From an uncultured bacterium (GTDB lineage: Bacteria > Cyanobacteriota > Vampirovibrionia > Gastranaerophilales > Gastranaerophilaceae), in NCBI GenBank assembly GCA_902763805.1, contig CACWTN010000007.1, positions 59,315-123,314 on the forward strand: a DNA stretch of 64,000 bases, read 5' to 3'. Positions within the stretch are counted from its first letter, which is position 1, and the number at the start of each line of letters is the position of its first letter. The notes beneath the pieces are model-generated. The model saw nothing but the letters and a program-made list of their open reading frames with translations. It was not told the origin of the DNA and did not search any database. Shown piece after piece: positions 1 to 64,000 of this stretch. A program made the position numbers and the translations under genes.

Positions 1-23
1 GGGTTTTACTTTTAATACTCGCT

Positions 24-1193
24 CTAAAAGTAGTAATTTTTTAATTCCGTATAACCTGGATAAATGGAATTCGGCTTTGTCTTATCCTCAAAATTAAGCT
101 GTATACCTGTTTGTACGGTCAATTCCGATGGCTCATTTCCGTATATTACCCTCGTAGGTCTTACAGCATAAACACTTCCGTCTATATCAATTCTTTTTGA
201 CGCATTATTTAAAAGATTTTCACGCTGTTCTTCCGGCGTAAGATTTTTCCAGGCCTCAATATTTTCAGCCAAATCTCTGTTTTGTTTATATATCGTTTCC
301 TTTGGAAAGAATTTCTGTCCCCGTCCTTTTGGCTCTATCCAGTGTAATTTGTGAATTTTTGTCACCACCTCAGGTTTAAGTTCGGGGAATCCTTCCAGCT
401 TTGAACCACTTATTATTTGAAGTTCCTGATAAATTTTATTATATAAATCTTTTGCAACACTTAAATCAAAACCTTTATTTCCGTCTTTAGCATGTTTAAA
501 ATCAATGCTCGCTTTATTCATTCTGAACAAATCAAGGAATACGAAAAGAGTTCTGGCTGTTCTATGCACGTAATCGTCAACCTCCATAAACGGATTTACT
601 GAAATTTTTACCTCCTTTACGGAATCTGGTTGTCTTTTTATCATTTTTACCAGACTTTTTGCAGTATTATATGAATACATATTTGCAGCAGAACCTTTTT
701 CTCCCCAGCCTGATATTTTAAAAACAGTCGGAATCCCAAGATGATTATATATAAGCTTCATCGCTTCGGTTACTTTATGTTTTTTCTTTTTTCCTTTAAT
801 TGCAATATCTATCGGATTTGAGTCTTCCGTAATATTAAGAAATTTATTTCCGTTTAAAACATCAAACCCCAATCTTTCATTTAATACCTTAAAACCAAAA
901 ACCAAATTTTTTAAATCTTCCCACCAGATACTTTCCCTTCCTCTTACCGGAGCAAGCGAGCTTGAAGGACAGTGTAAACAGCCCCAGCGGCAGCCTCTGA
1001 AAAGATTTAACATATCTAAATTTTTTGTAAGAAATGCTATATCAGGCATTTTTACGCCATTAAAAACCGGCAAATCTTTCTGAAAACTTTCCAGCATTTT
1101 TGAGTCCATCTTTGTCAACGGAAATTCTGACGTTTTCAACGAAGACGGTACTTTTGAAATATATTTGCGCGCAGTAATTGATAAATAACTCAT
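24..1193 (-). CDS. Radical-SAM-like protein of an uncharacterised family (paralog of 45485..46849)
   Basis: 389-aa ORF. 'FRGCRWGCLHC' is a CX3CX2C cluster motif. It is collinear with ORF 45485..46849: IAFLTKNLDMLNLFRGCRWGCLHC vs IAFALTDLHSINMIRGCINHCLHC, ISGWGEKG vs DTNGWDRND, KISVNPF vs NISLNPF. Confidence 0.45.
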   Translation of the reverse strand: MSYLSITARKYISKVPSSLKTSEFPLTKMDSKMLESFQKDLPVFNGVKMPDIAFLTKNLDMLNLFRGCRWGCLHCPSSSLAPVRGRESIWWEDLKNLVFGFKVLNERLGFDVLNGNKFLNITEDSNPIDIAIKGKKKKHKVTEAMKLIYNHLGIPTVFKISGWGEKGSAANMYSYNTAKSLVKMIKRQPDSVKEVKISVNPFMEVDDYVHRTARTLFVFLDLFRMNKASIDFKHAKDGNKGFDLSVAKDLYNKIYQELQIISGSKLEGFPELKPEVVTKIHKLHWIEPKGRGQKFFPKETIYKQNRDLAENIEAWKNLTPEEQRENLLNNASKRIDIDGSVYAVRPTRVIYGNEPSELTVQTGIQLNFEDKTKPNSIYPGYTELKNYYF

Positions 1194-1242
1194 ATAAATA
1201 TTATAAAACAGCTAAAAAAATTTGTTGCTATATTATCAGCAA

Positions 1243-1704
1243 TTATATTCCCAGACTTTTGTAGTATTTGTAATCGCTCATAATTCTGTTTACAAATTTT
1301 TGTGAATGTTTGGGAATACTGTTATTGTTTCTTCTGACCGCTTCAGGGCCTGCATTAAATGCGGCAACAGCAAGCTCCATTGAACCGAAACGCTCATACA
1401 TGTTTTTGTAATAAGTTATTCCGCCTTTGATATTGTCATCCAATTTATACGGATCCAGTCCCATGTGTTTTGCGGCTGAATGAGAAAGCTGAAATACCCC
1501 TATATGTCCGTATCCGCTTCTTGCCGCCTGATTAAACCCCGATTCCGTTTTTGCAATACTCAAAACAATAGCAGGCTCAACTCCCATTGATTTAGCCTGA
1601 TTAATAATATTTTGCTTAACCTCTTCTGTCGTACCCGCAAATACATTACAGGTAATCAGACAAAACACAGCTAACGATAATAAACCCCTTAAAAATATTC
1701 TCAT
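1243..1704 (-). CDS. Secreted lytic transglycosylase (SLT domain)
   Basis: SLT catalytic block 'AKTESGFNQ', then 'GVFQLS' and 'AAFNAGP'. A signal peptide (MRIFLRGLLSLAVFCLITCNVFAG) appears if translation starts at the internal Met at 1704. The ORF stays open to 1734. Confidence 0.8.
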   Translation of the reverse strand: MRIFLRGLLSLAVFCLITCNVFAGTTEEVKQNIINQAKSMGVEPAIVLSIAKTESGFNQAARSGYGHIGVFQLSHSAAKHMGLDPYKLDDNIKGGITYYKNMYERFGSMELAVAAFNAGPEAVRRNNNSIPKHSQKFVNRIMSDYKYYKSLGI

Positions 1705-1852
1705 ATAAAAAATCCGTTCACTCTCTCTAAACAATATACCTATAATATCATAAACTCTCTGATTATAAAACCTCTGAACGGCTAATCTGTAAAAAATCGT
1801 TTCTCTGTTTATGCTATAGTATTACTGTTCTACAGATTAAAAGAGGAACTTT

Positions 1853-2842
1853 ATGATAGATTGCTTATCAAATCCCGAATGGATTAACCCGCAGATAAAT
1901 TTTCTGCTTTTCTTACAAAACCTGAGAATAGGTCATTTTGAATGTTTTGACAAATTCTTTTTATCAATAACCATATTCGGAGAGTTTTGGCTTCCGACAC
2001 TAATCTGTGCAATCACATACTGGTGTATCGATTTCAGAGCGGGAATATATTTGTTTTCGCTTGAGGGAATAAACGTTATATTTGCTCATCTTTTAAAAAT
2101 GATAGCCTGCGTTTACCGTCCCTGGGTACTGAGCAACGAAATACAACCGTCAGAGCTTGCCGTTCCGTTTGCAAAAGGTTATTCATGCCCGAGCGGACAT
2201 TCTGCAATGAGTTCTTCTGTGGTAGGCGGAACTGCATATCTTTTAAGAAAAAAGAAGCTCATCTGCGCACTTCTTATTTGTCTGATACTTCTTATCGGAT
2301 TTTCAAGAATGTGGCTAGGCGTTCATACTCCGCAGGATGTTTTATTCGGACTTACTATAGGTCTTGTTCTTATTTTTGCCGTCAATAAAATTATTGACTG
2401 GGCAGAAAATAACACTGACAGATATTTGCATCTTGCAGGTATTATAAATATTTTTGCAATTCTTGCTTTAATTTATATCAAATATTTTAATAGCTACAGA
2501 ATCAATTATGCTGACGGAGAACTCCTTGTAAATCCTCAAAAATCGATTTACGTAACTTTTGCTGTTTATGCTTTTGTTCTCGGTCTTTTAAACGGCTGTT
2601 TTATCTGCAGAAAATATTTCCCGTTTAACCCTAAAGAAGCACCGTTAAAAAACCGTATTCTAAGAGGTATTGTCGGAGGAGCGGGAATAATTGCAATTCT
2701 CAAGTTTATAGTTGCCTACATAATTATGAACGGATTAAGTCTTACGACCGCCTGCCCTGTTATGTTCGCCACAGGTATTTTTATAACCCTTATTTACCCG
2801 ATTATTTTCACAAAAATTGAGAAATTTTCACAGAATAAATAG
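1853..2842 (+). CDS. PAP2-family integral membrane phosphatase (lipid/undecaprenyl-diphosphate phosphatase-like)
   Basis: PAP2 signature blocks 'KMIACVYRPW' (KxxxxxxRP), 'PSGHSAMS' (PSGH) and 'SRMWLGVHTPQDV' (SRxxxxxHxxxD). Many hydrophobic helices. Confidence 0.8.
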   Translation: MIDCLSNPEWINPQINFLLFLQNLRIGHFECFDKFFLSITIFGEFWLPTLICAITYWCIDFRAGIYLFSLEGINVIFAHLLKMIACVYRPWVLSNEIQPSELAVPFAKGYSCPSGHSAMSSSVVGGTAYLLRKKKLICALLICLILLIGFSRMWLGVHTPQDVLFGLTIGLVLIFAVNKIIDWAENNTDRYLHLAGIINIFAILALIYIKYFNSYRINYADGELLVNPQKSIYVTFAVYAFVLGLLNGCFICRKYFPFNPKEAPLKNRILRGIVGGAGIIAILKFIVAYIIMNGLSLTTACPVMFATGIFITLIYPIIFTKIEKFSQNK

Positions 2843-2966
2843 TGACTGTTCGTCACGATTTAAAAGGGTTTAAATCCTATATAAGGTGGGTTGTCACGAT
2901 TCTTTCTTCATGATATCATTTTTATTGTGTTTAATTATATAAATACTGGAATGTAGGAGAAAATAA

Positions 2967-3467
2967 ATGACTGAAACAACACAAGAGAGAATTGATTTCA
3001 AGGTCATTGACGACATTTTGAAATCATTTGAGTACAAAAAATCGTACTTAATTGCTATGTTGCAGAAGGTTCAGGAAGTTTACAGATATCTCCCCGAAGA
3101 AGCTATGACTTATATCGGAGAGCATATTGACGGACTTTCACCGGCTACCGTTTATGGTGTTGCAACCTTCTATGCACAGTTTTCACTGGAACCTAAGGGT
3201 AAATATGAAATCAGAGTTTGCGACGGTACAGCATGCCACGTTCGTGGTTCAATGCCTGTATTAAACGCAATCAAAAACAAATTGAAACTTAAAGAAGGAC
3301 AAAAAACTTGTGACAACGGTTTGTTCTCATTAGAAATTGTAAGTTGTCTTGGTGCTTGTGGTCTTGCACCTGTCTGCATGATTAATGATAAGGTTTATCC
3401 GCAAATGACCTCTGACGCAATAAGCGTTATTCTTGATACACTTATGAAAGAGGAGGGAATTGCATAA
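2967..3467 (+). CDS. hydC: [FeFe]-hydrogenase NuoE-like [2Fe-2S] subunit
   Basis: Thioredoxin-like ferredoxin Cys pattern 'RVCDGTACHVRG' ... 'SCLGACGLAP'. AGGAG RBS upstream. The stop overlaps the next start (TAATG at 3465-3469). Confidence 0.88.
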   Translation: MTETTQERIDFKVIDDILKSFEYKKSYLIAMLQKVQEVYRYLPEEAMTYIGEHIDGLSPATVYGVATFYAQFSLEPKGKYEIRVCDGTACHVRGSMPVLNAIKNKLKLKEGQKTCDNGLFSLEIVSCLGACGLAPVCMINDKVYPQMTSDAISVILDTLMKEEGIA

Positions 3468-5320
3468 TGGCTTTAAATATTGATATTAAACAAGAGCAGG
3501 CTAATGCTCAGCAACATATTAAAGAACAGGGATTAAGAGTTCTTGTTTGCGCAGGTACAGGCTGTGTTGCAAACGGTTCTCTTAAAGTTATAGAAAAATT
3601 CAGAGAGTTGGGCGCTAACGTTTCAACTCTTTCTGATTATGACAAAATGACCATTGTTCCGACAGGCTGCCACGGGTTCTGCGAACAGGGCGTTTTGGTT
3701 ATCATCCCTGACAAACACGTTACTTACATAAAAGTTCACGTTGAAGACGTTGAAGAAATTTTTGAAAGCCACATCAAAGGCGGACAACCTGTTGAAAGAC
3801 TTTTATACAAAGACCCGAAAACAGGCGAAGCAGTTCACAGAAATGATGATATTAACTTCTACGCTAAACAAACCCGTACAGCTCTTAAAAACTGCGGTAA
3901 GATTAACGCCGAATCAATTGATGAAGCTATCGCAGTAAGAGGATACGAAGCTTTGGCAAAAGTTATTGAAGAAAATAATCCTGACGGAGTTATTGATACA
4001 ATTACAAAATCAGGTTTAAGAGGCCGCGGAGGCGGAGGTTTCCCAACAGGTATGAAGTGGAAATTCACTGCAGCTAACAGAGGCGGAAAATCTTATGTAG
4101 TTTGTAACGGTGACGAAGGTGACCCGGGTGCATTCATGGACAGAAGTGTTATGGAAGGTGACCCGCACAAACTTCTTGAAGGTATGGCTATTGCAGGTTT
4201 TGCTATCGGTGCAGATGAAGCATACATCTACGTTCGTGCAGAATATCCGCTTGCCATAAAACGTTTGAGAAAAGCTATCGCTGATGCGGAAGAAAGACAC
4301 TACTTAGGTCAAAACATCTTAGGAAGTGATTTTTCTTTCACTATTCATATTAAAGAAGGCGCAGGCGCATTTGTTTGCGGTGAAGAAACAGCTTTAATCG
4401 CATCAATTGAAGGCGAAAGAGGTATGCCTCGTCCGAAACCGCCATTCCCTGCTAACAAAGGTTTGTTCGGAAGACCTACTTTGATTAACAACGTAGAAAC
4501 TCTTGCTAACGTACCTTTGATTATCTTAAACGGTGCAGAATGGTTCTCATCAATGGGCTGTGAAACATCTAAAGGTACAAAAACATTCGCTCTTACGGGT
4601 GAAGTAAATAACACAGGTCTTATCGAAGTTCCGATGGGTACAACTTTAAGACAAATCATATTTGATATAGGCGGCGGTATCAGAGGCGGTAAAAAATTCA
4701 AAGCCGTACAAATCGGCGGTCCTTCAGGCGGCTGCTTGACAGAAGAACACTTAGACATCTCTATGGATTATGATTCATTAATCAAAGCAGGTGCAATGGT
4801 TGGTTCAGGCGGTCTTGTTGTTATGGCTGAAGATACCTGTATGGTTGAAGTAGCAAGATTCTTCATGAACTTTACAAAGAACGAATCCTGCGGTAAGTGT
4901 GTTCCGTGCCGTGAAGGTACTAAGAATATGCTTAAAATCTTAGAAAAAATCGTTGCAGGTAAAGGTGAAATGGAAGACCTCGACAGACTTGAACAGCTTG
5001 CTCTTACAGTAAAAGACGGTTCGCTCTGCGGTCTTGGTAAAACCGCTCCTAACCCTGTTCTTTCAACTTTGAAATACTTCAAAGATGAATACATTGCTCA
5101 CATTCGTGACCACAAATGTCCGGCAGGCGTTTGTACAGCTATGAAGAAAATCAGTATTGACCCTGAAAAATGTAAAGGCTGTACTAAGTGCGCAAGAACT
5201 TGTCCGGTCGGTGCTATCGAAGGAACAGTTAAAAATCCTCACAAGATTGATCAATCTAAATGTATCAAGTGCGAGGCTTGTTTAAATGCTTGTCCGTTCA
5301 AGGCAATAAGTAAGGAATAG
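3467..5320 (+). CDS. hydB: [FeFe]-hydrogenase NuoF-like flavoprotein subunit (NAD(P)H/FMN, Fe-S)
   Basis: 'GRGGGGFPTGMKW' FMN site and 'ESCGKCVPCREG' cluster motif. N-terminal thioredoxin-like domain. C-terminal 2x[4Fe-4S] ferredoxin domain ('CKGCTKCARTCP', 'CIKCEACLNACP'). Confidence 0.9.
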   Translation: MALNIDIKQEQANAQQHIKEQGLRVLVCAGTGCVANGSLKVIEKFRELGANVSTLSDYDKMTIVPTGCHGFCEQGVLVIIPDKHVTYIKVHVEDVEEIFESHIKGGQPVERLLYKDPKTGEAVHRNDDINFYAKQTRTALKNCGKINAESIDEAIAVRGYEALAKVIEENNPDGVIDTITKSGLRGRGGGGFPTGMKWKFTAANRGGKSYVVCNGDEGDPGAFMDRSVMEGDPHKLLEGMAIAGFAIGADEAYIYVRAEYPLAIKRLRKAIADAEERHYLGQNILGSDFSFTIHIKEGAGAFVCGEETALIASIEGERGMPRPKPPFPANKGLFGRPTLINNVETLANVPLIILNGAEWFSSMGCETSKGTKTFALTGEVNNTGLIEVPMGTTLRQIIFDIGGGIRGGKKFKAVQIGGPSGGCLTEEHLDISMDYDSLIKAGAMVGSGGLVVMAEDTCMVEVARFFMNFTKNESCGKCVPCREGTKNMLKILEKIVAGKGEMEDLDRLEQLALTVKDGSLCGLGKTAPNPVLSTLKYFKDEYIAHIRDHKCPAGVCTAMKKISIDPEKCKGCTKCARTCPVGAIEGTVKNPHKIDQSKCIKCEACLNACPFKAISKE

Positions 5321-5332
5321 GGGGAAATAGAA

Positions 5333-7114
5333 ATGACAGACGAAAAGAAAACATTAATAATTGAAGGTAAGGAAGTCGAATTTTCTAATGAACCTAACCT
5401 GTTGGAAGTAATTAGAAAAGCAGGCATGAATGTTCCTACATTATGCTACAGACCTGACCTCACATCTTTTGGTGCTTGCAGAATGTGCGTTGTGGAAGTT
5501 GAGTATCCTAACGGAAGAAAAATGATTAACTCATCTTGTACAATGCCTCCTGAAGCAGGTATCAAAGTTCATCTGAATACAGATAAAGTCAGAAAAATCA
5601 GAAAAATGGTGCTTGAACTTCTTCTTGCAAACCACGACAGAGAATGTACTACCTGTGATAAATCAGGTTCATGCGAACTACAGAGATATGCTGAAGAATA
5701 CGGTATCAAACACGTTAAACAATACGCTCAGCGTGAAGTTATGACAAAAATCGATGACAGTTCATGTGCATTGATTCGTGATAACAACAAATGTATTCTC
5801 TGCGGCGCCTGCGTAAGAGCTTGTGACGAACATCAGGGATTACAGGTTCTCGGTTTTGCAAACAGAGGAAGCAAAACTGTTGTTGAACCTATGGCAGGCA
5901 GACCTCTCGGAAGCAGTGAATGTATTAACTGCGGTCAGTGTGCAGCTGTTTGTCCTACAGGTGCTCTAACAATTAACTCAACTCAGGTTGACGAAGTATG
6001 GAAAGCAATTACTAACCCTGAAAAGAAAGTTGTTGCTCAGTTTGCTCCATCCGTTCGTGTTGCAATAGGTGAAATGTTCGGTCTTAAACCGGGTGAAAAC
6101 TCTACCAAAAAGATTAATGCAGCTTTAAGAAGAATTGGTTTTGACCTTGTATTTGATACAAACTTCTCTGCTGACTTAACAATTATGGAAGAAGCACACG
6201 AATTTATCGACAGACTTCAAAACGGTGGTAAATTGCCTCTGTTCACTTCATGCTGTCCGGGCTGGGTTCGTTTCTTGGAAACACAGCACCCTGATATGCT
6301 TGACCACTTATCAAGCTGCAAATCACCTCAGGGTATGTTAGGTGCAATCATAAGAGAATACGTACCGCAAAGCCACGAAGGATTTACTTCCGAAAACCTT
6401 GTAAGCGTATCAATTATGCCTTGTACAGCTAAAAAATATGAAGCAAAACGTGAACAGTTCAAGATGGCAGACGGCAGACAGGAAATTGACTACGTTCTGA
6501 CAACTCAGGAACTCGGCAGAATGATTAAAGAAGCAGGTATCGACTTCAAAACTCTTGAAGGCGAAGAACCAGATTCACCGTTCGGCAAATACACAGGTGC
6601 AGGTACAATCTTCGGTGTATCAGGCGGTGTTGCTGAAGCAGCTGCAAGAACAGCTTACGAAGTTGTAACGGGTGAAACTCTCCAAAACGTTGTAATAGAC
6701 GACATGAGAGGAACTAAACGTGTTAAAACCGTTGAGCTTGACCTTAAAGGAACAAAAATCAAGGTTAAAATCGTTAACACACTCCGTGAAGCAGAAAAAT
6801 GCATGAGAGAAATCAAAGAAGGCAAAGCTGATTACCAACTTCTTGAAGTAATGGCTTGCCCGGGCGGTTGTATCAATGGCGGCGGTCAGCCTCAAAGCTG
6901 CAACGATTCCAACATCAAGGAACTTCGTGCAGAAGGTTTGTACACAGATGACGCAACGGGCGAATGGAGAAAATCTCACGAAAACCCTGAAATCAAGGAA
7001 TTGTACGCTAACCACCTTGAAAAACCAAACTCTCATAAAGCACACGAACTCTTGCATACAACTTATGTAAACAAGAGAACTAATTGCTACATATCAGTAG
7101 GTGAAAATAAATAA
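5333..7114 (+). CDS. hydA: [FeFe]-hydrogenase catalytic subunit
   Basis: H-cluster motifs L1 'FTSCCPGW', L2 'MPCTAKKYE' and L3 'EVMACPGGCINGGGQP'. N-terminal 2Fe-2S and multiple 4Fe-4S Cys clusters. Confidence 0.93.
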   Translation: MTDEKKTLIIEGKEVEFSNEPNLLEVIRKAGMNVPTLCYRPDLTSFGACRMCVVEVEYPNGRKMINSSCTMPPEAGIKVHLNTDKVRKIRKMVLELLLANHDRECTTCDKSGSCELQRYAEEYGIKHVKQYAQREVMTKIDDSSCALIRDNNKCILCGACVRACDEHQGLQVLGFANRGSKTVVEPMAGRPLGSSECINCGQCAAVCPTGALTINSTQVDEVWKAITNPEKKVVAQFAPSVRVAIGEMFGLKPGENSTKKINAALRRIGFDLVFDTNFSADLTIMEEAHEFIDRLQNGGKLPLFTSCCPGWVRFLETQHPDMLDHLSSCKSPQGMLGAIIREYVPQSHEGFTSENLVSVSIMPCTAKKYEAKREQFKMADGRQEIDYVLTTQELGRMIKEAGIDFKTLEGEEPDSPFGKYTGAGTIFGVSGGVAEAAARTAYEVVTGETLQNVVIDDMRGTKRVKTVELDLKGTKIKVKIVNTLREAEKCMREIKEGKADYQLLEVMACPGGCINGGGQPQSCNDSNIKELRAEGLYTDDATGEWRKSHENPEIKELYANHLEKPNSHKAHELLHTTYVNKRTNCYISVGENK

Positions 7115-7136
7115 CGAATTTGGTTAACAAAGATAA

Positions 7137-7172
7137 GCGAAGCGGCTGAGGATAAATCCTCAGCCGCTTCGC
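7137..7172. terminator. Bidirectional rho-independent terminator between convergent hydA and infB
   Basis: Perfect 15-bp stem GCGAAGCGGCTGAGG / CCTCAGCCGCTTCGC with a 6-nt loop. It is flanked by A-rich sequence (left) and T-rich sequence (right). Confidence 0.85.
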
Positions 7173-7204
7173 TTTGTGTTTATTTAATATTGCTTATTTA
7201 TATT

Positions 7205-9754
7205 CTATACAAGCTCAGTCTTTTCAACTTCTTCCGTTGTAGTAAATTTAACTATATCGCCTTCTGCAATATCATTAAATTTAACAAATGAAAGACCGCA
7301 TTCAAAGCCTTGTGCAACTTCTTTAACGTCGTCTTTGAAACGTTTAAGCTGGTCAACTGCACCCTTAAAGATTTCTTTTCCGTCACGGTAAATTGTCGCT
7401 GTATCGTTTCTGCTGATTTTACCCTCAGTAACATAACAGCCTGCAATCTTCTGAGTTTTACCGATAGTAAAGATTTGTCTGATTTCAACCTGACCTGTCT
7501 GAATTTCCTTAACATCAGGTGAAAGAAGTGAAATCATCGTATGTTCAATATCTTCAAGTATTTGATAAATAATATCGTATTTCTTAATCGTTACGCCTTC
7601 TTTTTCAGCCGCAGCAAGAGCATTAGCATCTTCCTTAACCGTAAATCCAAGGATTAAAGCATTAGATGCGGATGCTAACATAACATCGGCTTCAGAAATA
7701 TCACCGACACCAACGTGGATAATCTTTGTAACAATTTCTTTTGATTCAAGCTGTGCAATTGCCTGAGAAACAGCTTCTGCCGCACCGTGAGTGTTTGCTT
7801 TGATAATAAGGTTAAGATGCGGAACGTCATCCTCAGCAGCTCCGGCTTCCCTTCTCATGTGAGCAGGAAGCATTGCTTCAAGACGTCTGTCACGTTCTTT
7901 TTCTTTTCTCTTATCAACAATAGCTTTCATTTCTTTTTCGTTCTGAACAACTTCAAAATAGTCACCTGCATTCGGAACTTCCGTCAGACCTAAAATCTCA
8001 ACAGGAGTTGAAGGTTCAGCTTTAACAATTCTTTCGCCTGAGTCAGAGAGTAATGCACGAACTCTGCCGCATGCAGTACCTACAACAACGCAGTTACCGG
8101 CTCTTAACGTACCGTTCTGAACAAGCAGTGTCGCAACAGGACCTTTACCTTTATCAAGGTTTGCTTCAATTACAACACCTGATGCGTTTGCTTTCGGGTT
8201 AGCTTTTAAATCCTGAACATCTGCAACAAGCAATATGTATTCAAGAAGTTCATCAATGCCGTCGCCCATCAAAGCTGAAACGTTAACGGTAATTGTTTCA
8301 CCGCCCCATGCTTCAGGAACAAGTCCGTGTTCGGTCAATTGCTGAAGAACTCTGTCAGGATTAGCTCCCGGCTTATCGCACTTGTTAACCGCAACAATAA
8401 TAGGAACATCCGCAGCCTTTGCGTGGTTAATAGCTTCTATAGTCTGAGGCATTATACCGTCATCAGCAGCAACAACCAGAATTGCAATATCTGTAGCCTT
8501 AGCACCTCTTGCACGCATTTCCGTAAATGCTTCGTGACCCGGAGTATCGACAAATACAATTTTCTTTTCGTGTTTATTATCAAGATAAACCGTATAAGCA
8601 CCGATTGACTGTGTAATACCGCCAACCTCGGTTGCAACAATTTTGTGTTTTGAAGCACGAATACTGTCTAACAGTGTTGTTTTACCGTGGTCAACGTGTC
8701 CCATAATTGAAACAACAGGAGCACGTTTTTTAAGAAGTTTTTTATCAACCTCTGTCAAAGCTTTTTGCTTTTGTTCTTTTTCCATTTCTTCTTCGATAAA
8801 CGCATCAAAGTCTTCTTCAAGAACTTCAAGCTCATATTCTGCGCAGACTTTCTTAATTGTATCCACGTCAATTAACTGATTAACGGTTGCCATGACGCCC
8901 TGGAACATAAGGAACTTAACAATTTCCGCAGGAGTTTTCTGAATTTTATCTGCAAGTTCCTGAATAGTCATAGCCTGATTTACAACCAGTGATTTAACTT
9001 CTTCAACGGCTTCTTCTTTATGCGCTTTCTTTTTATGCTTTTGAGCAGCCGCTTTCTCAAGAGAAATCATTTCCTGGTCTTCTTTTTTAGAGTTAAAATC
9101 CTTGTCCTTCTTCTTTCCGCCGTCATTACGTTTTTTGGAAGAAGGACCGCCTTTTCCTTCGTAAATTTCCTGAGGAATAATTCTTCTTTCTACAAGCTTC
9201 TTGTCACCATTTGGCTTATTGAACGGTTTTCTTTCGCCTTTTTCAAACGGTTTACCGTCTTTGGTTTTTGGTCTGTCTGTTGAAACAGGAGCTTTTCTAA
9301 CAATTTCTATACGGGATTGATTTTTGTATTCAATCTTTGTTCTTTCAATTCTTACCTGCGGTTTCTCAGCTTTTTTGATAACAGGAGCGTCTTCTGTTTT
9401 TGATTCTTCCGCACTCTGTTCTACAACAGGTTCAACCTTTTCTATAACAGCTTTTTTCTGTACTCTCTGGACTCTTTCTATTTGCGGGGCTGCGGACTTT
9501 GTTACCTTTTTTGTTTCTTCTTCCTGCGGGGTTTCCTGAGGAGCTTTGGACTTCTTTACAATAAAAGCTTTAGGTTTGGCATTTGTCTTCTGAACACCAT
9601 ATCCCAAATGTTCTTTGAGTTTGCGAATCTGCTCCGGGGTAACGGTGTTTGAATGAGATTTTACAATAATATCAATCTCTGCAAATTTTTCTATTATTTC
9701 CTTACTTGTTTTCCCTAATTCTTTTGCAAGTTCACTAACTCTTAAGCTGTCCAT
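7205..9754 (-). CDS. infB: Translation initiation factor IF-2
   Basis: G-domain motifs 'GHVDHGKTTLLD', 'DTPGHEAF' and 'NKCDK'. Long Lys/Glu-rich N-terminal region. Length 849 aa. Confidence 0.95.
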   Translation of the reverse strand: MDSLRVSELAKELGKTSKEIIEKFAEIDIIVKSHSNTVTPEQIRKLKEHLGYGVQKTNAKPKAFIVKKSKAPQETPQEEETKKVTKSAAPQIERVQRVQKKAVIEKVEPVVEQSAEESKTEDAPVIKKAEKPQVRIERTKIEYKNQSRIEIVRKAPVSTDRPKTKDGKPFEKGERKPFNKPNGDKKLVERRIIPQEIYEGKGGPSSKKRNDGGKKKDKDFNSKKEDQEMISLEKAAAQKHKKKAHKEEAVEEVKSLVVNQAMTIQELADKIQKTPAEIVKFLMFQGVMATVNQLIDVDTIKKVCAEYELEVLEEDFDAFIEEEMEKEQKQKALTEVDKKLLKKRAPVVSIMGHVDHGKTTLLDSIRASKHKIVATEVGGITQSIGAYTVYLDNKHEKKIVFVDTPGHEAFTEMRARGAKATDIAILVVAADDGIMPQTIEAINHAKAADVPIIVAVNKCDKPGANPDRVLQQLTEHGLVPEAWGGETITVNVSALMGDGIDELLEYILLVADVQDLKANPKANASGVVIEANLDKGKGPVATLLVQNGTLRAGNCVVVGTACGRVRALLSDSGERIVKAEPSTPVEILGLTEVPNAGDYFEVVQNEKEMKAIVDKRKEKERDRRLEAMLPAHMRREAGAAEDDVPHLNLIIKANTHGAAEAVSQAIAQLESKEIVTKIIHVGVGDISEADVMLASASNALILGFTVKEDANALAAAEKEGVTIKKYDIIYQILEDIEHTMISLLSPDVKEIQTGQVEIRQIFTIGKTQKIAGCYVTEGKISRNDTATIYRDGKEIFKGAVDQLKRFKDDVKEVAQGFECGLSFVKFNDIAEGDIVKFTTTEEVEKTELV

Positions 9755-9989
9755 CCAATAGTCCTTTCAAATCCTCGCGAGATATATTTGTTTTAAGGAG
9801 TTTATTAACTCCCTTCTTTAAAGCCGTATTAATACAATTCTCATTATAACAAAGATATACAGATCTGCCAAATGTCTTGGAATTTGGCTGTACGACAACA
9901 TCACCGCTTGTACATTCTTTTGTTATTTTAATCATTTCGCTTCGCGGTTTTATCTCTCCGCAGGCGATACATTTACGTTTATGTTCCAA
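9735..9989 (-). CDS. ylxR: YlxR/DUF448-family RNA-binding protein
   Basis: 84 aa. N-terminal 'RKCIACGE' motif and 'GRSVYLC' block typical of YlxR. It overlaps the infB start by 20 nt, which is the conserved position of this gene. Confidence 0.7.
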   Translation of the reverse strand: MEHKRKCIACGEIKPRSEMIKITKECTSGDVVVQPNSKTFGRSVYLCYNENCINTALKKGVNKLLKTNISREDLKGLLDGQLKS

Positions 9990-9991
9990 TA

Positions 9992-10396
9992 TTATTCCTT
10001 AAACAAATTTTCTATATCTTTTGCAGTTTTTTTACTGTTTTTACAATAAGCATTTTCAAATTCTTCTTCCGACATCCTTTGCATAGGAGCATCTTTTAAA
10101 AGCGAATTTTTTAGCGTAACTACAGCGTCCTGAAGTGCATGAAACGCAGTAAAATATTTTGCGTCATTGTTCATTGATTTTCCGTCAATTAATATTTTGT
10201 GCCACAAACCTATGTGCTTAATTTCTGCCTTTTTTCCGGGATAATACCTTATGTAATCAAGCATTGTATACAATTTTGGGATTGTATCAACGTCAGGCTC
10301 AATCATTTCTCTTAAAAATTCCTTCACATCCCTTTGTCTGAATTTTGCTTTGAATTGCGTTTGCGTATTTATATTGTTAACCGGCATTATTTTCAT
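9992..10396 (-). CDS. Hypothetical protein (no recognisable motif)
   Basis: 134-aa ORF packed tightly between prfA (18-nt gap) and ylxR (2-nt gap) on the same strand. Confidence 0.5.
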   Translation of the reverse strand: MKIMPVNNINTQTQFKAKFRQRDVKEFLREMIEPDVDTIPKLYTMLDYIRYYPGKKAEIKHIGLWHKILIDGKSMNNDAKYFTAFHALQDAVVTLKNSLLKDAPMQRMSEEEFENAYCKNSKKTAKDIENLFKE

Positions 10397-10414
10397 TTTG
10401 TTTGATTTACTCCC

Positions 10415-11497
10415 CTACCCAACTTCTGCTAATTTTTCTAATTTAAGCTTCTGGTCGTATTCAATCAGCAAATGAATAAGTTCATCCAAATCCCCGTCAA
10501 TAACAGTCCAGACGTTGAGGTTATGGTTAATTCTGTGGTCTGTTAAACGTCCCTGAGGGAAGTTATAGGTTCTGATACGTTCGCTTCTGTCGCCCGTACC
10601 TACCTGAGAACGGCGAAGGTCTGTTATTTCCTGCATTTGTTTTTGTACTTCCAAATCATACAATTTTGAACGCAAAATCTGCATTGCTCTTTCTTTGTTC
10701 TGTAACTGAGAACGTTCTTCCGTACAGAAAATCATGATACCTGTCGGTTTGTGGAACAATCTTGCTGCAGTTTCAACCTTGTTAACGTTTTGACCGCCTG
10801 CACCGCCTGAACGTGCCGTAGACATTTCAATATCTTCTGGTCTGATTTCGATTTCTACATCATCAACCTCTGGCATAACCGCAACAGTTGCAGTAGAAGT
10901 ATGGACTCTGCCCTGAGATTCGGTTTCAGGAACTCTCTGAACACGGTGAACACCTGATTCGTATTTAAGCCGAGAATAAACCGCATCACCCTTTATTGAA
11001 ATAATGATTTCAGAATATCCGCCGGCTTCACATTCTGTTTTGGAAAGAATTTGTGTCTGCCAGCCTTGTTTATCAGCATATTTAAGATACATTCTTGCCA
11101 AATCTCCGGCAAAAATGTTAGCCTCATCACCGCCAGCTCCGCCTCTGATTTCAAGCATAATGTCCTTGTCATCCATCGGGTCGCGCGGAAGAAGAAGAAC
11201 TTTCATTTTTTCTTCGTATTCAGGAAGTTTTGCTTCGTTTTCTTCCATCTCAGCCTTCAAAAAAGCCTTCATTTCTTCATCTTTTTCTTCATGAATCATC
11301 TGTTTTGCTTCTTCAATGGCATCTGTAGCCTTCTTCCATGCATAATAAAGCTCAACAGTTTCTTCCATTGATTTTCTCTGTTTCGATAAGTCGCGAAACT
11401 TATTGTAATCTGCTATAACATCAGGATCTGAAAGAGTTTGCCCCAGTTCAACATACTTCTTTTCAATCTGAATAATTTTATCTAACATGTCCTTCAT
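10415..11497 (-). CDS. prfA: Peptide chain release factor 1
   Basis: GGQ motif '[15 protein letters not shown]'. RF1-type PxT codon-recognition region '[17 protein letters not shown]'. No frameshift site, so it is not RF2. Confidence 0.93.
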
Positions 11498-11668
11498 AAT
11501 AAAAATCCCTTTTAAAATCTATTTGATAATTTAAGTATAACAAAAAAGCAGGGGTAAACATATAAAACATTAATGTTAAGATTTGTAACAAATGTTTAAA
11601 GTGCTGAAATTGCGCTTATTTTAAATACTTTGTATATATAAGATGGTATTATAAGAAAGCAGTATAAA

Positions 11669-12865
11669 ATGGTAGCTATTAGTCAAAGCAATGTTGAATA
11701 TTACGGAAGAAATCTCACAGGTCTGTTCGACCCGAATATTTCAACGGAACAAAGAATAGAAAAAGGTGCAGACTTTATTAACAGTGTTTTTATTACGGCT
11801 GCATATGCTAATGCTCAGGAAGAAGCAAACGAAAAAATTCGTCAAAACGAAGAAAAAAACAACAATTGGAATACTGCAGCAAACAATCAGGCTGAAACAA
11901 ATAAAAAAGCAATTGAAACTATAACAAATAAAATAACGGAAAACGAAAATAAAATAAAAGAAATTCTTGAGGCAATCAAAGGTCTTGAAGAAAAAAAAGA
12001 TGAGATAAACCAAAAAGTTTTAGAACACAAAATAGAAATTGAAAAACAAAAAAAGAGATATAATGATGCTGTAGAGGCTAAAGACCTGACCGAACAAAGA
12101 AAAGCGCTTGACGCCATCAGCGAAGAAGGTAAAGCTATTCAGGGGCTTTTAAGTCAGGCTGAAACTCTTAGCAAAGAACAGCAGAATTTTAATGAACAAG
12201 GTGAACAATACAAAAGTGAAAACATCAGCCTTCAGACAGAAAGCGAAGAAACTGTAAAAGAAGGTCAGGATAAATTAAATGCCATTAATGTACAAGCAGC
12301 TGCAAATAAAGCCGAAACTGCAGGATTATCGGCAGACGCCGCTAAATATGCTCAAAAAGCTGCTGAATATACTGCTAAAGCAATGGCTTTAAAAACAGGC
12401 GGAACGTTAACAGGGTTACTGACGTTCGGTGCAAGCAGCGTTGCATCAGAAGCAGCTGCCGCTGAGCTCATGAAAAAAGCAGCAGAAAACACATCCGCTT
12501 CTGCAACCATTACACAAGGCATCGGCAGCATATTACCTGTTATCACAAGTACAATTAGCGAAATACAAACAAACAACGGTTACCTGGTAAGTTCAGGCTC
12601 CGCACTTAATAGTTTAACAACTTCTGCCGGCAACGATGCAGAAACCTTTGATGGAATTTCAAATGCAGTTGGCAGATGGTTTGACAGCACTCAAAACTGG
12701 AAACAAGTAAACGAAAATATACAAACCGCAGTTGATACAGCTTACAATGAAGTTTCCGAAGAAGAATCGAAAGAAAACTCTGAAAACGAAGATTCAACAG
12801 ACAAAAACAACAACGAAAAGAGAAAACTCAACGCTGATACCAATTTTCAGATTGATGCAGCCTAA
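11669..12865 (+). CDS. Coiled-coil protein with a central Gly/Ala/Ser/Thr-rich hydrophobic segment; function unknown
   Basis: 398 aa. Residues about 50-235 are heptad-like and Glu/Lys/Asn/Gln-rich. Residues about 236-300 are hydrophobic ('ALKTGGTLTGLLTFGASSVASEAAAAELM', 'GIGSILPVITSTI'). Acidic C-terminal tail. No signal peptide. Confidence 0.55.
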   Translation: MVAISQSNVEYYGRNLTGLFDPNISTEQRIEKGADFINSVFITAAYANAQEEANEKIRQNEEKNNNWNTAANNQAETNKKAIETITNKITENENKIKEILEAIKGLEEKKDEINQKVLEHKIEIEKQKKRYNDAVEAKDLTEQRKALDAISEEGKAIQGLLSQAETLSKEQQNFNEQGEQYKSENISLQTESEETVKEGQDKLNAINVQAAANKAETAGLSADAAKYAQKAAEYTAKAMALKTGGTLTGLLTFGASSVASEAAAAELMKKAAENTSASATITQGIGSILPVITSTISEIQTNNGYLVSSGSALNSLTTSAGNDAETFDGISNAVGRWFDSTQNWKQVNENIQTAVDTAYNEVSEEESKENSENEDSTDKNNNEKRKLNADTNFQIDAA

Positions 12866-12882
12866 CTTTAACGTTTAAGTTA

Positions 12883-15057
12883 TTACATTCCTTCAAAATT
12901 TCCGGCAAGAACTTTTAAAGCTCTGTTTTCTGCTCTGTCAGCCCTTGCAAGCGCAGACTGCAAGCCTGAATTATCCCAGGTTTTTGAAATATCAGCAGCC
13001 TTTTGCGACGGAATATAAGAACGTGTAGTTTTTGAACCGTCCTCTTTTGACTGTATTGTTGAATCCTGGGAAGGAATATATGTATAATTGTCCCTCTTTG
13101 CATTTTGAGCAGAGGTTTTTATAACATTATTCTGAGAAGGAATATAAGAATAATTATCAGGTTGCCCAGCGGTCAGAGCATCATTCTCTCGCAAAGCCGC
13201 CGGCTGATTTGCCCTGCCATGGTGAGATACAGCTTGACTGCCCGCACTGTCGGGACGTGAAACTGCATTATTCTTATTCATATTCTCAAGTTTTTTCCGC
13301 TGAGCATCATACAAGCGTTCGGTTAAATCTTCTTTAAGGAATTTCTTCTGCTCTTTTTTGGCATCTTTAATTTCTTCTTCCTTCATCGAATCATAAGAAT
13401 CGCCGAAGATTAATTTAATACCTTTGTTCAGAATGGTATCCAGAACACCCATCGTAAGAAGTCCGAATATTACAAGCCTTGCCGGAACTCCAAACATGTT
13501 ACGGGGAAGATTTCTTGCCTGTGACAATTTTGTGGTAAACCAATTACCTGTATTGTACGCATCTAATTTACCCAAATCAGGAGTGAACAGACTTGCAAAT
13601 CTTGCAAAGATGTTATTATACCATTTTTGATTTTTGAAATTAGCCTTTCTTGTCTTTTTAACAAAATCATTAAATTTGGCTCTGGCCTTATCCCATTCTT
13701 TGTAGGATTCATAACCCTTTTCTGTTCCGTTTAATTTATTTTTTTCGTTAATAGCATTACGTTTGTTCCTGATTTCTTCTATTTTGGAGCCGCTTAACCC
13801 TGCATACTTAGCGCCGAAAAGATGGTGCATAATCTGGAGTGCAAACGGGAACGTAAATACCCAGGAAATATGATTAACCAGATTGCTTACACCCGTTCCG
13901 ACTTTCTGGTCAGGCTCTGCTTTATGTACGTTTATTGCCGTTTCAACAAACGCAGGAGCAATAAATAGAAGAACACCGAGTTTGCCGCCGCCGAATGTCA
14001 AGCCTCTGTGAACCATTTGCATAAAGCGTGACATAAATCTTCCTGTTGGAGTTTTTGCACCTTCACCCAAACTATACAAACGGTTATGTACGTTATCACA
14101 TCCTAAAACTCGTTTTATCGGTGCATTAATGAATCCCAAATTCAAACCGAACGGCTTAAATTCACCAAGACCAATTTTTACCTTTCCGCCAACTCTTCTT
14201 GTTGCTTCCTGAACTTCATTGATTTTATTGCCAAGAGAATCTTCTTTTATGGATTTCAGCCATTCGATATCTTTATCACCAAATGCTTTTAAGATAGCTT
14301 TTTTTGTTTCCGCAACTCCGCCATCCGGCTTTGTTATAATATCTTTTATTATTTTATTTTCATCAACGCCAAGTCTTCTTAACTGAATATAACTTGCAGA
14401 CTTTTCTTCCGTGTTCAAAACAGATGCCATACTCTTAATGCGTTTTATTTCCGATTTATCCAGGGCAAGCTTGTTCAATCCTACAGACTTATCTGTCGTT
14501 AACTCCAATGCATTTACAATTTGATTAAAATCATGAACGATTCTTTGTCTTTGAGGTATCATCTCAGACTTAACTAACTCAAGCTCAGGATTTGTCGGAG
14601 TTTTCCATATTGCGTTAAGCACAGGATTTTTTTGTATTATATTACCAAATTTACTGCTTCCTGATGAGAACAAACCTAAAACTGACTGCATCGGTTTTGA
14701 CTGAATAAATTTGGATTTTTCAAGTTTGTCACCAAAATTCGTAACTTTTTTAAGCAAACTCTTATCATATTCGCCTCCGCAGGCAGCCGTATATTTATCA
14801 AGCAAAAATCCGCATCCAAACCACGTAAGAAGCGATGCAACAGGATGCTCAATTAACGGACCGAAAAAACCCTTTATTAATGTTGAGTACATCGGCGATT
14901 CTTTAAAATTTTCAACCAGACTATTCTTTTCTTCAGGGATATAAAAATCAGGGATTCTGACAAGCTGAGGCTGCGGTCTTACAGCAGAAGCAGGCGCTCG
15001 CGGCGGGACACCGTAGCCGTTATTTTTGTTATCAATATTTTGAACACCCTGAGTCAC
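12883..15057 (-). CDS. Large membrane protein of unknown function with C-terminal Y-x-Y-I-P-S-Q repeats
   Basis: 724 aa with a GTG start. Several hydrophobic helices (for example 'GKLGVLLFIAPAFVETAI', 'RLVIFGLLTMGVLDTIL'). Three repeats NYSYIPSQ / NYTYIPSQ / RSYIPSQ spaced 22 aa apart near the C-terminus. Confidence 0.55.
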   Translation of the reverse strand: MTQGVQNIDNKNNGYGVPPRAPASAVRPQPQLVRIPDFYIPEEKNSLVENFKESPMYSTLIKGFFGPLIEHPVASLLTWFGCGFLLDKYTAACGGEYDKSLLKKVTNFGDKLEKSKFIQSKPMQSVLGLFSSGSSKFGNIIQKNPVLNAIWKTPTNPELELVKSEMIPQRQRIVHDFNQIVNALELTTDKSVGLNKLALDKSEIKRIKSMASVLNTEEKSASYIQLRRLGVDENKIIKDIITKPDGGVAETKKAILKAFGDKDIEWLKSIKEDSLGNKINEVQEATRRVGGKVKIGLGEFKPFGLNLGFINAPIKRVLGCDNVHNRLYSLGEGAKTPTGRFMSRFMQMVHRGLTFGGGKLGVLLFIAPAFVETAINVHKAEPDQKVGTGVSNLVNHISWVFTFPFALQIMHHLFGAKYAGLSGSKIEEIRNKRNAINEKNKLNGTEKGYESYKEWDKARAKFNDFVKKTRKANFKNQKWYNNIFARFASLFTPDLGKLDAYNTGNWFTTKLSQARNLPRNMFGVPARLVIFGLLTMGVLDTILNKGIKLIFGDSYDSMKEEEIKDAKKEQKKFLKEDLTERLYDAQRKKLENMNKNNAVSRPDSAGSQAVSHHGRANQPAALRENDALTAGQPDNYSYIPSQNNVIKTSAQNAKRDNYTYIPSQDSTIQSKEDGSKTTRSYIPSQKAADISKTWDNSGLQSALARADRAENRALKVLAGNFEGM

Positions 15058-15191
15058 GATACAATAACCTTCTTTAAAACCTAACTACAAATATAAAGTT
15101 TTTTTGCAGAGAAAAATTGCCCAAAAACCATGCTTTTAAGGCTCTTTTGTAATATTTCTTAATATTTATAATTTAATTTCTATATTATGTT

Positions 15192-16409
15192 TTAATCAAA
15201 ATTTTCAAGAGTTTTTGTAAGGTCATTAAGCGCATCCGCTGTTGATTTTTTATTAAGTAAAATCGTCTGAACAGTTGTGCTTACTGCATTATTTATCTCT
15301 TTTTGATTTCTTCTCTGTTTCATCTGCGGATAAATGTGATTTAATTGGCGTGCACTTATAGAACGTGCTTTTGATATCATATCCGTTTCATCATTATAAA
15401 ATTTATCATGAAGCGCATCGGAATTTGTTGCAATAATATTTGTCATTTTTGCAAGTTCAAGCTGATTTTGAGCATTCGTCAGATACAGACAGAAATCAAG
15501 AGCCTCCTTTTTCATCTTTGCACGTTTCGGAATAACAAAGTTCATAACAGAAATATCGTTTTGCCCGACCGGGCCTTTGAATTGCTCTATAACATCAGTC
15601 TGCTCATAAACAGACGGCGCATTTTCTTTAATCATATTTAAGAAATTTGAACCGCCCTGATAGAATACGATTTTTCCCGCCATGTACTGTTCAAGAGCTT
15701 CTCTGTGTGTCATCGTTATTGTTTCGGGAGGAATTAAATCTTTGTCATAAAGAGTTTTAAACATATCAAAAACCTTAACGGATTCAGGGGAGTTTAAATC
15801 TTTCAGCTCTGTAATACCGTATTTATTTAAGATTTTCATCATCGTATCGTTTTCCGTTAGCGTCGGAAGATAAGCGTATGCTCCTGAGCCGCTCTTTATT
15901 TTTTCAGCAATTACCGCAAGCTCTTTGTACGTTTTCGGAAGTCTTATTATCCCCGATTTGGTAAATAAATCCTTGTTATAAATAGTAATAGCACTTGTTG
16001 CATACCAGGGAATTGAATACAATTTGTCATTATACATAAGAGCTTTTATAATCTCAGGGTTAAACTCGGAAACCGCATCATAATCGATTTCTTCAAGCGT
16101 CCCTTTTTGAGCAAGAAGCGCCGAAAAATCAGGATTCAAGTTGATTAAATCAGGCGGGTTGTCTGTCATAACTGCTGCAAGCGTTCTTTTTTCCCCTTCT
16201 GAGAACGGTACATCTACCCATTTTATATGGACATTTGGGTTCTCTTTTTCGTAGCTCCTTATAACTTTGTACATATAATCCGAAAAATCGCCCATTTGCA
16301 AAGTCCAGACAGTGACCTCTTTCTGGCTTGCGTCACGCCGCACGGAACAAGCAGTTAAACCTGTAACAATTACCGTTACCAGTAATAAAAGCGCTAAGAT
16401 TTTTTTCAT
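15192..16409 (-). CDS. ABC-transporter extracellular solute-binding lipoprotein (carbohydrate-type family 1)
   Basis: The lipobox 'LLLVTVIVTGLTAC|S' follows the Met at 16409, which has a GAGAGG RBS 8 nt upstream. Overall pattern resembles sugar SBPs. The ORF-track start at 16442 adds an implausible 'MRERGRGERSD' read from a GC-rich hairpin. Confidence 0.7.
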   Translation of the reverse strand: MKKILALLLLVTVIVTGLTACSVRRDASQKEVTVWTLQMGDFSDYMYKVIRSYEKENPNVHIKWVDVPFSEGEKRTLAAVMTDNPPDLINLNPDFSALLAQKGTLEEIDYDAVSEFNPEIIKALMYNDKLYSIPWYATSAITIYNKDLFTKSGIIRLPKTYKELAVIAEKIKSGSGAYAYLPTLTENDTMMKILNKYGITELKDLNSPESVKVFDMFKTLYDKDLIPPETITMTHREALEQYMAGKIVFYQGGSNFLNMIKENAPSVYEQTDVIEQFKGPVGQNDISVMNFVIPKRAKMKKEALDFCLYLTNAQNQLELAKMTNIIATNSDALHDKFYNDETDMISKARSISARQLNHIYPQMKQRRNQKEINNAVSTTVQTILLNKKSTADALNDLTKTLENFD

Positions 16410-16464
16410 ATCAGACCTCTCACCCCTTCCCCTCTCCCGCAAGGGGCGAGGGATTTAAGTACCC

Positions 16465-16866
16465 TTATATTTTTGCCGTCATATTTAAGTCTATATATTT
16501 GAACGTATTCGTTATAACACCGGGCGGAAAATTATATACGTTGTTGCACGGTGTTATTTTTAAAATTGCATTGGTTTTATCTATTTTTGAAATTGTTGCC
16601 AGGTATTTATTTCTGTTTGCCGAAAAAATAATATACCCGTGTGAACTCTGAATTTCTTCAACATTAAACCTGTTCGCAGATATTGACGCCAGGGTCAGGT
16701 AAAACAATTTTTCCTGATTTACACCAAAAATTTTTGTACAGTTTTCAAACATAATCTGCTGTGAAACAGTAAGCGGATTTGGCGCAGATTTTGGCCGGAC
16801 CGCTGTTTCTTCCGCCAAAGCACACGGCATTATTAATAAACTTAAAATTATAAATAAATTCTTCAT
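16465..16866 (-). CDS. Secreted hypothetical protein
   Basis: 133 aa with an N-terminal signal peptide 'MKNLFIILSLLIMPCALAEE'. No recognisable catalytic motif. Confidence 0.5.
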   Translation of the reverse strand: MKNLFIILSLLIMPCALAEETAVRPKSAPNPLTVSQQIMFENCTKIFGVNQEKLFYLTLASISANRFNVEEIQSSHGYIIFSANRNKYLATISKIDKTNAILKITPCNNVYNFPPGVITNTFKYIDLNMTAKI

Positions 16867-16976
16867 TATTATTCCTCATTATATAAAATATCATATTCAC
16901 ACATCCTCTAACTCATATATAAGACGTAAATTTTCCCCCGTTTAATGAATAAATGTATGGTATAATATAATCAGCT

Positions 16977-17693
16977 ATGACAAAGATTTTAGACTGCACA
17001 ATAAGAGATGGCGGACACTGCGCAAATTGGGATTTTTCCGATGAGTGCATTTATAATTTGATGTCAACTCTTAACCAAAACGAAATCAGCTTCTTCGAAA
17101 TCGGATACAGAAATTTTAAAGACAGAGAAGGTAAAGGTAATTTTTATTACTGCACCCCTGATTTTATAAAAAATTTTTACGGGAACAAAGGCGGCTTAAA
17201 TCTCGGAGTAATGGTTGATACAAAGAGATTTAACGAAAACGATTTTATAAACGGAAAAGAAGATTATGTTGATTTTGTAAGAATTGCAACGCATCCTGAG
17301 AGAATAGGAGAAACTCTTTCTATAGCCGAAACCCTGTATAAAAGAGATTATACGGTAATGCTTCAGTTAATGGATATGACAAAACTCACCGACGAACACT
17401 ATCAAATACTGGAGAGCTGGAGCGGTAAAAATATCCCGAAAACAGTATATCTTGCCGATACATACGGAACAGCAAAAACAGAAGAAGTCGAAAAACATTA
17501 TAAAAAATTAAATAATATCGGATATAAAAATATAAGTTTTCACGCACACAATCACAGCGGTTTGGCATTAGTAAACACAAAAAAAGCAATTGAACTCGGA
17601 GCATATTCCGTCGATGTATCACAAGACGGAATAGGTATTAACGGAGGAAATCTCTCTTTTACAGAGTTTGATAAAAGTTTTGCACATACTTAA
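16977..17693 (+). CDS. HMGL-like / DRE-TIM aldolase-family protein (short form)
   Basis: N-terminal 'ILDCTIRDGG' motif and metal-binding 'FHAHNHSG' block typical of pyruvate-carboxyltransferase/HMGL-like domains. At 238 aa it is shorter than 4-hydroxy-2-oxovalerate aldolases. Confidence 0.55.
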   Translation: MTKILDCTIRDGGHCANWDFSDECIYNLMSTLNQNEISFFEIGYRNFKDREGKGNFYYCTPDFIKNFYGNKGGLNLGVMVDTKRFNENDFINGKEDYVDFVRIATHPERIGETLSIAETLYKRDYTVMLQLMDMTKLTDEHYQILESWSGKNIPKTVYLADTYGTAKTEEVEKHYKKLNNIGYKNISFHAHNHSGLALVNTKKAIELGAYSVDVSQDGIGINGGNLSFTEFDKSFAHT

Positions 17694-17751
17694 AATACTG
17701 TATTTATTTTATGATAATATTAAGAGTACACAGGAGTAATTAATTAAAAAT

Positions 17752-18321
17752 ATGGATATTAAATCATACATTCTGGCATCAATTAACACAAAAACCAAAA
17801 TTTTAAATGATGAAACAATTTTAGAAACAATAAAAAAAATTGCAGACAGAATAGTTGAAGCGTACAGACTTAATAAAAAAGTTTTGACTGCGGGGAATGG
17901 AGGTTCTGCGTGTGATTCTCAGCATATAGCCGGAGAGCTGGTGGCAAAGTTTTTTATCGACCGCCCCGGACTAAATGCAATTTCTCTTGTAAATTATATT
18001 TCATCGCTTACTGCTACAAGTAATGACTATGGTTATGCAAAATCTTTTTCACGCCAAATCCAAGCGCTTGCAGATGAGGGAGATGTTTTTATAGCGATTT
18101 CTACATCAGGAAATTCGGAAAATATACTTGCGGCACTGGAGGAAGCAAGAAAAAAAGGTGTAGTAACCGTAGGTTTTGTCGGTGAAAAAGAATGCAAAAT
18201 GGACGTTTTATGTGATTATATTATCCACGTTCCGTCAGATTGCACGCCAACAGTACAGGAATCGCATATTATGATTGGACACATAATCTGCGCATTGGTA
18301 GAAGAAACTATTTTTGCGTAA
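17752..18321 (+). CDS. gmhA: SIS-domain sugar-phosphate isomerase (phosphoheptose isomerase-like)
   Basis: 'GNGGSACDSQHIAGEL' and 'ISTSGNSENIL' SIS motifs. The 189-aa size matches GmhA. Confidence 0.7.
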   Translation: MDIKSYILASINTKTKILNDETILETIKKIADRIVEAYRLNKKVLTAGNGGSACDSQHIAGELVAKFFIDRPGLNAISLVNYISSLTATSNDYGYAKSFSRQIQALADEGDVFIAISTSGNSENILAALEEARKKGVVTVGFVGEKECKMDVLCDYIIHVPSDCTPTVQESHIMIGHIICALVEETIFA

Positions 18322-18327
18322 TCAATA

Positions 18328-18756
18328 TTAAACTAACGATTTAATAACTTGAGTAAGTTTTGTGCTGGATATTCCGTTGGTATGAGGTAAATACATTATT
18401 TTGACACCAACTTCTGAAAATTGCTTTTCATATTTGTTATACAAATCAGTTCCTTTCCAATCGTCACCGTGGAACAGAATGTCATAATGCAGATTTTTCC
18501 ACGCTTCAAACTTATCCATAGAAACCTGAGGCACTACTTCATCGACATAACGGATTGCTTTAACAATTTCAACACGTTCCTCATAAGGAATAACCGGAGT
18601 TTTATTCTTATAACTCATAACTGTTTCATCGGTGGAGACACCGACTATAAGGTAGTCACAGTTTTCTCTTGCACGTTTAAGAATATTTAAGTGCCCGACA
18701 TGGAACATGTCATAAACGCCTGTTGTATAACCGATTATATGTCCCTCTTTTGTCAT
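18328..18756 (-). CDS. tagD: Glycerol-3-phosphate cytidylyltransferase
   Basis: HxGH motif 'GVYDMFHVGHLNIL'. 'IRYVDEVVPQ', 'HGDDWKG' and 'YLPHTNGISSTKL' are collinear with TagD-type cytidylyltransferases. Confidence 0.85.
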   Translation of the reverse strand: MTKEGHIIGYTTGVYDMFHVGHLNILKRARENCDYLIVGVSTDETVMSYKNKTPVIPYEERVEIVKAIRYVDEVVPQVSMDKFEAWKNLHYDILFHGDDWKGTDLYNKYEKQFSEVGVKIMYLPHTNGISSTKLTQVIKSLV

Positions 18757-18757
18757 G

Positions 18758-20206
18758 TTACTCTTTTAGCCCTCTCAACATATTAATTATTGTGTTTCTA
18801 TTTAATAACATTATAAAGCAAATAAATAAAATTATTAACCACCGTATCATAAAGTTATCATATACCGTTAGCATAAGGAAATTTGACGATATCAGTAAAA
18901 GTGAAATTAACCCTATAGCTTTTATATTGTATATTTTTAGCTTACTTTTGTTATTTTTCTTTAAAACTATTTTCATAAAATAATAGTGAGCAAGACAAAA
19001 TGCCGCATAGCAAATTAATGTTGTATAAGCAGCAGCCATAAAACCAAAAATCGGAATAAATATATAATTTAACACAATATTCAATGCGGCACCCATAACG
19101 GATGCTATTGCTATATATTTATTTTCTTCGTAGAAAAATTCAACAGCACCAAAAAGATTATAAAGCATACTAAAAAATATTCCGACAAGCACAGGAGGTA
19201 TAACGTAAAGCGCCGGATAATATGCTTCAGGCAAAAGAAATTTAAATATATCCGGCAAGAAACAGATAAATATTATCGCAAGAATTGCCTCAAAGCCTAT
19301 TACTCCAACAGTTTTATCATACAATTGTTTAATTTTATTTTCTTTCAGTGATTTATAAATATACGGAGTAAGAGAGGATTCTATTCCTGCAAGTACAAGC
19401 ATAAATATCATAGCGAAATTGTATGCTACGCTATATATACCGGCATCAGAAGCTCCTGTTAACCAATTTATCATAACTCTGTCCGATTGATTCAAAATTT
19501 GGGTTGATAAATAATGCGGAATCAAGACAATACTGAACATTACCCCGAATTTCCACATTTCCCACTCGAAAAACTTTTTGCCATATCTTTGATTTTGTAT
19601 AAATAAACTTATACCGATAATAGAAGAAATTATTAATGCTCCTACAATTTTTGCCTCAACCCTGTGTGCAGGGAAGTTTAAAACAGCAACAATACTAAAT
19701 AGCGGGTTTAGTATACTGTTAATTATTGTTAAAGTTACCAAATTTTTATATTCATAATCATATCGCTGACTTGTTGCCCAAATATTGAAAGGAATTTGCA
19801 CCAAAATATCAATATACATGCAAATAACAAGGAATGGCATCATTCCCAGAGCATTAGCAAGTGGTTTTAAAATAATAAGCGACAAAATAAAAAATGCCAT
19901 TGTTATTACAATTGCTATTCCCTGATATGAAGAAATGACTTCTTTTTTTCGTTCAAAATATTTCGTTAAAGAAACATTTAATACTCCACCTGAATAAATA
20001 GACAAAGTTGTTACTATAGAAAAAATAACAAGCCAAGATTGATATACAGCAACCTGTCCATATTCTGATGTGTTTAATAATCTGGTAAAAATCGGCAGTG
20101 TAATAAAAGAAATACCTTTTAAAAGGAAACTTGATATAACAAACCACAGAGATGCCTTTAATGGTTTTGATAGGTTATGGTATTTATTTAACAACAACGA
20201 TATCAT
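18758..20206 (-). CDS. wzx: Oligosaccharide-unit flippase (Wzx / MOP superfamily)
   Basis: 482 aa with about 12-14 hydrophobic helices. Lies inside the polysaccharide locus. Overlaps its neighbours by 1-4 nt. Confidence 0.7.
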   Translation of the reverse strand: MISLLLNKYHNLSKPLKASLWFVISSFLLKGISFITLPIFTRLLNTSEYGQVAVYQSWLVIFSIVTTLSIYSGGVLNVSLTKYFERKKEVISSYQGIAIVITMAFFILSLIILKPLANALGMMPFLVICMYIDILVQIPFNIWATSQRYDYEYKNLVTLTIINSILNPLFSIVAVLNFPAHRVEAKIVGALIISSIIGISLFIQNQRYGKKFFEWEMWKFGVMFSIVLIPHYLSTQILNQSDRVMINWLTGASDAGIYSVAYNFAMIFMLVLAGIESSLTPYIYKSLKENKIKQLYDKTVGVIGFEAILAIIFICFLPDIFKFLLPEAYYPALYVIPPVLVGIFFSMLYNLFGAVEFFYEENKYIAIASVMGAALNIVLNYIFIPIFGFMAAAYTTLICYAAFCLAHYYFMKIVLKKNNKSKLKIYNIKAIGLISLLLISSNFLMLTVYDNFMIRWLIILFICFIMLLNRNTIINMLRGLKE

Positions 20207-21423
20207 TTATTCCCCTTGAACAGTTTTATTACAAATCTGCGAATTGGTACAATTGGCGGAAATATACATTTAAGAATGTTCCATAATTTTATAAGAATTT
20301 GTTTTCTCTGCCAGTTAAAATGATAAACTAGTTTAAAAGCTCCGTAAAAGCCCTCTTTTTCAGCTTTATTCCACAGTTCATCATATTCCTTTGGCTTTTC
20401 TGTAGGACAATTTAGTGTAAAATTGCCTTTTATGGCTTCTTCAACGGGTCTTTCTGTTATATTGATTTTATCTTTTATAATGTTAACCAGGGTATTACCA
20501 TTTTCAGAATTTATAAAAAACAAACTTCTGCCATTAATTTTGATTGTTTTCAATACCTGTTCATCCAAACCCCAGAAATCACCAATTGTTAGATCGCTTA
20601 TTCTTTTTGAACCGGCAAACATACATGAAAAACAATTTTTTCTAAAAATTGAATGTTTTTCAAAACATATATAATATGGGTCATACAGAGCATTAAAATT
20701 ATAAATAATTTTGTCATCTTTACCATACAGAACCAACGAACCATCATATTCGCCGCCACGAAATGATATATTTTTAATGTGTTTACCATTATTAATTTTT
20801 CTAATGTGCTCATTGAATATGTGGGGAGAAGAACCACCCCTGCATAATATATCCACGCAATAAAACGGTTTAATTTTTGTTTGGTCTAATGTTGTACAAA
20901 GCGTTTTAAATGCAAATACTTCACAAGGAACTCCTATAAACAGGCAGGGTTTTTCTTTAATTTTTTCCTTGATTTTGCTCCAAATTCCCGTTTTGGAACT
21001 TTGCACATATTTTGATTTCGCACAAGCTTCAAGTTCATCAATTGTTTCGCAAATTTTGTGTTCAACGACATAAGTTTCAGGGTTAAACCAAACCCCGACA
21101 ACAAAACCACCCCGTTCAATAAAAGCTTTGCTTAACTCTGTTGCAATTCCGCCGGATGCAGATTCAAAATGCCTTTTATCATCTTTGCTCCAGGCCGCAT
21201 AAGCAATATCCGGGGTTTCATTCTTTGATTTTTCTATATTTTCTTCATTATTTGCAGGGCAAAATTTTTGACATTTCCCACAGGAAACGCACTTTTCTTT
21301 ATCAATAACAGGATAATAAAATCCGCCGATTGTTTCTATAGAAATTGCTCCAACGGGGCATAAATCGTGACAGAGCGAACACCCAAAGCATTTTTCTTTT
21401 TCACATATTTGTACTATTGCCAT
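20203..21423 (-). CDS. FrhB-like (F420 hydrogenase/dehydrogenase beta family) Fe-S protein of polysaccharide loci
   Basis: N-terminal 2x[4Fe-4S] motifs 'CFGCSLCHDLCP' and 'CVSCGKCQKFCP'. The remaining about 330 aa have the size and Cys pattern of the FrhB-like proteins that accompany polysaccharide-modifying transferases. Confidence 0.55.
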   Translation of the reverse strand: MAIVQICEKEKCFGCSLCHDLCPVGAISIETIGGFYYPVIDKEKCVSCGKCQKFCPANNEENIEKSKNETPDIAYAAWSKDDKRHFESASGGIATELSKAFIERGGFVVGVWFNPETYVVEHKICETIDELEACAKSKYVQSSKTGIWSKIKEKIKEKPCLFIGVPCEVFAFKTLCTTLDQTKIKPFYCVDILCRGGSSPHIFNEHIRKINNGKHIKNISFRGGEYDGSLVLYGKDDKIIYNFNALYDPYYICFEKHSIFRKNCFSCMFAGSKRISDLTIGDFWGLDEQVLKTIKINGRSLFFINSENGNTLVNIIKDKINITERPVEEAIKGNFTLNCPTEKPKEYDELWNKAEKEGFYGAFKLVYHFNWQRKQILIKLWNILKCIFPPIVPIRRFVIKLFKGNK

Positions 21424-21441
21424 TACTTTTTATTTACCCCT

Positions 21442-22935
21442 TTACCCCTCCTCATCGGTCATCTCATTATATTTGTCTACCCATTTTGGGTATTCTTCCT
21501 GTAATTGAGGAGTTGTTATACTCTCTATAACATTTGCTATTCCGTCAATACTGTCACAGTACAGGAATCCCATATCCGTAATCCCGCAATAAAAATTTCT
21601 GCGTTTAGTCAGATTTACCGAACAAAACGGAAGTTCTTTAAAAGCTGCATCAATCATTGAAATTGAATGTTCTCCGAATACCAAATCCGCATTTTTTAAA
21701 TCTTCATCTAAAGAACTCCTTGAAAATGATAGTTGAAAATTCTCTAGATTAGTTGATGGCATCGAAGCTGATAACACAAGATTCGGCAAGTTTTGGCTTG
21801 CAAAATATTCCGCAACTCTGTTTATGGCATTAACCCCTACATTTAGAGGATGTACCCAAGTGGGATGACATCTGTAAACAAAATTTATATCGGGATATCG
21901 TTTTGCAATTTTAACAAATGCATCAACGAGCATATCATCGTCAGAACGGTTTTTTAGTGCTGTCCAATCTCCCGAACCCGAGGCTACAACAAGAACATTC
22001 TTAACCTCTTTCGGAAATTTGGGAAGCGGCATATATAGTTTTTTTCTGTATGGGATTAAAGAAACCGGAAGTTTTTTGTTATGAAACAATTGTTCTCCCA
22101 AAACGTCCCATGCGTAGTATTGAACATTACTTGGAATAAAATTATAGTCATGTTGACTGTAATTTGGCGGCAAATATCCGTCTTGTATCCATCTGACATC
22201 GTATCTGTCATCATCTGGGACATTACAGCTGTGGTGTTCGTGCCATGTTGTAATATACTGACATTCTTCCTTAGGGTAAAATATTCCGTTATTAAATTTT
22301 TCAAGTTCCTCATCAGATTTTTTAAATTCAAGATTTAATCTGTATCCTATGCGGTGCATTTTTCCGACAAAAATAATTTTTTTGCCGTTATATTCTGAAA
22401 CATAAACCTCTTGAGCTCTTTGAGGAGCAGTTTTTCCTTTTAAGCTTAAATAAATCTCTCTGAATAGTTTTATTTTTCCCAAAAGCCTTTTTATCTTTCT
22501 TGAAAGCGACACTTTTTCAAAAGGATAATAGTATTTTCCGTTTAATCTTTTAAAACCGTCTTTTTTCCATACATTCTCATCAAGACCTAAATCATCAGAT
22601 AAAATATATCCTTTAAACTTAGGAAACTCTTTTTTTAAATTTGCTAAAACTTTTTCATTTTTAAGCTTTTTCATTATAATCAGATGCTTGCTGTAATCAA
22701 CTTTTTCTATATCATAAGCTTTTTCATCGCAATCTGCCATTTCACTATCCGTAAGATAATCGGCAAAATCTCTGAAAATACAATTCGGAAAAAGTTTTTC
22801 CAAAAACTCTCTTTCGTTATCAAAAAGATAATGTGTTGTTAAAAACAAATTTGAATCGTCTTTCTTACTTAATTTTGTAAAATTATTAAATGATTCTAAT
22901 TTTAAATGTTGAGTAAATAAATATACGTTTAGCAT
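21442..22935 (-). CDS. Hypothetical polysaccharide-modifying transferase (possibly TagF/KpsS-like phosphotransferase)
   Basis: 497 aa. The C-terminal half has 'VLVVASGSGDW...' followed by 'FVYRCHPTW', which resembles the HP motif of TagF/capsule-synthesis families. A tagD gene lies nearby. The assignment is weak. Confidence 0.3.
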   Translation of the reverse strand: MLNVYLFTQHLKLESFNNFTKLSKKDDSNLFLTTHYLFDNEREFLEKLFPNCIFRDFADYLTDSEMADCDEKAYDIEKVDYSKHLIIMKKLKNEKVLANLKKEFPKFKGYILSDDLGLDENVWKKDGFKRLNGKYYYPFEKVSLSRKIKRLLGKIKLFREIYLSLKGKTAPQRAQEVYVSEYNGKKIIFVGKMHRIGYRLNLEFKKSDEELEKFNNGIFYPKEECQYITTWHEHHSCNVPDDDRYDVRWIQDGYLPPNYSQHDYNFIPSNVQYYAWDVLGEQLFHNKKLPVSLIPYRKKLYMPLPKFPKEVKNVLVVASGSGDWTALKNRSDDDMLVDAFVKIAKRYPDINFVYRCHPTWVHPLNVGVNAINRVAEYFASQNLPNLVLSASMPSTNLENFQLSFSRSSLDEDLKNADLVFGEHSISMIDAAFKELPFCSVNLTKRRNFYCGITDMGFLYCDSIDGIANVIESITTPQLQEEYPKWVDKYNEMTDEEG

Positions 22936-22950
22936 TAAATTAATATTCCT

Positions 22951-23877
22951 TTATCTAAAAGTACCAAGTAATTTGACCAAAATTTGTTTTGCGAACTGCA
23001 TAAATATTGAAAAATATACATCTTTTATAGAGAAAAAGACTTTCATTGATTTATCAAAACTGCTCAAATCATAAGAACAATATTTTCTGAAAATAAAATA
23101 ATCTACAGCCAGATTAGAACAGAATTTTAACACTTCTTTTTTTAGGCTCAAAAAGGCTTCTGTTGTTAAATCTCCGCTTGTAACAAGGTTAACTAAGATT
23201 GATGGATATTCAACTGCAAAAGCGTAGAATAAATCATAATTTCCTTTCGGCTTTTTACCCTGAGGCATCTCATCCAATAAAAATGAGTTGTCAATTATAT
23301 ATTTTTCCCTTTTTCTTTCATTAAATAAGATTGTTGTATGAGGAAATAACTCATTAAAATTGGTATTATTCCTCAACTTATCAAAATCTTCTTTCCAAAT
23401 TCCCATTCCTGTTGACCAGGTAGAATATATTTTAAGGTTTTCGACAAAATCGGAAAAATTATCATACTCCTGTATTGTATTTTCTGTTTTTAATGTGTTA
23501 TTTGAAAAATAAATTACAGGCTTTTTGTCACTGTTAACATATTTTTGTACAAAATTTATAAAATAATCTAATGTACCGTCAATTAATTTTGTTCTGTGAT
23601 TAATAAATTTTATAAAACACCCGTGCGCAAGCTTGTAACATTCCGGCTCACTTAAAAAAAGCGGTGCAGTTGTTTTTTCATAAACTAAATTCTCATGGTC
23701 AAGCTTATATTCTTGTATTTTGTTAAAAAATTCTTCATTATTACCGTTATCACTGATAACAACTTCAAATAACGTATTATCAACTTTTTGAGAATATATG
23801 CTTTCCAAAACCGGAAATACCCATTCTATCACGCCGTTAGTCGGAATACACAAAGATATTATCGGCTTGTTATCCAT
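22951..23877 (-). CDS. Glycosyltransferase family 2-like
   Basis: N-terminal 'ISLCIPTNG' and 'VVISDNGNNEE' blocks of GT-A fold transferases. Locus context. Confidence 0.6.
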   Translation of the reverse strand: MDNKPIISLCIPTNGVIEWVFPVLESIYSQKVDNTLFEVVISDNGNNEEFFNKIQEYKLDHENLVYEKTTAPLFLSEPECYKLAHGCFIKFINHRTKLIDGTLDYFINFVQKYVNSDKKPVIYFSNNTLKTENTIQEYDNFSDFVENLKIYSTWSTGMGIWKEDFDKLRNNTNFNELFPHTTILFNERKREKYIIDNSFLLDEMPQGKKPKGNYDLFYAFAVEYPSILVNLVTSGDLTTEAFLSLKKEVLKFCSNLAVDYFIFRKYCSYDLSSFDKSMKVFFSIKDVYFSIFMQFAKQILVKLLGTFR

Positions 23878-24301
23878 TATTGTTCTCCTTTAACAGTTTT
23901 TTATAGTCATCAAAGCTTCGAATATATTCTTTTGGATCATAATGCTCGCTGGCTAAAACAAGAAGGACAGAATCTTCACTAAAATCATACATCTCTTTCC
24001 AAACCATTTTAGGAAGGTATACTCCGGTATTTGGTTTATTTAATACAACAATCATTTCATTACCGGATTCATCAACAACCTTAACCTTACTTGAACCGGC
24101 AACATTAATTAAAACGAACTCTGTTTTTAGATTAGCGTGCTGCCCTCTTACAACATTTTCCAGAGTTTTACAGATATAAAAGACTCTTTTTATTTCAAAT
24201 GGGATATTTTGCGCACCTTCTACAACAATTAATTCGCCTCTCTCATCTCCCAACTGAGGGAAATTTAACATTTTTACAAGTTCTAAATTATTTTTTTCCA
24301 T
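23870..24301 (-). CDS. fdtA: WxcM/FdtA-like sugar 3,4-ketoisomerase (cupin)
   Basis: 'GDERGELIVVEG...IPFEIKRVFYI...RGQHAN' and 'VLLVLASEHYDPKEYIRSFDDY' match the FdtA pattern. The start at 24301 (MEKNN) has an AGGGG RBS and avoids overlapping the upstream stop. The ORF stays open to 24319. Confidence 0.65.
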   Translation of the reverse strand: MEKNNLELVKMLNFPQLGDERGELIVVEGAQNIPFEIKRVFYICKTLENVVRGQHANLKTEFVLINVAGSSKVKVVDESGNEMIVVLNKPNTGVYLPKMVWKEMYDFSEDSVLLVLASEHYDPKEYIRSFDDYKKLLKENNNG

Positions 24302-24302
24302 G

Positions 24303-25397
24303 TTAACCCCTAAAATCATTAATTGCTTTTATTACAAAACTTTGTTCTTCTTCTGTCATACCGTTATACATTGGCAAACTTAAAACTTCTTTTGCATTTT
24401 TTTCCGTGATAGGATAATCACCTTCTTTTTTACCCAAATAAGCATAAGCTTCTGACAGATGAGGCGGAATCGGATAGTGAATAAGCGTTCCGATTTCTTT
24501 TTCTTTCAAATATTCCTGTAGTTCATCTCTTTTATTTGTATGAATTACAAATTGATGCCAGGTTGAATCCGCATTAGGGCGAACTTTTGGAAGTGTTATA
24601 ATCGGGTTTTTAATCTCTTTCAAATATCTGTCGGCAATTTTACATCTTTCCTGATTAAGTTCATCAAGATGTCTAAGCTTCACCCTCAAAAGACCTGCCT
24701 GTATTTCATCAAGCCTGCTGTTTGAACCTATAACCTGATTATGATATCTTTTTTCACTGCCATAATTTCTATAAACCTTAAATTTCTTTGCCAAATCTTC
24801 ATTATCTGTTGTAATACAGCCACCGTCACCAAAAGCGCCGCAACCCTTTGACGGATAAAAACTAAAACATGCAACATCTCCAAAAGTTCCGACTTTTTTA
24901 TCTTTCCAATGATTACCGTGGCTTTGAGCACAATCTTCTACAACTTTTAAATTGTATTTTTTTGCCAACTCCATAATTTTTGTCATATCACACGATTGAC
25001 CATACAAATGAACAGCAAGAATTGCTTTTGTTTTAGGAGTAATTGCCTCTTCAATTTTATCCGCATCAATATTATCATATTCGTCAGGTTCTACAAAAAC
25101 CGGAGTTGCACCATCAACAGTTATTCCCATTACGCAGGCGATATAGGCATTTGCGCAGACGATTACTTCATCACCTTTTTTGATGTTTAACAAATGAAAA
25201 CTTATTTTTAGGGCGTCCAAGCCGTTTGCTAATCCAACACAATATTTAGTACCGATATAATCTGCCCACTCTTTTTCAAAAGCTTCAAGCTCTTTTCCTA
25301 ATATGTACCAACCTGAGCGCAATACCTCTACTGCCTTGTTTTCGTACTCATCGGCGTGTAAAGAAAATTGTCTTAGCAAATTATTCGGCATTATCAT
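24303..25397 (-). CDS. DegT/DnrJ/EryC1/StrS-family PLP-dependent sugar aminotransferase
   Basis: Family blocks '[18 protein letters not shown]', '[10 protein letters not shown]' and '[15 protein letters not shown]' (PLP-Lys region). AAGGAG RBS. Confidence 0.85.
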
Positions 25398-25418
25398 GTT
25401 GTCAACTCCTTATTTAAC

Positions 25419-26144
25419 ATGCATAGTGTATCACAAATAAGCATTTCATGGTACAATACCTACGTTATGAATTTTACAAATATACTTGAGAAATTTATAG
25501 TTTACAGATTTTTTCGTAAGTGTTACAGAAAACATATTTGGAAAAAAAATAATTCTGACAACAATATTATTTTGAAAGAACTTTTTAATTATAATAAAGT
25601 AATTGCAGGAAAACATTCTTACGGAACAATTGATTTGCTTATGCATTCAAAAGAGCCCCATAAGCTATATATAGGGAATTTTTGTTCAATTGCACCGAAT
25701 GTTCTTTTTATTATTGCTTCGGATCACAACTATAAGTGCCTCTCAACATTTCCTTTTAAAGTAATGGTAGCCGGTGAGAAGGCAGAAGCATTGTCTAAGG
25801 GAGATATTATAGTTAAAGATGATGTTTGGATAGGCGCAAACTCTACAATTTTATCAGGTGTAACCATAAATCAGGGCGCAATTGTTGCAGCAGGAAGTGT
25901 TGTAACAAAAGATGTTCCTCCCTATGCAATAGTTGGCGGCAATCCTGCAAAAGTTATCAAATACAGATTTTCTGAACCCATTATTCAAAAGCTTTTAAAA
26001 ATTGATTATTCAAAACTTTCTGATGAAACTATTTTGAATAATTTAGATACAATGTATGAAGAAATTACCGAAGAAAACGTTAATAACATTGTAAACAAAC
26101 TTATCAAAAATACGAAAACTGTGGAGGTAACAGGTGCTTTTTAA
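25419..26144 (+). CDS. Hexapeptide-repeat (LbH) acetyltransferase, CatB/Vat-like O-acetyltransferase type
   Basis: '[45 protein letters not shown]'. The preceding 'GKHSYG...[13 protein letters not shown]' resembles xenobiotic/CatB-like enzymes. An alternative start at 25467 (MNFTN) lies just downstream of an extended -10 'TGGTACAAT'. Confidence 0.8.
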
Positions 26145-26922
26145 AGAAAAATTTGATTTAATTGTATCATTAGGAAGTGATTGTGCATGCTCTTCATATT
26201 TACGGAGATTTGGTTTGCAAGATTATTCGTATCCTTTCGATTGGTTAACAAAATTTCCTTTTGACAATAGAATCAATTTTCTATTGAACGATTTTAACGA
26301 TTTTTTAAATAAAGAAAATTTACATAAAATTGAAAAACCAAAAGATAAAGAAACAGACAGTAAATGTGATTATTATGAAGATTCTAAATATGATATTTAC
26401 TTCTTCCACGATTTTAAAAATTTCCTGCCTTTTGATGTTGCATACAATGATGTTAGAGAAAAATATACCAGAAGAATTAAAAGGTTGTATTCAAAAATAT
26501 CTGAATCTAAAAAGGTTTTGTTTGTTTGGTGGTCAAGAGAGCTGCATTTAGATATGCAGCATGTATGCAATCAATTTAATAATCTTCAAGAAAAATTTGG
26601 GAATTCTGAATTATTTTTATTATTAATAGAAGATAAAGACGAAAAAGATAAACAAGAACAATATTCGTATTTAGATAATCATATTATTCTGATAAAAGAT
26701 TATCTTATGGGACCCAATAAGCACGGAAGTACTATGGGAATAGAAGAAACCAATAATCTGATTTTTAAACAAATTCGATATAAAAGTCCTCTAAAAAATA
26801 TTATAAAAGGTTCTTGTTTAAATCTTGCAAAAAGTCTAGTAAAAATACTTATACCAAACAGAGATTTACGTAATAAAATTTATTCCAAATTACAGTATAT
26901 GTTTTTAAAAGCGAGGTTATAA
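26134..26922 (+). CDS. DUF1796-like protein (putative papain-like fold, common in polysaccharide loci)
   Basis: GTG start with a GGAGG RBS. The N-terminal '[29 protein letters not shown]' motif is characteristic of DUF1796. Confidence 0.5.
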
Positions 26923-26944
26923 TTATCTGTTATCGCCTAGAGAA

Positions 26945-28237
26945 CTAGTATATTACAGTTTCTTCAAGAGCTTCTTTTGTTGCCTGTAAATATGCATATC
27001 CATAGTGCTGGTCAGGCTCAAGATGAGCTCCTTCTGCCCACTCATTCCAAGCATTTACAAAAACAAATTGTTCGTTTTTTTGATGTTTTTCTTTTGTCCA
27101 ATTAATTAAATCAAGTAACCATTGTTTATATTCTTTTGGTCCCATATCAAATACATAACAGCCTCTGAGCGCATAAGCTTTTCGTGCCGTATTATCCCAC
27201 CCCGGATAAAGACATTTAAATGTTTTGTACTCTCTAGGAGTCAAATGAGCTTTTTCTTTTAACGCTCTTTTAATATCTATAATATTGCCTTTAAAGTGTG
27301 GATTAACATACTTGCCTTTTAAGTTTGAAGTAAATTGAGTTATAGGAAGTAACTGATGAGAAAACTCAACAATGCCTTCAAAATCAAATTCTTTAAGAGT
27401 TTCACCCAAATTCTTTCCTGCGTTAGTCGTTATGATATACAAATCTTCAGAGGTCTGTTCTTTAACTTTTTGTCTTACATAGTTCCAAAAATTCTTAAAT
27501 CGTTCTTTTTCAAAAAATTGTGGTTGGTACAATAAAAAGACCGGTCTGTTATTTATTCTGATATATCTTTTATCCTGAATATATTTGATAATATCATTTG
27601 CAAACTTTTCTTCATCTCCATCGTTTAAAACCTGATTTTTAATAATCTTTTTTTCATTACCGTCACCCCAAATTGTAGTCCAAGTTTCGTTTGTCCACAT
27701 CAGGCAGAAAGGAAAATCAAGTTCTTTGTTATTTAAAAAATTCAGAATAGGTTTTTCAAGCAGTGTATCACCCGAAAACCAATAATAGTAAAAGCAAAAA
27801 CCATAAATTCCATATTTTTTAGCAAGCTCGATTTGTCTGTACATAACATCATCATGTGTTAAATCATAAAAACCAACATCTATCGGCAAGTGCGGTTGAT
27901 AATGTCCCGTAAATTGAGGAATGGCACTTGTTGCTTTATACCATTCCATAAAGCCTTTACCAAAATACTTATTATTAACTTCATTTTCATAGAATTGAGG
28001 CAGATAAAAAGATATTATTTTGGCGGTATTATCATTTCTCTTAATATTATCTTCCGATAATGGTACAAACTCTTCATATTTATTGTAATTTTGTTCTGAC
28101 AGCCAGCTCAAATGTTTTAATTTCAGAATTATTGAGAAATTTTGAATATTCCAAAAAAAACGCTTTGCATAAATTTCACACGTACAATATAAAAATCTCA
28201 AGATTTTTTTTATTGTATATTTTTTATATTCTGCCAT
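26945..28237 (-). CDS. WbsX-like glycosyl transferase/hydrolase-fold protein
   Basis: 'FYLPQFYENEVNNKYFGKGFMEWY...PQFTGHYQPHLP' and 'VNAWNEWAEGAHLEPD' resemble the WbsX (Glyco_tran_WbsX) family. Confidence 0.55.
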   Translation of the reverse strand: MAEYKKYTIKKILRFLYCTCEIYAKRFFWNIQNFSIILKLKHLSWLSEQNYNKYEEFVPLSEDNIKRNDNTAKIISFYLPQFYENEVNNKYFGKGFMEWYKATSAIPQFTGHYQPHLPIDVGFYDLTHDDVMYRQIELAKKYGIYGFCFYYYWFSGDTLLEKPILNFLNNKELDFPFCLMWTNETWTTIWGDGNEKKIIKNQVLNDGDEEKFANDIIKYIQDKRYIRINNRPVFLLYQPQFFEKERFKNFWNYVRQKVKEQTSEDLYIITTNAGKNLGETLKEFDFEGIVEFSHQLLPITQFTSNLKGKYVNPHFKGNIIDIKRALKEKAHLTPREYKTFKCLYPGWDNTARKAYALRGCYVFDMGPKEYKQWLLDLINWTKEKHQKNEQFVFVNAWNEWAEGAHLEPDQHYGYAYLQATKEALEETVIY

Positions 28238-28372
28238 TTTGTCTCCAAATAGTAAATTAACAATTCAAACGAACACAGATTGTTCTAGTTTTTACGTTTA
28301 AATATTATCATAAAATGAAAAAATTTATAACAACATAATTTTTTAGCAGAAGATTTTGTTTGTTCTTTATAT

Positions 28373-29881
28373 TTAAGATTTTGGTTGGTTAACATAATTT
28401 TCTTTTGACAATATAATTAATTTCTTGTTAAATATCTTGGTTTTTACACCAAATTCGTATATATACATAATACTTAAAGCAATTATAAAATATAAATTTA
28501 TGTATAAAAAATTTAATTCATAAAACGAATTAATGATAAGTGCAATTAAAGTACCTTTCAGCATCCAACCATATTTATATACATAATGATTCTTTTTATA
28601 TTTTTTTTGAATATTATCAATATTTTTAATTAATTTATAATAAAAATATGCAAATACTAAAAATATAAAAATTCCGTTTTCGGCTAAGAAAACATATATA
28701 AAAGCTCTTAATAAAAAGGCTGTCTGAGATACTGCATACACTGCTTTTGTTGCTATTGTTACTGTGGGGACAGGAGGTAACGAAGACTGCAAATATTGAT
28801 CTATAATTACACGAGCCAAATTCCCATGCCCTACACCAACTATAGGATGCTTTAAGAACACACAAAAAGAGTTAACATAACAATAAACTCTTGATGCCAA
28901 ACTAGGTTCTATATCTACAAAATCATCAAAAGAATGTACTTCGGTAAAGAGATTAGTAATTCTTGAAAGATAAGTATCTGATAAATCAATATTACAAAAA
29001 ACAAGTAATATTATTGCAAACAAAATGACAAAAACCAAAAAAAACCTTTTATATACATATACAATTTTGTCAAAAAATAGAATAATAGTTAGAAAAACAC
29101 TTAGAACCAAAAAAATTGGAGATAATGTTAATATCAGGCTCAAACAAGTAAAAGGCAAAATAGTCTTCTTTATGAATATGCTTAAATTATTGTTTTTAAG
29201 AATCGCTGATTTTAATCCAAAGTATCCATATGCAAAAGGCAAGAAAAGATATAAAACTTGTGCATAATGTCCTGGTTCTTCATTAAGATTGTCCAACCTC
29301 GGCAAACCAAATGCCGTATAATTATGCCCAATGCTGTTGTCTCCTATTGCATCAAAACCATTATGCATTGAGTTTATTATTCTTAAATTTGAAAAAAACT
29401 CAAAAATGTTATTAATTAATTCAATATCTAACAACTGTCCTATATATGCGACAAAACCTATTAAAAGATTTATCCAAAACAAAATCATAAATATATTCAT
29501 AAATTTTTTGAATGAAATAAGTCTATCTATAATAAAAATGTAATAAAATAATATTGGCAAAATATACAACACAAATTGCATTATTATTGATCGAATAGAT
29601 TGAACTAAACTAGCAGAACCAAAAAATGATAAAAATATAGCATTTAAAGACATTAATATCAATACCAATATAAAAAACTTCAATGGAGTTTTTTTCACAA
29701 CTCTATAGAAGGTACTTACTGCTTTTTCCCGATAAAAGATAAAAATTAATATAATAGAAAGGTACAGTGTTACAAAGTATATCAAATAAGGTGCTTTGAG
29801 TAGCGGGAAATAGAAAACAAATGCCGGAAAAAAGAAAAGAATAAGTGGTAAAAATATTATAATTCTTGCAAAAGCATTCAT
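28373..29881 (-). CDS. wzy: O-antigen/repeat-unit polymerase-like polytopic membrane protein
   Basis: 502 aa, extremely hydrophobic with more than 10 helices and a larger loop around residues 150-200. Very AT-rich coding sequence, typical of wzy. Locus context. Confidence 0.55.
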   Translation of the reverse strand: MNAFARIIIFLPLILFFFPAFVFYFPLLKAPYLIYFVTLYLSIILIFIFYREKAVSTFYRVVKKTPLKFFILVLILMSLNAIFLSFFGSASLVQSIRSIIMQFVLYILPILFYYIFIIDRLISFKKFMNIFMILFWINLLIGFVAYIGQLLDIELINNIFEFFSNLRIINSMHNGFDAIGDNSIGHNYTAFGLPRLDNLNEEPGHYAQVLYLFLPFAYGYFGLKSAILKNNNLSIFIKKTILPFTCLSLILTLSPIFLVLSVFLTIILFFDKIVYVYKRFFLVFVILFAIILLVFCNIDLSDTYLSRITNLFTEVHSFDDFVDIEPSLASRVYCYVNSFCVFLKHPIVGVGHGNLARVIIDQYLQSSLPPVPTVTIATKAVYAVSQTAFLLRAFIYVFLAENGIFIFLVFAYFYYKLIKNIDNIQKKYKKNHYVYKYGWMLKGTLIALIINSFYELNFLYINLYFIIALSIMYIYEFGVKTKIFNKKLIILSKENYVNQPKS

Positions 29882-29961
29882 TCAAACTAAACCTATTTTT
29901 GTGATATCATATTATTTATAACTATCATAAAAAAACACAATAATCAATGAGAGTAATAAGA

Positions 29962-31167
29962 ATGAAAGTTTTAACCGTACATCCATCTTTTTCTGATATA
30001 AATGCCAGAGGCTCTGAAATAATAGCGCAACAAACCTATTTATTATTAAAAGAGCACGGAGTAGAATCTTACTTTTTTGCAAACGCCGGACAACATTATC
30101 TTGAAAATGAAAATTTTACCAAATATTTTCCGGATACTTCAAAAAAGTTTTCTTTGGAATGGTGGTGGAACACAAAAGCTGAAAAACAAATGGAAAAAAT
30201 GATAGCCGATATTAAACCGGATATCGTACATATTCATGTTACAAACAATTTAACATATTCCATTTTTAGACCTATTATTGAGAAAAATATTCCTATTGTA
30301 ATGACTGTTCATGACCCCGGATTAATTTGTCCTGTAAGACAAGCGTGGAACACAAAAAACAATTCTATTTGTAAGAAATGTAAAGGAATAAATACTCTTC
30401 CGTGTATTGTGAACAATTGTTCGCAAATTCATAAAATGTCTTCTTCTATATATTATGCTATTAGAAGTATTTTAGAGTTTATGTCCGGGTATAATTTTAA
30501 AATTGATAAATTTATAGTTCCAAGCAATGCTCTTGGGAATTTAATTATGTCAAAAGATATACCAAAACATAAAATTATAAAAATTGCTAATTTTTTAGAT
30601 GATATCTTCTTAAAACAAAATCTTCAAAATAATAGACAGGATTATTTTTTATATGCAGGAACTCTTGGTGATTATAAAGGAGTCGACACACTGCTTAATG
30701 CGATTAAAAAACTAGATAAAAACATTCCTTTTAAAATTGTTGGCAGTGGAAAAGATGAAGAAAAATATAAAAACTTCGTAAAAGAAAACAATTTAAAAAA
30801 TGTTGAATTCGTTGGTGCTATTTCTAGAAGTGACATGATAAAAATGTATAAAAATTGTATTTCTGTAGTAGTACCTTCAAATTATTTTGAAATATTTGGT
30901 ATGATAAATATAGAAGCCTTTTCAATGGGTAAACCATCTATAGCTAGTAATATAGGTGGTATGTCAGAAATAGTTCATAGCGGTGTTAATGGGCTACTGT
31001 TTAAACCAGGTGACGAACAAGAACTAGTAAATTGCATTGAATGTTTGTGGACTGATAAAGATTATGCAAACACTCTTGGATATAATGCTAGAAATGATGC
31101 ATTGAGATTATATTCAAAAGAAAGCTATTTTCAAAACTTGTTAAATTTATATCAAACGCTTTTATGA
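29962..31167 (+). CDS. Glycosyltransferase family 4 (GT-B fold)
   Basis: C-terminal EX7E region 'EIFGMINIEAFSMGKPSIASNIGGMSEIV'. The start is taken at MKVLTVHP; the ORF stays open to 29947. Confidence 0.8.
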   Translation: MKVLTVHPSFSDINARGSEIIAQQTYLLLKEHGVESYFFANAGQHYLENENFTKYFPDTSKKFSLEWWWNTKAEKQMEKMIADIKPDIVHIHVTNNLTYSIFRPIIEKNIPIVMTVHDPGLICPVRQAWNTKNNSICKKCKGINTLPCIVNNCSQIHKMSSSIYYAIRSILEFMSGYNFKIDKFIVPSNALGNLIMSKDIPKHKIIKIANFLDDIFLKQNLQNNRQDYFLYAGTLGDYKGVDTLLNAIKKLDKNIPFKIVGSGKDEEKYKNFVKENNLKNVEFVGAISRSDMIKMYKNCISVVVPSNYFEIFGMINIEAFSMGKPSIASNIGGMSEIVHSGVNGLLFKPGDEQELVNCIECLWTDKDYANTLGYNARNDALRLYSKESYFQNLLNLYQTLL

Positions 31168-31183
31168 TATATTATTTTATATT

Positions 31184-32182
31184 TTAAGCTGTTCTTAAAA
31201 AATCTACGAATGTATCCAATTTTTTAATAATATACAAAAGTATTTTTTGAAGATATATCACTTTTTTTTCTAGCCAAGAATTTTTTATGTAAACACATTT
31301 GTATTGAGTTAATTCTTTATATTTGTTAGATATAAGCTTTCCTCTATAATCATCATGAAGCTCTTTTAATGCACTTTTATCATCTTTGAATCTATAATTT
31401 CTCCATCTCTTTGTTACTTGTTCTGGTTTCAATGGAGAATATCCTGAAAAATGGAAAAATATTAATGGTTCTGTATCATTTACATAATATTTTCCATTTT
31501 TCTTACTTATGGTTCTTTCATGCAAATTCCAATGAGCGACATTAAGCCCGAAATTATGGGAAGGAATTATGTTATCAAAAAATATAGGAGAATGCGTCAT
31601 TGGTAATTGATCCACAAAAGCTCCGATATATCTTCTGTTAAAGCAACCTGTCAAAAGTCTGTTTGACCACCATGCTAGCATATTATCAATATTATTGGAT
31701 TTTTTTGTAGCAAGAAAACCAAGATTATATATTCCTGTAGTCATTAATAAATTTTCTACAGTAGGAAATTTATTTTCTTGTACAGGCTTTAATATATGTG
31801 GAGTTAACACGGCGTCATTTGTTTCTAAAATATTTTCCACACAATCTAATTTATCATAAATTACAATATCCGGATCAATATAATATACAAAATCCGCTCC
31901 CATATTGTCATAAATATATCTAAAAATAAACGGTTTAATAGAGGTATTTAACTCTGTAATATCATATTTCTTTTTCATTTGCTCAAATACATCAATAATC
32001 AGTTCATCTACCTCTAAAATATCGCAATGATTAAAAAAAGAATAGTCAATCTGACTGTTTTTTTTGTCACACAAAACAATAATAAACTTATAATCAGGAT
32101 TGGTTTCTTTTATGCTATCTCCCAAAGTTTTAGCCTGTGCTAAATAATTATTTGAACATATTGTAAATACTATTTTTTTCAT
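31184..32182 (-). CDS. Putative nucleotide-diphospho-sugar glycosyltransferase (GT-A-like)
   Basis: N-terminal 'KIVFTICSNNYLAQAKTLGDSI' and 'YIDPDIVIY' (DxD) blocks. Locus context. Confidence 0.45.
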   Translation of the reverse strand: MKKIVFTICSNNYLAQAKTLGDSIKETNPDYKFIIVLCDKKNSQIDYSFFNHCDILEVDELIIDVFEQMKKKYDITELNTSIKPFIFRYIYDNMGADFVYYIDPDIVIYDKLDCVENILETNDAVLTPHILKPVQENKFPTVENLLMTTGIYNLGFLATKKSNNIDNMLAWWSNRLLTGCFNRRYIGAFVDQLPMTHSPIFFDNIIPSHNFGLNVAHWNLHERTISKKNGKYYVNDTEPLIFFHFSGYSPLKPEQVTKRWRNYRFKDDKSALKELHDDYRGKLISNKYKELTQYKCVYIKNSWLEKKVIYLQKILLYIIKKLDTFVDFLRTA

Positions 32183-32960
32183 TATATCCTCTTTGTATAT
32201 ATTCTAAAAAACACAACCAATAATAAATTGGTATTGTTGTAATTTGTCTTTTAAATCTTGCTCTTGGTTCTTTTATTAATCTGTAAAGCCACTCATTTCC
32301 TGTCTTTTTGAAAAAGCTAGGTGCTCTATTAACCTTCCCTGCAATGAAATCAAATGAACCGCCAAGTCCTATCGCTATTTTTACACCAATTTCATTTAAA
32401 AAATCTTGGTGCTCATGTATCCATAACTCTTCTTTTGGTACACCAAAAGCAACACATACTACATCCGGTTTAAATTCTCTTAAAATATTCATTATTTTTT
32501 TATCTTCATCTTCTGAAAATTTAAGAGATTTAACGTACGGAGGGGAATAGTTTTCTACTTCAAGTCCTTCATATAACTCTTTCAGTTTAATCTTTGCCTG
32601 TTGAGAAACATTTTCTGCAGAACCTAGTATGAAATACTTTTTATTATTATCTTTACATATCTCAGCAATTTTGTATGCTAAATCAGAACCGCAAACTCTG
32701 TGTATGCCGCTTATACCATACCATTTTAAGACATTAAGTATTCCAACACCGTCAATAGTATTCAACTTTGATACATTATTAACATAATCTTTAAGTTCTT
32801 CATTGTGTTGCGCTAACATTATAAATTCCAAGTTTACTGTTGCTATACTATGTACTCTCTCAGAAGAACATAAATATTGTTTAATTAAATCAAGGGTTTG
32901 TTTAGTATTATACAAATGAACTTTTATTCCCAAAATAGAAAAAGTTTTTTTTTCTGTCAT
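32148..32960 (-). CDS. WecB/TagA/CpsF-family glycosyltransferase (GT26)
   Basis: 'ATVNLEFIMLA', 'GSDL' and 'VCVAFGVPKEELWI' blocks of GT26. The start at 32960 has an AAGGAA RBS. The ORF stays open to 32984. Confidence 0.75.
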   Translation of the reverse strand: MTEKKTFSILGIKVHLYNTKQTLDLIKQYLCSSERVHSIATVNLEFIMLAQHNEELKDYVNNVSKLNTIDGVGILNVLKWYGISGIHRVCGSDLAYKIAEICKDNNKKYFILGSAENVSQQAKIKLKELYEGLEVENYSPPYVKSLKFSEDEDKKIMNILREFKPDVVCVAFGVPKEELWIHEHQDFLNEIGVKIAIGLGGSFDFIAGKVNRAPSFFKKTGNEWLYRLIKEPRARFKRQITTIPIYYWLCFLEYIQRGYNEKNSIYNMFK

Positions 32961-32980
32961 AAGTCGTTCCTTATAAAACA

Positions 32981-34018
32981 TCACGCTATAACTAGTTGGG
33001 TTTGATATCTTTCAATATCTTTTTCTACCATCATCTTGCACAAGCCTTCATAAGAAACTTTTCTTTCCCAGCCAAGGATTTTATGTGCTTTAGAAGGATC
33101 GCCGATAAGGAGTTCAACCTCTGCCGGTCTGAAAAATTTAGGATTGACTTTTACAACGGTCTTGCCTGTTTTCTTATCTATACCGACTTCATTTACTCCT
33201 TCGCCTTGCCATTCAATATCAAATCCTGCATATTTACCGGCAAGTGTTGCAAAATCTCTAATCGGATGAGTTTGACCAGTTGAAAGAACGTAAGTATCAG
33301 GTTTTTCCTGCTGTAACATCAGCCACATACCTTCAACATAATCTCCTGCAAATCCCCAGTCACGTTTTGCATCAAGGTTGCCGAGTTCTAAAGGCTTATC
33401 GGTCAAACCTAATGCTAACTGTGCAAAGTGATCTGATATTTTTCTTGTGACAAACTCTTTTCCTCTCATTGGAGATTCGTGGTTAAACAGAATGCCTGAG
33501 CAAGCAAATACACCAAAGCTTTCTCTGTAGTTAACACTCATCCAGTGTGCCATTAGTTTTGCACAACCGTATGGTGAGCGAGGATAAAACGGGGTTGTTT
33601 CTTTTTGAGGTATTTCCTGAACTTTACCAAACATCTCAGAAGTTGATGCCTGATAAAATCTTGTCTTTGGTGAAAACTCTCTTATGGCTTCCAAAATATA
33701 AACAACACCCATTCCGTCAGCTTGCGCTGTGTAAATCGGTTCAGACCAGGAAGCTGCAACAAAAGACTGTGCTGCTAAATTATAAAATTCATCCGGCTGA
33801 TAGTTTTTAAGCAATCTGCATATATTTGAAAATTCCAGCAATTCAAAATCAACAAGCTCAACCTGTTCATAGATGCCGTGTTCTTTTAGTTTAGAAAAAG
33901 TATCAGTTGCTCCGCGTCTGTATAAACCTATTACTCTGTATCCTTTTTCAAGTAAGAATTTTGCCAAGTATCCGCCGTCTTGTCCGGTAATCCCCGTAAT
34001 CATTGCTGTTTTTGTCAT
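32981..34018 (-). CDS. gmd: GDP-mannose 4,6-dehydratase
   Basis: 'ITGITGQDGGYLAKFLLEKGY', 'QASTSEMFG', 'PYGCAKL' (YxxxK) and 'GILFNHESPMRG'. The start at 34018 has an AAGGAG RBS. Confidence 0.92.
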   Translation of the reverse strand: MTKTAMITGITGQDGGYLAKFLLEKGYRVIGLYRRGATDTFSKLKEHGIYEQVELVDFELLEFSNICRLLKNYQPDEFYNLAAQSFVAASWSEPIYTAQADGMGVVYILEAIREFSPKTRFYQASTSEMFGKVQEIPQKETTPFYPRSPYGCAKLMAHWMSVNYRESFGVFACSGILFNHESPMRGKEFVTRKISDHFAQLALGLTDKPLELGNLDAKRDWGFAGDYVEGMWLMLQQEKPDTYVLSTGQTHPIRDFATLAGKYAGFDIEWQGEGVNEVGIDKKTGKTVVKVNPKFFRPAEVELLIGDPSKAHKILGWERKVSYEGLCKMMVEKDIERYQTQLVIA

Positions 34019-34040
34019 GTTATTTTCTCCTTTTATTGTT

Positions 34041-35390
34041 CTATTCATGTCTTCCTCCGAGAGCTAAAAAAACCGCTTTCACGAGAATAAATATTTCCCA
34101 AAGTATATTTCTGTTTTTTAAATAATACAAATCATATTGCAATTTTTCTGTAACATCATCATTATTAACACAATGTCCTTGATTAATCTGTGCCCAGCCG
34201 GTCCAACCCGTTTTTATCCACATTCTGCTGTTATAATAGGGGATTTCTTTTATATATATTTTAACCAAATCCTCCCATTCGGCCCTTGGACCTACTATAG
34301 ATATTTCGCCTTTTAAAATGTTTATCATCTGAGGGATCTCGTCAAACCTTGCTTTTCTAATCCATTTGCAGAAAGGGATTACTCTATCATCATTTATTTT
34401 TCCCGTGTCTTCGTTTATTTTTCCAGCCTTTGGCACATAGTCATTTGCATACATAGTACGAAGTTTGTAACACTTGAACACCTTTCCATCCATACCAACT
34501 CTTAGTTGAGTATAAATAGGATTTTTGTGATCTGTTAACCAAACTCTTAGTGCTGTAAAACCTGTAATCGGGAGCGTAACTGTTAAAATAATTAGTGCTG
34601 CGATAATATCATAACAACGTTTACAAAAATCATACACTCTGGATTTGTGAATTATATATTGATAATGAAGTTCGGTTATAGTTTTTTCATCTATATAATA
34701 TTTGCCTGTTACCATTTCATAAAATTCAGGCATTTTATAAATTGCAATATCGCTCGGTAATGTAAGAATAAGTTCTGTTGCCTGTGCAATAACAACAATA
34801 TCAACATCTTTATCATTAATAATTGATTTTAAATCCGTTACATTTTTATAAATTGGAACTTTTGCATCAGCAACTATTTCTTCATCGGTTTCGTTTTCCT
34901 GAACAAAACCAACAACCTTCATTCTTAATACTTTATGAGCTTCTATCTCATCTGCAATAATCTTTGCTCTTTCATCCGTACCAAGAATTAAAATATTTTT
35001 TTCTTTTTTGATCTTAAAGAGGTACAAATGAAACAAATCTCTGTATAATCTTAAAACAACAAATATTGTCAGAATGTTTACTGCTAAAAATTTTAGTGTT
35101 GACGTTATTGATGCGGCAAAAAATAACAAATACACAGCCGGCAGAACATGCGTCATTACAATACCTTCAAAAAGCAAATATGCGTTTTTTATATTCGTAT
35201 TAAACTCTCTGATTTTATAATTTCCTTTTAAATATAAAACCGCAATACCGACCAAAACAATTATTGTACACAAAAGCATTCTCGCTTTTGGAGTGTAGCC
35301 AAAACAATACGACCATACAAATGTTGAGGCAAATATTGTCATTAAATCAAAAATAAACATATAAGTTGTGGATTTTGACAAACTTCTCAT
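34041..35390 (-). CDS. Initiating undecaprenyl-phosphate sugar-phosphate transferase (bacterial sugar transferase family, WbaP/EpsL-like)
   Basis: N-terminal TM block. The C-terminal domain has 'KRCYDIIAALIILTVTLPI', 'FKCYKLRTMY' and 'DEIPQMINILKGEISIVGPR'. The start at 35390 has an AAGGAG RBS. Confidence 0.85.
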   Translation of the reverse strand: MRSLSKSTTYMFIFDLMTIFASTFVWSYCFGYTPKARMLLCTIIVLVGIAVLYLKGNYKIREFNTNIKNAYLLFEGIVMTHVLPAVYLLFFAASITSTLKFLAVNILTIFVVLRLYRDLFHLYLFKIKKEKNILILGTDERAKIIADEIEAHKVLRMKVVGFVQENETDEEIVADAKVPIYKNVTDLKSIINDKDVDIVVIAQATELILTLPSDIAIYKMPEFYEMVTGKYYIDEKTITELHYQYIIHKSRVYDFCKRCYDIIAALIILTVTLPITGFTALRVWLTDHKNPIYTQLRVGMDGKVFKCYKLRTMYANDYVPKAGKINEDTGKINDDRVIPFCKWIRKARFDEIPQMINILKGEISIVGPRAEWEDLVKIYIKEIPYYNSRMWIKTGWTGWAQINQGHCVNNDDVTEKLQYDLYYLKNRNILWEIFILVKAVFLALGGRHE

Positions 35391-35473
35391 TTCAGACTCC
35401 TTCTTATACTTGTTATTTATCATGAACATCTTCAAAAATCCACATAACAAATAAAATGTATATTTACAAAGTT

Positions 35474-35500
35474 AAAAAAAGCAGATATTTGTTTATCTGC
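35474..35500 (-). terminator. Rho-independent terminator (or attenuator) downstream of wzz
   Basis: On the minus strand: stem GCAGATA, 6-nt loop, TATCTGC, followed by T7. Confidence 0.6.
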
Positions 35501-35519
35501 TTTCTATCAAAAAATATTC

Positions 35520-36881
35520 TTATAATAAAATATCATATATTATTTCTTTTTGCTGCTTTTTAATAATATTTTTTATCTGTTTGTATGACTCAGAACTTGT
35601 ACTCTGAATCTTCGATATTAACACTACGTTATCTGCAGAAGCAATTTTATTTACAAAATCCTCTGACAAATCTGCATAAATCAACTCAGTATTTGGTAAT
35701 GATTTAAGGTTTAAAATTAAGTCCTGAGGCAGCTGTTCCAAAGAAACTATGAGAACTTGTTGTTTTGTATAACCCAGCAGGTCGGCTCTTACAGAATCGA
35801 GATTTTTTGTACAGTCATATATAATATTGTTACCAATCATTGAATAAGTTAACTTGTCATTTTTAATTTCAACAAATACCAGTGTTGATAATGCTGCAAG
35901 ATATCCGAGAATACAACCGATTATTATATTTATCATTAATTTCGGTGATGAGTTTTCGAACGGTCTTGGCAAAATCGGTTCGCTAATTACTAAAACCTTT
36001 GATGCATCTGACATTTGTTCAACCATTTTTGCCCACTCAAGTTTTGTTGCAAGCTGGGCTAATTTCTGACTTTCTTCTGTTACGGCAATTTGAGAGCGTT
36101 CACCTGCTACATATTGGCTTTTGATATTACCCATTGCCTGTGATGCTGAGCGGGAAAAAGCACTCATAGCGGATAAATTTCCGATTCCGCTAACTGCCTG
36201 TACAGGAATACCTGATGATTGGTTTAATCTTTTGTTTAAATCTTGTTTTATTTTTGCGTATTCCGCTTCAATTATCTTTTTGTCTGATTTTGATTTTTCT
36301 GCGTTAAGCTCTTTGTGTAAATCAATATAGTTAGTTATCAGAGATGCTACTACACCATAAGCCAATTTTGGACTCTTTGAAGTATATTCTACTTTTATAA
36401 CATTTGTATTTTTTTCATTTTCAATTTTTAAAATTTTTCCCTTACCGTAAAAAGCTTTTGCAGGTACGTATTCACCCTCTCTTTTGTTTGGAATAAATCC
36501 GTATTTTTTCTTGAACACAATGTTATTATCTTTTATAACTTTATCCAACACTAATGCTGATTTCATCAGCTCAATTTCGTTATTAATCGCCTTATCAGCA
36601 CCCATTGTAACCATAGAACCGGTTGCTTCACTTAAAACATAAGGGTTTACTTCTATCATGTTTGAGCTGTTTGATTTGTTTATATATAAATCGGCTGTGA
36701 CTGTATATTTTTTTGGCAGGATGAAAGTAAGTAATATAAAGAACACCAAAATAGAACAAAATACTATTAACAATAAAGTTTTCCTGCTCCATATTGTTTT
36801 CCATAACTTTTCAATGTTTATATTAAAATCTTCATCCAAATCTTCTGACGGATTATAGAATACGACGTTTTCCTGCTGCAT
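35520..36881 (-). CDS. wzz: Wzz-like polysaccharide co-polymerase (chain-length determinant)
   Basis: The N-terminal 'LWKTIWSRKTLLLIVFCSILVFFILL' TM follows a Wzz-type motif. A long helical periplasmic region is followed by a second TM ('INIIIGCILGYLAALSTLVFV'). No kinase Walker motifs are present. Confidence 0.65.
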   Translation of the reverse strand: MQQENVVFYNPSEDLDEDFNINIEKLWKTIWSRKTLLLIVFCSILVFFILLTFILPKKYTVTADLYINKSNSSNMIEVNPYVLSEATGSMVTMGADKAINNEIELMKSALVLDKVIKDNNIVFKKKYGFIPNKREGEYVPAKAFYGKGKILKIENEKNTNVIKVEYTSKSPKLAYGVVASLITNYIDLHKELNAEKSKSDKKIIEAEYAKIKQDLNKRLNQSSGIPVQAVSGIGNLSAMSAFSRSASQAMGNIKSQYVAGERSQIAVTEESQKLAQLATKLEWAKMVEQMSDASKVLVISEPILPRPFENSSPKLMINIIIGCILGYLAALSTLVFVEIKNDKLTYSMIGNNIIYDCTKNLDSVRADLLGYTKQQVLIVSLEQLPQDLILNLKSLPNTELIYADLSEDFVNKIASADNVVLISKIQSTSSESYKQIKNIIKKQQKEIIYDILL

Positions 36882-36899
36882 TTATTTTTACTCCTTTTA

Positions 36900-38288
36900 T
36901 TATACCCTTCCGTAGCAATCTTCATATCTGATTATATCATCTTCAGAAAGATAATCACCCTGCTGAACCTCAATAATTTTCAGTTCTTCACCGTATGGAT
37001 TTTGCAAAGAATGGATTGCGCCAACCGGTATATCAATACTTCCTCCTGCATCAATATTATATTGTTTACCGTCTTTCAGAACCAAAGCTTTTCCTTCTAG
37101 AACAACCCAATGTTCGGAACGGTGTTTGTGAGATTGTACAGAAAGTTTTTGTCCCGGAAGCACACAAATTGTTTTTGTTAAATACCCTTTTCCGCCGTTC
37201 ATACAGGTGTAATATCCCCAGGGTCTGAAAACGGTTTTATGAAGTTTTGTTGTATCGCTTTCGGCTGTTTTCAGTTTCTCGTAAAGTTTTTTAACATTCT
37301 GTGATTCGTCCATTTTACATGCCATTATCGCATCTTCCGTTTCCACGAGAATAATATCTTCCAAGCCGGAAACAGCCACTATTTCTTTTTGCGAATAAAT
37401 GAATGAGTTTTTAACGTTATCTACAACAACTTTTCCTGTTAATACATTGCCGTCTTTGTCTTTTTCTTTAACGTTGTATATAGACTGCCAGGAGCCTAAA
37501 TCGTTCCAATCGGAAAGCAATTCTACCAGCGCAATTTTATCCGATTTTTCCATAACAGCATAGTCAATAGATATTGACGGCATTTTATCATATAACATGT
37601 ATGGTATTTTTGACTCTTTTGTAAAATCCAAATCCGAAAGATTTTTGTAAATATCCGGTGCAAATTTTTCTATCTCTTTCATAAATACTGAGATTTTGCC
37701 CATAAATATTCCGCCGTTCCAGTAATAATCTCCGCTTGCCAGGTATTTTTCTGCGGTCTTAATATCAGGTTTTTCAACAAATTTTTCAACTTTATACCCG
37801 CCGGACAAAGATTTGTCTGTCTTAATATATCCATAACCTGTTTCAGGATAATTCGGCTTGATACCAAATGTAACAATATATCCCTGTTCTGCAAGAACTT
37901 TTCCTTTTTCAACGGTTTTTGCAAATGCTTCAGTATTTTTTATCAAATGATCGGAAGGAACAATAAGAACAATATCGTCACCCGAGCCGGTTTGTATAAA
38001 ATATTCAAGCGTTGATGCAATTGCAGGTGCCGTATTTTTGCCAATTGGCTCACCTATTACAACATTTGCTTTATCAATTTTATTTAGCTGAAGTTTGATA
38101 TTTTGGTAATGCTTTACATTTGTTATGGTTACAATTTCGGATGGCATAGAGAAAACACATAATCTGTTAAAAGTCTTTTGGAGTAAACTCTCTTTTTCAT
38201 CAAATGATAATAGCTGTTTTGGATACTCTTCTCTTGACAAGGGCCACAATCTGCTTCCGCTTCCGCCTGCTAAAATAATGCTTTTCAT
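36900..38288 (-). CDS. manC: Mannose-1-phosphate guanylyltransferase / mannose-6-phosphate isomerase (type II PMI)
   Basis: 'ILAGGSGSRLWPLSR' nucleotidyltransferase motif. C-terminal cupin 'SVQSHKHRSEHWVVLEG'. The start at 38288 has a GAGGGAAG RBS. Confidence 0.9.
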   Translation of the reverse strand: MKSIILAGGSGSRLWPLSREEYPKQLLSFDEKESLLQKTFNRLCVFSMPSEIVTITNVKHYQNIKLQLNKIDKANVVIGEPIGKNTAPAIASTLEYFIQTGSGDDIVLIVPSDHLIKNTEAFAKTVEKGKVLAEQGYIVTFGIKPNYPETGYGYIKTDKSLSGGYKVEKFVEKPDIKTAEKYLASGDYYWNGGIFMGKISVFMKEIEKFAPDIYKNLSDLDFTKESKIPYMLYDKMPSISIDYAVMEKSDKIALVELLSDWNDLGSWQSIYNVKEKDKDGNVLTGKVVVDNVKNSFIYSQKEIVAVSGLEDIILVETEDAIMACKMDESQNVKKLYEKLKTAESDTTKLHKTVFRPWGYYTCMNGGKGYLTKTICVLPGQKLSVQSHKHRSEHWVVLEGKALVLKDGKQYNIDAGGSIDIPVGAIHSLQNPYGEELKIIEVQQGDYLSEDDIIRYEDCYGRV

Positions 38289-38333
38289 TAACTTCCCTCG
38301 CATAAAACTCGTACACTAATTTATTGCTACTAC

Positions 38334-38362
38334 ATTATATTACAAGCATGAAAATTGTACAA
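38334..38362 (-). promoter_or_regulatory. Candidate sigma70-type promoter of the manC-led polysaccharide operon
   Basis: Minus strand TTGTAC-N17-TATAAT. The -35 element sits inside a 14-bp perfect palindrome, AAATTGTACAATTT. Confidence 0.45.
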
Positions 38363-38416
38363 TTTCATAAACAAAAGAAATTGACACACCACCTGATATG
38401 TTGAAAATAATCCTGA

Positions 38417-39190
38417 TTAAAGTTCAAGTTTCGGTAAATCAGCGCTGAATGGTTCAAGTTCTTTGCGCATAAGTTCCTGACTGCGTCTTTTGACAGAACG
38501 AAAGATATTTCTTGTAGTTGCTTTCATTGGCACAATCAAATCTTTCGGTGCATCAAAATTACCAATCACATAAGCATTGTCATTTTTTCTCTGTATTCGT
38601 CTCTGCCTGTTTGAAAGAGGCTGGAATCCCATCTTTTTGTAAAACTCCATTGCAAAAGATTTTTCGGGAATTTCCGAACGGACATAACACTGTTTAAATC
38701 CGTCTTTTAATAGGGTGTGGAAAAATTCGCATACAACAACTTTTCCCTCGCCAAGAATTTTCTTGTTCCAAGTTGCAAGCCAATCCAGCTCCGTTTCATC
38801 AACGGAATGATTTTTCCTGCTCGAATACTGAAATCTTCCGTTTTTATCTATTTTTAAAGTATTTCCGATTAATATCGCACTCGGTTCTTCATCAGAAAAT
38901 GCCAAAAGAACTTTTGCTTTATCCTCTTTATATTTTGTCTCGGAAAGGATTGCGGCTCCTGCATCAAATGCTTCTTTTATAACTTGTTTTGCAGATTCGT
39001 TATTTACCTCGTATTTTTTATAAAACTGCTCAATATTTGCAGAAATATTTTTCAGATAACCGATATCCTTCTTTTCAAGACTGTAAACGACAACATTTTT
39101 TGCTTTGTCGTTCAGATAACCGTATTTTGCCAAAGGTATCGCCCCAAATGCGGTATTTGTATTGTATGTCCTATTACAATTAATCTTCAT
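38417..39190 (-). CDS. Hypothetical protein with a GNAT-like acetyltransferase C-terminal half
   Basis: 'ILGEGKVVVCEFFHTLLKDGFKQCYVRSE...AMEFYKKMGFQP' resembles GNAT motif A/B. The N-terminal half is uncharacterised. Confidence 0.35.
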   Translation of the reverse strand: MKINCNRTYNTNTAFGAIPLAKYGYLNDKAKNVVVYSLEKKDIGYLKNISANIEQFYKKYEVNNESAKQVIKEAFDAGAAILSETKYKEDKAKVLLAFSDEEPSAILIGNTLKIDKNGRFQYSSRKNHSVDETELDWLATWNKKILGEGKVVVCEFFHTLLKDGFKQCYVRSEIPEKSFAMEFYKKMGFQPLSNRQRRIQRKNDNAYVIGNFDAPKDLIVPMKATTRNIFRSVKRRSQELMRKELEPFSADLPKLEL

Positions 39191-39265
39191 ATATAAATAA
39201 GAAAACGCCTGAAAAATAATTTTGCTGTTTAATTTTTCAGATTAAAACTACACTGTTTACATCAT

Positions 39266-39294
39266 TTACAGGGATTATCCCGATATGATATAAT
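39266..39294 (+). promoter_or_regulatory. Candidate promoter of the helicase-nuclease gene
   Basis: TTACAG-N17-TATAAT with a TG-extended -10 (TGATATAAT). An AAGGGAG RBS lies before the ATG at 39328. Confidence 0.45.
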
Positions 39295-39327
39295 ACCTTA
39301 TTATATATAAGTACAAAGGGAGATAAG

Positions 39328-42300
39328 ATGTTACAGGAAGCAACGAGAGCGATTAATTCCGCATTCAATAACAGTTTTATAAAAAAATTAAGCCAGTATC
39401 TGCACGACTGCGTAAGAGAAGAAGTAAAAAGTTCTACTTTCAGAAATCTTAAAGCAGACAAGGATAATAAATGGATTTTTCTTAACGAAAACGACACATT
39501 ATTTACTGAAGGTCTGGAATATTTAAAACTTGAAGGTTCTGACCCGAAAATCACAGAGCTTATGATTCAGGCAGATACAAGTCAAAAAGACAAGTACCTT
39601 ATATACGGATATTTGTTCCTCACCGGCAAAAGCAAATCAGGAAGAAAGAATGAGTTTCTGACTCCGCTTCTTTATGCTCCCTGCCATTTGGAGAGAAACG
39701 GTGTCAACATAAACTGTATGCTGACAGATGAGTTTATATCCCTGAATACAGGCGCACTGACTGCATTGATGAAAAAATCCGATGATGAAGATGAAACAGA
39801 ATCTCTGCTTGAAGGTCTGCTTGATGTCGTACCTTCTGTTCCGATTACGAAAGAAAAGCTTGATATATTTTTAACAACCTTGAAATCAATTGTTCCTGAT
39901 ATTGATATCTCGCTTGATGCCGGCGGAAGAATCGATGAAGATAATATAACAAAAGATTTTTACAATGAAAAAATAGATTCGCAAAATATAGATGAACTTA
40001 TAGAGGAAGAAGAAAACGCAGCTAAAAAAGCAATAAAGCTTGAAAAAATTAATATAACAAACCAATGCGCAATTATTCTTACCAAACGTCCGTCAGCTAC
40101 AGCCGGTGTTCTCCACGAACTTATACAAATAGCGGAAAAACCGAGCGGAATATACAGAGAAACTGTTTTAAACATAATCAATGAAGAATACACCCAGTCT
40201 AAACCGGTTGATTCACAGCAAAAAACACTGGAGAATTTCTTCCCGGTAACTCCGCTGTCGCTATCAGACGCACAGTTAAACGTTATCAAAAACGTTGAAA
40301 ATTCAAGACTTGTATCTGTTTTCGGGCCTCCCGGAACAGGTAAATCACAAACTATAGTCAACCTTGCCGCACACCTTATTGCAAATGGCAAAACCGTTTT
40401 AATCGCTTCTCGTATGGACAAAGCGGTTGACGTTGTTGCAGAAAGGCTTAATGAGCTGGGAGCTCCGTTTTTGGCACTGCGTGCAGGAAGGCTGAATTAT
40501 CAGAGAGAACTTTCTATGCAGCTGCAGGATCTTCTTGCAGAAAAAATTGACCTGAATGAAGGAAGCGAAAATCTTATTCAATGCAGCGTTTCGGATATGG
40601 AAGAACTGCTGAAAACAATTTCCGATATGGAAAAGAAATCCGAAAAAATAATTAAACTTGAAGAAGAATGGAACAGAATAAACGAACAGATTAAGCTTGA
40701 AGAACCGCAGCATCAGAACCATTTCTACATCAAAAAAGTTCTGAAGGGCGATGAAATTCAAACTATAGACACAACCATACGAACCCTTTCAGAAAATCAG
40801 GAAAAATCAGGATTCTGGGCAGGAATAAAAAACCATTCTTCAATTAATAATCTGAAAAAGATACTTAACCTTAAAAATTTTGATGTTAATAATGAAAATC
40901 TTTCAATTCTTCAAACAGAGCTGGAATACGCTAAGCTAATTTTTGAAGCACGAAAAATTGAAACCGAAATACAGAAAACAGGTAATATTCACGTTCTTTC
41001 GGAACAAATCCGCACTCTGAGAAAAAAACAAAAACGTCTTGCAATTGATATACTAAGAAGCAAACGCAGAGAGGCTTTACAGGGGCTTATGCACGACCCT
41101 GTCAAACGTCAAAGGTTGTTTGTTCATTCAAAATCGCTGACTGAAAGAAAGAAAAATCTTCAGAACAGACTTCTTGAACAGGAAGATTTCAGACCGCTTT
41201 TAGAGGCTTTTCCCTGCTGGTGTGTTACTACTTATGCCGCATCAGGTTCACTTCCTCTGAAACCGGGTTTATTTGATGTTGCAATTATTGATGAAGCATC
41301 ACAATGCGATATTGCAAGCTGTTTCCCGATACTTTTCAGAGCAAAACGTGCAGTTGTTGTTGGTGATGACAAGCAGTTGCCTCACCTTTCATTCCTTGAA
41401 AAAGCGAAAGAACAATCCTTTATGTCTCAATACGGAATCGGTGACAGATATCAGCTTATGTGGAGATTCAGAACGAACTCTATGTTTGATTTGGCAAATT
41501 TCTACTCTATGCACCCCGTCTTATTAGACGAACATTTCAGAAGCTTACCGCCAATAATCAATTTTTCAAACAAAGAATTTTACGGTAACAGAATTAAAGT
41601 TATGCGCAGAAATGATAACACCAAAAAAGTTTTGGAAACTGTTGTCGTACCTGACGGAAAAGTAGATTTTGACGCAACAAGAAACCTGCCCGAAATAGAG
41701 GCGCTTGTCCAAAGACTTCACGAAATAGTTGTTGAAGATGAGCGTAAAAACCCTGAACATCCTGTTTCTATCGGCATAATTTCACCGTTCAGAGCTCAGG
41801 TTGAACAACTTAAAATCTCTGTTGCAAGAGTTTTAACCGAACACATGATGGAAAAACACCAGATAGAAATCGGTACAGCACACACCTTCCAGGGTGATGA
41901 AAGAGATATTATACTAATATCCTGGGCATACGCAAACAACAGTTTTCCGCAAAGTTTAATCTTCCTGCAAAAGCCAAACCTGTTTAACGTTGCAATTACA
42001 AGGGCAAGATATCAGATGATTAACTTTATCTCCAAAAATCCGAGAGAACTGCCCGAAGGTATATTAAGAAGTTATCTGGGCTTTGTAGAAGAATATGAAA
42101 ACAGATATAAACTTGCTCAATCAGACGAGTTTGACGAAAATATTTACAAAAACTCATTTGAGAAGGAAGTTGCAGAAGCCTTCCGTACCATCGGGCACAA
42201 GGTTACCTGCGGAGTTGATATTGCGGGACTTAGTGCCGACCTGCTTGTTGATGACAAGTTTGTTGTAGAATGCGACGGTGTCGAGGACAAAACTCCTTCA

Positions 42301-42429
42301 CGGGTTTCAAATATGAAAAAACAGACAATATTTGAACGCTCAGGCTTAAAAGTTTCAAGAATATCAGCAAGGGAATGGCAATATTCACCAAAAGCCTGTA
42401 TTGACAGGATTATAAACAGTAATTTATAA
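39328..42429 (+). CDS. DUF4011-like / SF1 (Upf1-like, AAA_11+AAA_12) helicase fused to a C-terminal Vsr/DUF559-type endonuclease domain
   Basis: Walker A 'GPPGTGKSQT' (aa 333-342), 'IIDEASQ' (653-659), 'VVVGDDKQLP', 'LLDEHFRS', 'GTAHTFQGDERDIIL' and 'NVAITRAR'. A long coiled-coil insert lies between motifs I and II. The C-terminal 'FEKEVAEAF...GVDIAGLSADLLVDDKFVVECDG...ISAREW' (aa about 940-1025) is restriction-endonuclease-like. Confidence 0.8.
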   Translation: MLQEATRAINSAFNNSFIKKLSQYLHDCVREEVKSSTFRNLKADKDNKWIFLNENDTLFTEGLEYLKLEGSDPKITELMIQADTSQKDKYLIYGYLFLTGKSKSGRKNEFLTPLLYAPCHLERNGVNINCMLTDEFISLNTGALTALMKKSDDEDETESLLEGLLDVVPSVPITKEKLDIFLTTLKSIVPDIDISLDAGGRIDEDNITKDFYNEKIDSQNIDELIEEEENAAKKAIKLEKINITNQCAIILTKRPSATAGVLHELIQIAEKPSGIYRETVLNIINEEYTQSKPVDSQQKTLENFFPVTPLSLSDAQLNVIKNVENSRLVSVFGPPGTGKSQTIVNLAAHLIANGKTVLIASRMDKAVDVVAERLNELGAPFLALRAGRLNYQRELSMQLQDLLAEKIDLNEGSENLIQCSVSDMEELLKTISDMEKKSEKIIKLEEEWNRINEQIKLEEPQHQNHFYIKKVLKGDEIQTIDTTIRTLSENQEKSGFWAGIKNHSSINNLKKILNLKNFDVNNENLSILQTELEYAKLIFEARKIETEIQKTGNIHVLSEQIRTLRKKQKRLAIDILRSKRREALQGLMHDPVKRQRLFVHSKSLTERKKNLQNRLLEQEDFRPLLEAFPCWCVTTYAASGSLPLKPGLFDVAIIDEASQCDIASCFPILFRAKRAVVVGDDKQLPHLSFLEKAKEQSFMSQYGIGDRYQLMWRFRTNSMFDLANFYSMHPVLLDEHFRSLPPIINFSNKEFYGNRIKVMRRNDNTKKVLETVVVPDGKVDFDATRNLPEIEALVQRLHEIVVEDERKNPEHPVSIGIISPFRAQVEQLKISVARVLTEHMMEKHQIEIGTAHTFQGDERDIILISWAYANNSFPQSLIFLQKPNLFNVAITRARYQMINFISKNPRELPEGILRSYLGFVEEYENRYKLAQSDEFDENIYKNSFEKEVAEAFRTIGHKVTCGVDIAGLSADLLVDDKFVVECDGVEDKTPSRVSNMKKQTIFERSGLKVSRISAREWQYSPKACIDRIINSNL

Positions 42430-42436
42430 AATAATA

Positions 42437-42464
42437 AAACCTTCGTTAAAGCGAAGGTTTTTTA
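42437..42464 (+). terminator. Rho-independent terminator after the helicase-nuclease gene
   Basis: AAAACCTTCG-ttaaag-CGAAGGTTTTTT: a 10-bp stem including the A/T extension, followed by a T-run. Confidence 0.8.
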
Positions 42465-42554
42465 ATCTCCTTTTTAAAACTATTTCATCTATATGTTTGA
42501 TTACAGGGATGGAAAAATCTTATAGACTGATGATAGCAATTTATGGGGAGAGAT

Positions 42555-43430
42555 ATGGCGAAATCAAATTTAAAGTTAAAACCTGCTGAGAGAAAAAACA
42601 ACCTTAAAGTTGTTACAAAACCCGACGTAAAAACCACAAAATACAGTGATATCAACCTTAATAAATGGAAGGAGTATCCTCACATAAAAACTGATACTTT
42701 GTGGGAATTTCCGACTCGTCTTAAAGAAGGCGGACATTCTAACGAATACCACGGAAACTATATACCGCAAATTGCACAGCAGTTATATGAAAGATTTACC
42801 AAAGAAAACGATATAGTTTTGGACTTATTCTTTGGTTCAGGAACATCAGGCATTGAAGCTGTCAATATGAAACGAAGATGCATCGGTGTTGAACTCAAAG
42901 ACGAACTTGCAGAGAAAGTTTCAGAAAAATTCACACCGAAACAGCTTGTAACAGATGTAAACATAATCTGCGCAGATTCCGCAAGCGAGCTTGCAAAAGA
43001 AAAGGTTCAGGCGCGTCTTGATATAATGGGCAAAAAACAGGCACAGCTTCTTATTCTTCATCCGCCGTATGATGATATCATTAAGTTCTCTGATAAAAAA
43101 GAAGATTTATCAAACTGTTCATCTACGGAAGAATTTTATGACCTGTTTGAAAAAGTTGCAAAAAACGGATACGATATGCTTGAAAAAGGCAGATTTGCGG
43201 CATTAATAATCGGTGACAGCTATAAAAATTCCGAAGTTCAGCCCCTCGGGTTTATGTGTATGGCACGCATGATGAACCTCGGATTTAAGCTCAAAGGTAT
43301 TATCGTAAAAGATATTCAGGGTAACGAAAGAGCCAAGGGCAAAACAGCTAACCTCTGGAGGTACAGAGCCCTCGCAGGCGGATTTTATATCTTCAAACAC
43401 GAATACGTTATGATTTTCCAGAAGGGATAA
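42555..43430 (+). CDS. SAM-dependent methyltransferase with N4/N6 amino-methyltransferase motifs (DNA or RNA target unresolved)
   Basis: Motif X/I block 'HGNYIPQIAQQLYERFTKENDIVLDLFFGSGTSGIEAVNMKRRCIGVE' is followed about 70 aa later by motif IV 'LLILHPPYDD'. The start at MAKSN has a GGGGAGAG RBS. The ORF stays open to 42543. Confidence 0.65.
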   Translation: MAKSNLKLKPAERKNNLKVVTKPDVKTTKYSDINLNKWKEYPHIKTDTLWEFPTRLKEGGHSNEYHGNYIPQIAQQLYERFTKENDIVLDLFFGSGTSGIEAVNMKRRCIGVELKDELAEKVSEKFTPKQLVTDVNIICADSASELAKEKVQARLDIMGKKQAQLLILHPPYDDIIKFSDKKEDLSNCSSTEEFYDLFEKVAKNGYDMLEKGRFAALIIGDSYKNSEVQPLGFMCMARMMNLGFKLKGIIVKDIQGNERAKGKTANLWRYRALAGGFYIFKHEYVMIFQKG

Positions 43431-43440
43431 GTTATATATT

Positions 43441-43731
43441 TTGCTTAAACTTACAAACGAAGGAATTTTAGTTAACCTGAAAATCATACCTAACTCATCA
43501 AAAAATGACATTGTTTTGGAAGATGAGTTCATCAAGGTTAAAATTACGGCGCAGCCAATTGAAGGAAAAGCAAATAAAGCGCTAGTTGAATTTTTGTCAA
43601 AAAAATTCAAAATACCAAAAACAAGTATAGAAATAGTCAAAGGCGATACTAACAAAGAAAAAACTTTGTTATTCAAAACTACAGATGCCGAAAAGCAAAA
43701 TTTGATAGTTTCTTCATTGACAAAGGGGTAA
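43441..43731 (+). CDS. DUF167 (YggU) family protein
   Basis: TTG start 10 nt after the methyltransferase stop. 'ITAQPIEGKANKALVEFLSKKFKIPKTSIEIVKGDTNKEK' matches the YggU signature. Confidence 0.7.
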   Translation: MLKLTNEGILVNLKIIPNSSKNDIVLEDEFIKVKITAQPIEGKANKALVEFLSKKFKIPKTSIEIVKGDTNKEKTLLFKTTDAEKQNLIVSSLTKG

Positions 43732-43824
43732 ATGCAGAAACGACAGTGGTTCAAAATATCAGGTTTGTTGACAAAAAGTTAAAAAAAATATAGTATTTAT
43801 AATAGAAAGCAGGGTTTCGGAATA

Positions 43825-44127
43825 ATGTATAAACGTTGGTATGATGTTGATCCTACAGTGAGTCTGGCAGTTAGTTTAATGCGTAATGCAAATATTATTA
43901 CGCAGTATAAGTGCGCAGATTTAATCGTAAAAACAGCTCAGGAAAACGGATTTAATTTATCGGAAAATCCTATTACCGACGCCTTCACATACATTTTAAG
44001 AAGATGGTATGATACCGACCAGAAAATTGCAGAAGCTTTTGAATACCTGAAATTACTCCCGCTTCCTGTTCAGAAAGCCGTGTCTTTGGAAATTATTAAT
44101 CTGTTACAGACTGAAGAAGACGGTTAA
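43825..44127 (+). CDS. Small hypothetical protein with an internal 'RWYD' duplication
   Basis: 100 aa. 'KRWYDVDPTVSLAVSL' and 'RRWYDTDQKIAEAFEYL' are repeated about 60 aa apart. The stop is 3 nt before the next gene. Confidence 0.5.
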   Translation: MYKRWYDVDPTVSLAVSLMRNANIITQYKCADLIVKTAQENGFNLSENPITDAFTYILRRWYDTDQKIAEAFEYLKLLPLPVQKAVSLEIINLLQTEEDG

Positions 44128-44130
44128 GAT

Positions 44131-45447
44131 ATGGAAAGCATTATCAGATTTGTTACCAACCCTGCATTATTATCGGTTATTTTATTGTGCGTACTTTGCC
44201 TGCGCAAAGTTAACGTTCTGCTTGCAATAATTATTTCAACACTCGCAGCAGGCGTTCTTTCAGGAATGAACATAAAGAACGTAATGGATGTATTTATCTC
44301 AGGAATGGGAGGAAACTCCGAAACAGCACTCAGTTATATTCTGCTCGGAGCTTTTGCCGCAACAATGGCACACTCAGGGTTTACGGACGTAATCTCAAAT
44401 AAAATAGCAAAATTTGTATCGGGTAAAAAATTGGTTTTGCTTTCGGTTTTAGCCTTAATAGCAATGGCTTCCCAGAACATTATACCAATCCATATCGCAT
44501 TTATTCCGATTATTATTCCTCCGCTTTTGAGCGTTATGAACGAGCTTAAACTCGACAGACGTGCAGTTGCCTGCGTTCTTGCTTTCGGGTTAAAAATGCC
44601 GTATATTGCAATTCCGGTTGGTTTCGGTCTGATTTTTCAGAACCTTATTGCTGATAATATGATACAAAACGGAGTTAACATTTTAAGAGCCGATATCTGG
44701 AAAATGACCTTAATCCTTGGCGTTGGTATGCTGGCAGGACTATTAACCGCACTTTTTCTTACTTACAGAAAACCGAGAGAATATGAAAACAAAACAATTT
44801 TAAACAATAACATTAAAGACGTAAAATTTCTTCCAAATCACTGGATAATAATAATTGCCGCAATAGCAACTTTCATAGTTCAGCTTCTGACCAAATCGCT
44901 TCCGTTGGGAGCGCTCGTCGGACTTGGTATAATTTTCTCATTCAGAGTTATACCCCAGGACAAAATGGACCATATGATGAACGAAGGGATTTATCTTATG
45001 GGATACGTTGCTTTTGTAATGCTTGTTGCAGCAGGTTTCGCATCCGTTCTCAAAGAAACGGGAACGATTGAAGCTTTGGTTAATCTTGTGCTGAATTATT
45101 TACCGCAAAATATTATTCTGACATCATTTATTATTTTAATACTCGGACTATTTATCACGGTCGGAATCGGCACTTCATTTGGTACTATACCGATTATAGC
45201 CGTATTATTTATTCCTGTCTGCGTAAAAATGGGATTTAATCCTCAGCAGATGGTTGTACTTATTGCAGCTGCAGCAGCTCTCGGCGATGCAGGTTCGCCT
45301 GCGTCGGATACAACGCTGGGTCCGACATCAGGACTGAATGCTGACGGTCAGCATAACCACATTTTTGATACCTGTATTCCAACCTTCTTACATTACAACA
45401 CTGCTTTAATTCTTTTTGCTCTAATCGGAGTTTGGATATTCGGATAA
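44131..45447 (+). CDS. Polytopic membrane transporter (Na+/H+ antiporter-family-like)
   Basis: 438 aa with 10 or more hydrophobic helices. The general pattern resembles NhaC/YuiF-type carriers. No diagnostic motif could be verified by eye. Confidence 0.45.
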   Translation: MESIIRFVTNPALLSVILLCVLCLRKVNVLLAIIISTLAAGVLSGMNIKNVMDVFISGMGGNSETALSYILLGAFAATMAHSGFTDVISNKIAKFVSGKKLVLLSVLALIAMASQNIIPIHIAFIPIIIPPLLSVMNELKLDRRAVACVLAFGLKMPYIAIPVGFGLIFQNLIADNMIQNGVNILRADIWKMTLILGVGMLAGLLTALFLTYRKPREYENKTILNNNIKDVKFLPNHWIIIIAAIATFIVQLLTKSLPLGALVGLGIIFSFRVIPQDKMDHMMNEGIYLMGYVAFVMLVAAGFASVLKETGTIEALVNLVLNYLPQNIILTSFIILILGLFITVGIGTSFGTIPIIAVLFIPVCVKMGFNPQQMVVLIAAAAALGDAGSPASDTTLGPTSGLNADGQHNHIFDTCIPTFLHYNTALILFALIGVWIFG

Positions 45448-45484
45448 AATAGCAAAAATTTTTTTCACGGGGTTTTAACGTAGT

Positions 45485-46849
45485 ATGAAAGCTGCGTTAT
45501 GTTACTGTCAATATTCTGCACCCTCTTTTTTCGGATATAAAGAGGCTAAAACATACGCAAACCGCACGAGGCTATTCAACAAATTTATTAACAGAAAGCT
45601 TTACAACTGCAACTTAAATAAACTTGAGGGTATTCAGGAGGGGCTAAAAACTTTTGAAGGCTTATCAATGAAACAAATTGCCTTTGCTCTCACTGATTTG
45701 CACTCAATTAATATGATAAGAGGGTGTATAAACCACTGTCTGCACTGTTACGCAAATGCTCAGCCGTTTTTTTCACGGGCACCGTTTGAGAGTTTTAAGC
45801 AAATAATGGATGACATACTGGCTCTGAAAAAAAGGATAGGAATAAATCCCGTTTCACACAGAGGCGACAAATACGTTGATTGCTACTTTGACGCAGACGG
45901 TCTTAATATGCATTTATTTGATAAAGAGGGTAAAAAACATGACGCCGTTGAACTCGGCACACTTATTCACAAATCAACTGGTATGAAGGCAGTTTTTGAC
46001 ACAAACGGCTGGGACAGGAATGACAGGGAAAAACAAAAAATTGCGGAAGATTATGTCAAAAAACTTTTGAAAAATAAAAACTCCAAACATTTTTATCAGA
46101 TTAATATTTCGCTCAACCCGTTTAATCCCAATTATGTGAAAGCCTTAAAGGACGGATATAATCCCGAAACATATTCGCCTTTTATACCTATAGACGAGGT
46201 TATGAACCCAAAAGAGCCAACTCCGTTAAAAAAAGCAGAAGAAAGATACAGAGAATACGTTAAAAACGAAGCAAATATTTTATTCACATTTACACCTTTG
46301 CTTCTGAAAGGCAAACTTGGCGCTATTATAAGAGGACTTGATAAAAAAATTCCAAAAATGGAAGGGTGTTACCTTGAGGATTACACAACTACACTGAGTA
46401 ATATTCTCGGAAATCTGGAATGGTTATACCGTGCTGATTTAATCGGCGAACAAAAAGTTATTAAAAATGAAAAAATGCTTAAAAAAGCAATGCGTCTGTA
46501 CTTAAAACGACTTAATAAAAATTCTGATTTTCTTTTCAGCTCGGGCAGAATGGAAAAATTCTACAAAGTTAAACACAACGGCTCGCTTAAAGGTATTGAA
46601 AAAATCGATAATCTCAGAAAACGAAGCAAAAGGAATTTTGCAAAACTTATGATGACCAAAAAGTTATCTTCCGTTGATTTAATGTACCTCAAAATGATAA
46701 ACTCTGACGGAAAAGTCTTTTTATACGATAACTATGCCGTTATCCCGACAGACATTCAGCTTAATACCGGCAACAAACCGCTGCAAAAACCATTCTGGAT
46801 AAAAGTAAAAGATTTTGTCTTAAAAACGGATATGATTGACCGTATTTAA
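45485..46849 (+). CDS. Radical-SAM-like protein of an uncharacterised family (paralog of 24..1193)
   Basis: 'IRGCINHCLHC' is a CX3CX2C motif. The blocks shared with ORF 24..1193 are listed under that feature. It carries an extra Lys-rich C-terminal region. Confidence 0.45.
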   Translation: MKAALCYCQYSAPSFFGYKEAKTYANRTRLFNKFINRKLYNCNLNKLEGIQEGLKTFEGLSMKQIAFALTDLHSINMIRGCINHCLHCYANAQPFFSRAPFESFKQIMDDILALKKRIGINPVSHRGDKYVDCYFDADGLNMHLFDKEGKKHDAVELGTLIHKSTGMKAVFDTNGWDRNDREKQKIAEDYVKKLLKNKNSKHFYQINISLNPFNPNYVKALKDGYNPETYSPFIPIDEVMNPKEPTPLKKAEERYREYVKNEANILFTFTPLLLKGKLGAIIRGLDKKIPKMEGCYLEDYTTTLSNILGNLEWLYRADLIGEQKVIKNEKMLKKAMRLYLKRLNKNSDFLFSSGRMEKFYKVKHNGSLKGIEKIDNLRKRSKRNFAKLMMTKKLSSVDLMYLKMINSDGKVFLYDNYAVIPTDIQLNTGNKPLQKPFWIKVKDFVLKTDMIDRI

Positions 46850-46852
46850 CGG

Positions 46853-48067
46853 TTATTTTTTCTTCTCAATTTTGAGCGCATCAAATTTTGCCTGCATTGT
46901 AGGGTTATTTTTTGTAAGTTTTTTTATAGTCAAATCTTCAACTTTGTTATTAGCAGAGTTAAGGTGTTTTTCAGACAGCACAAGGGCATCTCTTATATTC
47001 TGAAGATTTTTTATAGCCTTATCAATGCCTGATATTGCCTCGTCAAATCTTGCACTTGCGTCCTTAACATTTTTGAAAAACTTTTCCTTAAACTCGTTCA
47101 TCTCTGCTTCAAAATTTGATACATCAATATTCTGAGCTTTTACTAAAGCCAGCTCTTTTCGGTATTCGATAGAGTTTGATGCGGCATTTCTTAACAGAGT
47201 AATTATCGGAATAAAGAACTGAGGTCTTATCACGTACATTTTTTCATATCTGTGAGAAACATCGACAATTCCTGAGTTATAAAGTTCATTTTCAGGCTCA
47301 AGCATTGAAACCAGTACTGCATATTCACATTTTTTCTCTCGTCTGTCTTTATCAAGCTCTTTGAAAAAGTCCTCGTTTTTCTTTTTCTTTGAACCTGAAT
47401 CCGCCTCATTTTTCATCTCAAACATTATTGATATAAACTCATTACCGAGTTCGTCAAAATCTCTGAAAATATAATCACCCTTGCTTCCTGTTGCAGCATC
47501 ATTATCTTTTTCAAAATACGCTCCCTGAAAAGCTGTCGGTCTTAATTGATTAAATGAGAGTTCACAGTGCTGTTCAAGGCTTTCGCCAATCATTTTAGTT
47601 GATAATCTCGATTTAAAATCTTTGTACCGTTCTATTTCTTCTTCCTTAAACCGAAGCTGAGTTTCATATTGTTCTTTCAGAGTTTGCTCTTTGAGCAGGC
47701 ATTCCTTTTCGGTTAATGCTTTTTCCCCGGACAATTTATTTATGCAGTTATCTTTTTCCGCAAGTTCGGAATTTTTTTGAGCAAGAAGTCTGCTGATTTC
47801 AAGCTCCTTATCCTTATCAAAAGATGAAAGTCTGGATTTGTACTCCGATATTTCATTTTCTTTTGCCGTTAATTTTTCATTGAATATTCTTTCAGCTTCA
47901 AGACGCGCAAGCTGAACAGCATTCTCTTTTTCAGCCTCAAAGCGTTCTTCTCTTTCGGACAGCTCTTTTGTAAATTCCCTGTCCCTGACCTGCTTAACTA
48001 TTGCAGAATAACCAGATTCATCAACCTGAAAAACTTCACCGCATTTCGGACATTTTATCTCTTGCAT
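46853..48067 (-). CDS. DUF2130-like protein: N-terminal Zn-ribbon, coiled coil, C-terminal PD-(D/E)xK-like domain
   Basis: 'KCPKCGEVFQVDESGY' N-terminus. Coiled coil at aa about 30-150. 'GESLEQHCE ... GDYIFRD ... IMFEMKNE' gives an E / D / ExK arrangement (D198, E217, K219). Confidence 0.6.
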   Translation of the reverse strand: MQEIKCPKCGEVFQVDESGYSAIVKQVRDREFTKELSEREERFEAEKENAVQLARLEAERIFNEKLTAKENEISEYKSRLSSFDKDKELEISRLLAQKNSELAEKDNCINKLSGEKALTEKECLLKEQTLKEQYETQLRFKEEEIERYKDFKSRLSTKMIGESLEQHCELSFNQLRPTAFQGAYFEKDNDAATGSKGDYIFRDFDELGNEFISIMFEMKNEADSGSKKKKNEDFFKELDKDRREKKCEYAVLVSMLEPENELYNSGIVDVSHRYEKMYVIRPQFFIPIITLLRNAASNSIEYRKELALVKAQNIDVSNFEAEMNEFKEKFFKNVKDASARFDEAISGIDKAIKNLQNIRDALVLSEKHLNSANNKVEDLTIKKLTKNNPTMQAKFDALKIEKKK

Positions 48068-48178
48068 ATTCCCGACCTTTCCCTAAAACTTATCTCATTA
48101 TAGATTACAAAACAGAATACCGTCAACTTTATACAAAGAATTGACACGGCAAAGTTTTATCTTTACCATATAATCATA

Positions 48179-49618
48179 ATGGTCAAAAACATAAAAAAAG
48201 AAATTCAGATAAAGAGCCGTGCAAGAATGAAAAACCACGGCGAAGTCTGCACTGCATCAAAAGAAGTTGAAGCAATGCTTGAGCTTGTAAAAGATGAGTT
48301 TAATGTTCCAGACAAACTTTTTCTTGAACCTGCTTGCGGCGACGGGAATTTTCTCACTGCAATTTTGAAAAGAAAACTCGCCAATATTCCGAAAAATGAC
48401 ACTGCAAACATTATTTCTGCTCTGGAAAGTATATATGGAGCGGATTTATTAAAGGATAATACAGAAACCGCAAGAAAAAGATTATACGAAATTGCACTGG
48501 CTCACTGTTCAGAAACACCTTCTGATAACTTCAGAAACGATGCTGACAGAATTCTCAAAAAAAATATCATACAGGGTGATTTCCTCAGCGGCAGACTTTT
48601 TGAAAATATAAAATTTAACGTTATAGCCGGCAACCCACCTTATCAAATAATTGACGGAGGCGGAACTGGTGACAGCGCAAAACCTGTTTATCAGCGTTTT
48701 ATTCAGAAAGCTAAAGAATTAAATCCTGATTACATTACTATGATTGTACCTTCACGCTGGATGAAGGGTGGAAAAGGACTCAGATATTTCAGGCAGGAAA
48801 TGATTAATGACACAAGGTTAAAAATTATTCACGATTTTGAAAACGGTCAAATATGTTTTCCAGATTTACACATAGACGGGGGTATATGTTATTTTCTGTG
48901 GGATAAAATGTATAACGGCCCCGCAGAATATCACCACTACGCTCTCGACGGGACAAAAAGCGTTACAAGCAGATTTCTCAAAAACAATTTTTCCGACACG
49001 GTTATAAGAGATTACAGGCAAATCTCAATTATAGAGAAAGTCGCAAAACTTAAAGAAAATAAATTTTCGTCCGTTGTTTATTCAAGAAATCCTTACGGAT
49101 TTTATGCAAATTTATTCAGCTTTCCCGAATACTATCCTGACATAGAACTCAGCAAAGAACCTAAAGATAATTATTATAAAATTTACGGTGTAACAGGGAA
49201 AAAAGGACTTGCAAAAAGAACATTCGGCTACTTACCTGCGTCTGCCGTTAAAAAAAATCAAACAGAAGCTGTGAGTTACAAACTGTTTTTTTCAAAAGCT
49301 TATACAATAACTTCAACCATACCGCCCAAAATTATTCTTGCAAAACCAAAAGAAGTCTGTACGGAAACTTTTTTACAGATAGGGAATTTTTCTACGGAAA
49401 AAGAAGCTCAAAACTGTCTGAGCTATATTAAAACAAGATTTTTCAGAGCATTACTGTTTTTCAACAGACATTCACTGAATATTTCAAAAAAATCCTTCAA
49501 TCTTATTCCGCTTCAGGATTTTTCCGATGAATGGAACGACGAAAAATTGTATGAAAAATACTGTTTGGAACAGAAAGAAATAGACTTTATAAATTATGTA
49601 ATTAAACCGATGACGTAA
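48179..49618 (+). CDS. Gamma-class N6-adenine DNA methyltransferase (Eco57I-methylase-like domain)
   Basis: 'GEVCT' N-terminal block. Motif I 'FLEPACGDGNFL'. Motif IV 'VIAGNPPYQ' followed by 'SAKPVYQRFIQKA' and 'IVPSRWMKGG'. A C-terminal region of about 300 aa would serve target recognition. An alternative start exists at 48227. Confidence 0.8.
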   Translation: MVKNIKKEIQIKSRARMKNHGEVCTASKEVEAMLELVKDEFNVPDKLFLEPACGDGNFLTAILKRKLANIPKNDTANIISALESIYGADLLKDNTETARKRLYEIALAHCSETPSDNFRNDADRILKKNIIQGDFLSGRLFENIKFNVIAGNPPYQIIDGGGTGDSAKPVYQRFIQKAKELNPDYITMIVPSRWMKGGKGLRYFRQEMINDTRLKIIHDFENGQICFPDLHIDGGICYFLWDKMYNGPAEYHHYALDGTKSVTSRFLKNNFSDTVIRDYRQISIIEKVAKLKENKFSSVVYSRNPYGFYANLFSFPEYYPDIELSKEPKDNYYKIYGVTGKKGLAKRTFGYLPASAVKKNQTEAVSYKLFFSKAYTITSTIPPKIILAKPKEVCTETFLQIGNFSTEKEAQNCLSYIKTRFFRALLFFNRHSLNISKKSFNLIPLQDFSDEWNDEKLYEKYCLEQKEIDFINYVIKPMT

Positions 49619-49644
49619 ACAACTTTACGCACAATTCAATTTTT

Positions 49645-49653
49645 TGGTATAAT
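49645..49653 (+). promoter_or_regulatory. Extended -10 promoter element upstream of the gltD-like gene
   Basis: TGGTATAAT lies 37 nt before the GTG start. A GAAGGAG RBS is at 49676-49682. Confidence 0.4.
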
Positions 49654-49689
49654 CATAGGTGGAATTAATAATTAAGAAGGAGATATACC

Positions 49690-51057
49690 GTGCGTCAAAG
49701 ACCGGAAGAACAAGACAGATATGAACGTCGTCATAATTTTGATGCCGTTGAAGATAATTTTACACCTGAACAGGCAAAAGCAGAAGCATCAAGGTGTCTG
49801 AATTGCAAAAACCCGAGATGTGTACAGGGCTGCCCCGTTAACATTCGTATTCCGGATTTTATAAAAGCATTAAAAGAAGATAAACTTGATGAAGCAGGCG
49901 ATATTATCCGTCAGACAAGCATGCTTCCTTCCGTTTGCGGCAGAGTTTGTCCTCAGGAAAGACAATGCGAAGGTAAATGCGTACTGGGCTTAAAAGGTGA
50001 AGCCGTTGCAATAGGCGCGCTTGAGAGATTTGTAGGTGATAACACCAATGCCGCAGAACCTGAAATCAAACCTTCCGGCCAAAAAGTTGCTGTTATCGGC
50101 TCCGGCTGTGCAGGGATTACCGCCGCAGCAGATTTAAGAAAAGCCGGACATGACGTAACCGTTTTTGAAGCATTACACAAATTCGGCGGTGTTTTAAGAT
50201 ATGGTATTCCGCCTTTCAGACTTCCGAGAAAAGTTCTGGACAGAGAACTTGATTCTCTTAAAAAAATGGGGGTTAAATTTGAAAAAAACGTTGTTGTCGG
50301 AAAATCTGTTACACTTCAGCAGCTTAAAGATGACGGCTTTGATGCAATATTTATCTGCTCGGGAGCAGGACTTCCAAAAATGCTGAATATTCCGGGTGAA
50401 AACCTAAACGGAGTTTTTTCCGCAAACGAATTTCTGACCCGTGTAAATTTAATGCAGGCTAATGATGATTCAACCGCAACTCCGCTTAAAACAGGAAAAT
50501 CCGCTGCCGTAATAGGAGGAGGAAATGTTGCGATGGATGCAGCAAGAACAGCCGTAAGGGTAGGATATGAAAAAGTTTACATAATTTACAGAAGAACAGA
50601 AAAAGAACTCCCTGCAAGACTTGAAGAAATCAGGCATGCAAAAGAAGAAGGTGTTCAGTTTATGTTCCTGAGAGCTCCAAAACAAATTTACAACAAAGAC
50701 GGTTGGGTAAACGGCATGCAGTTTGAAGTTATGGAGCTTGGCGAACCTGACGAATCAGGAAGAAGAGCACCTATCGGAACAAACACTTTTGTTGACATTG
50801 ATGTTGATACCGTAATTGTTGCTCTCGGAACCGGGCCGAATCCGATAATACAAAAATCTGCTGCCTCTGACGGTATAGAATTTGAAACAGACAGAAAAGG
50901 CTATTTTACTGTTGACTCAGAAACAAGAGAAACTTCTGTTCCGCATATATACGCAGGCGGAGATGTTGCTCCGGTCGGAGAATCAAACGCCATAAATGCA
51001 ATGGGCGCCGGAAAAAAAGCAGCAAAAGCAATTAATGAATATCTTGAAAAAATTTAA
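49690..51057 (+). CDS. NADPH-dependent glutamate synthase small-subunit-like oxidoreductase (GltD/NfnB/SudA family)
   Basis: GTG start. N-terminal Fe-S Cys clusters ('CLNCKNPRCVQGCP', 'CGRVCPQERQCEGKC'). Two dinucleotide folds ('VAVIGSGCAGITAA', 'AAVIGGGNVAMDAA'). 'GGDV' near the C-terminus. Confidence 0.85.
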   Translation: MRQRPEEQDRYERRHNFDAVEDNFTPEQAKAEASRCLNCKNPRCVQGCPVNIRIPDFIKALKEDKLDEAGDIIRQTSMLPSVCGRVCPQERQCEGKCVLGLKGEAVAIGALERFVGDNTNAAEPEIKPSGQKVAVIGSGCAGITAAADLRKAGHDVTVFEALHKFGGVLRYGIPPFRLPRKVLDRELDSLKKMGVKFEKNVVVGKSVTLQQLKDDGFDAIFICSGAGLPKMLNIPGENLNGVFSANEFLTRVNLMQANDDSTATPLKTGKSAAVIGGGNVAMDAARTAVRVGYEKVYIIYRRTEKELPARLEEIRHAKEEGVQFMFLRAPKQIYNKDGWVNGMQFEVMELGEPDESGRRAPIGTNTFVDIDVDTVIVALGTGPNPIIQKSAASDGIEFETDRKGYFTVDSETRETSVPHIYAGGDVAPVGESNAINAMGAGKKAAKAINEYLEKI

Positions 51058-51091
51058 TAACGGTTCACGTATATTAACTAGCTTAAAAATG

Positions 51092-51120
51092 TTTACAAAG
51101 CTTTTAATCCGTGATATTAT
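51092..51120 (+). promoter_or_regulatory. Candidate sigma70-type promoter of pilT
   Basis: TTTACA-N17-TATTAT with TG at the extended -10 position, about 40 nt upstream of the ATG. Confidence 0.45.
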
Positions 51121-51159
51121 TTTTTTTAGAAGAAAGCAATTTTAAGAGGGCTAATTATA

Positions 51160-52230
51160 ATGCTTATTGAAAAATATTTGGAAGTAGTCGTAAAACAAAG
51201 AGGTTCAGACCTTCATATTTCGGCAGGTTTACCGCCTGTTGTTCGTATTGACGGTAATCTGCAGAGAATGGATGTACCGGCACTTAAACCTGAAGAAGTA
51301 GAACTGCTTTTGTTCCCGATGTTAAACAAGGAACAAAGACGTAAACTTGAACAAGACTGGGAGCTTGACTTCTCATACGGTGTTCAGGGTTTGAGCCGTT
51401 TCCGTGTAAACATCTATAAAGACAGAGGAAACTATGCGGCAGCTTTCCGTGTAATTACATCAAAAATACCTACTTTTAAAGAACTGGGTTTGTCCGAAAC
51501 CGTCAGAAAGATATCTGAAAAGCCAAGAGGACTTGTTTTGGTTACAGGACCTACAGGTTCAGGTAAATCAACAACGCTGGCTGCGATGATTAACCACATC
51601 AACGAAACACGTTCGGAACATATTCTGACAATCGAGGACCCTATCGAATTTATTCACCCGTCAAAACGTTCAATTATTCACCAGCGTGAATTGGGACAAG
51701 ATACAAGAAGCTTTGCTAACGCTCTTAAATCAGCATTACGTGAAGACCCTGATATCATTCTGGTAGGTGAGATGCGTGACCTTGATACAATTAGACTTGC
51801 TCTGACAGCTGCAGAAACAGGTCACTTGGTATTCGGTACTCTGCACACCTCATCAGCTTCTCAAACAATTGACCGTATTATTGACGTATTCCCTGAAGGA
51901 CAACAGCAGCAGGTCAGAGTACAGTTATCAAACTCTTTGGTAGCCGTATTCTCTCAAACACTTCTTCCGCTGCTTCAGCCGGATGGAACAAAACAGGGTC
52001 GTGTCATGGCTCAGGAAGTTATGCTTGTTATTCCTGCAATCGCTAACCTTATCCGTGAAGCAAAAGCTGCACAGATTTATTCTACTATGCAGACTAACCT
52101 CGGTTTTGGTATGCAGACTCTGGAAATGGCTTTGAGAGATTTATATCTGAACAAAAAGGTAACATTAGAGGATGCTCTTTCACGTTCAAGCCGTCCGGAA
52201 GAATTCAAAAGAGGATTACAAAATACTTAA
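51160..52230 (+). CDS. pilT: Type IV pilus retraction ATPase PilT
   Basis: Walker A 'GPTGSGKSTT', Walker B 'ILVGEMRD', His box 'GHLVFGTLHT' and the PilT-specific 'AIANLIREAK' (AIRNLIRE motif). Confidence 0.9.
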   Translation: MLIEKYLEVVVKQRGSDLHISAGLPPVVRIDGNLQRMDVPALKPEEVELLLFPMLNKEQRRKLEQDWELDFSYGVQGLSRFRVNIYKDRGNYAAAFRVITSKIPTFKELGLSETVRKISEKPRGLVLVTGPTGSGKSTTLAAMINHINETRSEHILTIEDPIEFIHPSKRSIIHQRELGQDTRSFANALKSALREDPDIILVGEMRDLDTIRLALTAAETGHLVFGTLHTSSASQTIDRIIDVFPEGQQQQVRVQLSNSLVAVFSQTLLPLLQPDGTKQGRVMAQEVMLVIPAIANLIREAKAAQIYSTMQTNLGFGMQTLEMALRDLYLNKKVTLEDALSRSSRPEEFKRGLQNT

Positions 52231-52244
52231 TTTTGATTTTATAC

Positions 52245-52281
52245 AAAAAAGCCGCTTGTTTATTAAACAGGCGGCTTTTTT
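52245..52281 (+). terminator. Rho-independent terminator after pilT
   Basis: AAAAAAGCCGCTTGTTT-atta-AAACAGGCGGCTTTTTT. The stem has one G-U pair and is followed by a T-run. Confidence 0.85.
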
Positions 52282-52373
52282 GATGCACACTCTATCATTT
52301 TACCTGCTTTTGTGGTATGCTTTAACTTGTATAAGTATTAATAACTAATAATAAAATCAGAGAGGATAGAGAG

Positions 52374-53699
52374 ATGGAATTTATTCACGCATTTGTTGCG
52401 GCGCATAATGTGCTGATTTCAGCAGGTTTGCTGATTTTAGCTTACATTTTTATCGCAACGGAAAAAATACCGAAAGTAACTATCGCACTTTTAGGTGCAG
52501 GTATTACTATATTATTGGGACTTGTAAGCCAAACAAAAATGGTTGACGAAGTTCTTGACCCGCATTATTTCATTAATTTTGTTGATTTTAACGTAATATT
52601 CCTTCTTGTTTCAATGATGATTATCGTTAATATTTCAACAAGAAGCGGTGTGTTTACATGGATAGCAAATGAACTTTTGAGAGCTACAAAAGGACACCCG
52701 ATAAAAATTCTTATCGCATTGGGCTTATTTACAGCACTAACCAGTGCATTTTTGGATAACGTAACGACGGTTATTCTTGTTCTCCCGATAACTTTTGCAA
52801 TCGCAAGAAAGCTGGAAATAGATCCGCTGCCTTATTTGTTAACAGAGATTTTTTCATCAAACATAGGCGGCACGGCAACGTTAATCGGTGACCCGCCGAA
52901 TATTATTATCGGAAGCGCGGCAGGGTTTTCATTCATGGACTTTATATGGAACCTAACACTTCCGATTGCAGTTATAATGGTAATCGTTCTTGTATTACTG
53001 ACACTGCTGTTCAAAAAACATTTACACGCAGATGCCGATAAAATGGCAGAAGTTGCAAACCTTGATAACTCAAAAACCATTACGGATAAAAATCTGATGT
53101 TCCGTTCTATGTTAGTTTTGGGGCTGGTAATACTGGGTTTTGTAACCCACGACATTACTCACATTCAGACTTGTATAGCAGCCATGCTCGGTGCAAGCGT
53201 TCTTCTATTGTTTGAAAAACCGTCAGATATATTAAGAGATGTTGAATGGAACACAATTTTCTTCTTCATCGGTTTATTCATAATAATCGGCGGTGTTGAA
53301 GCCTCCGGCGGCATAAGGCTTATGGCAGAATGGATATTAAAAGTTACACAAGGCTCGCAGGAAGCTGCTTCAATGCTGATTTTGTGGGCATCAGGAATTA
53401 TCTCGGGTGTAATCGATAATATTCCGTATACGGCAACAATGGCTCCAATGCTTGGAGTTATTGAAAAATCAATGGGCGCTCAGTACACTTTCCCGTTGTG
53501 GTGGTGTCTGTCACTTGGTGCTTGCTTAGGCGGAAACCTCACAATTATCGGCGCAGCAGCGAACGTCATTGTATCCGAAAACTCGGCTGCAGAAGGCCAC
53601 CCGATAACATTTATGAGATTTTTAAAATACGGTATTGCTGTCGTTGTAATATCATTAGCAGTTTCTACCGTATACATTAAATGCATGTATCTCGGATAA
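52374..53699 (+). CDS. ArsB/NhaD-superfamily (citrate-transporter-like) anion permease
   Basis: 441 aa with about 12 helices. 'LDNVTTVIL' and 'IDNIPYTATMAP' are the duplicated blocks typical of the ArsB/NhaD (CitMHS-like) fold. Confidence 0.6.
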   Translation: MEFIHAFVAAHNVLISAGLLILAYIFIATEKIPKVTIALLGAGITILLGLVSQTKMVDEVLDPHYFINFVDFNVIFLLVSMMIIVNISTRSGVFTWIANELLRATKGHPIKILIALGLFTALTSAFLDNVTTVILVLPITFAIARKLEIDPLPYLLTEIFSSNIGGTATLIGDPPNIIIGSAAGFSFMDFIWNLTLPIAVIMVIVLVLLTLLFKKHLHADADKMAEVANLDNSKTITDKNLMFRSMLVLGLVILGFVTHDITHIQTCIAAMLGASVLLLFEKPSDILRDVEWNTIFFFIGLFIIIGGVEASGGIRLMAEWILKVTQGSQEAASMLILWASGIISGVIDNIPYTATMAPMLGVIEKSMGAQYTFPLWWCLSLGACLGGNLTIIGAAANVIVSENSAAEGHPITFMRFLKYGIAVVVISLAVSTVYIKCMYLG

Positions 53700-53714
53700 A
53701 TATAATCTAAAAAA

Positions 53715-53756
53715 AAATAAAGCGTCATGGTTTAACCGCCATGACGCTTTATTTTT
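53715..53756 (+). terminator. Rho-independent terminator after the permease gene
   Basis: Stem AGCGTCATGG / CCATGACGCT (10 bp) flanked by an A-run and a T-run. Confidence 0.85.
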
Positions 53757-53831
53757 ATTATCCTCTGTTTGGTTGATGTCTGATAACTAAAAATCCTCTA
53801 TTATATGTATGGAATATAGTAGGGATGAGGC

Positions 53832-54926
53832 ATGATAGACTCAATATTCTTTGACGAACTGTATAAACAATTTGACTGGTATGATGCACTGTTCACGCCG
53901 GTAGTAAAAGAGTGCAGCAAACAATTCTTTTTTGACGGATTTGAATACAAGCTTGCATCTATAAGCACAAACATGAATATACTTGCGCAAAATGATACAT
54001 TTTTCGTTACGAAAGTCAAAATTAACTCAAAAAATGATGTATATATAAGAATTTCACAGGATGCAATAAACGTAATTCTGGATAAAGTATTAGGAAAAAA
54101 CAACAGAAAGTTTGAACTTACTGAAGTATCAGAACTTGAAGCAAGGATTATAACGGCATTTAATGATTTTCTTTATGACTCACTAAAGGATAATTTTAAT
54201 GTTGAACCGCACAGAAGGTATAACGAAATTATCCACCTTACATATTTTGTAAAAAGTGAATCATCAGACTCGGCAGCAAAATTCATTATATCTCTGCCGA
54301 AAGATATTTTGACACCGGAAACAAAAGATACAAGTACACAACACTTTACTGATGCAGATTTTGCAGACTGCATGGTGGAAGCCAGCTTTCAGGTCGGAAC
54401 AACATCTTTCCCGGTTGCCGATATTAAACGGCTGGAACCCGGAGATGTTGTTGTGTTTGAACAGAGCAATTCTTCAGAAATGACATTAATTGCTGCTGAT
54501 ATAAGACAAAAATTTAAACTTACACCAAACTCAAAAATAGTAGAACCCTATAGTGCCGTAAACAGCAACGGGGGGATGGAGGATAGCATGGATAATTCTA
54601 ACTTATGGGACAGCATACAGGTTGATATGTCAGCCGAATTTGATAAAGTAAAAGTTCCGCTTGGAGAACTCAAAAGCATTGAAGAAGGTTTAATCGTAGA
54701 TTTATGCTCTGTTTACGACAACAAAGTTTCACTAAAAGTCGGCGGCAAAACGGTTGCATCAGGAGAACTTGTAATTATTAATGACCGTTTCGGAGTAAGA
54801 ATAGAACGTGTATCCGAATCAAACCCGGCAAGCAGTTACGGCGGACATAGTGAACCTGAACACTCCGAACAGGAAAAAGGCGAAGACTTTGACTACAGCG
54901 ATTTTGAAGTTGAAGAAGAAAAATAA
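53832..54926 (+). CDS. Flagellar motor-switch protein, FliM-like N-terminal half fused to two FliN/SpoA-type domains
   Basis: 'FELTEVSELEARIITAF' is a FliM-like block. Two SpoA-like segments are present: 'SFPVADIKRLEPGDVVVF' and 'VPLGELKSIEEGLIVDL...GGKTVASGELVIINDRFGVRIERV'. The C-terminal tail is acidic. Confidence 0.65.
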   Translation: MIDSIFFDELYKQFDWYDALFTPVVKECSKQFFFDGFEYKLASISTNMNILAQNDTFFVTKVKINSKNDVYIRISQDAINVILDKVLGKNNRKFELTEVSELEARIITAFNDFLYDSLKDNFNVEPHRRYNEIIHLTYFVKSESSDSAAKFIISLPKDILTPETKDTSTQHFTDADFADCMVEASFQVGTTSFPVADIKRLEPGDVVVFEQSNSSEMTLIAADIRQKFKLTPNSKIVEPYSAVNSNGGMEDSMDNSNLWDSIQVDMSAEFDKVKVPLGELKSIEEGLIVDLCSVYDNKVSLKVGGKTVASGELVIINDRFGVRIERVSESNPASSYGGHSEPEHSEQEKGEDFDYSDFEVEEEK

Positions 54927-54992
54927 ACTTGATTTTTTAACCAAAACAATTAAAAAAGTATAAATAAGTTTTTAAATTAAGAGGATAGAAAA

Positions 54993-55442
54993 ATGGGATA
55001 TATTACAAACTTTATCGTTTACACGCTTGCCATGGTCGGTGTAATTGTCGTAGCACTTTTGGTATTCAAAAACGCAACGTCAATCGGAAGCTGCAAAGGT
55101 TCAAAATATCTTAAAATAATTGATTCAATATCTCTGGGACAAAGAAAAAATCTGTTTATTGTTTCAACGGGTAAAGAACAATTCCTTATTGCAGGCGACG
55201 TAAACAATACTTGTTTAATCTCAAAAATTGAAAACATCAATCCCATAAACAACAGCGAAATTAAAATAAATGACATATACAAAGATGTTAAACCGGCGGC
55301 AACATCTTTTCAGGAAACACTGAACAGCCTGCCGAAACAAAGTTTTATGGATAAATCAAATATCGGAATAAAATCAAGCGCTTTGAGTTCAAAGTCTAAT
55401 AATTCCGTAATGAAAAACCTGGCAGATATTTTAAAACAGTAA
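54993..55442 (+). CDS. fliO: Flagellar biosynthesis protein FliO
   Basis: Single N-terminal TM, then 'LKIIDSISLGQRKNLFIVSTGKEQFLIAGDV'. Lies immediately upstream of fliP. Confidence 0.65.
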   Translation: MGYITNFIVYTLAMVGVIVVALLVFKNATSIGSCKGSKYLKIIDSISLGQRKNLFIVSTGKEQFLIAGDVNNTCLISKIENINPINNSEIKINDIYKDVKPAATSFQETLNSLPKQSFMDKSNIGIKSSALSSKSNNSVMKNLADILKQ

Positions 55443-55476
55443 GCATCTGCCAAACAATTAAACAAAAGGACAAATA

Positions 55477-56115
55477 ATGGATACAGCTTTACAAAATATG
55501 AATCCCGTACTGCAATTACTCACGGTAATGACGTTATTTTCACTACTGCCGTTTGTATTTTGCTGTATGACCAGTTTTTTGAGATTTACGATAGTGTTTT
55601 CTCTGTTAAAAACAGCAATGGGCGTGCAGGTTCCGCCTGCAATGGTTACTATCGGCTTATGTATGATTTTAACATTTTATACAATGGGCGGAGTTTTTCA
55701 GCAGTGCTACGAACAGGGCTCAATACCGTACCAAAAAAACCAGAATATGATTATGGCTGTTGACGCAGGTTCAAAGCCGTTAAAAGAGTTTATGCTCAAA
55801 CAAACCAGAGAAAACGACTTGGCATTTTTTATCAACTTAAAATACAAAACTCCGCCAAAATCACCTGATGTACTTACAATATGGGAAGTTGCACCTGCAT
55901 TTATATTGAGCGAACTGAAAACAGCTTTTGAAATCGGGTTTGTCGTTTTCGTTCCGTTTATTGTACTTGATTTGGTAGTAGCAAATATTTTGTTGGCACT
56001 TGGTATGTTTATGTTATCGCCGACAATTATTTCACTGCCGTTCAAATTACTTATATTTATTGCGGTTGATGGCTGGGCTCTAATTGTTCAGGGACTTGTA
56101 CAAAGTTATAACTAA
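55477..56115 (+). CDS. fliP: Flagellar type III export gate protein FliP
   Basis: 'MTSFLRFTIVFSLLKTAMGVQVPPAMV', 'LTFYTMGGVF', 'APAFILSELKTAFEIGF' and 'VVANILLALGMFMLSP' are collinear with FliP/SctR. Confidence 0.9.
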   Translation: MDTALQNMNPVLQLLTVMTLFSLLPFVFCCMTSFLRFTIVFSLLKTAMGVQVPPAMVTIGLCMILTFYTMGGVFQQCYEQGSIPYQKNQNMIMAVDAGSKPLKEFMLKQTRENDLAFFINLKYKTPPKSPDVLTIWEVAPAFILSELKTAFEIGFVVFVPFIVLDLVVANILLALGMFMLSPTIISLPFKLLIFIAVDGWALIVQGLVQSYN

Positions 56116-56131
56116 AAGGACTTAATAAAAA

Positions 56132-56626
56132 ATGATAGAAGCATTAACAGAATATATGGCAAAAGGTTTCATGACAATGTTATCAATATCTATGCCCTGC
56201 GTATTAACCGCAGCGGCAATTGGTTTGGTTGTCGGTATCATACAGGCTGTAACACAGGTTCAGGAACAAACAATTGCCGCCGCTCCGAAAATTTTTATGG
56301 TATTTCTTGTTATTATTATTGGCGGACTTGGTTTTATAAAACTGCTTACGAATCTGTTTCTCGACGGTGCAAACCTTGCTTTTAACGCAGTGCCGAAACA
56401 AGACAATTATGTTCTGCCTGCCGACTATTATAAATATACAACTCCGTTTGAAAAAGAAATGCAGGGAGATAAGTTTAAAGATGTTCCAACAGTTAAAGAA
56501 ATAATGAAAAATCCGACAAAAGTTCCGTATATTGACAAAGGACAAAAGATTAAATATGATACAGCGCCGAAAGCTCCGATGCCAAAAGGAAATTTTGTTG
56601 AAATTAACAAAATGCTGGGAAGATAG
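56132..56626 (+). CDS. fliQ: Flagellar export gate protein FliQ with an approximately 79-aa C-terminal extension
   Basis: The first ~85 aa ('LLSISMPCVLTAAAIGLVVGIIQAVTQVQEQTIAAAPKI...') match FliQ/SctS. An in-frame Lys/Pro-rich tail follows, reaching 164 aa. Confidence 0.8.
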   Translation: MIEALTEYMAKGFMTMLSISMPCVLTAAAIGLVVGIIQAVTQVQEQTIAAAPKIFMVFLVIIIGGLGFIKLLTNLFLDGANLAFNAVPKQDNYVLPADYYKYTTPFEKEMQGDKFKDVPTVKEIMKNPTKVPYIDKGQKIKYDTAPKAPMPKGNFVEINKMLGR

Positions 56627-56643
56627 TGAGGTGAGTATTATTT

Positions 56644-57075
56644 ATGCAAAAAATATTTTTAGCAATACTATCCGCATTTATCACCCTTCCCGTTTTTGCA
56701 TTTGAAGACTGTGTTATTATGACTGACGGTAAACTAACGGATATTAAAATTCAGCATAATGATATCGTTGATGTATTTCCTATGGTTACAATAGAAAACA
56801 ATAAAAATACACTTTTTGTTCATCCGCTTAAAGAAGGTCAGACAAAATTCACGGTATTAAAAAACAATAAATCTAAATACTTGTTCAATATTAAAATTGA
56901 CAAAGAAAAAACAGAAATAAATCCGGTTGAAGGGTTTGAGATATTTACGGTAGATTGTCCGCCCGAAGCTTTTGAGTATTTGTTTGATTTGGACACACCG
57001 CCTCAAACAAACAACGATGAAGATGATTTTTTTATAGAACCCGATGAACCGCCTGTTTTGAGAGGAGAAAATTAA
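56644..57075 (+). CDS. Secreted protein with a pilus/secretin-N-like beta domain, inserted between fliQ and fliR
   Basis: Signal peptide 'MQKIFLAILSAFITLPVFAFE'. 'IVDVFPMVTIENNKNTLFVHPLKEGQTKFTVL' resembles the T2SS/T3SS 'pilus formation protein N-terminal' pattern. Acidic, proline-rich tail. Confidence 0.5.
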   Translation: MQKIFLAILSAFITLPVFAFEDCVIMTDGKLTDIKIQHNDIVDVFPMVTIENNKNTLFVHPLKEGQTKFTVLKNNKSKYLFNIKIDKEKTEINPVEGFEIFTVDCPPEAFEYLFDLDTPPQTNNDEDDFFIEPDEPPVLRGEN

Positions 57076-57082
57076 ACCGCAA

Positions 57083-57859
57083 ATGGATCAAGTTGTTTCA
57101 CAAATATCAATAATGTTTCCTGAGTTTGCCCGTTGGTTTTCGGCAGGCTTTATTGTGTTTGCAAGACTTCTTGGGTTTATAAGATTTGCTCCTGTTTTTA
57201 ACAGAAAAGAAATTGCCGGTATGGTAAAACTGGCGCTAGCATTTTTATTAACAATACTGATTACTCCAATGCTTAAACCCGCAGCACCGCCTGCAGATTC
57301 AATGCTTCTTCTGCTTGTATTAAACTTTGCAGCCGGCGCAATTATCGGATATATCGCACAGATTATTATTCTTGCAGTGGAAGCAGGCGGAGATATGATT
57401 AACACCCAAATGGGTTTATCTTCCGCAATGGTAATGGACCCGACTACAAACAGCCAGACATCTATCTTAAGCCGTGTTATCACCCTTCTCGGACTTATAA
57501 TTTTTATGGAAATCGGCGGTTTTTACTGGCTAATCAATGCTCTTATCAGAAGCTTTGAAATCTTCCCGATTTATGCAGTTGCTATCCCTTTAGAAAAAAT
57601 TATAAATATTGATTATCTTATTACAACAACCTCAAATGTTCTTTACATAGGTCTGCAAATAGCGTCACCCGTTCTTTTGGCAACCTTGGGACAGGATATT
57701 ATTCTGGGTGTAATCTCAAAAACAGCACCTCAGGTAAACGTATTCCAATTATCATTCCTGTTTAAACCTGTTTTTGGCGCAGCAATAATGATATGGATTT
57801 TGCCGATGCTTGTTAACGTGATATCAGAGTTCTTCCTGTCATTTTCAAGTATTTATTAA
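57083..57859 (+). CDS. fliR: Flagellar export gate protein FliR
   Basis: 258 aa with 6-7 helices. 'FARLLGFIRFAPVF' and 'AVEAGGDMINTQMGLSSA' are typical FliR/SctT blocks. Confidence 0.85.
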   Translation: MDQVVSQISIMFPEFARWFSAGFIVFARLLGFIRFAPVFNRKEIAGMVKLALAFLLTILITPMLKPAAPPADSMLLLLVLNFAAGAIIGYIAQIIILAVEAGGDMINTQMGLSSAMVMDPTTNSQTSILSRVITLLGLIIFMEIGGFYWLINALIRSFEIFPIYAVAIPLEKIINIDYLITTTSNVLYIGLQIASPVLLATLGQDIILGVISKTAPQVNVFQLSFLFKPVFGAAIMIWILPMLVNVISEFFLSFSSIY

Positions 57860-57860
57860 C

Positions 57861-58361
57861 TTATGCTTTTTCATCAAAAACAGGCTGAATATCGAGCGTT
57901 GAGAGATTTCTTGATGCACGTGCAAACTCTATTGAGCCGGGGGGAGCTGTTATTCCCAGCGAAGCAATAAAACCGACAGAAAGTCCGGTTACAATACCTG
58001 CAACAAGTCCCAATATTTTCTTTGTGACCGATGTTGATTTTCTTAAAAGATACAATGGCATACCTGCGCCGATAACACCGCTTGAAACAACAATACCTCT
58101 GCCTATATTTTTACGTCTTGATATTGCCTCTTCTGAAGAATTCGCTTTTACAAAAGCCTGTATTCTTGGTGCCGTATCCAATATTTGTTTGTACGATGTT
58201 TCAAATGTGTCAACTTCCTCTTTCGGAACAGACAGCTTTCCGGCTTTTTTACCTTCGGAATCTATAACACTATAAAGCACTCTGCCATTTGGTAAATTGC
58301 CGGTACGCAGAATATTTCCATATGAACTTGGTCTAAAGTTTACAGATAAATCACTAACCAT
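57861..58361 (-). CDS. Hypothetical membrane protein
   Basis: 166 aa with two C-terminal hydrophobic helices ('GIVVSSGVIGAGMPLYLL', 'ILGLVAGIVTGLSVGFIASLGI'). Convergent with fliR, separated by 1 nt. Confidence 0.5.
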   Translation of the reverse strand: MVSDLSVNFRPSSYGNILRTGNLPNGRVLYSVIDSEGKKAGKLSVPKEEVDTFETSYKQILDTAPRIQAFVKANSSEEAISRRKNIGRGIVVSSGVIGAGMPLYLLRKSTSVTKKILGLVAGIVTGLSVGFIASLGITAPPGSIEFARASRNLSTLDIQPVFDEKA

Positions 58362-58522
58362 AGAAACACCTTCACTCTAAACTAATTATACGAGTTTTTA
58401 CTCAAAAAATCAAGATTTTATACTGATTATTTTTATAATTTATGGTGTTTTTAGATAAAAATCATACAAATTGAGGATAAAAATTTGCCTTTTGATATAT
58501 TTTGTTGTTTTTGATTTACTTT

Positions 58523-59848
58523 TTATCCGCGCAGCCGCCAATAATATTCGACCAGATAGCTCACTGCATCGAACGGATGTTCAAGGAATTTAGCTTCTCT
58601 TGACGACTTTATCTGAGTATGAGTCGGAACGTCAACAATACTTGTTCCTTCTTTGAAAGAAAGATTATAAATATTGTACAAAATCCATTTACACCTTCTG
58701 GGGTCTATAAATAAATGCCTTTCACCTTTCGTATTCCGAACTCTGGCATTAAAAGCAGATATCCTGCTCATTATCGGCGGATTATAATTCCTCAGGCGGA
58801 ATTTAACATTTTCATACCCATGCCCGATTAATGCATTTTTCATTATCGCATAATTTGTGTACTCGCTCTGCGTGCTTCTGTTGTCGCCTGAAGCGTCGCC
58901 GTTAATTATGATATCCGACCTGTGTTTCGGATACCTTCTTATAAACTCATCTATACACTGCTGAGTTGAAGTATTTTCAATAACAATTTCATCAAAGAAA
59001 TAAACATCATCATTATCTTTATGAGCAACCGCCCAGCACATAGGATCCACGTTAAAGTCACAGCTCAAATATAATGGCAGGTCAGGATTATATTTCAGAT
59101 TTAATTTGTTTTCTTCTGAAAAACCTTTCACAACCAATCCTGACGAATAATCTCCGAACTCTCCCAAAACATTTATTCTGTAATATTCTTCATCAAAACT
59201 TTCCTTCATTGACTGAACAAAATGAGGCGGTAAATATATATTATTGGTAGTTGGAGCAATAATCAGGCGGTAGTTTTCTTTTGAATGCTCAACAAACCTC
59301 TGCCAAATCCACCCTTTATCTCCCTGGGGATTTGTATGCCCAAACAAACGGTATCTGAAATCAACCCAATTTTTCCCCCGATAAGTATTTCTCAATCGTC
59401 CTAACAATTGCTTAAAAGAAGAATCTGAGATTTGAGAAGCCTCCTCTATTTCCGCCCAGTGAAGATTTAGAGATTTAAACTTTTCCGGATCTTCCAGTGA
59501 AGAAAAAAGTATCTCTGAACCGTTTGAAAACTTTATTATTTTATCAATTTTATTATATATATAATCCTTATCCTGAATAAAACCAAAAGAATTCAAATGC
59601 TCCAAATAAGCAACAAGAGTTGTTTTTCTCACAAGTTCATACTCTTTTGCCCCGACTAAACCTTTGCAGCCGGGGTATTTCATCGCAAGCAAAATTCCCA
59701 GAAGCGACCCGCACCAAGTCTTTCCGCTTCCGAAACCGCCCTGATATAATGCAACATCCAATGCGTTCGAATGGGGTATTTCTATAAACTCCTTCTGTTT
59801 GTCCAAAAGTTTATATATCAAAGTTTCCTCCTTATACATAAAAGGCAC
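58523..59848 (-). CDS. terL: Phage terminase large subunit
   Basis: Walker A 'GGFGSGKTWCG' and Walker B-like 'LHWAEIEEAS'. The C-terminal nuclease half carries 'CDFNVDP' and 'HPFDAVSY'. The 441-aa size is typical. Confidence 0.8.
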   Translation of the reverse strand: MPFMYKEETLIYKLLDKQKEFIEIPHSNALDVALYQGGFGSGKTWCGSLLGILLAMKYPGCKGLVGAKEYELVRKTTLVAYLEHLNSFGFIQDKDYIYNKIDKIIKFSNGSEILFSSLEDPEKFKSLNLHWAEIEEASQISDSSFKQLLGRLRNTYRGKNWVDFRYRLFGHTNPQGDKGWIWQRFVEHSKENYRLIIAPTTNNIYLPPHFVQSMKESFDEEYYRINVLGEFGDYSSGLVVKGFSEENKLNLKYNPDLPLYLSCDFNVDPMCWAVAHKDNDDVYFFDEIVIENTSTQQCIDEFIRRYPKHRSDIIINGDASGDNRSTQSEYTNYAIMKNALIGHGYENVKFRLRNYNPPIMSRISAFNARVRNTKGERHLFIDPRRCKWILYNIYNLSFKEGTSIVDVPTHTQIKSSREAKFLEHPFDAVSYLVEYYWRLRG

Positions 59849-59898
59849 TAAGACAATCGGGGATTTTTATTTTCCCGTTTTGCCATAGTGCCAATAAT

Positions 59899-60354
59899 TT
59901 ACCAATTACAACATATTGTCTGAAAACACGCAACAGAGTTTTTCATAAAAAATCTCTTTAGTCTTTTAACTCCGCTTCCTTCAAGAAGTGCATTAAAAAC
60001 ATCAGTAGAAAAACTTCTGTCATTATTTACGTATTCATGATGTTCACACAAAACATCATGCACAAGTGCCGGAACAAGAAACTTATTATCAGTGCTTGCA
60101 CCTATCACACGCCAGAAAAAACGCGGAACAGATGCCCCGTCATAACAGTAACCTTTTGGGATTTTGAACCTGTAATATTTATTCCTTCTGACATCCCTCA
60201 GACACACCTCCAACTCTTGTTTGCAAATAAAAGGGTATTTTTCTATCGACAGTTTTTCCTCATGCGACATAGACGGAACGTAGTACCTGACCGCAACAAA
60301 AGGAAGTCTGCTAAAATATATTCCGGCTTTTTTATTCAAATACCAACAAAACAT
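59899..60354 (-). CDS. DUF1353-domain phage protein
   Basis: 'PKGYCYDGASVPRFFWRVIG' and 'ALVHDVLCE' match DUF1353. GAGGG RBS. Confidence 0.7.
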   Translation of the reverse strand: MFCWYLNKKAGIYFSRLPFVAVRYYVPSMSHEEKLSIEKYPFICKQELEVCLRDVRRNKYYRFKIPKGYCYDGASVPRFFWRVIGASTDNKFLVPALVHDVLCEHHEYVNNDRSFSTDVFNALLEGSGVKRLKRFFMKNSVACFQTICCNW

Positions 60355-60366
60355 AACCTACCCTCA

Positions 60367-62142
60367 CTATTCGGAAGTCCGTTCAATAATCAAATTTCTG
60401 AGATTTTCAATCATTCCGTAAATATCACCAATTGGAAGCCATGCCTTGTTATTTTCTTCATCCAGTGCGTAATATCCCTGTACAAAACCCATGTCATATA
60501 CACATTTAACACGGTCACGGTAAACGGCATTAACAATCTTAGACCCTGTTTTAGACAATGTATAAGGTATTTTTAAGCAACCCTGATAAACCAAATCGCC
60601 TGCAGACCAAGCCTTTAATTTGTTCAAATCGACTTTCATATACTGTGTTGTTTCACCATAAGTAGCTCTGCCAACAAACAACTTCGTAGAATTTAATTTC
60701 AACGATGTAGTAATTGTTCCGCTTGATACCGTACCATTTTGTTTGATTACACTTATTGTATAGGTTTGGTTTCCGTCATATTCTATAACAAAATTTACTG
60801 TTTCTCCGATATTTGGGACAGCCAGATACGTTGGAGAAGTGGTTAGAATAGTTGCAGTTCCGTTATCATCAAAAACTAATTTTGGTGATATTCCACCATC
60901 ATTCATATACACGTTAGCAAAAGAGTTTTCATAGTAACCCACAGGATATGAACCGCTGCTTGTACTTGCAATTTTAGTAAACGGAATTTCAATTTTAAAA
61001 GGTCTGTTTACATCTATACCTATGTCATCAATAGTTATATAACCATAACCTAATGCTTGGTCGAAAACACCATCCGCCGTTATGTTAGCAGAGTTTGAAG
61101 CAGTATAATCATCAGGTTTAATCATATCTATGCCTGTTTTGTTGCCTGAGAATACCACTACTCCGTCAACTGTGATTGAGAATTGTTTGAGGTCAAAAGA
61201 ACCGTTTGTAAAAAAGTATCCATTTGTTCTTTCTACACCCAGTCTGATTGGGGTGTTTGAAACTTTAGTATCAGACAGATACGAACCTTTTAAAACACCA
61301 TTTAATTTTATATAGTAAGCTGTTCCGTTATAACCCATTTCCAATATGTAGTCTGTATTTAATTCTAATTGGGCTATCGGGTTTAAATTCCAAATCCAGG
61401 CAGTACCATCGCCAAAACCGCCACGCAATACACCCCACATGTCAATTATAGCTTGTACGTTTTGAACCGTATCTCCTGATAAAACACCCTGGTCTATAGT
61501 AGAAAACGCAGAACCAGTATTAAATTTTGTTTTAAAACTCCAAGTTTTAGCAGTTGAAAAATTTATAGTGTTAGGCGTAGTTAGATAATTCCCACTACTA
61601 AACCCACTTGCATTTCCATCATCTGTAACCACAGGATAACCGACTACAGAGAACTTAGTTCTGTCAAAGGTGGAATGAGCAAAGCCTTTTACCTGATTAA
61701 CAGCATCTGAATCGGTGGTTTCTTCGCCTGTCATCAGGCATTTTGATTGATTCAGGTGTTCTGTACTTACTCTGTTATCCACAATCGTCTGAACCTGAGT
61801 AATATAATTTTGACCGTTTGTATTTATATTATTTATTGCTGTACGTTGTGCCATCTCAATATTGTTTAGTACATTATTCTTTGAAAGCGTTAATTCAGAT
61901 TTGGAATTATTATACAAATTTGTTAACCCGTCAGATGCCTGCGCGTAAAAAAGTTCCATTGCTGTTTTATAATCTACGATACTGTTTTTCCAATTTCTTG
62001 CATTTTCTTCGCTTTGAGCAGCAAGAGCAGCACTTGCAACTGCAGCATTTCTGCTGTTTTCTATCTCATCAAGCAAAAGAGGCTGTACATCTACATACAA
62101 TCTCATTTCGTCATCTTCCATATACAAATTATTCTGCGTCAT
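60367..62142 (-). CDS. Phage tail fibre / receptor-binding protein (LamG/concanavalin-like central region suspected)
   Basis: 591 aa. The N-terminal 'NAAVASAALAAQSEENARNWKNS' helix is typical of tail-fibre shafts. The rest is beta-rich and Gly/Thr/Asn-rich. Confidence 0.6.
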   Translation of the reverse strand: MTQNNLYMEDDEMRLYVDVQPLLLDEIENSRNAAVASAALAAQSEENARNWKNSIVDYKTAMELFYAQASDGLTNLYNNSKSELTLSKNNVLNNIEMAQRTAINNINTNGQNYITQVQTIVDNRVSTEHLNQSKCLMTGEETTDSDAVNQVKGFAHSTFDRTKFSVVGYPVVTDDGNASGFSSGNYLTTPNTINFSTAKTWSFKTKFNTGSAFSTIDQGVLSGDTVQNVQAIIDMWGVLRGGFGDGTAWIWNLNPIAQLELNTDYILEMGYNGTAYYIKLNGVLKGSYLSDTKVSNTPIRLGVERTNGYFFTNGSFDLKQFSITVDGVVVFSGNKTGIDMIKPDDYTASNSANITADGVFDQALGYGYITIDDIGIDVNRPFKIEIPFTKIASTSSGSYPVGYYENSFANVYMNDGGISPKLVFDDNGTATILTTSPTYLAVPNIGETVNFVIEYDGNQTYTISVIKQNGTVSSGTITTSLKLNSTKLFVGRATYGETTQYMKVDLNKLKAWSAGDLVYQGCLKIPYTLSKTGSKIVNAVYRDRVKCVYDMGFVQGYYALDEENNKAWLPIGDIYGMIENLRNLIIERTSE

Positions 62143-62144
62143 TA

Positions 62145-62516
62145 TTAATCACCCTCAACTTTCTTCGGATACACGGTTATTGTATTAACACTTGCTATAT
62201 CATTAGATGCAATAATAAGCGTATCTTCTCTCTGGGCATTTGAATCACATATCTTCAACCCGTAATAATATATTGCACAAGGCTCATCTTTTTTTACTGT
62301 TAGCAAATCCGTAAAATCACCTGTAAGTTTGAACACTACATAAGAATTATTATTACTGCTTACAGCCAATTCACTTCCTACCGGCTTTCTGTTTTTATCA
62401 CGAATTCCGAAATAAACAGTAAAATTTTTGTTCGGATTTAAGCCTCGTATTGTAATAAATCCGCTGTCCCCCTGTATCATCGATATATTACCGTTTTCAT
62501 CTATTTTAAATGCCAT
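62145..62516 (-). CDS. Phage structural protein (unknown)
   Basis: 123 aa and beta-rich. Lies 2 nt from the fibre gene and overlaps the upstream gene. Confidence 0.45.
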   Translation of the reverse strand: MAFKIDENGNISMIQGDSGFITIRGLNPNKNFTVYFGIRDKNRKPVGSELAVSSNNNSYVVFKLTGDFTDLLTVKKDEPCAIYYYGLKICDSNAQREDTLIIASNDIASVNTITVYPKKVEGD

Positions 62517-63000
62517 TTTCGCCTCCCGGTATTTCCCCTCTGAAATCTTTTACCGTCTGAAATAAACACTCCCTGATAAAATCAGAAGTTGCAAATTTTA
62601 ATTCCTGCAGGGATTCAAGGTATTCTTTGCTCATATCCTCCGTATAATCAGGTGTTTTATACGTTATGATTTCTACCTCCTGTCCCATCTCAATCCCTGC
62701 CTTTACGGCAAGAAGCAAGTCAGCAAGAAAATCTTTAACAGAACCGTCCTGCATTGTAACTTTGCGTTTTATCCAGCCTAATGACGTATAAAAAAAAGCT
62801 TTCTCAAATTGCTCTTTTTTTCTCTGCACCTTTATTTCATCAAGATTTGGCGCCGGTATTATCTGACCGTCATCTATAATATAATCATCAGGATTTTCAG
62901 CAAAAGCCTTCATAGTACATACATTCGTACACAAACAGTCCTTTGCGTATTCATAATCCGCATAATCGTATATTTTGTTATCTTTTATTCTGTAATACAT
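62506..63000 (-). CDS. Phage hypothetical protein
   Basis: 164 aa. Overlaps both neighbours (11 and 16 nt), consistent with a translationally coupled phage module. Confidence 0.45.
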   Translation of the reverse strand: MYYRIKDNKIYDYADYEYAKDCLCTNVCTMKAFAENPDDYIIDDGQIIPAPNLDEIKVQRKKEQFEKAFFYTSLGWIKRKVTMQDGSVKDFLADLLLAVKAGIEMGQEVEIITYKTPDYTEDMSKEYLESLQELKFATSDFIRECLFQTVKDFRGEIPGGENGI

Positions 63001-63509
63001 ACTGATTCTCCTTTCATCGGATAAAAGTAGTACAAACCGCTTTCTTTATTCACAGAAACAACATCGCCTGCACTTACCCTGAAAACGGATGCCGAATATA
63101 ATGTGTACGCATAATAAAAACCACAGTGGCAATGAACGGGTTTTTCGTTTACAAATACATATCTTGCCGTATTCTCACTATCCGATCCTGCATATACATA
63201 CCCGTCTGCTTCTACTGTATAAGGCATTGTAATCGCTATACCTCTGCTGTAATCGGGTGCTGTATTATGCGATTCTATAATACTCTTTATGTCATCAATT
63301 TCCTCTGCCAAATCTCCTATATCCGAAGCCAGAGCTGCTGTCTGTTCGGTAAAAGATGAATTCAGACCCGAGAGGTTTGAATAAATTCCCGATGAGTTTG
63401 AAATAAGGTTGTTTGCAACCGTTGTTATTCTGTTATCCAGATAATCAAAATTATCATTCATTACCGATGATGAGGCCAAAGAGCCGTATTCTATGTGTGT
63501 TAAAGGCAT
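62985..63509 (-). CDS. Phage tail-fibre-like protein
   Basis: The N-terminal 'LASSSVMNDNFDYLDNRI' motif is common at tail-fibre N-termini. It is followed by a coiled segment and a beta-rich C-terminus. Confidence 0.5.
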   Translation of the reverse strand: MPLTHIEYGSLASSSVMNDNFDYLDNRITTVANNLISNSSGIYSNLSGLNSSFTEQTAALASDIGDLAEEIDDIKSIIESHNTAPDYSRGIAITMPYTVEADGYVYAGSDSENTARYVFVNEKPVHCHCGFYYAYTLYSASVFRVSAGDVVSVNKESGLYYFYPMKGESVCITE

Positions 63510-63513
63510 TCTT

Positions 63514-63774
63514 TTATCCCCTTTCCTTTATTAATGTGTCATATATTTTGTCTATTTTTTTGTTTATATCGGCAAGCTGTTCTTTTACAATGCCGAATTC
63601 TGACTTTGTAATATACCCTTTTGATACCTCAGAAAGTATTTCTCTGTGAGTATGCTCCAGCATTTGAGGTGTCACAAACAGGTTATACTGAAAGACTATT
63701 GCAAGTCCCAAAACAAGCGACGGAGCATATCTGTGTAAAAATTCCCTGTCCATACAGAACCCCCTATGAAACAC
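63514..63774 (-). CDS. Small phage membrane/coiled-coil protein (XhlA/holin-accessory-like?)
   Basis: 86 aa with one hydrophobic helix ('APSLVLGLAIVFQYNLFV') followed by a coiled-coil ('EQLADINKKIDKIYDTLIKE'). Confidence 0.35.
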   Translation of the reverse strand: MFHRGFCMDREFLHRYAPSLVLGLAIVFQYNLFVTPQMLEHTHREILSEVSKGYITKSEFGIVKEQLADINKKIDKIYDTLIKERG

Positions 63775-64000
63775 TTTTCATCATCGCCGAAAGAGCCAAT
63801 GAAAGTAAATCTGAGCTTGATTGAGAACCGCCTGAATTAGATGCCGTTTTTGTGGCATTACCGGAACTTGTATTAAGCGACTGCTTCTGCAAATCTGTCA
63901 GAAAACTTGCACCGAGAACATAGTATGACAGCAAATTTGACAACATCTTTGCCGTATCAGACTGAGAATTTGATAATAAATCGTTTACAAAATTTGACGT
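63764..64000 (-). CDS. 3' end of a phage gene truncated by the window edge
   Basis: The reading frame has no stop from 63764 to 64000, so the Met at 63946 need not be the true start. The tail is Ser/Gly-rich. Confidence 0.35.
   Translation of the reverse strand, partial: TSNFVNDLLSNSQSDTAKMLSNLLSYYVLGASFLTDLQKQSLNTSSGNATKTASNSGGSQSSSDLLSLALSAMMKSVS

Follow-up and report, generated by a model that had tools for sequence, protein, structure and literature searches.

Does a gene that joins an SF1 helicase to a Vsr-type nuclease in one polypeptide serve immunity or genome maintenance in gut Melainabacteria? The question was raised by the plus-strand CDS at positions 39328..42429 of the window, the whole 64-kb stretch of DNA analysed, which was derived from a Gastranaerophilales (Melainabacteria) genome. 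The CDS, defined by ORF and Pfam analysis, begins with ATG and encodes 1033 aa followed by a stop codon, and every motif string quoted in the original prediction was located in its translation. On the same strand, a promoter-like site (TTTACA, an 18-nt spacer with TG, and TATAAT; 11/12 matches, extended −10) lies at 39265..39294, and a Shine–Dalgarno-like AAGGGAG, read from the sequence as a consensus match, lies at 39316..39322, with the ATG 5 nt further on. Downstream, a terminator-like hairpin, AAAACCTTCG-TTAAAG-CGAAGGTTTT followed by a T-run, was read from the sequence at 42436..42467 and could serve either direction; its stem comprises 10 bp (42436..42461). The hairpin is given on the minus strand in the scan listing, and its T-run is on the plus strand in the sequence. 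The promoter-like site and the hairpin are consensus matches only, and the region scanned contained no more promoter-like sites in total than shuffled sequence. At this strength, the signals agree with the predicted monocistronic gene with a promoter and terminator of its own, and in the window the gene was monocistronic, lying between a glycan locus and a methyltransferase gene.

The motor had an SF1B helicase core of the Upf1/Sen1/Dna2 type, interrupted by a long helical insert. Pfam AAA_11 (4.9e-24, 85.9 bits against a cut-off of 27) matched in two segments, aa 312-377 and 544-685, and AAA_12 (3.5e-24, 85.9 bits against a cut-off of 27) covered aa 718-898. With both models above the gathering threshold and all quoted motifs found, the complete Upf1-like SF1 motor proposed earlier was confirmed. 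Helicase motifs I, II, III, V, and VI were intact in the 1033-aa protein, and GPPGTGKS, DEAS, GDDKQL, QGDERD, and TRAR were invariant family-wide. The first part of RecA-like domain 1 (aa 311-410; 40258..40557, plus strand) carries the Walker A motif GPPGTGKS (aa 333-340, with the lysine K339) and the motif Ia region, and its second part (aa 621-715; 41188..41472, plus strand) carries motif II, IIDEASQ (aa 653-659), and motif III, VGDDKQLP (aa 678-685). RecA-like domain 2 (aa 716-905; 41473..42042, plus strand), identified by AAA_12 and Foldseek, contains FQGDERD (aa 854-860) and NVAITRAR (aa 887-894). The long insert noticed between motifs I and II was also found. The two motifs are spaced by about 315 aa, and an all-helical insert of about 210 aa (aa 411-620; 40558..41187, plus strand) was modelled by AlphaFold within RecA-like domain 1, with helices at aa 414-462, 474-513, and 522-605. 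Its position is that of the 1B/1C accessory region of Upf1-like helicases.

The top Foldseek matches of the helicase core were SETX, Sen1, Upf1, IGHMBP2, Aquarius, Dna2, and ZNFX1, with a probability of 1.00 to SETX, Sen1, and Upf1. A profile search of the PDB also returned SETX, Sen1, Upf1, IGHMBP2, Dna2, and ZNFX1. Upf1, Sen1/SETX, IGHMBP2, and Dna2 have the same core fold and all the helicase motifs, but lack the N-terminal domain and the C-terminal Vsr-type nuclease of this protein; the identity to eukaryotic Upf1-like helicases was about 14-17% (Foldseek). Upf1-like SF1B helicases translocate 5'→3', and family membership suggests that this protein may likewise use ATP to move 5'→3' along single-stranded nucleic acid. 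Dna2, too, combines a helicase with a nuclease, and it acts in replication and repair; its nuclease is N-terminal, belongs to a different PD-(D/E)xK type, and has an Fe-S cluster. A Dna2-type assignment was rejected, as the match ran through the helicase core alone, a Vsr-type nuclease sits at the C-terminus here, and the N-terminal domain had no fold match.

The N-terminal domain of about 300 aa (aa 1-305; 39328..40242, plus strand) has no solved relative, and its likeness to DUF4011 is confined to a short core motif. Its AlphaFold models showed an alpha/beta core with long beta-hairpins (aa 89-132); an acidic linker (aa 198-240) is variable, and a YLHDC motif is conserved. The PDB contained no fold match for the domain (best E 0.13), and Pfam gave no match in it. 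A DUF4011-like logic had been read from this region. The strings behind this reading were present, namely LIYGYLFLTGKS (aa 91-102), LTPLLYAPCHLERNG (aa 111-125), and NTGALTAL (aa 140-147), but Pfam DUF4011 (PF13195) gave no match at E ≤ 1 in the 1033-aa protein and was absent among the Pfam families listed for 36 family members. The same model matched the Klebsiella Hhe at 1.6e-37. When the profile of the domain was compared by hhalign with Hhe-type N-termini (DUF4011 core), a weak match of 45 columns was obtained (E 6e-4, probability 28%), which fell exactly on the motif singled out in the original prediction. The core motif G-x-x-F-x-x-G/W ... (A/T)PL-x-x-P aligns with DUF4011 of Hhe-type proteins, and its remote homology to DUF4011 is possible.

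The C-terminus (aa 943-1033; 42154..42426, plus strand) was a Vsr-type (MTES_1575) endonuclease domain with intact acidic active-site residues, as the predicted restriction-endonuclease-like module had implied, and would be expected to act as a nuclease. Pfam MTES_1575 (PF18741) matched aa 944-1030 with 1.2e-10 and 41.8 bits against a gathering cut-off of 38.2. Among the 36 family members, MTES_1575 was found in 34 (best E 1.4e-25), RAP in 11, and DUF559 in 9. The segment ADLLVDDKFVVECDG (aa 970-984) includes D971, E981, and D983, and ISAREW occupies aa 1012-1017; E945, D971, E981, D983, G984, D987, K998, Q999, and R1004 were invariant across 78 species. The catalytic Glu of ECDG is kept as in Hhe, with E981 aligned to the glutamate of the Hhe IECDG. 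The His of the usual ECDGxxH is replaced in the Gastranaerophilales clade (ECDGVEDK), but distant homologs and Hhe keep it (ECDGPTH/ECDGAAYH). Because this His is absent in the clade, the catalytic chemistry may differ.

The architecture had been regarded as lacking an assigned function, which proved incorrect. Experiments support Hhe, which consists of DUF4011, an SF1 helicase, and a Vsr nuclease, as an anti-phage system encoded by a single gene; its defence needs the nuclease glutamate, whose loss abolishes defence, and its nuclease is treated as a DNA nuclease (bioRxiv 10.1101/2022.06.16.496414). It is tracked in DefenseFinder (PMC12278908), and models of Hhe exist in PADLOC (PDLC02194) and NCBIfam (NF042953). 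The domain reading itself (N-terminal domain, Upf1-like SF1 motor, and Vsr/MTES_1575 nuclease) was essentially right, and the order from an N-terminal domain through a Upf1-like SF1 helicase with a large insert to an MTES_1575 nuclease is common to Hhe and this protein. Hhe (HheA) comprises DUF4011, the SF1 helicase, Vsr/MTES_1575, and DUF3320 in about 1800-1900 aa, and the present protein is about half as long (1033 aa vs 1911 aa). Unlike Hhe, it lacks DUF3320, Pfam DUF4011, and the His of ECDGxxH. Pfam found no DUF3320 after the nuclease, the protein ending 3 residues past the MTES_1575 match; a Sphingobium relative had DUF3320. The Klebsiella Hhe aligned by hhalign to the family profile over aa 593-1033, from motif II through the nuclease (E 4e-42). 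The NCBIfam Hhe model scored 112.7 bits against a cut-off of 2000, with aa 568-1030 aligned to profile positions 1203-1678 of 1797, and PADLOC PDLC02194 matched aa 614-1029 with 3.4e-27. Hhe membership was rejected, as the score was far below the curated cut-offs and Pfam DUF4011 and DUF3320 were missing.

The best PADLOC matches were PDC-S37, MkoC, MkoA, and Hhe, and the best NCBIfam matches were ProA and Hhe. ProA and PDC-S37 were the best-scoring defence-library models. Both aligned to the helical insert, starting at about aa 415, and onward to the end of the nuclease, and only the C-terminal third of each profile was matched. ProA (NF058533) scored 174.5 bits against a cut-off of 1500, with aa 417-1030 aligned to positions 1066-1701 of 1903, and membership was rejected on this whole-protein score. 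PDC-S37, a PADLOC candidate with a profile of 1550 positions, scored 182.9 bits (2e-54). A literature search found no source paper for ProA or PDC-S37. The PADLOC profile of MkoC (Mokosh type II) aligned to the helicase region alone (aa 413-935), and Mokosh type II was rejected, as Pfam found no PLD domain and the nuclease here is MTES_1575, unlike the PLD of MkoC. The Nhi and Hna models of PADLOC gave no match; the likeness to Mokosh type II, Nhi, and Hna is the general one of a helicase and a nuclease in one polypeptide. Among characterised proteins, the closest relatives are the anti-phage helicase-nucleases of the Hhe/ProA type, which are much longer, and the protein lies outside those families. 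Searches of the literature and the PDB found no mechanism or structure of Hhe-type single-polypeptide helicase-nucleases.

In Gastranaerophilales, the gene was vertically inherited and lineage-wide, with purifying selection as strong as that on ArgRS and PriA. Relatives were encoded in 494 species-representative genomes, a count of genomes rather than a share of the order. The best 80 of the 494 were all Gastranaerophilales/Melainabacteria MAGs, 69-94% identical over the full length, and below a representative at 63%, the next full-length homologs were about 30-33% identical. Orthologs were intact and full-length at 78 of 81 loci, the remaining 3 being cut by contig ends, and no pseudogenes were seen among these loci. 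For the same locus pairs, the median pairwise identity of the helicase-nuclease was 86%, compared with 83% for ArgRS, 86% for PriA, 83% for Nth, and 74% for the solute-binding protein, and its pairwise distances followed those of the neighbour genes (Spearman 0.55-0.92). The dN/dS was 0.027 overall and about 0.01-0.05 per module, with dS saturated (N-terminal domain 0.018, helical insert 0.044, second part of RecA-like domain 1 0.010, and nuclease 0.053), and 454 of 1033 alignment columns were invariant. No ortholog was found in the phage collection or IMG/VR.

The neighbours of the orthologs were typically ArgRS, Nth, a solute-binding protein (SBP), PriA, and Pif1. In the commonest layout, Nth-ArgRS-SBP-c1 on the minus strand is followed by the helicase-nuclease on the plus strand, an optional small ORF, and PriA. 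PriA or Pif1 was co-oriented within three genes at 22 of the 60 loci with at least 3 kb of downstream sequence, and the gap from the stop codon of the helicase-nuclease was 1-37 nt at 13 of these 22, where the genes are probably co-transcribed. The PriA/Pif1 adjacency, seen at about one third of the loci, may also be simple synteny of core genes. Among 122 distinct neighbour families, a handful matched defence models, each matched PADLOC family through one member, and most of the PADLOC matches belonged to a single methyltransferase. The expected defence-island enrichment was not seen in the orthologs, which were largely syntenic with replication and repair genes. An accessory, island-resident defence gene was rejected for the orthologs, given their presence across the clade, the low dN/dS, and the lack of defence-rich neighbours.

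Distant full-length homologs (about 30% identity) adjoin Fic/SoFic-like, DGR, TIR, and toxin-antitoxin genes, and relatives are common on plasmids beside BREX, DUF262, and AbiE genes. Qualitatively, the distant homologs fit a defence-island profile, unlike the orthologs. Likewise, Hhe-type genes occur on plasmids or in defence islands, in contrast to the core-like, vertically inherited ortholog with its housekeeping context. The stretch directly upstream of the gene is a variable insertion site between species. In the window, the divergent neighbour (38417..39190), previously called GNAT-like, had no match in Pfam, NCBIfam, or PADLOC. In P. aeruginosa, a large DUF4011 gene, PA14_RS11765, is a core gene in every isolate and flanks the core defence hotspot cDHS1 (PMC10250203). 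Compared by description, the present gene is similarly lineage-wide and at the edge of a variable region; unlike cDHS1, the variable segment here consists of a glycan locus and small ORFs, with no defence systems. The architecture is already known from Hhe, and this short Hhe-like relative behaves like a conserved housekeeping-like gene, not a mobile defence gene.

A role in genome maintenance, with a lineage-fixed Hhe-like helicase-nuclease working constitutively, was the best explanation (probability roughly 0.5), its substrate, polarity, and nuclease activity being predicted. It was preferred because the gene matches ArgRS and PriA in conservation and dN/dS and sits among housekeeping genes, often close to PriA or Pif1. 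The motor would load onto a single strand of nucleic acid, most probably ssDNA exposed at gaps, flaps, or stalled forks, and would run 5'→3' on ATP, a polarity borrowed from Upf1-like SF1B helicases. The C-terminal nuclease would cut the tracked or displaced strand, and the N-terminal domain and helical insert may gate or target the activity of motor and nuclease. Such an enzyme could function in fork or flap processing, replication restart, or the clearing of aberrant DNA or hybrid structures, and would represent the Hhe-type defence enzyme in a domesticated, or ancestral housekeeping, form and not an accessory gene for defence. A more specific proposal, an order-wide replication/repair factor of Hhe type that shares a transcript with PriA or Pif1 and works on stalled forks or flaps, is tentative. 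Of the immunity or repair function originally suggested, repair is now the better-supported half, since the orthologs are syntenic with core replication/repair genes and not defence-enriched; the accessory-defence context was not borne out.

The original context argument, that DNA-modification genes lie nearby, does not hold across the orthologs. As one alternative, the protein could be the restriction half of a restriction-modification-like pair formed with the methyltransferase downstream. The gene downstream indeed matched type II DNA methyltransferase models (42543..43430, plus strand; 6.6e-88), 113 bp past the helicase-nuclease gene and in the same orientation, and another MTase-like gene was found at 48179..49618. 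However, of the 81 orthologous loci, just 2 (that of this window and L005) have the methyltransferase beside the helicase-nuclease, the helicase-nuclease is kept everywhere, and the terminator-like hairpin separates the two genes. Such a pair is contradicted because the two genes fail to co-occur, and it is highly improbable. The protein might instead be a lineage-fixed innate defence enzyme, a "mini-Hhe" whose helicase senses foreign or aberrant DNA (e.g., phage replication intermediates) and whose Vsr-type nuclease degrades it. This fits the defence-library and hhalign matches, the alignment of E981 with the glutamate essential in Hhe, the defence genes beside distant and plasmid-borne relatives, and the species-specific insertions just upstream. 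Against a housekeeping role stand the defence function of Hhe, which is also annotated for ProA, MkoC, and PDC-S37, and the company of Fic, DGR, TIR, and toxin-antitoxin genes around the distant homologs. Nevertheless, conservation and dN/dS like those of ArgRS and PriA, with distances tracking theirs, are atypical of defence genes; the neighbour families offered no defence-island context, linkage to priA or pif1 was frequent and tight, and the curated Hhe and ProA thresholds were all missed by a wide margin, with DUF3320 and Pfam DUF4011 absent. Innate defence was thus judged somewhat unlikely. An RNA- or RNA:DNA-hybrid-directed enzyme of the Sen1/SETX/Upf1 kind, which would clear R-loops or stalled transcripts or degrade aberrant RNA through a RAP/Vsr-like nuclease, was considered rather improbable. 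The top structural and sequence matches (SETX, Sen1, Upf1, and IGHMBP2) are RNA or RNA:DNA helicases, the RAP domain matched in some members is found in organellar RNA-processing proteins, and housekeeping-like conservation would fit the transcription/replication interface. However, the helicase fold cannot tell substrates apart, because Dna2 and other DNA-acting members share the clade; moreover, the homologous Hhe nuclease is treated as a DNA nuclease, the linked PriA and Pif1 are DNA helicases, and Pfam found no RNA-binding accessory domain.

Hhe-type helicase-nucleases are catalogued as anti-phage genes, and the compact relative described here appears to be fixed across a gut-bacterial order, changes no faster than an aminoacyl-tRNA synthetase, and in repeated cases directly precedes the gene of PriA, the replication-restart helicase. 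If it is a maintenance or repair factor, it would give a non-immune physiological role to an architecture known so far from anti-phage screens alone, and would define a widespread unnamed family of about 900-1100 aa, with an N-terminal domain of new fold, a Upf1-like helicase, and MTES_1575. Some genes labelled as defence by homology would then be housekeeping enzymes, or the reverse, and the gene would offer a natural case for how immune and repair functions swap parts. In homology-based defence annotation of Melainabacteria, this gene should not be counted as a defence system without testing.

The ORF at 39328..42429 (+) was intact and encoded a helicase-nuclease of 1033 aa (HEL), in which all the peptide strings quoted in the original prediction were present. 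The Pfam search located AAA_11 in two pieces (aa 312-377 and 544-685) and AAA_12 at aa 718-898. At aa 944-1030 it recognized MTES_1575, a nuclease domain of the Vsr type, with 41.8 bits where the cut-off is 38.2. The AlphaFold model, obtained with an alignment of 36 family members (mean pLDDT 81, pTM 0.74), predicted two RecA-like domains and two alpha/beta domains, one at the N-terminus and a small one at the C-terminus. In the model, an insert of about 210 aa (aa 411-620), composed of helices only, separated motif Ia from motif II. The helicase core was of the Upf1/Sen1/IGHMBP2/Dna2 type in both the PDB profile search and Foldseek. In the nuclease domain, E945, D971, E981, D983, G984, D987, K998, Q999, and R1004 were invariant across 78 species. 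It is well supported that HEL is a compact helicase-nuclease resembling Hhe, the single-gene anti-phage protein; HEL combines a motor of the Upf1 type, a Vsr-type active site that looks intact, and an N-domain with no recognized fold. Furthermore, the promoter and terminator proposed for the gene had matching sites on both sides of it, which were consensus matches only: a strong promoter-like site at 39265..39294, a Shine-Dalgarno-like AAGGGAG 5 nt ahead of the ATG, and a hairpin with a T-run at the downstream boundary (42436..42467).

The architecture had been taken to have no assigned function. This was wrong, because Hhe has been published as an anti-phage protein and is present in defence libraries. 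Hhe was reported to be active against lambda, T3, T7, and PhiV-1, and the E1731A mutation abolished its weak defence against T7 (preprint 10.1101/2022.06.16.496414). In addition, DefenseFinder tracks Hhe under the name HheA (PMC12278908), and an anti-Hhe gene was reported from phage (10.1101/2024.04.14.589459). The best defence-library matches of HEL in PADLOC and NCBIfam were partial and against much longer proteins, including PDC-S37 (2e-54), MkoC, and MkoA; Hhe itself matched at 3e-27 in PADLOC. The NCBIfam Hhe model gave 112.7 bits on HEL, where its cut-off is 2000, and the ProA model gave 174.5 bits, where its cut-off is 1500. No source paper for ProA or PDC-S37 was found in the literature search. 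The HEL family profile matched the bona fide Hhe of a Klebsiella plasmid (1911 aa) over a stretch that starts at motif II and takes in the whole nuclease (E 4e-42), and E981 of HEL was aligned on the IECDG glutamate of that protein. A histidine follows ECDG in Hhe and in distant homologs, whereas the HEL clade does not have it. Judged by its sequence, HEL is not an Hhe, because the curated cut-offs were missed by more than ten-fold, DUF3320 was absent, and the Pfam DUF4011 model did not match. The PDB entries searched contained no structure of Hhe.

The N-terminal domain had been described as having a DUF4011-like logic. Among the families listed, the Pfam DUF4011 model matched neither HEL nor any of the 36 family members, but it recognized Klebsiella Hhe at 1.6e-37. 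In hhalign, the HEL N-domain gave nothing against the N-terminus of a Sphingobium DUF3320 protein, an E of 0.023 against Klebsiella Hhe alone, and an E of 6e-4 (28% probability, 45 columns) against a five-sequence alignment of Hhe-type N-termini. This weak match fell exactly on the motif that had been noticed, LIYGYLFLTGK...LTPLLYAPCHLER in HEL against LYLALGFLEWY...YAPLFTIPVRCER in Hhe. Remote homology of the N-domain core to Hhe-type N-termini is thus plausible but unproven, a lead rather than family membership. In the fold search, the N-domain modelled alone (pLDDT 70.5) reached at best E 0.13 against the PDB, and the sequence-profile search of the PDB gave no neighbour among solved structures.

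The window was assigned to Candidatus Gastranaerophilales (Melainabacteria), with gut and rumen as the sources sampled. In a scan with one genome per GTDB species, relatives were encoded in 494 genomes. The best 80 of these were all of the Gastranaerophilales lineage, full length, and 69-94% identical to HEL. After one relative at 63%, the next full-length homolog in a 50%-identity representative library was only about 30-33% identical, such as a Ktedonobacterales protein; beyond that lay a large family of proteins of about 900-1100 aa with all three modules in common. The conservation of HEL was on par with that of housekeeping genes of the same contigs: across the same species pairs, the median identity was 86% for HEL, 83% for ArgRS, 86% for PriA, 83% for Nth, and 74% for the solute-binding protein. 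Moreover, its pairwise distances followed those of the housekeeping genes (Spearman 0.55-0.92). The dN/dS values, which rest on synonymous sites saturated even for HEL proteins 90-98% identical, were 0.027 for the whole protein, 0.018 for the N-domain, 0.010-0.021 for the RecA domains, 0.044 for the helical insert, and 0.053 for the nuclease. All three modules were under purifying selection of the strength seen for ArgRS and PriA. In 78 species, 454 of the 1033 columns were invariant and no pseudogene was seen. A phage-borne origin was rejected, since INPHARED and IMG/VR contained no HEL ortholog, just helicase-level relatives at 24-30% identity.

The commonest ortholog layout had Nth, ArgRS, the solute-binding protein, and the 133-aa secreted protein c1 upstream on the minus strand, and HEL, an optional small ORF, and then PriA on the plus strand. 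The c1 gene was upstream of HEL in 49 of 80 loci. Among the 60 loci with at least 3 kb of downstream sequence, 22 had PriA and/or a Pif1-like helicase on the same strand within three genes of HEL. The gap from the HEL stop to the next helicase start was 1-37 nt in 13 of these 22, which suggests that HEL is co-transcribed with the PriA or Pif1-like gene there. A small ORF of about 118-141 aa (c10; L008 11140..11565, with equivalents in L014, L018, L019, L026, and L061) lay between HEL and priA in six species; it had no Pfam match and may be in the same transcription unit as both genes. A defence-gene neighbourhood did not appear. The orthologs had housekeeping neighbours, and no PADLOC family was matched by more than one of the 122 distinct protein families at positions -1, +1, and +2. 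A single methyltransferase accounted for most of these hits, and the remainder were a Fic-like protein, an RmuC-like protein, and a transporter.

The HEL neighbours in the window itself were not conserved in other species. In most other species c1 lay about 460 bp upstream of HEL, whereas here c1 and the solute-binding protein gene (15192..16866) were about 22 kb away. Inserted between them and HEL was a low-GC (0.25-0.34) surface-polysaccharide locus spanning about 22 kb (16977..39190). Different small ORFs occupied the c1/HEL intergenic region in other species, so this region looks like a recurrent insertion site. The products of the polysaccharide locus were a Wzx-like flippase, a Wzy_C polymerase, WbsX and GT1 glycosyltransferases, a DegT aminotransferase, GDP-mannose dehydratase, ManC, Wzz, and an initiating sugar transferase. 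The last gene of this locus (38417..39190, minus strand, 256 aa) diverges from HEL; it had no match in Pfam, NCBIfam, or PADLOC, which left its earlier "GNAT-like" label unsupported. Downstream of HEL, the expected methyltransferase was found to be a type II DNA methyltransferase (42543..43430; PADLOC MTase_II 6.6e-88). A second type II-like enzyme (48179..49618; MTase_II 2.4e-41) also resembled the methyltransferase part of type IIG enzymes. No restriction endonuclease was recognizable near either, so the two may be orphans. A radical-SAM gene (45485..46849) and a convergent DUF2130 gene (46853..48067), the latter 4.4 kb downstream of HEL, were missing from the closest relative (L005), in which the downstream region was otherwise syntenic; the pair looks like a two-gene indel. 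The radical-SAM protein had a distant paralog at the left end of the window (24..1193, minus strand; 28% identity over 172 aa).

The distant homologs at about 30% identity, in other phyla, were found in accessory, conflict-type contexts. One (L082) lay in a Fic-HEL-DUF2130-DUF2779-DUF2726 operon beside a diversity-generating retroelement (bAvd and RT); others had TIR, LexA, and toxin-antitoxin genes, a PDDEXK_1 nuclease, or MqsA and PIN toxin-antitoxin genes nearby. The DUF2130 gene of L082 (7188..8498) began 6 bp downstream of the homolog. No other ortholog locus had DUF2130 within 8 kb, and a HEL-DUF2130 link was set aside as an unproven coincidence. The longer relatives clearly live in defence contexts, being frequent on plasmids and adjoining BREX, DUF262, and AbiE genes. 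For instance, a 1576-aa relative with helicase and MTES_1575, lacking DUF4011 and DUF3320, lay directly downstream of brxL in the BREX-1 locus of Acinetobacter baumannii AYE plasmid p3ABAYE (L089 2632..7362). Paired DUF262 genes adjoined Klebsiella Hhe and, separately, a Vibrio DUF3320 protein. Some distant full-length homologs carried extra zinc-ribbon modules (P0129, P0134, P0152, and P0175 in alignment A1), three with an N-terminal CxxC...CxxC extension and one with a C-terminal topoisomerase-type C4 zinc finger; Pfam Zn_ribbon_Top1 was found in 3 of the 36 family members. These modules hint at DNA binding in the wider family.

HEL does not carry the signature of an accessory defence gene, given its lineage-wide presence, vertical descent, purifying selection like that on ArgRS and PriA, housekeeping neighbours, repeated tight linkage to priA/pif1, and lack of defence neighbours. 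For the orthologs, this is largely the pattern that the original prediction had named as refuting it, with homologs beside core replication or repair genes and without enrichment near defence genes. Therefore, a constitutive genome-maintenance function is favoured, with a probability of about 0.5. HEL would act as a 5'->3' ssDNA translocase that brings the endonuclease to forks, flaps, or aberrant structures. A precedent for the core status of such a gene is the large DUF4011 gene of P. aeruginosa, which all isolates carry, bordering a variable hotspot (PMC10250203). A fixed innate-immunity role, as a "mini-Hhe", is a possible but less likely reading; the sole characterized relatives are defence proteins and conflict contexts surround the distant homologs, and the core-gene signature stands on the other side. 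A Sen1/SETX-like role on RNA or R-loops appears improbable, even with a helicase core of the Sen1 type. That HEL forms a restriction-modification pair with the neighbouring methyltransferase is essentially excluded, because that enzyme was shared with only one other species (L005, 94% identity) and occurred in just 2 of 81 loci.

The architecture and kind of HEL are already known from Hhe and related helicase/Vsr-nuclease proteins, so it is not the undescribed class that had been hoped for. The novelty lies in a short variant that falls outside the family definitions and whose N-domain has no structural relatives. This variant also behaves like a core gene of a bacterial order and is linked to replication-restart helicases.
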